A DNA stretch of 64,000 bases, taken from contig NC_134470.1 in assembly GCF_964194025.1 (NCBI RefSeq), positions 71,362,001-71,426,000 on the forward strand, given 5' to 3'. Made by a program: the position numbers and the translations under genes. This stretch comes from Convolutriloba macropyga (taxonomy: Eukaryota). Position 1 is the first letter of the stretch; every line of letters starts with the position of its first letter. Of the stretch, positions 1 to 64,000 are shown in pieces. The notes under the pieces are model-generated. The model saw nothing but the letters and a program-made list of their open reading frames with translations, made no database searches and was not told the origin of the DNA.

Positions 1-908
1 AAGAAAAGGCAATGGGTTTCTGAGCTTTGCCAATCTTTTCTGATAATTTTTAGCTTAGTATCTCTAATGACAAGTCACATCTCTCATCTATTGAACTAAC
101 ATTTGCTCTTTATAGCGGTTTTTCCCCAAATGGCCTTTGTTCTCGGTACAACGAGTTTTCATAAAATATTATTGAGTTTTGCATATTCGCCCATTTTTCT
201 AGGTTTGTTTTCTTTTCACAGTCACAATAATGGGCGGTCCTCTGACCACTTGAAAATAACGCCAAAAAATAAATATTGTATAAAGAACTTTTTAATGTTT
301 TTATTGCCTTGCAGACCGGTTTTGTGTCTATATTGAATTTTTTTCTTTTTGCCTGTTTTTGTAGTCGTTCTTTTGTAGTCGTATGACATATTCTGGATAA
401 TGAAAGGTCTCACTCACTCTCTATTGAGGAATATTTGAATTACTCAGTGGTTTCAATTGATGCATAATGTTTCCAATCACGTTGATTTTAATTCTTTTCA
501 AAAAACAACGATTTATTAAACTTTGCTCTTTTGCTCATTTCTTGTCGACTTGTTAACAAGTCACCTTGAAAGGTACCATATTTTTTTCTTATGAAGTACA
601 GGTTAATCTTCTTTAGTTTAAGTTTTGTCTGATGTCATTTTGATTTGGTTATCAATTGTTTTAAAAATATGAACGAGGTTTGGTCGTAATTAATATTTGC
701 AAATATTTGATTTTATCGCTGTATTTTCTGGTAGTCATATTAATGACAGGTCTCATCGGCCCTCTAAGGTATATTGTTTCACTTAGTTGTTTATTGAACG
801 ATTTTTAATTTTTTAAAATCTTTTTCTCATTTGGTAGACAATTATGTGAAAAATGTAGATGAGCGGGGTCGGAACTTTGTGCGAACGCACATTACCGAGC
901 CTCCTTGT
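1..908 (+). mobile_element. 3' part of a Helitron-like non-autonomous element with degenerate internal repeats
   Basis: Ends in GATGAGCGGGGTCGGAACTT-TGTGCG-AA-CGCACA-TTACCGAGCCTC-CTTG|T, a hairpin followed by a CTRR-like end. The same terminus recurs at ~6218-6277, ~7380-7427, ~20483-20567 and inverted at ~59598-59660. Confidence 0.5.
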
Positions 909-1725
909 TAATGTTAGAATCGTTTGTCAGACCCTTCGTTTTCTTTTATTTGCTTTTTGCGTAATTTTTTTTCAAACTCTTGCGTGTAAATTGATTAACT
1001 GGCTTTTAAATGAAATAGAGGTTTCCCTTATATATTCTCAAAGCTGGAATACTTTTTGTAGAAGGTTAGCATTGAAAAAATGTTGAATTAAATTTTCTAA
1101 CGTGAGCATTTAAATTGCGTCTTACAGTGAGGTCAGACAGTAGCTAGCAGTATTCGTTTTGGATGCAGCATCGTGTCTCCTGATTTTTAAAAAGTTATCT
1201 TGAAGGTCTATAAATGAAGTAAATTTAATTAGTATATCCTTTGTAATGAACCTTGAGTTTTGCTTTTGATCAAATAGATTAAGGTGAAAAGTATTAAATG
1301 ACTAAGCGCAGGTGGCTTTTCGCCCTTTTCAATTTTTTGTTAAATCTACCAAAATTGCTTGCGATAGTCTTCGGCTATTCAATTTCTATCTTGCGTTTTC
1401 TGTCTAAAAAAATTTAAGTTTTTTTTTTAAAAAACAGCGCCAAGCACATTATTTAACTTAAGAGCTTAGACATGTGCATGGCATAATTTTTATGTAAGCC
1501 AAAGCAACATATCGTCTACATAGTTCTGAAGTGGCTTTGACATAGATGACCGAATTCCAAATTAGGAGAAAAGTCTCATTGGGATTTGAATGAGGATGCT
1601 CAAATTGCAATAATAACAGTTTGACTGCACGTGGAGATCAAGTTAATTTTTCGTCTGTTTATTGTAACCTCTTTGACTCCTTGAAGTACGAATTATTTTT
1701 TTTGTTTATTTTGCGTAAATTTTTA

Positions 1726-2124
1726 AATTGCTCTTGAACGAAGTTGATAGCAATTATTGTAAATGTGTGTCTTTTCTATGCAAAATTTTCGCTCGACAGT
1801 TTTGACTTTTCGAGTGACTTCTACGCCCTTGACTGTTTGCGTTTCGCGTGATCTAAAATTCTCTCTCAATCACTATTTCAAGCAGCTGAACTCAATTGGC
1901 TGCAATTTAATACTAAAAGTCAAATGAAAAGTGCGCCGAAACTGGTGCCATTTTTTAATTTAAATCTTAACAATGGTATGTTAACCTCTGATGTGGTTAT
2001 TTGAAGCCCACTATTGAACTTCTTAGTCCCATTTAGACTACCCCGACTGGAGCAGGCTGCAATTGATTAGAGCTCTCACTGGTCGTTCGAGAGCAATTCT
2101 TCCGACGTTTAGTCGGTTATGTTT
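1726..2124 (+). mobile_element. Helentron-associated element (HINE-like), family A
   Basis: 5' AATTGCTCTTGAACGA pairs with 3' TCGTTCGAGAGCAATT. This is followed by a CCGAC..GTCGG hairpin and TTATGTTT, with T-rich flanks. Close copy at 35801-36229. Confidence 0.75.
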
Positions 2125-2723
2125 AATAATTGAGGTTATTGTGCTGCCATTATTTTCAAAGCGATTTGTATGAGACAGAGGACATGGCAATTTGAAACAA
2201 AAAATATAGAAAAAATCTAACTGATTTGATAACCTGATGTACGTGCTTCATTTTGAATTTTTATTGGCTCTGTCTCTAAGCGTTTTATATTAAGTATTGA
2301 CTTCGTCATTTATCCTTATATCAATTATCTAGCGCTAACCTATAAAAGTCAAGCAAATTGTAAGAGAATCGTTTTTTCTTATTACTAGAAGAGGAGTTTT
2401 GGCAGAGCGTCTTTTATTGTCATTTGTTTAGTTGCACTGCATGTGAAAGAATTATTATTATTGGAGAGCAATGAAAATTGACATGAAATATTTTTGCAAA
2501 CAGGAAAATTTTCTGGTGTCTGACGTTTCAAAGCTTTTAACTGGTATATTTCTTCTAGATTTGTATTTGGAGTGAGTCAAGTAGGCCCAGAGAGTTGTTT
2601 TTTAAATTTTTGTTTGTTAGTTTTGAGATTTTTGCGCTTACACAATATTATGCATAGAGTGCAAGACGTGCGATTTAAGGGCTTGCAGTGTTTTCAGAAT
2701 TTTTTATGATGTAGAATACTGTT

Positions 2724-3050
2724 GGGCGTATGATATTAAGCGAAAATTCGATTAGTTGAAAGGAATTTTTGTAGCCATCAATCCAAATTTCTGAGCTGAA
2801 GTTTTGTGGAATTTAGGCAAATACTTAAAAAAAGTACTGCAATATCCGCTTCGTAATATAATTGAGTTAAGTGACTGTGGCATTGGTTTAGTAGAGTGCC
2901 GTGATGTTATTGAGTGCAGTGAAAAGACATGCAAAAGATGCTAAAGACGACTTTTAGAGACACCTGACAATTTCATAGCAGCGAGTGGATTTTGATGTAC
3001 TGCCTTTAAGTGTTTTACTTGCTATTCGCCCAGTTTCCACAAAACATTAG
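2724..3050. mobile_element. degenerate MITE related to 34016-34740
   Basis: Shares GGGCGTA.GATATTA.GCGAAA, GTACTGCAATATCCGCTT and CGCC.A.TTTCCACA blocks with the 34 kb element. Confidence 0.55.
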
Positions 3051-3880
3051 GTCAGGATTTTCAAAACCAATAGTTGTGGACAGTTTGTTGTTAAATTTTA
3101 ACGCATTATAAACAAGGTTTGGACAAAAAACGTAGTGAAAAATATCCAACTCCCCCTTGTTTAAGATACTTTTCAGAAGTTAATACTGAATGACTATAAC
3201 ATCTTGCCAAAGACAGTTCATTTACCGCTGAAATCTATTTTCAGTTTTCCAAAAAGCTTTAGAAATAAAACGCTATTATTTTCAGATATGAAACAAAAAA
3301 GCTGTTTTGCTTGCGTCTGCATAACTATGCGATCCGGCGTTCTCACTGTTCTTAAATTGACTATTACAGTTTCCAAGGGAAGAACATCCAACAAATATAG
3401 CTTAGTAATGTTTTTTGTATTTTTTCTGATTTGTCATCTCAAACCATTTGTATCATATCTACGTAACTATGGAACTTGGGTGCTTACTTTTCAAAAATCC
3501 GTTATCAACATACCGTGAAAAAAGGCATTATCTAAACTGTCTGTAAATCTCGATGTTTCATTTTGAGAAAATTGTTTACAATTCAGTCTAGTAGGTATCA
3601 AAGATTCTGATGGCTTAGCAATTATCTAAGTGTTTCATTTCGAGTTGATATTCCAGGCTGAATTGTTTAATGGGATATATAATATATTTTACTGTGGATA
3701 AACTTTTTGGCGGTCGTTATGTTAGATCCATCTAGCTGTGATTTTTTGCTGTCTAGATTGCAAAAATTTGGAAACGTAACGGACCGAATTTTTTTAAAAA
3801 AAGACATTTAACAAAGTGTGTCTGTTACCACAAACATGCGTTTTTATTGTATTACTTTTGACATTTTTTGTTGTGTTCTT

Positions 3881-5831
3881 AATAGCCGCGTCCTCAATTC
3901 CAGGCGGCTATTATTGCGCTCCTAATTTTTACAATTCAAAGAACTTGAATTGAGTTGTGGCGCTGTCTTTTTTTACGACGACTCGAAGAGGAGTATTGGA
4001 AAACTCTTTTAAATCAATTTTATTGGAGTGAATTTTGAAGCGGGAAATGAAACACGTGAAAAAATTTTGAGTGATTTTGTTGCCGTACAAAATGAAGAGT
4101 GGGGCGAAAAGAGAGCGGTTTTTGTTCATATCTTTGTTTTCTAGAGAGCGGGAAATTGATTGAGATGTGAAAAAATTTCTTTAAGCGAGCGAAATTTTTT
4201 GTTCATGTGCGGCATTTAACAGCAGTTTTTTTCATTTTTTTGGTTAAGAGGTTTGGTTATGATTTTTGTTTTAATTTTAGGCTTTTTTTGGTAGTGGATT
4301 AAAGGTTTCTGAAAATTCATCTGAATTTTATGCTAATTCGGAGGTTTTTCATGTATTTTGCTCATTTTCGGGCTAATTTTAGAGTTTTTCGACGATTTTT
4401 TTGTTTTACTGGCTCAAATGGGTATTGAAACCCTTATACGTGACCAAATTTTCAATAACAATCGGTTAAAGTTTTGTGATGAGTCATTTTTATTGTTGAA
4501 ATACGGCAAAAAATGGCGAAAATGGCAACTATTTTTTTGCAGTTTTTCGTTTTTCTTTCTGTTTTTTTAGGCAACTTAGTTTTCTTAGACTTTTATGACT
4601 TTCTTATTGGTTTGCGAGCATCTGGATACCCCATTGGCTTAAAGAATATTTTCTTTGGGTTTAAATTCTTTTGTAATATTAAGAATCATAGTAACTTTTT
4701 CCAGTTTTTTAGTGCAAGTTGTTTTAAGAGCTTTTTTTTCATAATTTGGCCTCAAGTTTTTTTAAGAAAATCACATAGGTGGTTTTAGTTAGTACTAGTT
4801 TCTTTGATGAAGTAGTTTTGGCAGAGATAGTTATTTCGGGATCTCAATTTATAACAAAATTTGTTCAAGAGTTTTTTATCATATTTCAACAGATTTGATT
4901 TTTTTGTTTTTACTTTTTTGTTTTATTGTTTTGTTTAAGATAATCATAAATTAGTGGTGGCACGTTTTGTCTGACGAGTAGTTGGGTGGCGTTTAAATGG
5001 ATTTCCACTTCGAGTCGTTTCCGGAATTCTTCCGGCTGTTTTTTTAAGATCTGTTCACACATTTTCATGATTTTTGAAGTTAAATTGGAATACTGATTTT
5101 GGTCATGCCGAAACACGAAGTGGAGCGAAAAAGCGAGTGGTTTTGCGGCGTGAAATGTCTTTGCTCTAATTTTAAATTATAGTGAGAAAACGGTGTTTGA
5201 ACAAAAATTCGCTTTCTCGCTAGTGGTTTTTTGTTCACATGCGGTTTTTGTTCACATGAGATTTCACTTTGATTTTTGCTGTTTTTCTTCATTTTTTAGG
5301 ATTGGATTTTTTCTAAATGGTTTTCCCAATCGATTCATAGTCCGTTCTAGGTCTAGTTTTCTGTTTAGTAAATGAAAATTCTTTGAATTTTGCGTCAGGA
5401 CTTGTCCTGCTATGTTTTTTTTACTTCGTGTAACAGATTTTTGTTTCGTCTTACCGTGACGTCATTTCTGCATTTAGCGTGACTTACCTCAAAAAAAAAA
5501 TTCTGAACTCACTTATGGAACTTCAATTTTTATGAACCTTTACTCGTTAAAGATCAATTGTGTGCATCTAAGTGGTGCCAAACTTATATGCCCTAATTCT
5601 TGAGTATTAGTCTTGAGTTTTTGATTTCGAATATCAATTTTGAGAAAGCTCTTTTAGGGCTTTTTCCTTATAGACCGTATGTGTCATAAAATTGACAGTA
5701 CGTATCTAACCCAAAAAATCTAGTGGTCTACTAAAGGACTTTTTGTCAATCTGCCTATCTTGTTTCGTTAGTTGTTTTATTTCATGGAAGGCCACATCGC
5801 GGCTATTCTCCGGCAATCTGCCGGCTATGTT
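3881..5831 (+). mobile_element. triple-nested HINE-like elements: B (3881-5831) containing D (3931-5414) containing C (3975-5038)
   Basis: Left ends AATAGCCGC, ACAATTCAAAGAA and ACGACTCGAA occur in succession, each after a T-run. The matching right ends occur in reverse order: TTCGAGTCGT + CCGGAA..TTCCGG, TTCTTTGAATT + CAGGACTTGTCCTG, and GCGGCTATT + CCGGCAATCTGCCGG. Confidence 0.8.
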
Positions 5832-7455
5832 ATATATTGTTGAAACTACATTCGAGCGAATCGTGCAATGTTCGCGAAAATGTCGATTCTGGTGTAGCGA
5901 TAGAGCAAAATATGCTTGGTTTTTAATTGTTTTGCCTTCATCTTTTGTTCTTTCTTTTATAATATCTGCCAGCCTTATATAATGTCTGCTCTTTCTGAAA
6001 GTTCTCGTTTCAATATTTTTTGCTGATAAAGTAGGCGATAAAATCTGAATTTTACGTGTTCAATGTGTGGATGTACTTCTGGTGGTTTTTCATTTTTTCT
6101 CTGCTCTGTTTGAGAGAGTTCTGGATGTTGAATTCAGCAACTTTGTGAAAACGCTTTGGTGTCATTTTTTCTAGTTTTCTCACAATTTGATATTCACATT
6201 CTGTCCTATAGAAGACAAAAAATGTGGATTGTAGGGGTCGGAACATTGTGATTTCGCACATTACCGCGATTCCTTGTTTGAATATTACAACACTTTTTCT
6301 AACGATCTTATTATGTGACGTTCTGATGCTATATTTAATAAGATTTTTGCTGATAAATTGGGGGACATGAACATTACGTCATTTGACGGGGGGGGGGGGG
6401 GGGGGGGGGGTTAAAACATCACGTGGTGGTAATAATGGTAATGTGCGAGACGTAAAAACCAATGAAGGGTTGACGGTTGACACCGAATAGATTCCATAAT
6501 TGCTAACAAACAAAGTTTTCGTAGCATTTTTTGTGTAGAGTTTGTCTGATCTTCAGACTATGCAACTGAGATAGTGGCAAAATTATATTACCAAGCGTCA
6601 AATAAGAATGCGCTCTGATTTATTTAACATCCCAATTCAATCCACTGTTAGTGGTTAATTCCCCTCAACGTTTGTAGCAATTATTTAAGTCATGTCGTAC
6701 GACCGGTTTGTCGTCCGACAACTTTTCGAGTAATTTTTTGAATGTGACATTTTGATTTTGCGTTTTAAATTCCTCTCTTTAAGAATTGAAAACAGCTTAA
6801 CTTAATTCATCCAAACGAAAGCCAAAAACAAATTAACAACTGAAGAAACTGGAAAAATAACTATTTAACTCACCAAAATAAAAGCAGAAATCGGAACACC
6901 TTCGACGATTTACCTTTCATGGAACAACTAATAGCATCCACGCAATTGTCGAATAATAAACATAGACTAACAAATTCAATGCAACAAATTCAAAGCATCC
7001 TAGGAATGAAAGTTACGAAACTAGGAACGAAAGTTGAATACACTTAGCGAGGTTTAACTTTTTGACGGAAAAGCAAACAGGGAGGGAGATTTTTACTTAA
7101 TCATTTGCGCATATTGTTCTGAACTTATGTCAATAGAAACAGTTATTATATCGTTATAAGTCTGCAACACAAATAGATTTGAAAAGTTCTTTCTTAACTC
7201 ATTAGTAATAAAGTTCTTTGCGCAGGAATTAGTTGATGGTGCTGACTCGTCAATATAAATACAAATTGCTGTCGTTGGTGAACTTAGACAAATTTTGAAA
7301 GAATTTGTCTCTTGTCTTTCTTCTGTTTAGGAACCGATGGCTTACAACAAATGGGAGAAACGAAAAAATTTTCAAGCTAAGGTGTCGGAATATGATGTGC
7401 AAACGCACATTACCGAGCCTCCTTTTTCGCTTTTATTTCAAATAGTTAAATTGCG

Positions 7456-7840
7456 GGTGTACCGTTTTTTCACCCCTATTCTTTTTACATTTAACCCCGA
7501 TTTATTCACCCCTGTATCATTTAACCCCTCTATCTTTTCACCCCGATCTTTCTATAACATAAGCATTATTAACTTAGCTATATAATCATTTGGCCATGCC
7601 TCGTGGGCCATGGCCATGCATCAGTGGCCCGTGGGACTTGATATGAAACTATCACAACCGAACGTGGGATTAATTTATCCACTTAATTTTGACAAAACAT
7701 GCCTTTAATGTCGACTGCTAATTGGCGGGATGAAATGATAGAGGGGTGAAATGATAGAGGGGTTAAATGATAGAGAGGTTAAATGATAGAGGGGTGAATA
7801 AATCGGGGTCAATTGAATAGGGGTGAAAGAAAGTAGAACC
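7456..7840. mobile_element. foldback-type MITE with tandemly repeated inverted arms
   Basis: Arms are built of ~17-bp units (TTCACCCCTGTATCATT on the left, AATGATAGAGGGGTGA on the right). Termini are GGT..ACC. Direct repeat AAATTGCG at 7448-7455 and 7841-7848 gives an 8-bp TSD. Confidence 0.75.
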
Positions 7841-8582
7841 AAATTGCGTTGGTGTTAAACTATCATTGCTGGCTTTGCTGAAATCTTTGATGTGTTAAGT
7901 TGCATTAAATCTGTTACCTCTGTATATTATTTGTCAATTCTCTGCGAAAAGAAAAACATTCCTATTACTTTCCATGCTTTTCATTTCTGCATGAGAGGCA
8001 AATTTGAAAGATAACTCATCAGATCTGTTCCGATTGCTGGTGTTGTTTTTAGTGCTTTAATTTTTTACCAAACGTTGATTTAATTTTCGTCCTTTCTTTC
8101 GTCCATTTAACTCGCAACTTTTTTAAATCAATAGCCGCCCTTATCTTTTTAGTCGGCTATGAAAGCGCTCCTATTGTTTAAGACTCGAAGAGGGGTATTG
8201 GTGGAGCATCTTCTTTTGATCGGCAATCTTGTTGGAGTGTATTTAAAACAGAAATGGAAACCTGAAGAGCCGAAGGAAGAGAGTAGTTTCCTGTTTATGT
8301 CGCATTTTTGAGAGCGAGAGAGTGAGAATAGTAGGTGTAAAATTATCATGTGCGGCTTTTCGTTTTTTTAAAATTGAAAATCCATTTTTCAATTGAAGGT
8401 GTTCATATAAATAATATACTTTGGCAAGACTGCATTTGGAAGCATTTTTAACCACCTGAAGAAAGTAATACAGTTTTTGGAATCGATTTTGAGCTGTTTT
8501 ACCGTTTTGTTTGCCGATTTTTGGCAGTTTTTTATTCTTCAAATTTTATAGCATTTGAGTTCTGTGGTTCTTTTTTGTTGTT

Positions 8583-9060
8583 AATAGCCGCACAGCGATA
8601 GCTGGGGCTATTATTGGCCTTCTCTTGGTTTTTTTTTTATTTCGTCGCGATTTTTGTTACGACCATATGACGTCACAACCACTTCCAATCTGCTTTTTGT
8701 TCATTCGTTCATGCAATTTCAACTGAAGTGCGTGTGTGACGTTATTTTTTGCTCTTAGTGGAGCGAGTTTTGTTCATTCGCGTGATTAAATTTTGGTCAC
8801 ACTTGACTAACCTCACTCTCAAAAATGACTTCCTGAGTTTGAAATTGACCTTAATTCAAAGAGATAAGGTCAAATGAGTGTGTGTCACTCTAAATGAAGG
8901 TTATTTGAGAGCAGCTAATAGAGGCAGCAAAAACTTATACAGATTTTTTATCAATATATAACATATCAGCCTTCAATGAAAAGACGAATTTTTTTGTCTG
9001 TCTTTCTACTGTTTTTTGAGACTGCAGATCAAAGCTATTGCGGCTATTTCTGCCAGCTCT
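8583..9060 (+). mobile_element. HINE-like family B, uninterrupted copy
   Basis: 5' AATAGCCGC..GGCTATT hairpin and 3' GCGGCTATT. The body matches 9718-10140, 25275-25690 and 55821-56266. Confidence 0.7.
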
Positions 9061-9088
9061 GACTGCCTTTTTTTAATTGATTTTCATA

Positions 9089-9606
9089 AATAGCCCCCGA
9101 CAGCCTCTCAACGGCTATTATATAGGCCCCCTACTTTTTTTAAATTCGCTATACCTTTTGATCTCGTTTTTTTGGACATAAGTGAGGATTTTCACGTTTG
9201 ACTCATGACTTACCTCACTCACTGTTTCAACCAAATAGATTTCAATTTCTTTTGCACCTTGAATTACGCAATGTAGTGAATGTTAACAAAAACGCGCGGC
9301 ATAAAGAAACGGGATATACCGATAAAGCCCAGCCATTATGTCATAAAGCAAGCATTAGGTTATCAAAGTTCATTAGACGGTTGCTAGCTGACATTGGTAT
9401 TAAGCTTAATAGCCTTTAGATTAGAAAATGATTTGAGTATAGTTTTAGAAACTAACTGAAATTACACAACGAATTACATGAAAGGCTTTTTGGAACTTGG
9501 GAAAAAAATTCTGTCAATTTGTCTTCTTTTGTCTTCTGTTTCAATCTCAATGTTCGTCCAGCGCGTTAATGGTAGCTATATTTCGGCAATCTGCCGGCAA
9601 TGTTTG
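9089..9606 (+). mobile_element. HINE-like family B, second body type, uninterrupted
   Basis: 5' AATAGCC..GGCTATT and 3' GTAGCTAT..TCGGCAATCTGCCGGCAATGTTT. The body matches 23761-24186 and 41701-42040. Confidence 0.65.
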
Positions 9607-9717
9607 GGTTTTTTTAAATGATAACTGAGTAATTTTCGCCAATTTTGTCTGTTTTTACATTTTTTTGCCTATTTCTTCTGAATAACATTTGAGTTCTGTG
9701 GTTCTTTTTTGTTGTTA

Positions 9718-10948
9718 ATAGCCGCACAGCGATAGCTGGGGCTATTATTGGCCTTCTCTTGGTTTTTTTTTTCGTCACAACTTTTGTTACGACCATATGA
9801 CGTCACAACCACTTCAAATCTGTTTTTTGTTCATTCGTTCATGCAATTTCAACTGAAGTGCGCGTGTGACGTCATTTTTTGCCCTTAATGGAGCGAGTTT
9901 TGTTCATTCGCGTGATTAAATTTTGGTCACACTTGACTAACCTCACTCTCAAAAATGACTGAGTTTGAAATTGACTTATTTACTGTAATTCAAAGAGATA
10001 AGGTCAAATTGGTGTGTCACTCTAAATGAAGGTTATTTGAGAGCAGCTAATGGAGGCAGCAAAAACTTATACAGATTTTTAATCAAAATATAACGTATCA
10101 TCCTTCAATGAAAAGAAGAATTTTTTTGGTGTCTTTTTTACTGATAAGTTGTGTTTACACATTTTCATGAATTTTGAAGTCGTATTGGAGTGGTGATTTT
10201 GGTCATGCCAAATCATGAATTGGAGCGAAAAAGCAAGTGCTTTCGCGGCGTGAAATTTATTCACTCTAATTTTAAATTAGAGAGAAAACGGTGTTTGAAC
10301 AAAAATTGGCTTTCTCGCTAGTGGTTTTTTTCACATGCGGCATTTTCTCTTTGGTTTTGTCTGTTTTGCGATTTTTGGATCGGATTTTTTTTTCTAAATG
10401 GTTTCCCAATTCATTCTTAGTCTGTTCTGGGTGTAGTTTTTGTTTAGTCACTGAAAATTCTTTGAATTGTACGTCAGGGCTTGTCCTGCTATGTTTTTTA
10501 ATTCGTTGGGTAAAAAATTTGTTCCGCTTTATCTTGGGTGACAGCTTGTTCAACATTCTATATGAAATCTTTTGACCTCTTCTGGCTAGATTCATTTGTC
10601 GCTCAAAGTACTTTTAAACCGCAGTTGCTGAGCAAAGCAACCTTAAGTAAACAGAATCATTAACAAAAACGAAATCAGAAACTTGATTAACCCATAAAAA
10701 CCCAATTTTGAATACACTCTACGTGCACTTTGTTCTGATAAGTCTTAGTTATCATCTCTAATGCTTTTTGGTATTGATATCCTTCTTTCATTAAGAAACA
10801 GGAGTATGCCTAACTACAATATCCAATCAAAATGTTTCGTAAAATTTTCATTGCTCTTTTTTTAATTTTCTTCTGTGCTTTTAATCACAACCTGGGTAGT
10901 GTTAATCAATGGGAGCTAATTTCCAGTAATCTGCTGGGTATATTTTTT
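9718..10948 (+). mobile_element. composite B + truncated D + B 3' end
   Basis: 9640-10140 duplicates ~8505-9010. A D body runs ~10150-10494 and ends CAGGGCTTGTCCTGCTATG. A B-type end (CCAGTAATCTGCTGG) lies at ~10912-10948. Confidence 0.55.
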
Positions 10949-11610
10949 TTACTTGCTTGTTGATTTATTGAGCACGGATTTTAGTAGGTTTTTATCTTTG
11001 TTCAGCGTCCTTTTCTCTTATCTAAATGTGAAGTCATGCCAAATTTGTCATGAACTTTCAATAGCTTAAATTTGAAAGCTCAGTATTTAGCCAACATCTG
11101 CAAGCATCAAGTTAGCTTTCGGGAGAACATAGGGAACTAAAGACAGGCTAGTAAAATAATATTGTTGACTGGTTAGGTATTGAGACATACTGCTTCATGG
11201 ATTTCGAGGTATCATATAATTCCCATTTCCCAAGTAACCTACTTTCCGCTGTGAAAATTGCAGGATAAAAGATTCGAAAACAGTTTGTTTTAGTTGTCAA
11301 AAAGCAGTCTGAACCTTTTTACGCAACTTTATGAACCAATGGGCGCCTTCAAAAACTTATGTTGGTAAACATATTGCTCTCGAACACAAAATAGGTAAAA
11401 TGTTTTCATTCAGTTATGACAATTAAGTGGCAAATTACTGACAGCATGTATAGCGCAGATCGAAAATGGGAAATCGTTGGATAGAATGTAGCCTATCTAC
11501 CTGGGAAAGGAAGGGGAGATGCAATTGTAGTGCTCCGATTAAGTGAATAACTCAAGCCCTATAAACGACCCACAAAATTTTTATCAGTGAAGCAAAATTA
11601 GATATTTTTA

Positions 11611-11800
11611 ATTGCTCTCAAACGAAGTTGGTAGCATTTATATTAGTCCTGTTGGTCTTTTTTATACAATTTTCCACTTGATCAATTTTTTGTCAGACGC
11701 TTGTAACGTTTCGTTCCTAAATACTGGATAATCATGTAAAGCCCGGAGGGCATTAAATTGCTGAGCACCTCTCTTAGAGCTCTGCTACTGTACAATTCAT
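11611..11800 (+). mobile_element. 5' part of a HINE-like family A element
   Basis: ATTGCTCTCAAACGAAGTT..TATTAGTCCTGT matches the 5' end of the 43484 copy. No 3' end found. Confidence 0.6.
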
Positions 11801-11848
11801 CGAAGCTACTGAGAGAGACTAGACCCGTTTCGGAGGTTTGGACTGACC

Positions 11849-12075
11849 CCCTTTCCCTATCTGCCGCCTCATCCCCCGCTCGCTATACCCCTCCCCACCT
11901 CGTCCACCCCTCGTCTCATTCCACCATTAACCCTGCTCGCTCGAACTTGTGGCTGAGAGGGATCTCAAGGGGTAGAGGGAGGGTTGGTGGAGCGAGCAGT
12001 GTTAGGGGTGGAATGAGACGAGGAGTGTATGATGGGGGAGGGGGTGAAATGAAAGGGAAGGCAGATAGAGAAGGC
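11849..12075. repeat. long imperfect inverted repeat with C-rich and G-rich arms
   Basis: CTCGTCTCATTCCACC..CTGCTCGCTC pairs with GAGCGAGCAG..GGTGGAATGAGACGAG, and CTATCTGCC pairs with GGCAGATAG. Confidence 0.8.
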
Positions 12076-13221
12076 AAAGAACCATGAAGAAAGTAATAGT
12101 GGTCATCAAGTGGATTTAAAAGTAAATTAACATCAGCACTTAAGTGATACTTCAGGTGGTGGAGTGGACAATGAAGCTAATTCTGGCACAAATTTAATCT
12201 TTGTTTTTTGAATCTCCATGTAGCATCAAGGCAATGATTAAATAGCCAGCGGCGTAATGAAAATTTTGTTAATTTTGATTTTTTTTTGGGGGGGGGGGGG
12301 AATGCCAAATTGAAGCATTTGATTGAAAAATCACTAGAGAACTTTTGTCTCCTTTAAATTGTTTTAAGTGCACCTGATTTTCAGTACCTGTTTTGTGAGA
12401 CAATTGGTTTTTAACACTAAATGTTTTTCTTAAAAAAGTTTACTGTTTTTAAACATCAGAAGTTACATCTGCTCACTTTATTTCCAACCCAATAAATACG
12501 TTTTCCTTTTTTATTTCGGAAAATTTGTGTCATGAGTAACACCGTGTAATTTGTAATGTGTAATTTTGTATGGGGAAAAATCTCGATTAGGTGAAGCCAA
12601 TTTTCGTAGTCGTTAGGCAATAGAGACGTTACATCGTTTGTATACTACTAGGTAAAGGATTTTAATCAAAAGTAACGGGGAAAGAGTGGATAACATGAAA
12701 CAGTTTTCATTGTTTTATTCTAAAAATTTTTAGAGCTGTGGGGCGCGTAAAAATCTGACAAAATTTTTTTCGATAATTGGATAATGGAACTAAAATGAAT
12801 CGCTTCAATTTAAAAAAGGACCGTTTTGTAAACTTCTCTCATGTAAAGATAATTTGCAATGACAAATGTTTGAGACGCTTAACTAATTTAAATTGTCTGG
12901 TGGGTTTGGAGGAAGTGTCGCTTCTAGGTGTTGGAATTGCTGTCCGCCTTGTTTTTTTAAAATCAAAATATGAGTGGAAACTTATTGACAAATTGATACA
13001 ATAATTTCGTTTCCTTAATAGATTTTGCCCGAAGCTCCTTGCAATAAAACCTTAAAGGTGATAAGTGATTATTCGCATAAATTTGTTAATCTATATTAAT
13101 CGTCTCTTACCTTTTTGCTTCACCCAGATTTTAGAGCATCTTTGCGGCAATTAATTTGATTCGTTGAGAAATTTCGTAGGTTTCTTAAGCTCTCATTTAT
13201 AGCTTCAAAATCGTTCACAAG

Positions 13222-16200
13222 ATGTCGGTTCGAGGAGCTCTACGGTTGGTATTTTCCCGTTTATAACTTCTATTTAACCATTCTATTTTTTGTAAACTAC
13301 CAATTGACTGTTATAGAAGAAAGAAAGTCAATACCTATCCCCAAAAATGAGTTCAACTTGGTGGACGTTCCGAGTTCTTCGCCTATGGACATTGATCGAG
13401 TCCCTGCCTCACAACAGACGATACCGAAAGAAGATGTAAAAAATACTGAGCAACGTGCGATAGAGCAGAAAATGGACGTAACTGTTGGAAAAGTCGAAGC
13501 AGCGGCAGATGCTGCTCAGCAGCCTTCGCTTAAGCGCCCACCTTTTAAACCGTTGGTTAGTTGTGTTACACATCTTGTTATTTAGATGGATATTTCAAAA
13601 TTTGTATAGATGTGGGCCTAAAATCGAAGTGCTTGGTTAGCTAATAATTTTTTAATATCAGCCCCAACCCAAACTTTGAGCTTGCACTGATGTCTTTGTA
13701 ATAGAATGTGGAATTATTTAGGCGACCAGTGATGCTAAGCAGCCTAAGCCGTCTCCTTCAGAAGTACATGGTAATCAATGGAGGCCAAATGAACAGCCAC
13801 AAAATAGACAGTTGCAGTCGCAGAAACAAGTAGAGGCAACAAACTCGGTGGTTGAAAAGGTGGAAATTCCGAAGACCGCGACTGTGGAACAGAAAGCAGG
13901 TAAATGACCTAATTAAATACTTTCGTTTGTCTTCTGTTGTTTTTTAAGCTAAAATTAAGCTTAGCTCTCCTTTGTCACTATGCTACTGTCAGTTATGAAC
14001 TCAGAGTGTTAGAAGCAATAATTGTGCCAATCAAGTTTTCCTCATAATAGTTAGTTAGATAAAGTTAGATAAAGTTAGTTTTCCTCACATTTTTGTATTG
14101 GGTGCTTCATGTCACATATAATATCTGCACGGCGAATTGATTGTGAATAATGAGCTCCAAAAGAGGGGGTGGTGGACGAGAAGAAAAGACGAATTTTTCA
14201 CATCGATTTTAAGTGTAATTTTTTAGTGTAATTCAAATGACGTACGTACGTTAAATTCTTGAGGTTTATTTTATGCGGTCTTTGGCAATTTCTGTGCGTT
14301 GATCAAGCTTCATCCGATGTGGTTTGTCACTGTAGACATGGCAGATTTTAGAATAGGCGGGAAAAGATCTTAACCAAATCTTTTCAACGATCAAACAAAC
14401 AGTTCTGAGATTAAGATAAATTGAGACACGTAACGTTTTGGACTGTTTAGAAAAGATAGACCAGCAGCCAGTTAAAAAGGTCCCCATTGGAATACGACCA
14501 CCTTTTGGAATTCGAACCATTAGCAACGAAGCGATCCCAGATTCCAAACCTGCAACCCCAAAGAGCAGTAGCATGCAAGTCACTGTAGTTTCGCTTCACC
14601 AATCGGATTCTCAAAAGCAAACAGTGGGAGGCAACTTCCCTTCGAATGCATCCACGCAAAAAGTTGAGGCGAAGAACACTGCAGCAAAACCAAGTGAAGG
14701 TGGTTAGTGTCAAAGTTTGAAAACGTTTCCGTCGACCGTTTTACCTGTTTTCACACCCGCAGTTGTAAATAATGTCTCTGACGTTAAGTGTAGCAAGCGT
14801 TAGGAAAAAAGATCCGATGTTTGTCTTCGATTGTTGGAAAAGATTAAGAGTGATTAAATTTGAAAACTGCATAAGAAAGAGACATTTTTTAAAAATTTCC
14901 ATCACTGTTTTCTATAAATTGTCACTGGAAATTGTGCTGCATCATTTAAACTCTCTTTACTTATTGCCTTTGCTTGATTGAAAATCATGTGACCAAATTG
15001 AAACAATATTTTAAATTAAGCTTCTAGAATTATTCTATATAGGTAATTTTGATAATAGAATGTAATTTCTCTTACCATGTGATTTCTTTCAAGGCTCTGC
15101 AAAAGTTGAAAAACCGACTTCCCCTGCTCCAGCTCCTGTTCGAGTTGTGAGCGCACCAAAACCTCCTCCGTTTGCGACTATTAAACCAACACAGCCGACG
15201 CCTGCAGTAGTGTCTCCTGCAAAGCAGAATGTGACTCAGCCCCCTAGGAGGATTCTGAATGTCAGAAAGGGCGCTGAACGACAGGCGAACATGAAAGTGG
15301 AGATCGTTAATAATCAACTGACTCCAACTATTCAGACTGGTGAGGTTGATATTTGATAGTATTGTCTAAACTATATTAGGAAGTTTGCACCCTTGTCTTT
15401 TTCAGTTTTTCTACGTTCATTTCAAGCAAGCAAATTAGCTACTGATGCAAACATTTCTGCTTCAATTGACTTACTCTTGAGGATGTAATCACAAACGGAA
15501 AATTTGTTTATTTTAGCTCCTAAACAAGATATGCAGCCGGCTCCCGTCCTCAACAAACCAAGACCTCCCTTAGCAATACTTAAAAACGAAACTACTAAAC
15601 CTCCGCCTGCCACTACAGACGTGAAACAAGTGGTCGAAAGCAAAGTGGAACCTCATCCAGTAACCAATATTGGCAAAAGCTTGAGCACTGAAATGAAGAG
15701 CAGCAATGCTGATGATAATAAACGAACCGTGGCAAAAGTAGATTTTAAAAGCAGTGACAAAGTTGCTGCAGTACACCAAACTCAAGCAGCAGTTTCAAGC
15801 ACTTCTGTCACTTCTGTGGTCGTGCCTCCAGAGGAAACTAAACCGGTGGTTAGCGTGCAGAAACAGGATATAAATCCAGGAACAGAAGTCGCCCCGACTG
15901 TTGAGAAGAAACGGGCAACTTTGCCTCCCATAGATATCGGCATGCTGAAAGCGAGGGTGGCGAGTGATATTGAGTCTGTGAAAAAGGCGTCTGCAAAGGC
16001 GAAGTTCAAGTGCAACGACTGTAATTTGGCCCAAACTGCCAAGGATGCCTTTCTGGCCCATTTATCAGGTACGTGTTTCAAAAAAATTGAGAACAACTCG
16101 CTGTCTGGGTTTCTGAACTAAGCGATATGTGGGTCTCTATTGAGTTCCGTTACGACTGGGGGTGACTGCTTGAATACGGCGAGTACCAAAAGTTACATTT

Positions 16201-16801
16201 TACCGAGTAAAGATTATTTGGGTGTGCATATTTTTTGGATGTCCATTTGATGCTTTGAGAGTCGCAATGTAAGAAAGTTAACTTTGCTGAAACCTTCCTT
16301 GGTCGAGGTAAAAAGCAGTCGACGTCCATTGAGCTTTTAGAGATACTAAAGCCTTACATTGAATGATCGACTGAGAAAATCTTAAGGTATTAATTTGTGT
16401 CAGAAATATAAAGGGTAGTTGAAACTTTTATTGTTTTGTTGCAGAACAGGGACACTTTGAGAAGCTGAAAATGAGACTGCAGCTGACTGAATGCTTCCAA
16501 GGCATCAAGTGCAAACTGTGTGATGTTGAGGTCAACACACCACAACACAAATTAGAGGTTACTTAGTCCACCTTTCCCCCTGTTTTCGGGGTTTTTGGTT
16601 ATCAATTACAGACACCTTTTGTCAGTGATAAAGTGTTTTCAATTTTGAAATCTTTTGAGATAAGAATTAGAAAAAAATACATTTTAAGTAACGGAGAAAA
16701 TTGATTTCATGTTGAACGAAAAAATTTAAATTTATATGGAAATAAGTAAATTTATCGTGATTAGGATGATTTTTCAGCATTTGTCTCTTCACGTGCAGTA
16801 G
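13222..16801 (+). CDS. Pro/Lys/Val-rich low-complexity protein with two C-terminal C2H2 zinc fingers (first is U1/matrin-like)
   Basis: Phase-compatible GT-AG exons: ~13317-13555, 13722-13899, 14451-~14702, 15094-15339, 15517-16068, 16445-16557 and 16778-16801. Splicing builds CNDC-x12-H-x5-H and CKLC-x12-H-x3-H. The first exon and ATG (13222) are tentative. Confidence 0.75.
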
Positions 16802-17408
16802 CGAATCATCCCCGGCAGAGGTGACTTCGAGATAGTGCTCAGGGATGTGTTATATTAAATGACATGACGTGCACCCCGAAAAACTCATAGTAGTGAAGAA
16901 TTTGATAAACTTGCATGATAGTTTGTACTGCTTAATACCCTGTACTAGAGATTTAGTTTTCGTGTTCTGGGTGAAAATTTTGGGCAATTAGGCTAGATGA
17001 ATAGATTATCAAGAGTTCTTAACTCCCAATTTGTGCAACGTAACCAAGTAATTTTGTTTCTTAGCCCAAGGTTTTCTTTAACGGTGATGCAAATGCGAAT
17101 GTCTAGTTGCGTTAAATATGCTTTTGGTTTAAAGTTTTTTTATTTCGGTAATAGTTTTTTCCTTAACAGTATCACAAAACCAGCAAATGAGTGGTGAATG
17201 CCGAAATTATAGTCTGTCCCATAAAGTTGAAATAACCGAACGTTCGAAGACGTCAAAAACAGGCAATTCAGCATCAAATTGGTCATTTGGATTTCAACGT
17301 TTTTTCCATTAAGCTTCATATTCGGTCCCATAAAGTTGCACTGCAAGCAAACGCTCGAAAAACTCAGCATGTAAATGAACAGCGAAGCGCTGATCTCTGC
17401 ATGTTTAC

Positions 17409-17773
17409 TTGCTCTTGAACGAAGTTCATAACAATTATTGTAAAAGTGTTGGTCTTTTTTATGCAAATGTTTCGCTTGACCATTTTGCGTTTTTCTTCTA
17501 ACATTATATAACATTCTTTGACTTATGAAGTGACTTTTTCACGCTTTTGTTCTTCATTTTTTAGTGATTTCTATTGCTCTCACTCCGAAGTAAAGCTTGT
17601 TGCTAATATAAATTCGATTACAGCATAGCAAAAACAAGGGCTGGATAGCCGCGTGGTCAGTGCATCTGGTTATGGATCGGGAGGTCAGTGTTTCGAATCC
17701 CGGCGGGGTGAAATGTTTTTCTACCCGCATGTCGTTCGAGAGCAATTCTCCCAACATTAGTCGGTTTATGTTT
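17409..17773 (+). mobile_element. HINE-like family A carrying a tRNA-derived cassette
   Basis: Family A subTIRs and 3' hairpin. The body is homologous to 30965-31320. Confidence 0.75.
17638..17710 (+). pseudogene. tRNA-derived sequence (tRNA-Arg(ACG)-like) inside a mobile element
   Basis: A box TAGCCGCGTGG and B box TTTCGAATCC. GCATCTGGTTATGGATC resembles the tRNA-Arg anticodon arm GCGTCTGACTACGGATC as I recall it. Stems pair poorly. Confidence 0.6.
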
Positions 17774-18180
17774 AATAGCCGCGGAGTGGTAGCGGCTATT
17801 AGTGGGGACATCGAGTTTTTTTAATTTGTTGTCTCCATCGATGATTTTTACGACCTGACTTGTTGGAATGGACTTTTTCAAGGACTTCAGTGACTTCTAC
17901 TACTTTGCAGTTAAAATTTGTGTGCGTGACGTCATTTCTGCTTTTAGGTTAATTGCGGGACTTACTTCACTCAAAAAAGTGACTTCTGAACTCACTTATG
18001 GAACTTTAAATGTTAGAACATTTACTAGTTAAAGATTAATAGTGTGCATCTAAGTAGTGCCAACCTTATATGCCCTAATTCTTGAGTATTAGTCTTTGAG
18101 TTTTTGATTTCGAATATCAATTTTGAAAAATCTCTCTTTGGGTTTTTCCTTATAGAACGTATGTGTCATAAAATTAACAG
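17774..18180 (+). mobile_element. HINE-like family B fragment abutting a family A 3' end
   Basis: AATAGCCGC..GCGGCTATT follows TATGTTT directly. 17925-18180 matches 5455-5700. Confidence 0.6.
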
Positions 18181-18899
18181 TCCGAATAGCGTTGCAACTT
18201 TATGGGACATACTATAGTCTGTCTCATTAAGTTGAAATGAGCGAACGTTCGAAAAATGCCAAAAACGTGCAATAAGTTTTCATTCATCTATTGTTTTACA
18301 TGTTTTAAATTTGAACTTTGACCTTTGAAATCTGTCCGGTAGTTTTCGAAACGTTCGCTTATTGTTCCGACCCCCTTGAGGGCGGACTATATATTCAAAT
18401 GGTTTTTTTTCAATTAATTTTGACTGATCGATATTTTCACTGTAGGGGTTGCGAGTGGTATCATTAAAAAGCCCGTTCATCGTAGAATATGAAATAAAAA
18501 AGATTAACTACAATTTGCGTTATTTTCCACTCGCATTTTCCAGATTTTTTACCTAAAATTTAGTCACTTTTGTTAGAATTTGTTAAAAATTTTAAATATA
18601 GTGTTGTTGATTTTTTTAAAGACAAAAAAGTATTATTGACTGTTTTGATTTTTTTTGGCAAAATTTAGCTTTTTCCACCAGAAATTATGGCACGAAATAA
18701 GCTTCTTTAGTCCACTTAAAGTTTGCCGGAAGTACAAACCAAAAACCACCAACATAATCTTTGTAAATTTAAAAGGGGGATAATTCGGATTGGAATCAGT
18801 CGTTTTTTTAATTAAAATTGATCTTTTTTATAATAAATAAAGAACAGAACATTTCAAATCAAAGCGCAGATTCAATTGGCCTCCTGAGCAAATCTAAAT

Positions 18900-20567
18900 T
18901 GATGTATCTATTTTTTTTACTTAAAAGCTTCTGGTCGTTTTGAGTTTTGAAAATATTTAGGTTTCAAGTAAATAGTTGCTTATTAAACTTTGACTTTTTA
19001 AAATAATTTTGTCAACTTGGATTAGTGTCAGCAAAAAAAGAATGTTTCTTCATTCTACTGACTTAAAATTTAATCTTTATTGCGGTGTTACGCCTCTTGT
19101 TATGGTTTTATGGCTTTGATACTTCTGGATTTCACATCTTTTTTTAATCTTATGCATTTGCTCATTTTCACCCCCTTTTCTCGTTTTTTCACATTGTGAG
19201 AGAAAAGACAGTTCACATAACACATTGCTGACGTTCAAAATAAGTCGCAATCTTTAAAGGTACAGATTATGGTTTTAACGGCTTCGATGAGCTTTTTTCT
19301 TTTTTCTTAACTGTCGTTTTCACTTTGGCTTGTCGTATGAAATTTCCTGTACAATGACATGTTTCATTGGCTTTTTTGGAAAGAATAGATGATCGGATTC
19401 TCTAATTTTACTAGATAGCTGTTGGCTTTCATGACTTTGAAAACAATTGTTTTCAAAAATAAAAAAAAAACACAGCTTCTCAACTTTTTTGAATTGTCTA
19501 TTTGTTACCTAGTCTCGTTAATTACAGGTCATTTGCCATATATGACATTATTGGTGTAACAAGGGATTAGTCTCACAAAATGTATAGTTTTTAAAGAATT
19601 TGTTTAGACTTTACTGGCTTCAACTTGGGTTTTTCACAAAGAGAATCAATTTTTTATTTGGTTCTTTTTGTAGACGTAAGACATTTTTTGGATAATTACA
19701 GGTCTCAATGGGTCCCTTTGAACGAATAATTGAACCTAATTAATTATTTCAATTTGTAGCTAATGACTTTTATGACTTTGGAAATTTTTGTTTTCGAAAA
19801 ATACAAATTTATTTAATTATGCTCTTTTTCTTTTTGTCTACTTGTTAACTGGTTTCATGATTGAGAGGTCACATAGCACATTACTGGTGTTCGAAGAAGA
19901 TATATTCGAACATGTTTTGAGGGGCAAATATGTCTTTACGGCTTCCACACCGTTTTCTGGCAAATTTTGATTGAATTTTTGTTTAATGTCTATTTGTTGT
20001 TCTTTTTGTAACCGCATAAAAAATTGAATAGTGACACGTCTTAATGGCCTCCTATAGAAGCACAGGTAATCATAAACTATGGGATATTTTTTGCTGATTC
20101 CTTAATGAAGCGAATTTTTTTAACTCTACTGTTTTTGTTTTTCTTTTTTGTCTTAATGTTACCAGCCTTACTATGGACTGGTCCCATATCTTTTCTAGTG
20201 AATTACAAGTTATTTTGTTTGGTATCAGTTTTATCTCACGCTATTTTGACTTTTTTATTTTGAATGTTTTTTTTTAAATGGACAAAGTTTTGGATGTAAT
20301 TAATGTTTGTTGTTGGTGTGTTTCTGCTGTTCGCCTGGACTCGCTCTCTTTATAATGGCTGATCTCATCAATTAATGCGTCATTTTTACTCCACTGAGTT
20401 ATATGCTTTGGAGGCTATCTTTTTGTTCATACACCAATTTTTTTGAAAAATACTTTATTTTTGGGGGGTTTTCTAACTGTTCCTCATTTGGTAGACAATT
20501 AAGCCAAAATTGTGGATGAGCGGTGTCGAAACCTTATGTGCAATCGCAAATTACGGAGCCTCCTTGT
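18900..20567 (+). mobile_element. Helitron-like element with degenerate internal repeats
   Basis: 3' end 20483-20567 is homologous to 826-908. Recurrent ACAGGTCTCA-like motifs occur internally. The 5' boundary is a guess. Confidence 0.45.
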
Positions 20568-20741
20568 TTCAAATTGATGGGACACTCTATATATAACTAG
20601 ATTTGCGTATCTTTACAGTGGTCTGGAAAGTTCAAACTGTCTCGCTAATATTTTGCAGTGATGTGAACAAGGTCAATTTGCAGAATGGAAATGGTCAGCT
20701 AAATTTTAATATGGATTTTCATTGAGCGTGTTTAACCAATC

Positions 20742-23700
20742 ATGCGAGGTGCTTTGTTCTCTGAATTTTGTCGGGTGATTGGTATCCCTAACGCTTCTCA
20801 GCTTCTCGCACAAAAGGGAACTTTAAACTTTGTGAACAAATTTTATATTCCGGCATTTTACAAAGCGGTTCCCTACAACAATCTTGATGCGTTTAACCCC
20901 AACTCGAGGTCAAACTTTTACAAAGGATGGGATGGGTTCCGCCGGGGAACTGAAACTTATGCGGAGAAAGTTGATGATGTTATCGATCTGTTTATGAAGA
21001 AACGAGGCGCCTTGTGTTTCCATAGATGCATTGTATCTTCGTTGGTTCTGAATGATGCCGGAATCGATAGTTACACTGGTCTATCGATAGCGAGGAGAGA
21101 AATGAACATTCCACACAATTTAATATTCGTCAGAAATGCCACAACCCCGGGAAGTTTGCACATGGGTGATTTGGGCAATAGATTTTCGCCTATGTTTGAA
21201 ATAGTGGATATGGAGTTTGAGAGAGAAAGTGTGTTAAGCAAGGGTCCAATCAGTGAATCGAAGGTTATTCGAACCAATCAGGAAACTGGTAAGGTTTTTT
21301 TTAAGTGTCGGTTTTAAAGAAAAATCAATCGAAGAAGTTTTTAATTCGGAGTCGCTTGAGCAAGAAGTGCAAATAACGTGAGACTTTCGAGATTTAAGGC
21401 TTGTGCCAACTTGGATAGTTTTTAATAGCCGCCCTCATCTTCTCAGCCGGCTATTATAGCGCTCCTATTTTTTTACGACTCGAAGAGGAGTATTGGAGAA
21501 GTCCTTTTTTACGACTCGAAGAGGAGTATTGGAGAAGTCCTTTTTATTAATCAATTTTATTGGAGTGATTTTTGAAGCGGGAAATGAAACGCTTGAAAAA
21601 ATTTGGAGTCATTTTGGTGCTGAACAAAAGTTAAGAGCGGATCGAAAAGAGAGTGGTTTTTGTTCTTGCCGATGTTTTTGAGAGAGCGAAAAATTGATGT
21701 GTGAAAAAATTTTCTCTAAGCGAACGAAATTTTTTTGTTCACGTGCGGCATTTGAAAGCAGTTTTTTTGCAACTTTTGATGGTTATGAGGTTTAGTTATG
21801 ATATTGTATTAGTTTTAGGCTTGTTTGGATAGGAATTGAAGGTTTCAAGTAGTTAATTTGAGTTAAATGCTAATTTGGAGATTTTTGATCAGTTTTGCTG
21901 ATTTTCAGACGAAATTTAATGATTTTTTGCCTGATGTTTTGTTTTAATGCTTTAAGTGGGATTTGAATAGAAGCTTGTTACGTAAGGAATGTTCAGGTAC
22001 CAATTAACTAAAGTTTTCTTGGTATAAATTATTTTTTTTCTAGAAAATTTGACAGAAAAATTGCGAAATTTTAAACCATTTTTCCTGATTTTTTTGCATT
22101 TCTTTTTTTTTCAAATCTTAGACAAGTTTCTTAGCCTATAATGACTTGGCCATTGTTTTGCGAGATTTTCATTGCTATAGTTGCAAACGAACTTTACTCG
22201 GGTTTATGTTTCCTTGTACTATTAAAAAAACTCATTAAGTTTTTCTAGTTTTTTTTGTTCAATTTGTTTTCGAATGCCGTTTCTATTCTTCCTTAATTTT
22301 TTTTAACATTTGTGTCAGTATTCATAATAGTTGTTCTAGTTGTTTGGTCATAAGTATGGGCAATTTTCTCCTTCAAAACGTTGCCGGAATTTTTCCGGCA
22401 ATGTTTTTTTACTTCCTCGAACAAAAAATTGTTTCGCTTTAGAAAACGGGATAAACCCATAAAGCCCAATTTTAGATGCCCGCTATTTGAAAGTCGTTCC
22501 TATAATTCTTAGTGACCATCTCTAATGCTTATTGGTCTTGATGGAAGCCCCTATAGCCTCTCTCTGAGAAACAAGTATGTTCAACTACGAAATGCCATCA
22601 AAATAAATCGGACTTAAAAAATGATTTTTTACAAAAATCTTCTTTTTTCAATATCTTTTCTTTCAATCCCAATCATGCTATTTGGAATCAACGGTGGCTA
22701 TTTTCCGGCAATCTGCCAGGTATGTTTCGATATTTTTAACCTTATTTTTTAATAGCCTTGATGATTTTAACGTAGGCTATGATTATCTTTTTTTAAGGAA
22801 CAGGTTTGAGCATTGATTTTATTAATAGCCGCAAAGCGTTAGCAGAGGCTATCATTGGCCTTCTCTTGGTTGTTACTACTCGAAGAGGAGTTTTAGTTTT
22901 CTTTACCGCATTTAGGATTCATTCTGACGGCGTTTTGACCTAAAAGAAAGAGTAAAATTACTGTAGAAACTGATTTTTTTCTGAGCAAGAGAAGTGTTTT
23001 GATCATGCAGTGCATTCAGTGAATGAGTTTTCGACTTTGAAAAATGTTTTTTTTGCAACATGGTGCATATAAATAGCTGTTTTTGTCCAATTGGACCGGT
23101 TTTTCCGTTTAATAGACGTTTTTTTTAGCCGGTTTCTTTGTTTAGTAGCCGTTTTTTGTCTGAGCCGGGTGTTTTTTTAATTGATAGCCGCTGTCAGCCT
23201 GAATAGCTATTATTAAGGCGCTCTCCTTGAGAATTTGAATGTATTGGGGCGCTGTCTTTTGTTAAGATCTGTTCATACATTTTCATGATTTTTGAAGTCA
23301 AATTGGAGTTGTGATTTTGGTCACGCCGAAAAAGAAAGTGGAGCGAAAAAGCGAGTGGTTTTGCGACGTGAAATTTTTTTACTCTAATTTGTAGTGAGAA
23401 AACGGATATTGACCAAAAATTCGCTTTCTCGCTAGTGGTTTTTTGTTCACATGCGGTAAATTCACTTTAATTTTGCTGTTTTTTCAATTTTTGGATCGGA
23501 TTTTTGCTAAATGCTTTTCCCAGTTCATTCATAGTTCATTCTAGGCCTAGTTTTTTGTGTGAACCAAACTTCCAATTCTCGTTAGTGGTGTTGTGTTCAA
23601 CTGAGGCATTTTGAAACTGATATTCTGTTTTTTATTTTTTTAATCTGAATTTTTAGAACTGGTTTTCCCAATTCACTCATAGTTCGTACTAGTTCTAGTT

Positions 23701-26700
23701 TTTTGTTTAGTCAATGAAAGTTTTTCGAATTGTACGTCAGGACTTGTCCTGTTTTTTTTTAATTCGCTTTACTTTTTGCTCAGGTTTTTTTTACATAAGT
23801 CACTACTTTCGGTTTTGACTTCTGACTTACTCACTCACTATTTCAACTGAATGGATTTTAAATTCTTCACATATTGAATTACGTAATGTAGTGACTACGG
23901 TGAAAAGAGGAAAATCAAACGAAACGGGACAGAAATTTGAAGCCCGGTCACTAAGTCATATTGCATTAGGTTATGAAAGTTCATTAGAGTGGTTGCTAGC
24001 TGACATTAAGTTGTATAGCTTTCAGTTTGGAAGCTGAATTAAGTGTAAAATTAGAATCCAACCGAATATGCACATTTTGCCCACCAGGTAAGAACACTTT
24101 GAGACTTAGGAAAATTCTGTTTCAATCCCAATGTGTGTCAAGCAAGGTCAACGGTGGCTATTTTCTGTCAATTTGCGGCTATATGTGTATTTCTTCGCGG
24201 AAATAAGTGTTGATTCTGTATCAGTTTATCCTTTGAAACACAAGCTACAGTTTTCATAGGAGCCTTAAATATGTGTTAAGTGTAAAATAGGCATATACAT
24301 TTCCATTTTCAGTGAAATTTTGAACTTTTCCTTGATATCTTCATTTTAGATCTTTAAGTTGATTTATTTTCAAATGTCAGTGCACATTGCATCTTCCCGT
24401 TGATAATCGATGCATTAATTGCATCTTTATAATGTGAGTTAATTATGTTATGAGATTGTGACATGCTAATCCGATTTTGGCGTTTTTTGTCCAATTTTTC
24501 TCATTTTTTGTTTGTATTTTGGTTTTTTAGTACTAGCGTTTTTTAGTACTAGCGTTTTTTAGTACTAGCGTAAAGTTTTTTGCACCTTGCGAAGTTTTGT
24601 ATTTTGTTTTATGAGTAATTCAGTTGTTTTTTGGCGTTGAGTCTTGAAATTCACGAAAAAAATTTTCATAAGCGCAATTTTGAAATAACTTCCAAAAAAA
24701 ACCTGTTGGTTTTTTGTCAGTGTGTCCATATTCGTTACATTCTAGCATGCATCATTCTAGCGTTCTCCTAAACAAATAGTCTTTTTCAATCTTATTTTAG
24801 CAGTTAATTTTTAAAAAATTAATTATTTTAGCCTTTTTGGTTTGCAATTTATTCATTTGATAATGCAGCACTGAGAATTTGCTGGAATTTTTTTTAAAAG
24901 TTTTTACTGATTTTTACTTTCTGCGAATTTTCCTGGAGCCTTTGTTTTAGTATTAAGGGTTTTTGGCCTGTGATTTTTAATCAGTCGTTTGTAATTTAAT
25001 TTTTGCACTAGTTTGAACACTCTTAAGTTTTCTTGAAATCTAAATTTCAGCACTCTTTTTATTGAAAACTTAATTTTGTAGGAATTTTATCTTCTTTATG
25101 CTTGCATAATTGTCTTTTGGGTCGCAAAGTTGATTAATTTTTATTAAATTTTTAAATCAAAATTAGTGAGGTTAAGAGCTACTGTTATGTGACAGGTAAT
25201 GGGTTCGGCTGCGAGTACATATTTTTTGTGAAGTTCCGACTGTTCGGGTCGCTTCCGGAATTCCGGCTATGTTTTTTGTCAACAGGATTTTTGTTACGAC
25301 CACATGACGTCGCAATCACTTCAAATCTGCTTTTTGTTCATTGGTTCGTGGAATTTTAACTGAAATGCGTGCGTGACGTCTCAGTGCGTGTGTGAATCTT
25401 AGTGGCGAGTGTTTTTTCAATCGCGTGATTAAAATTTTGATCAGACATGACTTACCTCTCTCAGAAATGACTTCCTGACTCTGAAATTAACTATTTACTT
25501 TTATTCAGAGAGATAAGGTCAAGTGAGTGCGTGTTGCTCTAATTGAAGTGTATTTGAGGGCAGCTAATAGAAGCAGCAATAATTTAAACAGACTCTGAAT
25601 CAAAATATATCCCAAAAATTTCCTAAAATTGTTTACTGTCATCTTTTTGAAACTGCGAAGCTATTGCGGCTATTTTCTGGTATGCAATCAGCTTTGTTTG
25701 TATATTAGCTGCCATCATCTTAGCGGGCTACTTACTATTGCACTCCGATTTTTACGACTCGAAAAGCAGCAACGGTGACGTATTTTTTGATCGGTATTTT
25801 TTTTCGAGATGTGAAGGGAAATGCCAATTGTGAATAAAGTGTATCGGTCAGGCGGTTTAACAAAAGTCAAAAGCAGAGAACTAAAAGAGCTAATTTTTTC
25901 AAGCACAGATTCTTCAAAGTATTTTTGTTTAAAGATTTTTTGTGCTCTAATATTTTGGATCAAAGTGGTTTCTATCAATTGTATCAATCAGTAATTGTAC
26001 GCTTGAAAGCGTTTTGACCGTCTGAAGCAAACATTAGAATTTTTCATGCTTTTCCAAGCTAGTTTTGCCGTTTTACCGCTTTATGCTGTTTCAACGGTTT
26101 CTACCTTATTTAGTATTATTTGGTATTATTCTGTTATTTTTTTTTATGATATATTTAGTACTGTTATTCTGGTTATGTATGATATATTTAGTAATTTTGG
26201 TAAGGTTATCGCAGAAAAACTTTACAGAAGGTCAATTTTGTTGCTGGGACGTAGCTGTTTGTCGAGAATTTTGTAGAACGTTTTATTAGATTGATTTTTT
26301 GGTCCCATTCTACTCGTCTCTGGTTTCACTGTATGTAATTTAATGCTTTGTCGATCATTGTTTATCGTTCAGAAAACAAGCGTCAAATGCATCGCATGTT
26401 CTGTGCCAAATAATTGATTTGGAGTGGCAAGGGGTGAAGAGCTTTTACGAAATGATATTTTACAATGATATGCATAAATAATTCAATTTGTTTAGTGAGA
26501 AGTTTGCTGAGTCCTGAGAATTTCCTTTTAGTCTATCCCGGATCCTTGTGGCAACGTCTTTTTTAATCTGTCAAACGAATTTTTCTGCTTTTCTTTGGTT
26601 CACAGCTTGTCCGACATGTTGGGAAAAGCGTTTTGATTTATCTGGGATAATTCCGTTCCCTCATTCTGCTCTAAGTTATAAAACTGCAATTACTCAACAA

Positions 26701-28863
26701 AGCAATATGAATTCATGAATTGAACAGAATCCATATCGAAAAACCAAATCAAAATGAACAGGGGTTAAACCCTAATGAGTAGTTATCGATTCACAGTATT
26801 CGAACTTAGTTCTCAGTAGTCTTATTTACCTGATCTAATGGTCATTGGTGTTGACACTAATCCTTGTGTTATCTCATTTAGAGACAAGGGTATGCCAACC
26901 CCATTTAAAACTGCATTTAGAAATTTTTTTGGTAAAACAATCAATTTTCTGTTTTTCACTCACTACGGGGTTTATGGGAATCAATTGGTGCTATTTTTTT
27001 GACAATCTGCCGTTTTTTACATTTATTTTAACATATTAACAATGATGACTAGGACTGGTTTTTCGGATTGCATGTGAATTTACGAACTGAATGAAGCGAT
27101 GGTGATGTAAAATTTCAATGTAAAATTCTGATTTTGCACTTTCACGCTTCATTTCGTTTTTGCTTGATCTGAGAATTCCTCTTACTATGAAAATACGAGT
27201 CGGTTGCTAACATAAACCCGATTGGAAGCGATGAAGTATGAGAGCCCCTATCGCTTGGTGGTTAAAGTAGCGAACGATCCGGAAGGTCAGGGTTGGAACC
27301 CATCGAGAATCGGTTTTGCGCCCACAAAACTTTTATCTACCCCCTCTGAAATAATCTGCCTCGCATGTCTTTTGAGAGCACTTCATCCGACAGTTATCGG
27401 TTTGTTCTTTTGTTGTTGAACCAATTTGCGGAGAACTGAGTATAAAGAGTGTTTAACTACTCAACAGCTTTTATTGGGGGCGTTCGCCCCTTTTTACGAA
27501 TCGAAGAGGAGTTATAGTGCTTTTGGTCAGTGAAGCAAAATTTAAAAAAATCAATACCGCGCGCACGCCTGGTAAATTGTTAAACAGAAGAATGCTCCAA
27601 AAAAGCAGAGAGAATGATATTGGATTGTGTTCTTGCCTTATTTCAGGAGGGAGCTAAAAAGGTAGGTAAAAAATTTCGCTTAGTAAGAAACATTTTTTGT
27701 TCATGCGCCAAAACTTTTAATACCATCATGATCTTAATTACAATTGATTCAACTAATTTGGCATTGTGGAATGTTTTTTTGACAATTTGAGGCACTCGTT
27801 AAAATTTCGGACGCAAATGAAGTGTTTTTTGTCGGTTTGTCGTCCGAGGCTTGTTACCGGATGATTTTGCAGTATATGGTTTGTTTTTGGATTGCAATTA
27901 AGTTTTTCTCGGCTTAGTATTTGATCTATATCGTTTTAATAGTGTTGTTGGTTAAGAAAATTGGTTAAATCAAGTCGAATTTTTCGTCAAAATCTTTAGT
28001 TTTCTCTATGGAAGTTATTTGAATCAATTTCCAGAAATTTTAATATGTGGTGGTTTTGGTCTCGCCAGTACTCGAAGTGTACTTGAATTTTTTGTTCATG
28101 CTCAAGGTCATGCTCAATTTAAATCAGCTTTTGATGCATTAATTCATGTAATTTTGGATTGAATTGCGTCTCACGTCATGGTTCCACCCACACTTGTTGA
28201 ATTTTTAATTCACTCACATGAATAATTTTTTTGGTCACTTGAGGTACCTATTTTTTTAGTTCTCATTCTTTTCAGTGGTATTTTGAGACTTCATGTCTAT
28301 ACAAAGCTATGAAAGCTATTTTTGACATCTGCCTGCTGTTTAAGTTTTTGTACGACATTCGTATTAATTTTCAACCTTCAAACGAACAAGGCAAGGAATT
28401 TTGTTTAGATTCTAACTTGATGCCTTATCAGCAAACCTTTCGAAAGCTGAGCCAGCCAGACGCTAATTTCAGCTATTATTTTGATTTCGACACCAATGAA
28501 ATGGACACATTCTCGGAAGATAAATCAGAAATACATTTCAATTTCTCCGAGTCGGATGGGTCCCCGTGCAAATCATTTGGTACTGATTTCCAAGATCTAC
28601 TGATGCAAAGAATGATAGGAGTCATCGGAATTGACAAAGCTGGACGGTTTACAGAATATGCCAACAACACAGTAAAACGATATGACAAGGAAGGATATGT
28701 TACTGAACTCACAACTTTGCCTAATAAACAAAGTTTGGTTAACAATGTAGTGAAAGATTTTCCTCAATTTACGGAAACGATTATATCCAATGCGATCGAC
28801 AGTGCTAGGGAGAATGGTAAATATGATGAAAAATATGACTCACTTTGGCCACAATTTTCGTAA
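20742..28863 (+). CDS. arylamine N-acetyltransferase-like protein, paralog a
   Basis: Exons 20742-21288 and 28409-28863 are joined by a phase-1 GT-AG intron of ~7.1 kb at the same position as paralog b's last intron. Motifs AVPYNNL, KKRGALCF, PH and GDLG correspond to the NAT-family PFENL, RGGxC, His and Asp motifs. Confidence 0.75.
21424..22727 (+). mobile_element. nested HINE-like elements: C (21475-22403) inside B
   Basis: B 5' hairpin and T-run, then a duplicated C 5' end (ACGACTCGAAGAGGAGTATTGGAGAAGTCC x2). C ends with CCGGAATTTTTCCGG. The B body then resumes and ends GGTGGCTATTTTCCGGCAATCTGCC. Confidence 0.7.
22824..24186 (+). mobile_element. nested HINE-like cluster (B and C 5' ends, then D inside B)
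   Basis: B left end at 22824, C left end at ~22874, second B left end at ~23183, D at ~23230-23751 and B right end at ~24153-24186. Confidence 0.6.
27130..27410 (+). mobile_element. degenerate tRNA-carrying family A copy
   Basis: GTTGCTAACATAAA, then a tRNA-like GGTGGTTAAAG..GGTTGGAACCC segment, then a 3' end CGCATGTCTTTTGAGAGCA..CCGA..TCGG. Confidence 0.5.
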
Positions 28864-29069
28864 TTTTCTATTTTTCTAATTCCTTAAAATTGGAGTAGTT
28901 ACTGTATTATTTTTCACCGAAAACTTATTGCCCATCTGTCAGCAAATGAAGGTTTTTGCACAATTAATAAGTGCCATTTCGATTGTTTGTTGAAATGAGT
29001 TTGAACTGCCTCATTTTCAGTTATTGCATGAAAAGAAATTAGTAGACATAATTGGTTCGGTTAAGCGCA

Positions 29070-30601
29070 ATGGCAACGTCATCCTTATTTGCGGAATTCT
29101 GCAAAATCATCAATATTCCGAATGCTGCCCGGATTCTGCAACAAACAGACGCATTTTCTTTCCTCAACAAATTCTACATACCAGCATTTTACAAAGCAGT
29201 CCCGTACAACAACATCGAAGCGTTCAATCCGGATTCTAGATCAAACTTTTACAAAGGTTGGGGAGGGTTCTGTCGAGGTGGGAATACGTTTGCAGAGAAA
29301 ACGGATGATATTATTGATTCGTACATGAAGAAACGAGGTGGTGTGTGTTTCCAGAGGTGTTTATTTTCGCATTTAGTTTTGAAAGATGGAGGAATTGATA
29401 ATTATCTGGGAGGGGCTTTGATTCGCACCAAGCCTACAACGCCTCATAGCTTACTATTCTTTAAAAATTTAAAGGTAGATATTTCAATTTCACAATTTGA
29501 TTCGATATAATATCATTCAGTATTTTGACTTGGTGAATAATAGCATTGGATAAATTGACCTGATCCTTAAATTTTGAAGTATTCTAATTGGAAATGGATA
29601 CGCTGCAAAAAATTCTGTTCCATTCGCTTAGACAACCTTCTTGTTGATAGCTCGGCACGCACCGATATGACTGAAAGAAATTGATCAACGGTCGTAAATT
29701 ATTTTGTAAACATTAGTCAACGAATTTGTGTGAATTTTACGAACTTTTGGTGTGAATTTTTAGGGAGGTAACAGCCTTCATATGGCAGAATTGGGTAACA
29801 GAATAGCACCCGTCTTCAATCTGGTGGATCTGGACATTGGCAAAGAAGGGGAGCTCGACAGCAGTCCCATTACAGTGTCCAAGATTGTACGCACAGACCA
29901 TGAGAAAGGTCAGTTGTCAGTTAAATTACGTTCCTGCTACACTGCAAAACTACAGCATAGAAATTTTATCACTCGCCACGCAGGTGTTTCAAATGTAAAA
30001 GCTTAGAATGTTCAAAGAAGTCCTTTTGAAAGGGGAATAGGGGATGCTGTTGCTGCGAGAGATAAAAGAATTATTTTTATAATCAAACCTGCATCAGAAA
30101 TTCTTCAAAAACAGTTGAATAGAGAGTTTTTTTAAATTTTCTTCAGATCCAGGGAAACTTGAGTTTCAACAATTGAGCCGAAAGAAGCGTGAACCCGATG
30201 CACTGTTTAAATACTATTTTGACTTCGACACTCGAGAATTCCCGACTCTAACTCCTGATCAATCAGAATGTCATATCAGTTTCGTAGAGCCTGATAACAC
30301 TCCATGCAAAGACTTTGATGAGACATTTCAAGATCAGCTAATAGGTCGAGTTTGGATGATTGTGGGCATGGACCCTGCTGGATGTTTTGTGGAATATCTT
30401 AACAATGCTTATAGAAGATATCACGATGATGGTCAGTTAGCTGCTCAGAAATTCTTCATGAACAAGAAGTCAATGCTTGCTCAGATTCTGAAAGACTTTC
30501 CGCAGTTTGAAGAGAAATTTACTTCGAGGTGCTTGGATGCGGCGATAACGTTGGACAGAACAAAATCGCCAAAGTCGTCAATGTGGCCAAATTTTTCTTA
30601 G
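29070..30601 (+). CDS. arylamine N-acetyltransferase-like protein, paralog b
   Basis: Exons 29070-29474, 29764-29908 and 30147-30601 join in frame through GT-AG introns. Motifs KKRGGVCF, TPHS and MAELG. Collinear with paralog a, and both end WPxFS*. Confidence 0.8.
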
Positions 30602-30964
30602 TTTAATTCCTTGGTACGTTTTGTTGCCTCCACAAATTATCTCAAGAGTATACTTATTATTTTTCAAATGAAGCTGATGAATTCAAAACATTTTGTATCA
30701 GTCTATTTTTGTTTGGCAGAGTGTAAGGACTTTTTAAAGTAAATAAAATACCTTTTATTTATGCGCTAACCTTTATTGCTATCCGAATGGGAATATAATT
30801 CCTTTTTTAAACGCTGTTCACGCAGTTTTGGACGATTTCGAAGATAATTTTGAGTAAATAGAGACATGGTCCAGAGAGAAGTAGATAATTGTGGTTTGAA
30901 ATTTCCTTCAATTTATGAAGTAGCGAAGAAATTTTTATGGATAAATTTCGAAATTTAAGTTTTT

Positions 30965-31320
30965 AATTGCTCTTGAACGAAGTTCATAGCAATTATTGTA
31001 AACGTGGTGGTCTTTTTTAGCAAATTTTTCGCTTGACCTTTTTGCGCTTTTTTTCTAGAACATTCTTTGTCATCTCAAGTGACTTTTTCACGCTTTTGTT
31101 CTTCATTTTTGAGTGATCTCTATTGCTCACTCCGAAGTAAAGCGTATTGCTAATATAAAGTTGGCTGCAGTATAGCAAAAATAAGGGCCAATTAGCATAG
31201 TCGGTGGTGCATATGGTTATGAAGCGGGAGGTCAATTGTTCGAATCCCGGTGGAGTCAAATGTTTTTCCTCCCGCCTGTCGTTCGAGAGCAATTCTTCCG
31301 ACATTAGTCGGTTTATGTTT
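30965..31320 (+). mobile_element. HINE-like family A carrying a tRNA-derived cassette (31185-31258)
   Basis: Family A subTIRs and 3' hairpin. Internal GGGCCAATTAGCATAGTCGG..GTTCGAATCCCGG is followed by TTTTT. Confidence 0.75.
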
Positions 31321-31905
31321 AAAATTAAATAATTTTAGGCGTAGAATTTTTTCCTGCTGACCGTTTCTGTCAATTTTAAGTTTGTTCAATGGTTCAATTG
31401 CTTAATTAAGTTTGTTTGTAGGGTTATTGTTAATACGTGAAAACAAAGCTCTGATGGCACATTTTTATAGAATGAATAAATCAATCCTGCAGTTTTTGTA
31501 GTCGTCTTGAGTTTTTTCCGGTGCCTTTGGGTATCGTTTGGTTGATCAACTAATCAACAGGCTCAGCAATTTTTAGAGAGTATATTAAAAGATTTTACAG
31601 GTTTCTTAGATTTTGTCTCCTAGTTTCTCTTTTTCGCTTTGTTTTTCTACTTTTCCTGGATGTATCGCTTGTTTTGTTTTGTGTATTTCGTCTGTCATCT
31701 TCTGCGCCCGCTATTCTAGCAGCCCTTTCTTTTTTTAATTCGAATAAAATATTGTTTTGCCTTTAACCTACTTCACAGCGTGTTCAACATTTTGCGCGAA
31801 TCTTTGACTTCGTTGGGTATTTTCATTCTGCTTTCATTCTCATCAAGGTCCCTTTCAACTCTAGTTGCCGTCAAAAACAATCTAAAATGAGCAGAGTCAT
31901 TCTTT

Positions 31906-32196
31906 TTCGATCTGTAGTGACAGAAAATTTGAGGATTAATCATTGACCTCGCAAATAGAATCTTTTTGTCATTCTAATGGACTTGAGTTCCAATTAATAA
32001 GAGGTTCTGAGTTGTTTAAATAAAATACAAAAGACTCTTGAAAACATTTTAAACATCAAAGATACCGCTTTGAGACTTGGTCGTGAATCACAATTTGTTC
32101 GCAAGATCTTAACACATTTTTGTTCCACGAACAACTACGTTTGACTGATGTTAGGTCATTGTCTGTCTCGATCAGCCGTTAACGCTTTAGATCAAG
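31906..32196 (+). pseudogene. partial decayed duplicate of the CTU2 coding region
   Basis: Aligns with ~33180-33472 and contains stops and indels. Confidence 0.85.
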
Positions 32197-32578
32197 ACGC
32201 TCTGGTCATGCAGGGCAAATTGATACTCTCACTGGTTGCCCTTTTTCTCGAGATCTGCTTGTCCTCTTTCTGGCTAGTGTACTTCGCCTTCCAAAAACAG
32301 GCGGTACGTCGCTCTTTATCTGTGGAGTTACTGGCACTATCATCAAAAACATTAATGTCGGTTGAGTTAGTGACCTAAAGATGATGGCGATTCCTTCCAG
32401 TAGCGTGTACTCCCACCAATTGCACAGCCTCACTTGGCTCAAGTGTTGTTTTTGCTGACATATCACTATATTCCGGCGCCATCTGTTTAGCCTTGTATCT
32501 GGCTAGGATTATAAAAGCCACAAGTACAATTACAGTTGACACTGCAATGACAGTGGCAAGAACCGTTGATAACTTCAT
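32192..32578 (-). CDS. candidate small single-pass membrane protein
   Basis: ATG-initiated, with a hydrophobic stretch LSTVLATVIAVSTVIVLVAFIILA followed by basic RYKAK. TAG at 32375-32377 is followed by 60 more open codons to TGA at 32192-32194. Confidence 0.4.
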
Positions 32579-32782
32579 CTTGGTCGGGTTGTATATAACT
32601 ATATACGATAAGCTGCTGAATACTTTGAACTTAATCTAAGGTACAGATTTAGGCCTAGATAAGAGAATAAACTATGCTGCGGTTTTTTTCCTCGAAATAG
32701 TATTAAATCATAGAGCTCGACATAAAAAACGGAGCGCATTGATGAATCGATATCCCATTGGTTTTCATTTTCAGATGTAGAA

Positions 32783-33964
32783 ATGTGCGATGCATATGAG
32801 TGTGAGCAGAATGATCGATCTACTCTCAATGGCAGCATCGAATCTCTCTCACTTTCTCAGAGCTCTTCCAAAAGCGATCGAAGAAAAACACAGTTTGACG
32901 ACTCCAAATGTAAAAAGTGTGCCTCGCCTAACCCAGCTGTGAAAGTGCACACACAGGGTAGCCACTGTCGAGACTGTTTCCTCACATACGCCAATCACAA
33001 GTTCAGGTCGACTATAGGAAAGGAAGGAATTATCCCTTATGGGGCTAAAGTTGTGCTTGGATACTCGGGCGGACCGGCAAGTACTGCCATGATTAAGCTA
33101 TTGGGCGACAGCTTACGTGAGAAAAAGAAGAAAGCAAACCTTAATTTTCAAGTTTATTGTATACACGTGGATTTTAGCATTCCGATCAATAGTGACACAA
33201 AGTTTGAGGATTTATCGGTGACCTCTCAAATGGAATCTTTTTGTCATTCTAATGGTTTTGAGTTCCAAATAATAAAAGCTTCTGAGTGGTTTGAACAAAA
33301 TACAAAAGAGTGTCTTGAAAACTTTTTAAACATCAAAGATGCCACGTTGAGACTTGATCGTGAATTACAAATTGTTCGCAAGATTTTAACGCAGTTTTGT
33401 TCAGCGAACAAATACGGTTGGCTGATGTTAGGACAATGTCTGTTTCGTTCAGCGGTTAACGCTCTAACTCAAGTATGCCAAGGCCGCGGTGTTGATTTGG
33501 GCAGTATTTGTAAGTTTGCAGATTTTCGTCTGTCGGATGAAAGTACGATAGTATACCCAATGAAAGAGTTTACGAGCAAGGAAGTCGCGTTTTTTAACCA
33601 ATTTAACCAACTGGAATCTTTCAAGTTTACAGATGAAGAAACTGCGACAGAATCTAATTCGTCGATACAAAGATTAACGGAGAACTTTCTACTCAACTTG
33701 CAAGTTGATTTCCCAGCAGCTGTTCCCAATGCAAGAAATAGTGGCGAAAAGGTGCTTCCCAGAAAAATGGACAATGGAGAAACTGGTAGCGTGTGTTCTA
33801 TCTGCTTGATGCCTTTTGATAATTTTAATTGTAATGAAAACGATCTCGACAATGCCAGAACTGCTGCAGAATTTTCACGACAGTTATGTAACCCCACTGG
33901 TAATTTTGACCATGTAAATAGTGGGAAATATTGTAGTTTTTGCTGTACAGAGGATCCATTTTGA
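32783..33964 (+). CDS. CTU2: cytoplasmic tRNA 2-thiolation protein 2 (intronless)
   Basis: 393-aa ORF with CKKC and CRDC, KFRSTIGK, the PP-loop-like GYSGGPASTAM, PMKEFTSKEV, SIQRLTENFLLNLQVDFP and C-terminal CxxC pairs. Confidence 0.92.
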   Translation: MCDAYECEQNDRSTLNGSIESLSLSQSSSKSDRRKTQFDDSKCKKCASPNPAVKVHTQGSHCRDCFLTYANHKFRSTIGKEGIIPYGAKVVLGYSGGPASTAMIKLLGDSLREKKKKANLNFQVYCIHVDFSIPINSDTKFEDLSVTSQMESFCHSNGFEFQIIKASEWFEQNTKECLENFLNIKDATLRLDRELQIVRKILTQFCSANKYGWLMLGQCLFRSAVNALTQVCQGRGVDLGSICKFADFRLSDESTIVYPMKEFTSKEVAFFNQFNQLESFKFTDEETATESNSSIQRLTENFLLNLQVDFPAAVPNARNSGEKVLPRKMDNGETGSVCSICLMPFDNFNCNENDLDNARTAAEFSRQLCNPTGNFDHVNSGKYCSFCCTEDPF

Positions 33965-34015
33965 ATTAATTCAACTATTTTTTTCCCAAAATATTTTGGA
34001 CAGGAACCATAGCGT

Positions 34016-34740
34016 GGGGCGTAAGATATTAGGCGAAAGGAATTTTTGCAGCCATTAGGCGAAAATTTTGAATCAAGGTTTTGTGGAAATTAGGCGAATA
34101 CCAATTCAAAAAAAACTTGAAGGAGGTACTGCAATATCCGCTTGGTAATATAATGTAGTTAAGTGACGTTAAAAATTGACTTCATAGATAAAGAGCTTGA
34201 AAAATATAGAAAAACGAGCAGAATTTTCGAATTATCATCATTTTCAACCCAAAACCGATGTAACTTAACCCCAACTCAGCCAATTTTTGTACGTTTCAAC
34301 TAAAAGTTCTAAATTATTTACATTAAAGCTAATCATAAGTATTTTAAACATTCACCCTTCTGTACTTGATACTTAAAAAACAAAATTATTGGCCGTGTTG
34401 ACACGAGTACAGGAAAAGAGATGCAAAACATGAAAAATGACATGAACATTAAAAAATGAATACATTTTGCATAAAATGACATGAACATTAAAAAATGAAT
34501 ACATTTTGCATAAAAGTTTGACAATTCTTTTGAATATGAAGGCGACTGTTAGGGATACTTGACAACTTTATAACATCGAGTGGATTTTGAAGAATCTCTT
34601 TAAAATGTTTAAATTACTATCCGCCTAATTTCCACATAAGTTCAGAATTTAAAAAAATTTCCTAAATTTCTACAAAACGAAATTGCTACAAAATTTCGTT
34701 CGCCTAATCTAGTTTTCGCTTAATATCCCATCCCGCCCCC
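34016..34740. mobile_element. MITE with long imperfect TIRs (Mutator-like by inference)
   Basis: GGGGCG...CGCCCC termini, repeated ATTAGGCGAA on the left versus CGCCTAAT on the right, and flanking ATAGCGT direct repeats. Confidence 0.65.
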
Positions 34741-34823
34741 ATATAGCGTAGATCACGGAGGTCAAACTGCGGGAGGGAAGCACGCGTGATGTCACAGAGG
34801 GAATTGAAAAAACCCTGATAAGT

Positions 34824-35320
34824 TCAGTTTTTTCCCTGTGGGGAATCCGATTTTTCCCGATAACGCTGATAAGATTTGGGGTTTTCCCCGGTTTTCCTGT
34901 TGGGAATCTTATATCTACCTGAAGCCCTGATAAGATTCAGGAAAAAAACCCTGGGTTTTCCTGGTAAGTTTCCCGCTGAAAACCCGAAACCCCCTGAAAC
35001 CCTGATAAGATGCAGGAAAAACCCAGGGTTTCCTGGTAAGTTTACCGCTGAAAACCCGAAACCCCCTGAAACCCTGATAAGATGCAGGAAAAACCCAGGG
35101 TTTCCTGGTAAGTTTCCCGCTATTTTCCCGGTTTCCCTGCCAGGAAACATGTGTTCCCGGAAACCCTGCCGGGAATTGCGGAATCTTACTCAATCTTGGC
35201 ATATCTTACAAACACTGGAAAGTTTCCCGGGTCTTTCCCTTGTTTTTCCTGGGTCTTGCCGGGAAACTTTCCAGGAACTTATTAAGATTTCCGGGAATCG
35301 GTGTACTGGGAAACCTGAAT
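34824..35320. mobile_element. MITE-like element with an internal 78-bp tandem repeat
   Basis: TTCAGTTTTTTCCC...GGGAAACCTGAA termini, many TTTCCC/GGGAAA motifs, and a 78-bp unit repeated within ~34920-35121. Confidence 0.55.
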
Positions 35321-35800
35321 ACACGTTAAAAAGAAATCAGAACATGTTTTGTCGCTGACCTTGAGCTGAGCTGTGAACAAACTGGATCTTGCTACCAAAT
35401 TTATTTTAGTTCAAAACTGATAAATCTAGACAATAAAGCTGCGCTGACAGCTACTTTTTTGTATCGGTTTAAGTTTTCTGTTCATTCGCGTGATTATGTT
35501 TTGATCACAAACCTCTCAAAAGTTGTGAACATCAACTGAGCATATCTTACTCTATTTGAAGGTTATTTGAGAGCCGTTTTAGAAATGTTTCATAATATAG
35601 CCCATTTTTTCCGAAGCACCTTTAATCAAATAATATAGAGCAGTTAGAAACAGCTGGAATTTTCTCTCGGTGTTTTCTCTCTTAACCGTGTGTTTTTCTA
35701 CTAATTTGAGACTCTACGTCTACCAGAGAATCGCCCCTATTGTCTGGCAATTGGTCAGGTATATTTGCGAATTAATTGCACTCAATGGTTTTTGATTATT

Positions 35801-36229
35801 AATTGCTCTTGAACGAAGTTCATAGTAATTATTGTAAAAGTGTGAGTCTTTTTTTATGCAAAATTTTTGCTTGACAATTTTGACTTTTCGAGTGACTTTT
35901 ACGCCCTTGACTTTTTGCGTTTCGCATGATCTAAAGTTCTCTCTCAATCACAATTTCAAGCAGCTGAACTCAATTGGCGGCAATTTTATACCAAGAGTCA
36001 AATTAAAAGTGCGCCGAAACTGGTGCGATTTTTTACTTTAAATCTTAATAGTTGTATATGTTAACCTCTAATGTGGTTATTTGAAGCCCACTGTTGAACT
36101 TCTTAGTCCCATTTAGGCTCCCTCTCCCTCCCTCCCCCTCCCCCCCCCGACTGAAGCAGGCTGCAATTCATTAAAGCTCCCACTAGTCGTTCGAGAGCAA
36201 TTCGTCCGACGTTTAGTCGGTTATGTTTT
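35801..36229 (+). mobile_element. HINE-like family A
   Basis: Same ends and body as 1726-2124, with an expanded C-rich tract. Confidence 0.75.
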
Positions 36230-39129
36230 AAGCTTTTGTGCTTTGAAGCTATTTCGTATGAATGATTGTGAATGATGAAAAATTTTGAACCAGCTTTATT
36301 GTTTTTATAGGCAGCAAAATGCAATTGTGTGAAACACTTATTGTCGACATGATCCCATTTGTTTCGTGAATAGGATTAATTCTAAAATTGCTCTTTTTCA
36401 GAGGTGACAGTTCAAATTGGTCATTTTCATGTCATAGGATGGTGGATAAAAACAAAGATTATCTGACCGCGCATCTTTAACCGCCTTTTTAAAATTTCCG
36501 CCAAACTGCTCAGGAAATGTTTTTAATTCACACAATAACTCTAAACGGTCGGGGACCAAAATTTTTCTCTATGTTGAAAGATATTTCAAAAGCGCGGAAG
36601 TTTTTGGAGCAAGAAAGTAGGGGTCGGTTAACTTGTCTAACAGAGGAATGCAAAAACTACCAAGATCTATTCTCTACAGATTAATTAGATTCAGTTTCTG
36701 AAAGAGGAAGCCAGCTAACCTCACTAGCAACTAATTTGAATTTTTCGGCGGCCCGAATTATCAATTTGCCAATTTTTGACAATTTAAACTAGGATGACAT
36801 ATAACAGTGAAATAAATGAATGGTGGAATAGAAGCAAAATTACTGTTAGTAATAGTGTCCTTAATCGTCCCGCATCATAACAAGTTGGCTTGACTTTTAC
36901 CGCGGCTTTTGGTCGGTTTCAAAATGATCGTGAACCAATTTTTTAAAACTATTTTCCAAAAATACAATTTTGAGAAAAAATAGGGGTCACGGTATTGCTA
37001 GCAAAAAACAAAAAAAAACATGAAATTATATCTCATCAATACTTTATAGTACACCAACCCACTGCTCAAGTTATCTGCAGTTCCCCCAAGCATTTATGAG
37101 CTAGACGAATTTGCAAGTTATTGTCCGTTTTCCAAAGAAACTTGATAAACAACTTTCTAAAGTACAATTATTCTCAGAGAAATTAAATTTGAAAGAGTGG
37201 TTTTTCACTGTTCGCTTAATTAGAAAATTTGGTGTTTTCATTGTTACAAAAAATTTTGAACAGTTTCCAAAGGAAAAATCGATTAAACGACAACTTTTTA
37301 AATTCGTATTTAGTTTTCATTTGTTTTCTCAGGACCAAATAGTTCACAGTTTTGTGATTCTTTCTGCATAACTATAAATTTTATTAATGTCATTGTTCAA
37401 AGTTCAAGATCAAAAATACAGTATCCAAGATAAAGGGTTTTGAAAAATGATATTTAATGTACATTTCAACGTTATAATTATGAGAACATTCATTAGCATG
37501 TCCCTTTGTTGGATATCAAAGATGGCTTGGCCTGCATTAAAACTTTTTATTTTTAAGTCATCTTCTCGGTTCAAATGTTTAAGCATAATTCTTTTTTCAG
37601 TAGATACTCCCGATGTAAAAAATGCAAAAACTAAAATTTTATATAATTTTATCTTTTCGGTTTCGTTTACTGCAACCAAGTAAGCTTTTCTCTACATAAT
37701 TTTGGGTATTGTTCAGCCGTTGGTTATCACCATTTGTAAGATGATTTAATATTAAAGAGGCAATGAAAGTCTTCATTTTTGTAGCACCCTTTCAATGTGT
37801 TACAGAGCTGCTGGTGGAAGAGCGGCTATTAAAAATTTAATTTCGATTGATTTTTTAAGCTGTGATTTTTTTTAATCTATTTTGTCTCTAAGTACAAAGT
37901 GTTTTACCGCGGACAAGCCTTTCAGCAGCCCATTCTGGGTGTATCTATTTATGTTTACACTGCCATGATTTAACTAAAAATTGAACATTCACAAATTTTG
38001 TTATCAACTTTGTAACTGTTTGTTTCTCTACTGCTTTTAAAAACCAGAAAAAATTAGATTTATTTTGGTTATGAATTATTGTGATGTTGTTCTTAAGGAA
38101 ATGCGGTTCTGTTGCAATTTTTTACTCGCTTCCTTAATGTTAATAACAGCAGGAAATACTTCTGATCGATGTTGAAGAATTTTGTTTATATGCGAATACG
38201 CCATCAGCTTATACAGCGACAATTTTTTCTGATTTATTCACCTGTTTGAAGGGAATTTTTTGATCAGTGTTTTTGCTTGAGTACTTTTGTAAACAGATTT
38301 AGCTGAAAATTTTTTCGTTGATTCATTGGAAAGTTAAAGTTGTCAACATCAAAGAGATAGAGTCCAAATACTGCTGTAAAAGCTGAGGCATTTTCTTAAG
38401 AATTAATATATAACCACTAGTTCATTAGCATCCGATAGTAGCATCCAAACAATCAAAAAAATTAACGGGAATATCCTTAAAAACGAATAAATGCGACATC
38501 AAAGCCTAGCAGACGTGTTACTCATAAAACAGCGTTTTCCCGTTAATCTCATACTTTTCCCGTTTTATTCTAATGGTGCTCCATTGCAGCCATTTTACAG
38601 AAATGGGATTACTCAAACAGGACGTGACTTTTTTCGTATTGGAGCCACAAGGGACATCAATTCATTTGAACAGTGCCTAAACTATTCAATAAAATTGAGC
38701 AAGCAGGAATTAGAATTCACCATTTAAAAATATTTAAAACGAGCTTAGATTGGATCAATAATCATCCACGGTTTAATCTTTTGGATAAACATACGCCATT
38801 TTTGAGCCCAGATTTTAAACTTATTGAAGGCCACATCCAGTAATGATTCAATACCTGTGTCCACGTGTGATGGAAAGTTTGAGATAGGAAGCTGTGCGCG
38901 GCGTACTATGAAGTTTTATCTTGTTTACCGCTAGAAGCTACCCTAAAAGCGTCATAACTCAAACCATACTACGACTGTAAGCTTCTGCTTTATTAGCTTT
39001 CTGTTGAAAGCATGCCTAACAAAACTTTCTAAGGTTTCTATTTCTGCTGTATAACGAAAGCGCTACTAATATTAAGGATACTTTTTGATACTTTTCAGTT
39101 GCACATGAACTTATTTCGCAACATGTGTT

Positions 39130-42100
39130 ATGGATTCTCTCAAAACACTGTCTCTAAGTGCAACTGCCGCTGCCGGAGCTTTAACTGGCTTTTCTGTTCG
39201 CTTAGTCGTGAATCCGTTAGATGTAATCAAGATTCGGTGGCAGCTTCAAGTTGAGCCAATATCTGGTTCCAGTGATATTGCTGGAAAATATAGAACATGG
39301 TCTCAAACTTTGAAGAGCATCGTGGGAGAAGAAGGAGCCAGGTAGACAAGCTGAATTGTCTAATTTCAATAATATTACAATAAAGCTATAATGGTGTTGG
39401 CAGTGATGTTTTTTTGATCAATCATAACAATTTAAATCTTCAAATGAAGCAATGTGATCAGATTCATTATAGTATGTATGCCATGTATGTGTGCAAATGG
39501 GCATATGTAGTCTTTGGGTTATAATCGTGAATTTTACATTTTTAATAAAAAAATAATGAGTGATTTTCCGCTAAATTCGTGTAGTAAGGCGTAAATCAGA
39601 TGCACAAGGCGAATCCACGACGCGCTCAACGCGCACCCATTGACCCGCCAGAGACAATTTATTACACCACTAACTATAAAATTTTTGAGCTTACCTTATC
39701 TAATTTTCAAAATTTGTCTGGCTTGACTAGCAAATTGTTTGACCGCCACCGCTTTTAAGTCCTATTATTATGTATGAAATAGTTGCAGACTGCGGAATGA
39801 ATAAAAAACATTGCAAACAAAGATAACTTTTAGTTATTTACGTGAAAAAGGAAGCGTGAAAAAAATACGGTTCGTTAACGTAACCGCTTGGCATTTTTCA
39901 CTGTTCATGGATCCATCAATGCCAAAAATGCTCTAAGACGAAACATTTTAGTGAAATATGTTGACAACGAAAAACATTCTTTTGTTCTTTTTTAATAGCC
40001 GCGAAGCAATAGAGACTATTATTGGCGACATCGTGGTTTTTTACAATTCAAAGAATTTGAATTGTATTGAGGCGCTGTCTTTTTTTAAGATCTGTTCACA
40101 CATTTTCATTTTTTAAGTCAAATTGGAGTAGTGATTTGGGTCACGCCGAAACAGGAAGTGGAGCGAAAAAGCGAGTGGTGTAGTGGCGTAAAAAATTTTC
40201 ACTCTAATCTTAAAGTAGAGTGAAAAAACGTTGTTTGAACAAAAATTCGCTTTCTCGCTAGTGTGTTTTCTGTTCACATGCTGCAATTTCACATTGATTT
40301 TAACTGTCTTTTTTTTAAATTTTTGGATCGGCATTTTTTTTCTAACTAGTTTTGCCAATCCATTCATTGTGCATTCAAGGTCTAGTTTTTTGTTTGATCC
40401 AACTTTCTTTTTTTTCGCTAATGGATTTTTGTTCACATGCGGGATTTTGGCATTGTTTTTTAACTTTTTAAATTTTTTTTATCTGATTTGTTTGGAAATA
40501 GTTTTCACAATTCACTCATAATCCGTTCTAGGTCTACTTTTTGTTAAGTCAATGAAAATTCTTTCAATTGTACGTGAATTGTACGTCTGCTATGTTTTTT
40601 ACAATTCAAAGAATTTGAATTGTATTGGGGAGCTGTCTTTTTTTAAAGATCTGTTCACGCATTTTTGTGATTTTTGAAGTCAAATTGGAGTAGTGATTTC
40701 GGTCACGCTGAAACAGGAAGTGGTGCGAAAAGGCGAGTGGTTTTGCGTTGTGAAATTTTCTTGCTCTATTTTTAAAGTAGAGTGAGAAAACGGCGTTTGA
40801 ACAAAATTTCGCTTTTTCGCTAGTGGTTTTTTTGTTCACATACGGCAATTTCACTCTAACTGTTTTCTTTCGATTTTTTGGATTGGGTCTTTTTCTAAAT
40901 GGTTTTCCCAATCCATTCATGGTTCATTCTAGGCCTAGTTTTTTGTTTGAACCAAATTCCATTTCTCGCTAGTGGATTTTTGTGCACATGCGATGCGGCA
41001 TTTTGCCATTGATTTCGTCTAATTTTTTTTCTGATTTTTTAGAAATGGTTTTCCCAATTAACTAATAGTCCGTTCTAGGTCTGATTTTTTGTTTATTCAA
41101 TGGAAATTCTTTGAATTGTACGTCAGGACTTGTCCTGTTATGTTTTTTACAATTCAAAGAATTTGAATTGTATTGGGGCGCTGTATTTTAAGATCTGTTC
41201 ACTCATTTTCATGATTTTTGAAGTCAAATTGGAGTAGTAATTTTGGTCACGCCGAAACAGGAAATGGAGCGAAAAAGCGAGTGGTTTTGCGGCGTGAATT
41301 TTTTTTTGCTCTATTTTTAAAGTAGAGTGCGAAAATGGTGTTTGAACAAAAATTCGGTTTCTCGGTAGTGGTTTTTTGTTCACATGCGGCAATTTCACTC
41401 TGATTTTAAATGTTTTCTCAATTTTTTGGATCGGATTTTTTTTCTAAATGGTTTTCACAATCCATCCACAGCTCATTCTAGGCCTAGTTTTTTGTTTGAG
41501 TTAAAATTTCATTTCTCGATAGTGGTTTTTTCGTTCATATGCGGCATTTTGACATTGATTTTTTTTTCTTATTTTGTGATCTGATTTTTTTTAAAATGGT
41601 TTTCTCAATTCACTCATAGTCCATTCTAGGTCTAGTTTTTCTTTTTAGTCAATGAAAATTCTTTGAATTGTACGTCAGGACTTGTCCTGCTATGTTTTTT
41701 TAATTCTCTTTACCTTTTGATCACGTTTTTTGTTTCACATAAGTCGCGATTTTTAAGCTTGACTTGGACTTATTTCTCTCACTGTTTCTACTGAATGGAT
41801 TTTAATTTCTTTCGCGTATTGAGTTACGTAATGTAGTGATTAAGGTCAATGTCAAACGTGCAAATTGAAAAGAACGGGTTAAACCGATAAGGCCCGGTCT
41901 TTAAGTCATAGTGCATTAGGTTATCAAAGTTCATTAAAGCGATTGCTAGCTGGTGTTATTATTATGCTTAATAGCCTTCAGTTTAGAAGCTGCACTAAGT
42001 GTAATTTTGGAATCTAACCGAATATGCAGAATTTACGCACCAAAGGGCGGTTCTTTGTATTAAGGGCGGTTCTTAAGCTTATTTTGACCCCCCTACCCCC

Positions 42101-43343
42101 CCCCCAACACTTACCTGTCCACCCTCCTCCACCTAGCGATTTGAACCCCTCCCACCAACCTCCTCCCCCCCCCCAACCCGCTCACTCCCCTCCCCCAATG
42201 CTATCATCTCTAAGCCCCCAGCTTTCAACTACCGAAGCCAACCTCTCGCCGGTTTAAGAGCAATTCGCCGAACTTTAGTCGGTTTTTTATTTTGTTCTCG
42301 GGATGTTTGTTTGTATAGTTTTGGAGCTCGGTTACAAAAAACGCTTTATGGGTTGTGAAACTAAATTTGGTGCCTAGAGCTCTTTGGAAAGGACATCTCT
42401 CTGGTCAGATTTTGACAATTGGATACAGCAGCATTCAGTTTACAACCTACAACTTCATTTCGAGAGGAGTTGACTATCGAAACAACTTTGGACTCCACTT
42501 CATAATAGGCAATAACTGGGAGCAAATTAACTGATATTATCACGAAATTCAATAAATTTGTGATAAATTAACCCGAGATTCAAATAAATAAGCAATGAAG
42601 TTTGGGTTGTTGTAGGCGTTTTGGTTTGTAAACAAACTAATCTAAACTGACAGGGTAGTGTTTCCGGTGTGACGTATCTCAAGCACACTGGAACCCTTAA
42701 ATTTAGTTTTTTTTAAAAAAAATCATATATTTCAAGATAAATCAGATTGAGATATACTTAACTCCCGGTTATTGCCTTAGGTGGTTTGAGCGGATCGGTA
42801 GCAACAACCGGAACCTTGCCAATTGACTTGGTTCGAACACGGATGGTGTCTCAAGGCACCAAAGTCATCTACAAGTCAATTACAAACGCCTTCACTTCAA
42901 TTTACAAACAGGACGGAGTTCGCGGATTCTTTCGTGGACTAACGCCAGCATTAGTCCAGATATTCCCCTTTACTGGTTTGACATTTGGCATTTACAACAT
43001 GATCAGATCGCCAATGCACAGAATGGCGGAAGATCACAAGAGGTCAGCTAATTTCGTATCTGGTCTTGTCACTGGAACGCTTGTGAAGTCTTTACTGCAT
43101 CCACTGGATGTGTACAAAAAGAGGCTAATGATCCAGGGCTTTTCTGAGGCGAGGAAAGAGTTTGGACAGTTTGTGTACTATCGAGGCATGGTTGATTGTG
43201 CGGTAAAGATGATAAAAACCGAAGGGTTTATGGCAATGTATAAGGGACTGAGCCCGAACGTTGTGAAAGGAGCTGTTTCCACCAGTCTACAGTTTGGATT
43301 CTTTGAGTTCTATTTAGAAATCATTAACACGTACTTGAACTAA
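39130..43343 (+). CDS. SLC25A19: mitochondrial thiamine pyrophosphate carrier-like, paralog a
   Basis: Exons 39130-39341, 42378-42508 and 42781-43343. Motifs PLDVIKIRWQLQVEP, WKGH, PIDLVRTR and PLDVYKKRL..GFSEAR..FG. Confidence 0.85.
39994..42286 (+). mobile_element. composite element: B 5' end, three tandem D units (40043-41694), B body and an A-type 3' end
   Basis: D units at 40043-40594, 40601-41142 and 41149-41694 are joined through TATG-Tn-ACAATTC. The element ends AGAGCAATTCGCCGA..GTCGG. Confidence 0.75.
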
Positions 43344-43483
43344 TGTGGTAATTTTAGCTTCTTTTGCTTCGGAAAAAACGCTGCCTTAAACATGTTATAA
43401 AGATAATTGTATAATAATATAAAGACTTTTCATGTAAAGTATTTCCAACAGCTTAATATAAACGTCTTCTACATATCTTATTC

Positions 43484-43809
43484 ATTGCTCTCAAACGAAG
43501 TTTGTAGCAATTATATTAGTCCTGTCGGTCTTTTTTATGCAATTTTTCGCTTGACCGATTTTTCGTCTGACCCATTTGACTTTTCGTCCTCAAAAAGGGG
43601 ATAAACAGGTAGCGCCCAGGGGGCATTTAGTGCTCTAAGAGCCTTTCAGCTCAAACTGTTTTGGAGACTTATACTTATACTTATGGTGCGAAGGGCGGTT
43701 CTTAGAGGTTGAGACACCCCCCCCCCCCCCCCGTGGCTAGCTACTGACGAAGCCAACCGCTCACCGGTCGTTTGAGAGCAATTCGCCCGACGTTAGTCGG
43801 TTATGTTTT
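43484..43809 (+). mobile_element. HINE-like family A
   Basis: Perfect subTIR pair ATTGCTCTCAAACGA / TCGTTTGAGAGCAAT, then hairpin CCGAC-GTTA-GTCGG and TTATGTTTT. Confidence 0.8.
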
Positions 43810-44877
43810 GAATAAGTCACTGTAGTGCTTGGAAAATTAGGAAGAAGAAACCGTGATTAGTATGGCGTTTTTTATATTAAGGGTTCAGTTAAATACACGC
43901 GTAAATTGCAGTACAATAGCTTGCGGTCCTCTGAGGTAGTTGCCAAAGTAATTCATTCGAATATAAAATGTTTCCGAATAGAATGTAATTGACCCATCTG
44001 GTTTTGGCGACATAGATGCAAAGCAGGGCGAATCAGTACCTGATCATTCTGACGGTAGATTACATTATATCAATAGAGCTAGCTACCTTTAATATTTCAA
44101 GTTTGTTTTCTCAATATGCAATAGTGTGCTATGCACAGCAATATGTGGATGAGTGTTCTTTTTTTTGAAAATAATTGTCCGGAGTGCTTTGGTTTATTCT
44201 GTTTTAGGTTTTTCCGTCTTTCGACAATTTTTCATTAAAATATCTGAAAAACTGGTATACAACAGCAGATTTCCTGTAGGAATTTTGTGTACGTTGCTTC
44301 CGTGGACAACAATTAAACGGAGCACAATATTCGGACCGGAGTAAAATCTGACTATGGTATTAATTTTTGTTAAGGTTGATTAAATTGATTAGCATTTTTC
44401 GCAGCTCAACACCAGGAAATAAAAAAAGCAGTAAAAAACATGCACTAAATTTGGAAAATGTTAGACGTGTTTGGTACAAAGTTGAATGCGTTACATTTTT
44501 TTCAAATGATCACTCCAGCCGTTGTAATTTTAGAAAGAAAGCAAATGCAAAAAAAACTTGCCGATCCAATGATGACGAACCGTGCCTGTAACTCAAGCTA
44601 AGACGTCTGGAAAATTCTCAAAATGCAGCAAAAACAACCAAACGGTCACTAAGATCCAACTCTCCACCTTATTAAACCTGTGATGCTATCTATGGTTTTC
44701 GCATAAATATTACATTGTGTGCTCAAGAAATTCGAACAATAATTAATGTGCAGATATTGGAAAATGTTTCTACTTCTATGCTCTTTGACATCTTTGGGAA
44801 ACAAGAAACTGAAAAGAGAGCACTGCAGCTGGGAATTTTGGCTGTCACAAAAAATTGTCAGCAAAGTGTTGAAGTTG

Positions 44878-45148
44878 GTTACATGACAGTTTAACCAATT
44901 CCATTTTACCCAATGTCATTTTAGCCCACCTGCCAACTTACTCAATGTTCTTTGATATTTTGGCTCAATTATCCAATGTTCGGTTGTGATAGCTTCATAT
45001 CAAGTCCCACGGGCCATTTAATTGTATAGTCGGCTAAATAATCGGTCTGGTAATTTTAACAATAGGGTAAATTGAAGTTGGCGTTTGGTAAAATGGCAGT
45101 TCGTGTATAATGGCATTGGAAAAAAATTGAATTGCGTAAATTGCACCG
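44878..45148. mobile_element. foldback-type MITE sharing its core with 7456-7840
   Basis: Inverted arms (CCAATTCCATTTTACC versus GGTAAAATGGCA). The core GTTCGGTTGTGATAGCTTCATATCAAGTCCCACGGGCCA is the near reverse complement of ~7625-7663. Copy at ~63010-63283. Confidence 0.55.
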
Positions 45149-46546
45149 CTTAAGTCGCTAATCGGTTGTACTGCTACTGTACACCCCATTTTTATGTTTT
45201 TGGTGACTAAGGAATTGCATTTTTACTGCCAATTATTATGGCCAAAATGAATAGGAACTGAAATGCTAATTTAAAAAGTTAATAATCTTGTCTTTTTACT
45301 TCAAAAGTTTTGTTTTTTTTTGCAAAAATCAGTCAGTTCATAAGAACTATTTACAGAAAGTTGCAATTATTTTTACGCCAAACGGAACGATAAAAGGAAA
45401 ATTTGACAAAAAGAAATTTTCAGTGAAAACACTTATGCTCATTGAGAGAACTTCATATCTAGGAAGTTACGATGGGTAATTGTCGCTTTAAATCACCTCG
45501 AACAACTCTTAACCAATTTAGGAATAATTTGGGGCTAAACTGAAAAATATCTAACAAACGCTGAGCTATACAAACCGAAATGAATATTTTTTTAAATCTT
45601 GTTTATTTACTTGAAACAAATAGCGTCCTGAGAAAACTCGATGAGGTGACTTAGGAACTATTTGAAATTAAATGCGTGTTCGAAAATTAACTCACAAAAT
45701 AAGCAAAAAAACTAAAGTGTAGACAAGGAGAACTGTGCCCAAAACTAGCACCGGATGCCAGGAAAAAATCTCATCACATTGAAATATTGCCTACGCTGCT
45801 AACAACATTGGAGTCTGATGTTCCTGACTACAAAAATTAAAAAAAAAACGTTATTCGGACGTAATATTTAAGCTTACATTGTTCATCTTGTTTATATTGG
45901 TGTTCTCAATCATTGAGTTGATTGCATCGTAATCAACGACAGCGCTCAAGTGTAACTCAAATTCTTCGATTGTAATGTCTTTGTTCAGCTCAGTTAATGT
46001 TAATAGATTTTTGTGCCACAGCGATCGGGTTAAAAATACGAGTGAATACGGAAAGTTTCGAAAATTTTGCGAGGACTGATGTAGGTTGCGAATATTTTTT
46101 TACCGTCCGGGCATAGCAAATCATTATTGTTATGTCGCCTTCCTAAGTATTTTTCTCATAGGATGAATTGAAGAACTTGCAACTAAAATGGAGTGACACG
46201 ACTCAAGTTATTCTGCGCGTTGTGGTATAACTCATACCACGTTTCCAATTTATGAAGTGGAATATACAAATGTAAGAAAAATGAAGATGGCGACATAGAT
46301 ACATTGCATCTAATTTGTGTACATTTTCTTTTTCGTAGAGTTGTTAATAATAACACGCTGTATTAAGCGATGACTGGAGCAGCCATATATTAACGTTATT
46401 ATATTATCGGCATATTAAGAGTAAGAGCAGTTTTTGCTATTACTTAATATCTGAGCTTTTGTGCGATCATTCTAGATAAATTGAGCTTTTCTTAAATGAA
46501 ACACCTCTGGTCTATATGACTTCCGTTTTCATTTCCTATTTTAAAC

Positions 46547-48113
46547 CTGGATTCGGTCAAGAATTTATCAGTGTCATCGGCGGCTATTGCCGGAGCTTTA
46601 ACTGGATGTTCGGTTCGGTTGCTTGTAAATCCATTTGACGTCATCAAAATACGATGGCAGCTCCAGGCGGAAATCATATCAACCAATCAGAATCGGCAGA
46701 TGTTGGCCAATCGAGGGTACAACAGCAAATATCAATCGTGGCTTCAAACATGTCGGAACATATTGAACGAAGAGGGTGTGAAATCTTTCTGGAAAGGTCA
46801 TTTATCAGGCCAAGCCTTAACTATTGTGTATAATTCTGTACAATTTTCAACGTACAAGTTTTTGACCCAGAAGTTAAAAGATTTGAATTGGTCGAAAGAT
46901 AATTTTCTGCTTCAATTTGCAATCGGAGGATTTAGCGGTTCCGTGGCAACGGTTGCTGCGTTGCCTTTGGACGTTATCAGAACTCGAATGGTTTCACAAG
47001 GTGCTAAGCCGTTTTATTCTTCAATTCCAGATGCAATTTTAAAAATACATAAAGCAGACGGTGCTATTGGATTTTACAGAGGAACAGTTCCGGCAGTTGT
47101 TCAGACATTCCCTGCAGCGGGGCTGACTTTTGGGTTTTACGAAATGTTTCACACAGCCTTGAGACAGGTTCCGATTATTGAGGAAAACGTAGTGAATGTT
47201 GCATCCGGATTCTTTTCTGGCTTGCTCGTCAAGGTGTTTGTTCATCCACTGGATGTGTTCAAAAAGCGTCTCATGATTCAGGTTAGAACCCCGAATGCCT
47301 TTCGATTCAGAAAATGAAGGTTTTTATGTTTTGTGTAAATAAAAACAATTTAGTAAATAAGGTCTGAGCATCCATCCGTTGCTAACACCGGTTCGTGCCC
47401 ATAGCATATAGTACGCATCGAATCTTTTCTTTTATGCACCCCCCCCCCCAAAAAAAATTCAGCTTAGTAGATGCATACTGTTTGCAGCCCTCAAGCGCAC
47501 TTGTCATATTGTAACAAAATGATTTACTATGTGAGGGAAGTGCTGTATGACTAGGTTGCACATCATACTGGGGGCACAAACTGAAAAGATGGTAGACATC
47601 ATACAGTACGAAAGGATCTGGGAGTACTTTTAAGGAAATCCGGGTATATTTTTGAATGAGAAAAGAATACGAACAGCTGCTGCCGTGATGTCACTAAGTC
47701 ACTTTACAACTATATTCCCTATGGTTGTTCCAGTTAAAAGCAAGACATCATGCCTGATCTCTAACTCCGAACCGCTTTTTATCAGTTCCTCTCATCAAAT
47801 TTCTCAAGGACATAAGCTGAGTTGCGTTGGACTGAATGAATATTGCTTCACCGGGTGTTTGTTTTGAGTTTGTTATTCGAAAGTGTTAGTTATTTTTGTT
47901 TACTTCTAGGGCTTTGAAGAAGCTAGACGAGGATTCGGAAGATATGTTGTCTACAAAGGGTTCACTGACTGTGCAGTTACCATGTTGAGAGAAGAAGGCG
48001 TGGGTGGTCTCTTCAAGGGAGCTAGTCCCAACCTTGTAAAGGGTGCGATCTCCACAGCACTGACCTTCGGATTCTTTGAACTGTATTGCAAAATGCTCAA
48101 AGATTCAGCTTAG
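46547..48113 (+). CDS. SLC25A19: mitochondrial thiamine pyrophosphate carrier-like, paralog b
   Basis: Exons 46547-47281 and 47910-48113 (phase 0) give three carrier repeats. The start is uncertain because CTG occupies the position of paralog a's ATG. Confidence 0.85.
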
Positions 48114-48522
48114 GATTATTCTCATATTTAAATGCAGGACTTTTGAACCTGATATGTAAATGGTTGATATAATTTTGTAATTAGATGCCAAGTGGTTCAT
48201 TTCGCAATTAATTTTTGACAAATTTGTTTTGAAATAGATAATTTTTTGGCACAAGAGGGGTTTACAATGAACTTTTGTTGCTACCTGATAAGTTAGCTGC
48301 TTGTAATATGAGGCTGCATAAGCTGTGGGCCGAAAACGCGCGTTATTTTTATAGCTGCGAACCTATAAGCTGAGCGTAGCCTTATTGCGGTGCTCTATGT
48401 TTTTGTTTTTGTTTCGTCTTCTGACGCTCTGTTTTGTTTTACATTTCACTCCGCAAACTTCAATTGAACTTGAAATCAGGTGTTTGTTTTAAAACGTTTT
48501 AGTCATTAATATGGTTGGCAAC

Positions 48523-49132
48523 TGTTGGGTTATGGACTTTCGCAAGCGGATTAAAAGGCGTTTTTAACTAAGTAAAAGAATTAATTTCTCAAAAATGAGA
48601 GAATAACAAAATGATATTTTACAGTAGAATTTAGAGATTTACAGGAGAGATCTGATTATTAGATCAAGATGGTGATTTGAATTTGGGGATGAAAAAGGAC
48701 TCAAAAATCAGCTGTATATATACCCATTATCAGTGTGAAAAAGTCAAGATACAAAACTAATCATAGCACCGTGATTTACAGTGGGGGTCGCAAAGGTTAC
48801 CCAATATGGTTTGCTTCTGCAAATCAGTCGCAAAGGAAACCATAAATGGAATGAATTTGCACTTTTCTAAGAATTCATTCATACTTCCGGAGATATCATC
48901 ATCATTTTATGCATGCTGGGAAGATTTTACATCAATTAATTCAACTCTAATAATAGTTATCTAGACTCACCAATTTGAACCGAATATTGATTCTAAGCAC
49001 CATTTCTTGACGATTCATTTATATAATTTCTTTGATCGAAGTCATATTGCTTGTCTTTCTAATCTGGTAAGTCAAACTTTCTTTCTAATTCTCACTAAGT
49101 TTAAGACTATAGTTTGATCGATATTCTTATCA
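48523..49132 (-). repeat. 3' LTR
   Basis: Direct repeat of 53467-54070 with roughly a dozen visible differences. Confidence 0.95.
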
Positions 49133-49138
49133 CCCCAC

Positions 49139-52100
49139 TCAGACTTGAGCTGATTGCGTAGAGTCTGTTCCCATCAAAACTGCTCTGAATGTTTCCACTT
49201 TCGAAACGGGTAAGGACTTTGTGAAGATGTCCGCTGCCATTTTGGCTGTAGGGACGTAATGAATTGAAATAGTCCCATCCTCCGTCTTGTCCCGGATGAA
49301 GTGAAATTTTGTTTCGATGTGCTTGCTCCTTTTGTGCATGACTGGGTTTCGGCAGAGTCTGATACAACTTTGATTGTCTTCTCCAATTGCTATTGGACGT
49401 TTCTGTTGGATGCCAAAATCCTCTAGAAGTTGTTTCAGGTAGAGTGCTTCCTGAACTGCTGCTGCCATGCCCTGATATTCTGCTTCTGATGAAGGAAGAG
49501 CAACTGTGGCCTGCTTCTTGACACCCCAACTGAGTGCTGCGACACGTCCGTTGAGCTTGAAGTAATAGCCCGTTGTTGATTTTCTGTCGTTCACGTCTCC
49601 AGACCAGTCTGCATCACTTTCCCCCTCTAAATCATAACTAGCCTCTTTTGTGTAAGTAAGTTTAAAACCTTTTGAACCTTGAAGATATCGCAGAAGTCGT
49701 TTTCCGCACATCCAGTGTTGATTGGTAGGTGCATTCATGTGTCTGGACAGAATGTTGACTGTGAACATGATGTCTGGCCTCGTCTGTTTGGCCAGATACA
49801 GAAGTGATCCAACCAAGCTTCTGTAGATCCTCTGGTCCACTTCTTCGTCTCCGTTCTGTGCTGTCTGAAGTTTCAAATTCAAATCAGCTGGAGTTCTTGA
49901 GGGTTTGCATTGATCCATTTGAAACAGCTCAAGCATTGTTTCTATGTAGCGTTCTTGGTCGACTGTGATTTTGCCCTCTTCTCGTCTGATCCTTAGACCC
50001 AGAAACCAGTGTAGTCTCCCTCTGTCGTCCATGTGAAATGTTGCTTCTAGTGCCTTCTTGACATCAGAGACCACTGTCATACTTCTTGATGCTACTATGA
50101 TGTCGTCAACCCAGACCAAGATGAAGGTGTGATCCTCTGCCTCTGATCTTGTGAGCAAGCAGTGATCGTTCCTGCTTCTGGTGAACCCCTGTCTCAGTAA
50201 AAAGTTTGCCAGCTCTTTGTACCAGTTGTTAGCAGCCTGTTTCAAACCATAAATTGATTTATTTAGTCGACATACTAACTTCTCCCCATCTGATCCGCGT
50301 TTTACAAACTCCTGTGGCTGTTCCAGATACACTTCTTCCTCGATTGGTGAGTGCAGGAAAGCAGTCTTGACATCAAATTGGTGCATCACATGGTCCCGCT
50401 TCGCTGATAGCTGAAGTAGAATCCTGAATGTCTCTGGCTTGCAGGTAGGCGCAAAAGTCTCAAAGTAGTCCAGTCCTTCCACTTGTTTGAAGCCTTTTGC
50501 CACTTAGCGCGCTTTGTATTTGTCCTATTTGTCCACTTGACCACTGGGTTCCAATTTCACTTTGTAGACCCATTTGCCCGGTATGACGTCCCTGTCTGTG
50601 GGTGGTCTCACTAGGTTCCAAGTCTCGTTGTCTTGGAGTGCCTTGACCTCGTCCTTCATTGACCGGTGCCACTGGTCCCAATAGTCACCTTGCTTGGCTT
50701 CGTAGACTGTTTTGGGTTCCACATAGTCGCCCTCAGTCACAGCAAGATGGGTCCTGACTTCTCCAAAAAATTGCGGAACTTTCCTTGCTCGTTTCCCTCG
50801 TCTGGGCTCTGCTCTGTCCGCGTGTTCCAGTGCATCTTCATTGAAGCCAACTGTCTCTAACTGTGAGAAGTCTTCTGTGTCACTGTCTTCCAGTGACTCT
50901 GAGTCTCTGTGACTCCCTCTTGTTGCAGTAGATCCTTCATCTAGTGCTGTTTCTCCAACATCCGAGGCCTCTTGTCTCAGTGTTGTTTCTTGAGTATTCA
51001 CGCTTCCTGCGTCATGTCACTCCTCCTTTATTGCAGTAGATGTGTCCTGTCGTTCTCTGTTGTCATCGTCTTGATGACCATCATCTGGGTGCCAGATTCC
51101 CAGTTCCGACCCATCATCTAGTAGGTCAGCCGTTTCTTTGTTGTCAGGGGTTGAGCCCACTTCAGACTCCTTGATGATCACATCTCGAACTGCCATCACC
51201 TTGTGTGTGTTGGGTGTGTACACCAGGTATCCGTTTTCTCCTTCAGTGTAACCCACAAACTTTCCTTCCAGTGCCTTGGGTTCAAGTTTGCTGACTTCTC
51301 TGTCCCTCTTCCTCATGAAGACTGTGAAACCAAAGATAGATATTTTACTAATTGGAAGCTTAGGTTTTATGCCTCTCCTCAGCTCTGCTGGGAATTTTTC
51401 TTCTCGTCTCACAACCCAGTTTCTGATCCTTGCTGCGTGAAGAATTGCTGCTCCCCACTTCATCTTGGGAAGTCCTGAGTCATTGAGCAAACATCTTGCC
51501 ATCTCCAGCAGTGTCATGTTGCACCTCTCAGCTAACCCATTCTGTTGTGGCGTCTCTGGTATATCTTCTCCTGTAGAATGCCTGCATCTAAGCAGTACGT
51601 CTTGAACTGCTCTGAGAGAAACTTCTTCGCATTGTCTTGCCTCAGCTTCTTGGGCGTCCCCACACTGAGAACAAATTTCTTCAGGCTGGCCAATGCTTCA
51701 CTCTTTGCCTTAAGCAATTCCACAAACACAAACTTCGTGTACTGGTCTGCAAACACTATGCAGAACCGGAACCCTGACAGTGACTCTACTCTGAAAGGTC
51801 CCATCACGTCTGTGAACACCCTCTCCAGCTTCTCTTCTGCTTGGGTCTCTGCCACTCTTGGTACTGGAGTGTTCGTGATCTTGGACAATGCCTACACATT
51901 GCATACATCATCGAGTTCCCCCACTGTCTCTGGTGCATTCCTGACCACATCCGCTTGATTCAAATGACCCAGTTGTCTGTGCCACTTCCTTTCACTGTCA
52001 AGTTTCACTCTGTTGGAACTCATGTTGACTTCTAGAACGCTGCAGGGTAAGTAAAACAAATTCTTTTCTTGTGTTAGTTTTACCCGAGTTCCCTTCTGGA

Positions 52101-53334
52101 GTTTCATGCAGCTGTTTCTTCTCTCGAAAGTGAAGCTATGTCCCCACTCCGTGCATCTTGAGACTGATAGGAGGTTTGAAGAATAGTCCGGCACACACAG
52201 AACATTTTTGGGTTCGCATTGGAATTCCCCTTTGTTTGAGGGTATGCTGATCCTCACACAGCCTCTGCCCACCACTCTGGAAGCCTCTCCATTGGGATTT
52301 CTGACCACTGATTGAATGGGCACAAAGTCCAGGAACGCATCGATGTTCGTCACTATGTGATATGTACAACAACTGTCCACTAGCATTCCTGCTGTCTTCC
52401 ACTGGGTAAGAGCTGCCCAGCATTCCTCGTCTGGTGTAGCCAATGTTGGACCCATTGCTACTGACTCATGTTTGCCTCCATCTCTTTGTCTCTTGCATGC
52501 CCTGTCTAGGTGACCCTTCTCACAACACTTGCTGCATTGTGCTGTCTCCTTCTTCCTGCAGTCCTTGGCAGAGTGTCCAGGGATCCCACACACAAAGCAG
52601 TTTCCTTTCTTGGGTCCCTTCTTGAAGTCACGCTTCACTGCCAGTGCCACTGAACCACTTTGTCCCTTGTGTCTCTGCACCGTGCTCTCATGAAAATTCT
52701 GCAGCCTTTTCCTCAACTCTGTGAAGTTCGTTGCCGGGTTGAAGCTTTCCTGTATAACAAAACTTTCATACCTCATTGGCAGACCATTGAGGACCAAGGC
52801 GTTGAAGAGGGTCTCTGAGACTGCTTCCCGTGCTTCTTGTAGCCTTGTGAGCAACTCCGGTCCTCTGATGAAGAAGCTGTCCAAATCCTCAGAATCCTCG
52901 AGCTGCAGTCGAGCAAGCTGTGCCACTAAAGTCACCACTGTCGGCGTCTCCACACTCTGAAATCTCTCTTGCAAAAGCTTCCAAGCCTTTGCTCCATCTC
53001 CAATGCCATCATCTCCCACACAGTCATGTCTCATCGGCATGAGGGTTGTTGCATCTACAGTCAGTGCCAGATGGCACCACACATTGTTCCGTTTCTCCTT
53101 GATGTCTGCAATTTCCTTCTCATATGCATCCTTCAGCACCTTGTGGTTCTTCTTCTCATCATTGGTTGCCCCATTGGCCAGTGGCGCAGGCTCATTGGGT
53201 TGCTCCTCTGTCCCCAGTAGTAGTGATTTGTAGAGTCCCTTCGTCTGCATCATCGCCACAAATCTTGTGCTCCAGATTGGAAAGTCCTGTGCATTTCCTG
53301 TGTAGGTCAGCAGCTTCACTGTCGGTTGATCCAT
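49139..53334 (-). pseudogene. Copia gag-pol disrupted by stops and frameshifts
   Basis: Two CCHC knuckles, protease LVDSC, integrase (WHRQLGH, TDVMGP), RT (FDVKTAFL, WVDD) and RNase H (SDADW), split over five ORFs. Confidence 0.92.
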
Positions 53335-53450
53335 TGGAGTGTGAGCAGGCAAAACAGTTGTGAAAAGAAAAGGTACTAAGCAGAAAAGGATTATGACTGT
53401 CAACAGCAAATTAGTTTTGCTTTGGAAATTAATTTTATGACTTAGAAATT

Positions 53451-53466
53451 TGCTGGGCCCATAACC
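53451..53466 (-). other. primer binding site complementary to an internal segment of initiator tRNA-Met
   Basis: The + strand TGCTGGGCCCATAACC is the anticodon-arm region of tRNAiMet and abuts the 5' LTR. Confidence 0.9.
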
Positions 53467-54070
53467 TGTTGGGTTATGGACTTTCGCAAGCGGAATAAAA
53501 GGCGTTTTAACTAAGTAAAAGAATTAATTTCTCAAAAATGAGAGAATAACAAAATGATATTTTACAGTAGAATTTAGAGATTTACAGGAGAGATCTGATT
53601 ATTAGATCAAGATGGTGATTTGAATTTGGGGATGAAAAAGGACTCAAAAATCAGCTGTATATATACCCATTATCAGTGTGTAAAAGTCAAGATACAAAAC
53701 TAATCTTAGCACCGTGATTTACAGTGGGGGTCGCAAAGGTTACCCAATATGGTTTGCTTCTGCAAATCAGTCGCAAAGGAAACCATAAATGGAATGAATT
53801 TGCACTTTTCTAAGAATTCATTCATACTTCCGGAGATATCATCATCATTTAATACATGCTGGTAAGATTTTACATCAATTAATCTAACTCTAATAATAGT
53901 TATCTAGATCCACCAATTTGAACCGAATATTGATTCTAAGCACCATTTCTTGACGATTCATTTATATAATTTCTTTGATCGAAGTCATATTGCTTGTCTT
54001 TCTAATCTGGTAAGTCAAACTTTCTAATTCTCACTAAGTTTAAGACTATAGTTTGATCGATATTCTAACA
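53467..54070 (-). repeat. 5' LTR
   Basis: TGTTGGG...AACA followed by TSD GCAAC. Confidence 0.95.
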
Positions 54071-55233
54071 GCAACTGAATCAACGCAATTTTTGATCTGT
54101 TGCTTTCTGTTTCCTACATTACGAAAGTCTGTTTCGTTGCCATTTCGGCAATCTGTATACTGTTTGTAAATTTTTTCGAAAAAAAACAGTGTCAATTTTT
54201 AATGTGTTTTGTTAATTTAGGCAGCCTAAACATAAAAGTCTTAATTTTACAACTAGAATTTTTAACTAGAAATTGCGGCCCACAACGGCCCGATAATGGA
54301 AACTGAAAACTTCAAATATTTTCTGAAGTGCGTCTTCCAAACCTGCGTTGCTTTTTGTAAAACTAAGATGGAAAAAACGTTTGAATTCTCAGAGTATGTT
54401 GAGTATGTTGTGAGTCTACTCGTTTCAACTCCCCCCTCATATAAATTCTGTTTAGTTATGTAGAGCGTTACTATGTAAAATATAGCATGTGCATCTGGGG
54501 AAATAAAATTTATATACTCTGTAAGCTAGGAGGGGGGGGGGGGGGGGGCATTAGTCAATAGGGTGGCATAGGTTAGGGCAATTCGACGAAGAGTAGGCTG
54601 GGCGTATATGCCACCTAGCCACCTAGACGTGATTATTGAGAGGAGAAAGTCAAATTTAAAGGCTCAAAATTGGGTCTGAAATGTCAGGGTTAAATACACG
54701 ACGTGCAGTGTAGCTTTTCGTTCTGAAAATGTTTGCAGGTATTGCTTAGTTGATCATGGAATTCCATTCAGTACTGTCTTGAACGGCAATAGAAAAATGT
54801 TAGCAATACTCCTTTGTTGTATAGTTGAGCTAGACTTATAGATAAATAAGGTTATTCATAGAAACAGGTTGAATAATTAAATTATAAATATTTGCTAGCT
54901 AAATACAAAAAAGAGCGCTACGCAATTAGTATAAGCTCTCAGTGGCTTTCGAAAAATATTTTTCAAATCTAATAGTTCTCAAAACTAGTGTTTGATCACT
55001 TTAACAGCGAACTTCATGTAAAAAGGAAAAAGAAGAAACAAAAAATCGTGTGAACGTTGCTAAACAAGTTAAGCCTGTTTTATAGCTGGATTTGAAAACT
55101 ATTTCAATTTTTTTTTCAAAAGTTCAACAAGCTATACAAACGTTGCCTCAGTCTCTTCAACAGATACTCATGCTTCTCGTCAACTCTAATTCGAGAATTG
55201 CCTGAAGTTTAGGTCTTAATTGAATTGTTTATT

Positions 55234-56266
55234 AATAGCCGCACAGCGATAGCTGTGGCTATTATTGGCCTTCTCTTGGTTTTTACAATTCAAAGAATTT
55301 GAATTGTATTGGGGCGCTGTATTTTAAGATCTGATCACACATTTTCATGATTTTTGAAGTCAAATTGGAGTAGTGATTTTAGTCACGCCGAAACAGGAAA
55401 TGGAGAGACAAAGCGAGTGGTTTTGCGGCGTGAATTTTTTTCGCTCTAATTTTAAAGTAGAGTGAGAAAACGGTGTTTGAACAAAAATTCGCTTTTTTGT
55501 TCACATGCGGCAATTTCACTCTGATTTTTACTGTTTTTTCGATTTTTCGAATCGGATTTTTTTCTAAATGGTTTTCCCAATCTATTCACAGCCATTCTAG
55601 GCCTAGTTTTTTGTTTGAATTAAATTTTCATTTCTCGCTAGTGGTTTTTTGTTTTCACATGCTGCATTTTGACATTGATTTTCTGTTTTTTTTTCTTATT
55701 TTTTATATAATTTTTTAAAAATTATTTTCTCAATTAATTCATAGTCCATTCTAGGTCTAGTTTTTTCTGTTTAGTCAATGAAAATTCTTTGAATTGTACG
55801 TCAGAACTTGTCCTGCTATGTTTTTTTTATTTCGTCATGATTTTTGTTACGACCATATGACGTCACAGCCCTTTTTTGTTCATTCGTTCATGCAATTTCA
55901 ACTGAATTGCGTGTGTGACGTCATTTTTCGCTCTTAGTGGAGCGAGCTTTTTTGTTCATGCGCGTGATTAAATTTTTGGCCACACTTGACTTACCTCACT
56001 CTCAAAAATGACTTCTTCACTTTGAAATTGACTTTTTTTGCTTTAATTCAAAGAGATAAGGTCAAATGGGTGTGTCTCTCAAAATGAAGGTTATTTGAGA
56101 TCAGCTAATAGAGGCAGCAAGAACTTATACCGATTTTTAATCAAAATATAACAGATCAGCCCTCAATGAAAAGACGAATTTTTTAGTCTGTCTTTTTTAC
56201 TGTTTTTTTAGACTGCCGATCTACAAATCTATTGCGGCTATTTTCTGGCAATCTGCCAGCTATGTT
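55234..56266 (+). mobile_element. HINE-like family B with family D (55285-55820) inserted
   Basis: Removing D restores the sequence seen at 8583-9060. Confidence 0.85.
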
Positions 56267-56978
56267 AAAGATAGTTCTCGTTAGTCTACCTATTTTTTTA
56301 ATATTTGCAAACATGTTTAGCAATGTTTGATTTCTTTAATACGTTTTTTCTGGAGAAATGAATGTTGAAAATATTTAATAAATTGATTATTTATAACGAG
56401 GCTGGTAATTTTTTCTCGACGCCAAAATTTTAAACCTGAGATATAAATGATTAGTTTTTTAATATCTGTATCGTAGTACCCATTGTAGTAGTACCCATTG
56501 TTTTATTTCAAAAATGTTTCATAATGTCTACTGTTTATTGAAGTCAAATGCGGAGATTTTAAATAAATAATTCTGAGACATTATTGCAAAATTTTCTTCC
56601 TTTTAGGATTTCCTTTTAGGATTTTTAGACTACGAAATCACATTCCTTCATTGTGAGCTGCACAAAAGAGCAAAATTTATCTAATTTATTGAATTTTTGG
56701 CATTGGTTTAAAGATAATTTTTATAGAAATAACAATTATTTGTTATCAATGAGTCAGATTTCAACGTAAATAGGCCAGGAAAGTGAAAAAAATTTCTGGA
56801 CTTCAAACCTCAATATCTCAAGAAATCAAAATTTGACCAATATCTGTACAGTAATCCATTCAGATTTTTGAGGGATTTCTAATAATATCTTTTTTGCAAT
56901 GCTTTGCAAAAGATATCGATTGTCTTTCGAGAGCAATTTGTTTGCGTTAGTCGGCGTCGTATTGGTTTTTATTTCAAG

Positions 56979-57355
56979 GGCTTTGACGAAGCTAGACGAG
57001 AACTCGGAAGATATGTTGTCTACAAATAGTTCACTGACTGGCAGTTACCTTGTTCAGAGAAGAAAACGTGGGTGGTCTTTTCAAGGGAGTCAGTCCCAAC
57101 CTTGTCAAGGGTGCGATCTCCACAGCTCTGACTTTCGGATTCTTTGAACTGTATTGCAAATTTCTCAAAGATTCAGCTTAAGATTATTCTCATATTTAAA
57201 TGCAGGAATTTTAAACTTGAGATATAAATGGTCTATGGTTTAATTTTGTAATTAGATGCCAAGTGGTTCATTTTGCAATTAAATTTTGACAAATTATTTT
57301 TGAAATAGATGAAAATTCTTTTGGATAGTGCAGAATGAACTTTTGCTGCTACTTG
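56979..57355 (+). pseudogene. decayed duplicate of the SLC25A19-b last exon and 3' UTR
   Basis: Aligns with 47910-~48290 and has frameshifting deletions. Confidence 0.9.
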
Positions 57356-59597
57356 ATCTGTAAGCAACGTGAGCTGCACCTTGGGGCAAACATTTTAGGT
57401 AAATTTTGGCATTGGCCTAAAATAATTTTTGTAGAAATAACAATTTTTTGTTATCAATTAGTCAGATTTCAACGTAAATAGGCGGGAAAAGTGAAAAAAA
57501 TTCGGAATTTCAAACCTCATTATCTAGAGAAATCAAAAGTTGGCCAATATCTGTTCAACAATCCATTCAGGTGACTTTTTTTGTTTTCAATTTCAAGGCA
57601 CTGACTGATGATAATCAGATCATCAGATATTGATAAGCAGTTTTAAATGAAATGCATTTTTAATTGCACAAATGAAATGATGTTTTTAATTATGTCAATC
57701 TTTAATAAACTCTCGATTTTCTCGAAGAAAGGGTAGAAGCAGAAAATATGGTTTTCAATATTTTTTAACAGGGCTTAAAATATGGTTTTCTTTTATACCA
57801 TTTATACCATTTTTTCCATCGCAATTTACAAAAAATGTGGGTCAATTGAATGGAAATCCGCAAAAAAAATAACGAAATTTCATTTTCGCTTTCCAATAGC
57901 CGAACTTGTTTCTCTCTCCGTCTCAAGTCTCAATTTCTCTTCTTCTTCATCGAGCATATGCTGTGACTTTGCCTTCGATTTTGACTTTTATTGATAGAGA
58001 CTGAAAATAGTCCAAAATTCTCCTTTTTTGGGTGACATGTTATCAGTGTTAATTACAATTAGGAGAGTAGTGTATATTCAAGCTCATGTTTTGATGTTTG
58101 TTTTAGTGACCATAGATGAGCGTCCCGTGAGATCAATAATCTTCAGTCTCTCAGGCTCGAAACATAACCGCGTTTTGTCTGATTATTTCGAGGTACTTCG
58201 CATTAATGCGAGCTAATTCGAGTCACGGCCAGTTATTCGTATTGTCCGTTTAATCATGACTAATTCGACTGATTCAACCGGTTCATTTTTCCACCACCTC
58301 AACCGGGGTACTCCATTGGTACAATAAAATATGCCGTAGCCAGCCAAATATAGTCAACGGAGATCCTTCAGGTAAAGAACAATTTGATTCTTCTCTACCG
58401 TTAAGCATTTCCAAATGTTAGAAACCCAGAATAAAAAATCTCGTGCCAAGCTATGTATTTGTTTGGACATAATAATAAACTTAACATACAAAATGCATAA
58501 ACAATGCATTATGCAGTCTAATTGATGAGGAAATAAATTATCCGAAAATGCAGGTTTGTTATTTTTAAACGGTTGCTGAGATGGAATACTACACATTTAC
58601 ACATTTGCCCGAATTCGACTGCACTTTTTCTTGTAAGCTTGCATCTGTAACTTGACGCTGTTTATGAAAAGTGCGTAACGACGTTTTGTCTAGATGCACA
58701 ATTAGAACTACTGAAACAACATTTGAGTCTTGCCCAGGGAACATTTGGCGAGCCCAGAAACCTGTGGTTTGTTCGGTTTGGCCTTTTCCGACTGGCAACC
58801 GGTGCCCAAATTTTCTGCAGCCAGGTTTACGCATAACTTTCGGTCTGTTTGATCTGGCCCATCTCTGACTTTTGGACTTGAAAGATCTGGACACCCTGTC
58901 TGCATTAGCTAAAGTCGGGCGGGCAAATCTTGGGCCGCGAGTGTCAAATAAATTAGTCAATTCCTCCAAGAAAATTACGAAAATGAATTTTTTAGGTCAA
59001 TAATGGAGTCATGCAAAACTTAGATTCAAAACAAGCGTTATTATTAGTTAAATTTCAATCCCGCTCGCTTGACAACATCAACCGCAAACCTCCACATTAA
59101 GTTTCACAATAACGTCAATATAGTCTCAATTTTCCATCTGATCGCGAATACGAATAAATTCAGCTCTTGCCAAATCATGTAGCCAGCCAAGTTTGCTAAA
59201 ATTATCCATCTGATGCTTTCGAAAATAAGCACTAAGGCTATCAAAAGTAATCGCTTGATTTCCGAACTCCTGATTTAGACTGTAGTACTCCATTAAGATA
59301 TCTTATACATCTTATACATTAAGATATCTTATACGTAACATTACGCATCGATCTCACACTCCGATCCCAGTTGCAAAAGAACTTCACTGCTTCTTTAAGC
59401 AGGACTTGCAACGTATCTCGGGGAACCAGTTGGAAATCGCGTTTACAATCTGCTAATTGGCAATGCCTAAAATGGCAACTTGGAAACCCCCATGATTTCG
59501 GAGTTTTTTTCGAAACAGGCAAATTAGATTATTACCAAAAGGTTTAAGATACTTGAAACAAAAACAATATACACAAATCATGCAAGCATTAATTAAT

Positions 59598-61392
59598 ACA
59601 GGGAAGCTCGGTAGTGTGTGTTTGTATATCAAGTTCCGCCCCCGCTTATCCAAATTTTTGACAACAAATAAGGAAGAGATAAGAAACTTTCATTAAATCA
59701 CATACTGCTCTAAAACAATCGCTAAACGAATCAAACTGTCTTAATGAGACTACGAGACAACACGCACAACAAAAAAACAATTAAAACAATATATAGAGCA
59801 AAATGCAGCCCAACGACCTTGAAGCATTAGATAAGAACCAGAAAATCAGATGAGCACTGTCAAATAAGTTAGCATCAAATAAAACCTCAATTAATCGAAA
59901 TGACTGAGGCAAAAATAAATGGAACTAACTTAAACAAAATAAATGAGAAAAGCAGCTTGGGCCAGTCCATGACCGAACTAGGTATCAAGTCGACAAAAAG
60001 AAGATCAAAACGGGGCAAAGTTTTTAAAACTCGCATTTCTTGAAACATATGATCATAAGAAATCATTACGATAATGAAATTTGCACTGAATATTCTGACG
60101 AGATTCACAAGTAACTACTTAGGAAACTGAATTAAATTTTTATTAGTTAGACTAAGTCATATGACAAAAAAAAACACAAATCACGGCAAAGCTCAAAATT
60201 TCACAAACAGCTCCCAAAAATATAGTTTTGTAGCAATTAAAACAATAAGTCATCATTTGAAAAAATATAATTGTTCATTTCAGCACAATTGACTACGTGA
60301 AAAACAACATGAATGTCCACAAAGGTTTGCCCAGTATCAAAACCTCACAAAAATTTTGTGGAAAAACTTTTAAAGTCACGTAATCAAATATGAAAACAAA
60401 AATTTAAAAGAAGGAAATCAATGTTTTCTTCAAAGAATGTGGATGGTTCTTTTCAATACTTGAATCAGCTTATAAAATGAGAAGAAGAAGAACAAAAAGG
60501 CAAAGCTCAAAAAGAAGCTGGTTCTGAGAAAATCATCACAACGTAAAAAAAAATCGTATAGCTATCAATTGAAAGCGTCAAATATATTCCTTTCTTCCTC
60601 GACAGACAGATACTGATTCATGGCATAATTAAAAGTAAGTAATACAACTACAAAAAGTAAGTAATACAACTACAAAAAACCGCAAACACAGACATAAACC
60701 AAAAATTTAATCGAAAATTTTGAAAAAATTGAAAGCATTCAAACCATCTTTTTACCGAAAATAATATAAATTTTCTAATTATCCTCTTTTAAACGCCCTT
60801 TGGGCCCGTCATTATCATAACTTTTCGACAGGGCACAGAAAGAAACTACAAATAATGGTCATAAATCAATTTGTGGAAAATACAGCCGGAAAAAAAAACA
60901 AAAAAAAACAAATTTTGTTTCGCTAAAAAAGATGGGACTTGTCTTTAATTATGAGACTCAGCTACAAGTTGCCAGAATTCCACAATTAAGATTACGGAAG
61001 CAGCAAATTTGAAAAGAAACACAAAATTTTAAAGTAATCAGAGCCGTCAGGTATCAATTGAAAGCAATAGATGTTTTCGCTTTATTATCTTTAACCAATT
61101 ATTCAGACTATGACATAGGGTTAAAAAAAGGACAACAAAAGGTCAAAACTTGAGAAATTGTTAAAAAATTATACGAAAACACTTTATCAAACCTTGATTT
61201 TTTTCCTGAAAATATGGACAGTGGTCCTTTATAGTCCTAATCTATTTCGATTGTAAAAAGAGTAAAACGAAATAGCTTTGTTGTTACTGTGCCTCTAATG
61301 GAAACATTTCTTCCAAAATTTTTTACCTATCAAAATTTTGAAAAAGCAAGAAAAATCTATTCCAGAACACTCCTATAGGAAGCGGGATTGCA
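59598..61392 (-). mobile_element. minus-strand copy of the Helitron-like family
   Basis: 59598-59660 is the reverse complement of the terminus seen at ~850-908. The body is A-rich, mirroring the T-rich plus-strand copies. Confidence 0.5.
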
Positions 61393-61592
61393 NNNNNNNN
61401 NNNNNNNNNNNNNNNNNNNNNNNNNNNNNNNNNNNNNNNNNNNNNNNNNNNNNNNNNNNNNNNNNNNNNNNNNNNNNNNNNNNNNNNNNNNNNNNNNNNN
61501 NNNNNNNNNNNNNNNNNNNNNNNNNNNNNNNNNNNNNNNNNNNNNNNNNNNNNNNNNNNNNNNNNNNNNNNNNNNNNNNNNNNNNNNNNNNN
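61393..61592. other. assembly gap (200 N)
   Basis: Run of N. Confidence 1.
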
Positions 61593-61669
61593 CCACACAC
61601 CTGAACTGAAAAAATTGTAACGCTTTTTTTATGTTATATTGGTATTCCGGTATTCTGCCGGCTTTGATT

Positions 61670-64000
61670 TATGCGATTTTTTGTTTGCCAGTTTTTTCGT
61701 CTGGCGCTTTTGACTTTTCGTCCTCAAAAAGGGGATACACTGGTAGCGCCCAGCGGGCATTAAGTGCTCTTAGAGCCTTTCAGCTCTATTTCAGCTAAAA
61801 TATTTTGGAGACTTATACTTATGGTGTGAAGGGCGGTTCTTAGAGGTTGAGACAGCCCCCCCCCCCGTGGCTAGCTACTGACGAAGCCAACCGTTTGCTG
61901 GTCGTTTGAGAGCAATTCGCCCGACGTTAGTCGGTTATGTTTTGAATAAGTCACTGTAGTGCTTGGAAAATTAGGAAGAAGAAACCGTGATTAGTATGGC
62001 GTTTTTTATATTAAGGGTTCAGTTAAATACACGCGTAAATTGCAGTACAATAGCTTGCGGTCCTCTGAGGTAGTTGCCAAAGTAATTCATTCGAATATAA
62101 AATGTTTCCGAATAGAATGTAATTGACCCATCCGGTTTTGGCGACATAGATGCAAAGCAGGGCGAATCAGTACCTGATCATTCTGACGGTAGATTACATT
62201 ATATCAATAGAGCTAGCTACCTTTAATATTTCAAGTTTGTTTTCTCAATATGCAATAGTGTGCTATGCACAGCAATATGTGGATGAGTGTTCGTTTTTTT
62301 GAAAATAATTGTCCGGAGTGCTTTGGTTTATTCTGTTTTAGGTTTTTCCGTCTTTCGACAATTTTTCATTAAAATATCTGAAAAACTGGTATACAACAGC
62401 AGATTTCCTGTAGGAATTTTGTGTACGTTGCTTCCGTGGACAACAATTAAACGGAGCACAATGTTCGGACCGGAGTAAAATCTGACTATGGTATTAATTT
62501 TTGTTAAGGTTGATTAAATTGATTAGCATTTTTCGCAGCTCAACACGAGGAAATAAAAAAAGCAATAAAAACATGCACTAATTTTGGAAAATGTTTGACG
62601 TGTTTGGTACAAAGTTGAATGCGTTACATTTTTTTCAAATGATCACTCCAGCCGTTGTAATTTTAGAAAGAAAGCAAATGCAAAAAAAACTTGCTGATCC
62701 AATGATGACGAACCGTGCCTGTAACTCAAGCTAAGACGTCTGGAAAATTCTCAAAATGCAGCAAAAACAACCAAAACGGTCACTAAGATCCAACTCTCCA
62801 CCTTATTAAACCTGTGATGCTATCTGTGGTTTTCGCATAAATATTACATTGTGTGCTCAAGAAATTCGAACAATAATTAATGTGCAGATATTGGAAAATG
62901 TTTCTACTTCTATGCTCTTTGACATCTTTGGGAAACAAGAAACTGAAAAGAGAGCAATGCAGCTGGGAATTTTGGCTTTCACAAAAAATTGTCAGCAAAG
63001 TGTTTAAGTTGGTTACATGACAATTTAACCAATTCCATTTTACCCAAAGTCATTTTAGCCCACCTGCCAACTTACTCAATGCTCTTTGATATTTTGGTTC
63101 AATTATCCAATGTTCGGTTGTGATAGCTTCATATCAAATCCCACGGGCCATTTAATTGTATAGTCGGCTAAATAGTCGTTCTGGTAATTTTAACAATAGG
63201 GTAAATTGAAGTTGGCATTTGGTAAAATGGCAGTTGGTGTATAATGGCATTGGAAAAAAATGGAATTGCGTAAGTTGCACCGCTTAAGTTGCTAATCGTT
63301 TGTACTGCTACTGTACACCCCATTTTGATGTTTTTGGTGACTAAGGAATATTGTATTTTTACTGCCAATTATTATGGCCAAAATGAAAAGGAACTGAAAT
63401 GCTAATTTAAAAAAGTTAATAATTTTGTCTTTTTACTTCAAAAGTTTTGTGTTTTTTGCAAAAATCATTCAGTTCATAAGAACTATTAACAGAAAGTTGC
63501 GTTTTTTACGCCAAACGGAACGATAAAAGGCAAGTTTGACAAAAAGAAATTTTAAGTGAAAACATTATGCTCATTGAGAGAACTTCATATCTGGGAAGTT
63601 AAGATGGGTAATTGTCGCTTTCAGTCACCTCGAACAACTCTTATCCATTTTAGGAAAATTTTAGGGGCTAAACTGAAAAATATCTAACAAACGCTGAGCT
63701 ATACAAACCGAAATGAATATTTTTTAAATCTTGTTTATTTACTTGAAAGAAATAGCGTCCTGAGAAAACTCGATGAGGTGACTTAGTTACCATTTGAACT
63801 TAAATGCATGTTCAAAAATTAACTCACAAAATAAGCAAAAAAACTAGAAGGTAGACAAGGAGAACAGTGCCCAAAACTAGCACCCGATGCCCGGAAAAAG
63901 TCTCATTACATTGAATTATTGCCTACTCTGCTAACAACATTGGAGTCTGATGGTCCTGACTACAAAAATTGAAAAAAAAACGTTATTCGGACGTAATATT
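61670..64000 (+). repeat. duplicate of ~43535-45868
   Basis: Collinear and highly similar from inside the family A element (61670-61943) to the end of the window. Confidence 0.95.

Follow-up and report, generated by a model that had tools for sequence, protein, structure and literature searches.

Non-autonomous elements of the HINE/DINE-1 type are defined by subterminal inverted repeats (sometimes palindromic), a palindrome at the 3' end and a variable number of terminal T's, and they insert into T-rich DNA without a clear target duplication (Thomas, Vadnagara & Pritham 2014, PMC4067079). Several of their relatives are known to insert near or inside their own kind. In the FoHeli Helitron2 elements of Fusarium the 5' terminus is found repeated, by its first 31, 65, 73 or 85 nt, before a single 3' terminus. 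The model put forward is that a copy inserts near the 5' end of another and that a later excision runs between the outer 5' terminus and the first 3' terminus (Chellapan et al. 2016, PMC5148889). Alternative left termini have been described in Xenopus HLE2 (PMC11417382), and the HINEs of oysters occur nested in each other (PMC12628747). Among the Helitron1 elements of maize and bat, which are canonical (5' TC, 3' CTRR, A/T target), maize Helitrons prefer sites near or inside other Helitrons, with nested intermediates giving rise to elements with multiple termini (Dong et al. 2011, PMC3288121, with reference to Yang & Bennetzen and Du et al.; discussion of Thomas 2014); what is described is proximity and not one nucleotide-level site in a 5' head. 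Our literature search found no report of a landing site in HLE2 5' heads that is nucleotide-precise and used across families, and nothing on the Helentrons of acoels. The targets of Helentron/Helitron2 transposases have so far been described as "T-rich DNA". What is new in the locus described here is a fixed landing site within the 5' head, for which insertion near or inside elements of the same kind is a partial precedent.

The window (the whole stretch of 64,000 nucleotides of Convolutriloba macropyga DNA that was analysed) is AT-rich (G+C about 35%) and has an excess of T on the + strand. Approximately a quarter of it (16.4 kb) consists of short non-coding repeats, every one of which has + orientation. 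Within these we curated 31 5' ends (hereafter heads) and ~26 3' ends (tails) belonging to families that we call A, B, C and D and that have one common end grammar. The head, 30-56 nt long, starts with an A after T's and carries at nt 1-16 a subterminal inverted repeat (subTIR) that usually also forms a hairpin with itself, followed by TATT[GA], 8-15 nt and a T-run, after which the body starts, nearly always with an A. Of the 31 heads, 25 have the TATT[GA] motif, which precedes the T-run by 8-15 nt in nearly all of them; in random 45-nt windows its frequency is 12.5%. In the tail, the complement of the 5' repeat comes first, then a G+C-rich hairpin, (C/T)(T/A)ATG or CTG, and T's. Fourteen distinct tails with a perfect hairpin, one of these motifs and T's lie on the + strand, and no credible one was found on the - strand of the window. 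In family A, for example, the head repeat AATTGCTCTTGAACGA matches its complement in the tail with 1 mismatch. All 5' ends are preceded by T's and all 3' ends have T's on the far side, as expected of insertion into T-rich/TT targets. Filled sites hold more T's in total than empty ones (T5+T8 vs T10, or T7+T7 vs T7), and these surplus T's are possibly the element's own or a duplication, the same ambiguity between terminal T's and duplication that has been remarked on for HINEs (PMC4067079).

Judged by end structure, A, B, C and D look typical of non-coding HINE/DINE-1-like elements of the Helentron/Helitron2 (HLE2) group. They resemble the published HINE/DINE-1 elements in having subterminal inverted repeats that lie a few nt inside the 5' end and tens of nt inside the 3' end, a short 3' hairpin, variable terminal T's, T-rich/TT sites, internal tandem repeats and no coding capacity, and they differ from them in the common module of TATTG, spacer and T-run that closes the head; in that work, moreover, clustering was only a possibility and there was no fixed landing site inside the 5' end (PMC4067079). 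A canonical Helitron (HLE1; 5' TC, 3' hairpin plus CTRR, A/T target) was rejected, the elements starting instead with AATAG, ACAAT, ACGAC or AATTG and ending, inside T-runs and without CTRR, with CTATG or CTG plus T's. The window's ORF list shows no ORF of at least 150 aa in the copies of A-D. Pfam scans of all 12 window ORFs of at least 150 aa returned copia-type retrotransposon proteins, CTU2 and mitochondrial carriers and no Rep or helicase, and the window has no autonomous element, which would encode Rep/helicase and, in Helentrons, also an endonuclease; the rolling-circle assignment, like any role of Rep, is for this reason structural, and with no autonomous partner in the window Helentron and Helitron2 are not separable.

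Some further features of the elements and their surroundings deserve mention. Family D has an internal ~148-bp repeat, a feature common in HINEs, in one or two copies (40043-41701; 5046-5422), the D of the studied nest having only one. Copies of family A lie at 1726-2124, 11610-11760, 17407-17773, 30965-31322, 35801-36228, 43483-43808 and 61593-61942; several contain poly-C tracts and some a tRNA-like cassette (~17640-17715, 31190-31265), which is also seen at 27235-27310. ARAGORN and Rfam gave no match over the window, this cassette included, which is too diverged for either. All ~26 HINE-type tails and all 31 heads are on the + strand, as are 12 of 12 independent non-nested insertions, set against 299 (+) and 210 (-) T-runs outside elements (P about 0.002). 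The host genes seen, a CTU2 exon (32783-33964, Pfam) and mitochondrial carrier ORFs (Mito_carr, 42786-43343 and 46571-47317, Pfam), are on the + strand as well. The - strand carries a copia-type LTR retrotransposon at 48522-54066 (Pfam); its LTRs (48522-49127 and 53466-54066) are 97.5% identical and its gag/protease, integrase SH3 and RT pieces are spread over several ORFs.

The nest studied occupies 3881-5831 on the + strand. The preliminary description had placed three left ends, each behind a T-run, at 3881 (B, AATAGCCGCG...), 3931 (D, ACAATTCAAAGAA...) and 3975 (C, ACGACGACTCGAAG...), with right ends closing in mirror order at 5038 (C), 5414 (D) and 5831 (B). Direct reading bears out the left ends, and the right ends hold within the few bases of ambiguity that terminal T's allow. 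The head part of the outer host B covers 3881-3930 and includes a palindrome (3881-3889/3904-3912), the TATTG motif and the T5 run at 3926-3930 that is the landing site of D. The head part of D, the middle element, follows at 3931-3974, with a palindromic subTIR and the T7 run at 3968-3974 where C has landed. The innermost C is complete (3975-5045; head 3975-4010, 3' subTIR 5004-5018, hairpin 5021-5035, CTG 5036-5038, T7 5039-5045) and has a homolog at 21511-22410. Next come the body and tail of D (5046-5422; 3' subTIR 5379-5389, hairpin 5396-5409, CTATG 5410-5414, T8 5415-5422) and those of B (5423-5831; 3' subTIR 5798-5807, hairpin 5810-5824, CTATG 5825-5829, TT to 5831), this B body being of a class (class III, see below) with a homolog at 17925-18187. 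Heads and tails are paired through their subTIRs, the 3' arm of each lying just upstream of the respective 3' hairpin: the 5' end of B, 3881-3890, is complementary to 5798-5807 (10/10), D pairs 3933-3951 with 5371-5389, and C pairs 3978-3992 with 5004-5018. Taking C out restores, as had been proposed, the junction of an intact D, an exact match to four uninterrupted D copies (40043, 40601, 41149 and 55285). No empty copy of the outer B subtype (B2) exists within the 64-kb window; its paralog at 21424 holds C where 3881 holds D, and the start of the body behind the guest is identical in both (ACTTC...). The interval 3881-5831 is confirmed, to the base, as a true three-level nest. Its assembly took two successive same-strand insertions, of D into the T-run closing the B head and then of C into the T-run closing the D head.

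The same arrangement recurs in the window. All of the recurrences listed earlier (8130, 21424, 22824, ~25706, here placed at 25703, 39994 and 55234) were found, together with further cases at 23183, 10145, 25278 and in an A head at 61.6 kb. A second 5' end stands directly behind a head T-run, 30-56 nt from the outer 5' end, at 11 junctions (3931, 3975, 8179, 21475, 21511, 22875, 23229, 25753, 27495, 40043 and 55285), mostly between different families and with matching outer tails. This is like FoHeli, where a 5' segment of less than 200 nt lies directly before another 5' terminus; that system shows self-insertion within one family, mostly as duplicated termini and without target statistics, whereas the window has cross-family nests of several levels, mirror-ordered tails, a defined T-run and empty paralogs (PMC5148889).

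The hosts of these guests are best described one by one. The B1 host at 55234-56265 (+, class I body) has D at 55285-55830 in its head T-run; its empty paralogs are at 8583-9075 and 9717-10136, and excising D in silico gives the junction of these empty copies (8583, 9717). B1 9717 has 35 nt of 5' flank in common with B1 8583 and is therefore a local duplication. In the B4 host at 23183-24190 (+, class II body) D lies at the head T-run (23229-23760, eroded junction), the empty paralog being 9089-9603; D excised in silico from 23183 and from 39994 leads back to the empty B4 at 9089. At 39994-42040 (+) a B-type head is followed by three D units placed head-to-tail (40043, 40601, 41149) and a class II body. 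The longer interval 39994-42285 is a chimeric element (B3-type head, three D units, class II B body), continued from ~42040 by the 3' portion of an element of A type that has poly-C tracts and, at ~42255-42285, an A-like tail. The B2 host at 21424-22725 (+, class IV body) holds C in its head T-run, the C head being doubled (21475, 21511) before a single C tail (22403-22410). At 10145-10950 (+) the tail of a head-less D (10145-10500) is joined directly to base 1 of a B body of class IV whose own tail ends at ~10950. Seen together with its left neighbour, 9717-10500 is a 3'-truncated B1 fused to a D that is devoid of its 44-nt head, with both breakpoints in T-runs. A guest tail (hairpin + CTATG + T6, ending at 25277) precedes a class I B body, 25278-25700, from its first base (25240-25700, +). 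Upstream, at 24519-24566, a 16-nt unit (a 10-nt palindrome-containing motif + T6) occurs three times before the element whose tail ends at 25277, either a stack of minimal heads or slippage. Lastly, the A copy at 61593-61942 (+) has a guest in its head T-run, with the guest tail ending at ~61654 and its start inside an N stretch (61393-61592); the empty paralog at 43483 is 95% identical. Both belong to a 2.3-kb duplicate pair (43522-45868 = 61655-64000, 94.8% identity), in which one A head is empty and the other carries the guest tail.

For statistics we accepted only strict nests, that is, those in which the host body resumes at its first base right behind a guest tail. There are nine: D in class III (3881), C in D (3931), C in class IV (21424), D in class IV (10145), D in class II (23183 and 39994), D in class I (55234), an unnamed guest in class I (25278) and a guest in A (61.6 kb). 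Three of the nine were scored via the right junction only, and the stacks at 8130, 22824, 25703 and 27452, with no recognisable host body, were excluded from the strict, independent count. The guest sits in the head T-run in all nine. The earlier proposal to compare head T-runs with T-runs at large yields a strong excess, in a sample that is one 64-kb window chosen for showing the pattern: P=5e-12 with 31 head runs among the 554 + strand runs of five or more T's (T5+) of the window as null, and P=8e-9 with 24 head runs among the 191 T5+ runs inside host-element DNA. The second null removes the effect of transposons being safe places to land. T-runs are plentiful (554 T5+, 271 T6+ and 114 T7+ on the + strand; 262 T5+ on the - strand). 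The same head T-run being used repeatedly across the window, it is a strongly preferred landing site of C and D, far beyond chance within the window, and not a matter of chance hits.

Simpler predictors of the site were also tried and rejected. The motif TATTR-N6-18-T4+ alone has 45 matches outside heads, all unused. Palindrome before a T-run is equally insufficient: 30 other + strand T5+ runs lie 4-25 nt past a perfect 7-bp palindrome and are unused, bar two behind element tails (5415, 22404). Nor is hairpin strength a sufficient determinant, the heads of D and A folding well and being rarely filled, whereas the B4 head folds poorly and is filled.

A way to see whether these nests are independent is to compare hosts and guests separately. 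The B bodies fall into four classes that are mutually dissimilar outside a common 3' terminal ~30 nt: class I (8583, 9717, 25278, 55234), class II (9089, 23183, 39994), class III (3881, 17774) and class IV (21424, 10501). D guests occur in all four. Among the D copies identity is 80-91%, and in their star-like tree just one clade has support (99/98): it groups array unit 41149, whose host is of class II, with D 55285, whose host is of class I. Identity is 75% between the class II hosts and 80-85% between their D guests. The comparison of flanks suggested at the outset has thus come out in favour of independent insertions, with the supported D clade spanning unrelated hosts, and D being in four classes with a star-like tree, descent of all nests from a single ancestral composite fails. 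The head T-run is shown to have been used independently in at least four unrelated host classes. Some of the stacks, among them B2 plus C at 8130 and 21424, may nevertheless be copies of each other.

The traffic between families is asymmetric. The idea that the families target each other's 5' termini stands for C and D, which enter heads, mostly those of B; it does not for A and B. Every C and D copy in the window is either in a head or behind another D, while the 6 visible A copies and ~7 B copies are in ordinary T-rich DNA. B heads are filled in 8 of 13 cases, against 3 of 20 for the heads of A, C and D (Fisher p=0.009), a preference that may reflect recognition of B heads or partly an age effect, because the B hosts look older and so have been exposed for longer. 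The 3' ends also serve as landing pads, less than heads do: a new head starts within 30 bp behind the outer tail in 4 of 15 cases, where 0.13 were expected (P about 1e-5). D forms a head-to-tail array of three units at 40043-41701. Its units are 82-87% alike, and unit 3 (41149) is 91% identical to a D copy 14 kb away; as this unit has its closest relative elsewhere, the array seems to stem from several hits on a single T-run and not from a concatemer or local duplication. The Cg_HINE elements of the Pacific oyster are similar to those of the window in their internal tandem repeats, oligo-T targets and elements within elements, but no fixed 5' landing site has been reported for them and their arrays are of internal repeats, unlike the D array, which is made of whole elements (PMC7492417; PMC12628747).

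Heads are in surplus over tails. For C the window contains 7 heads (every one of which was checked for a tail partner) and 2 tails (5038, 22403), and some head stacks have neither matching tail nor host body. For such surplus heads, slippage or a chimeric excision that begins at the outer head and stops at an inner tail is a better explanation than a series of separate new insertions, and stacks of this kind, bodies missing, fit the excision model of FoHeli (PMC5148889). Slippage between T-runs may be an added source, its signs being the C heads at 21475 and 21511, which are 36 nt each and identical, and the 16-nt unit repeated three times at 24519-24566. Head and body have also been reassorted: the body is of class II behind a B3-type head at 39994 and of class III behind a B2 head at 3881, and the head-less D at 10145 begins from this very boundary. 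These cases point to the head T-run also being a breakpoint.

HUH enzymes cleave donor ends and target with one and the same active site. In the IS200/IS605 family (IS608) the HUH transposase uses a target that mimics its end-cleavage site, and insertion takes place in one orientation. Taken as an analogy, this single-strand insertion beside an end-site mimic is what may happen in the window, with the difference that IS200/IS605 enzymes are bacterial Y1 transposases with no helicase that find a tetranucleotide target via base pairing. The T-run/A junction of the head is 8-20 nt 3' of the hairpin. It resembles both the 3' end of an element (hairpin, TATG-like motif, T-run) and the 5' boundary (T-run/A), and by this common geometry heads, and less so tails, would mimic the cleavage site of the enzyme itself. 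A rolling-circle Rep would then be guided to integrate at the T-run/A junction that lies shortly 3' of a terminal hairpin. That Rep may be recruited to the 5' hairpin, as proposed in the preliminary description, is plausible. Repeated use of one head T-run would give head-to-tail arrays, and where transposition began at an outer head and terminated at an inner tail, chimeras carrying stacked heads would result. As a whole, the reading that combines HINE-type elements, a nest formed by two insertions, a preferred head T-run and a Rep directed to the T-run/A junction near a terminal hairpin is one that we consider probable. The broader proposition, that HLE2 transposases pick their sites by mimicry of their own terminus (hairpin, TATTG-like motif, T-run/A) so that heads and, less often, 3' ends become nucleotide-precise pads across families, is put forward more tentatively, as a possibility that we would somewhat sooner doubt than assume.

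The main rival to terminus recognition is single-strand accessibility beside palindromes. Single-stranded DNA is a requirement of HUH enzymes, and heads and tails, being palindromic, could extrude or breathe and expose their T-run to any rolling-circle element, a structural preference that would account for the insertions across families (D and C into the heads of B, D, C and A) and for the use of both heads and tails, which have only the layout of hairpin plus T-run in common. We judge it unlikely, given that the non-head sites with this layout are unused, bar the two behind tails, that occupancy does not track predicted hairpin stability, and that A and B show no preference for heads at all. 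A passive preference for long T-runs, of which heads would merely hold good ones, agrees with the known insertion of HINEs in T-rich DNA (PMC4067079) and with the 4-10 T's of the empty head T-runs, but it is contradicted within the window and is the least credible of the explanations considered: the + strand offers 271 runs of T6+ and 114 of T7+, and each host body has 6-20 other T-runs, none of them used (P at most 8e-9).

Two other explanations dispense with targeting or with insertion altogether, and both appear very improbable. In favour of the first, that the recurrences are copies of one or a few ancestral composites, moved or duplicated whole, are the match between 3875-4725 and 21418-22270, which covers the B head plus C, and the contiguous D plus class II body at 23230-24086 and 41158-42042; the excess of C heads over C tails and the published chimeric excision model (PMC5148889) are also on its side. 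As a sole explanation it is already contradicted by the presence of D in four unrelated host body classes, by the closest D pair (91%) being in unrelated hosts, by the empty paralogs of B1, B4, D and A, and by the different guests of the one B2 site at 3881 and 21424. Stacks and arrays could also form with no insertion, by slippage in T-runs, unequal exchange or rolling-circle concatemers, as the twin C heads (21475, 21511), the triple 16-nt unit (24519-24566) and the fusion of D 10145 and B1 9717 at T-runs would suggest. These processes cannot yield heterologous heads with mirror-ordered tails, and the similarity of only 82-87% among the array units, one of which is nearer (91%) to the copy 14 kb off, is against them too. 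The resemblance of the head junction to both the 3' end and the 5' boundary leads us to favour a model in which the Rep mobilising C and D recognises a terminus-like site.

A site defined to the nucleotide within a 30-56-nt module that is common to several families is a concrete substrate for biochemistry. It also provides a simple path by which single insertions could grow into arrays of whole elements and then into HINE-derived satellites, and a path to chimeric families with swapped heads; the origin of arrays and that of chimeras are both debated for Drosophila, bivalves and fungi. For annotation it is a warning: in genomes of this sort stacked 5' ends are numerous and will be mis-paired by tools that look for element boundaries. 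If true, the rule of terminus mimicry would alone explain the nests, the tandem arrays of whole elements that seed satellites and the shuffling of heads, bodies and tails that produces new HINE families.
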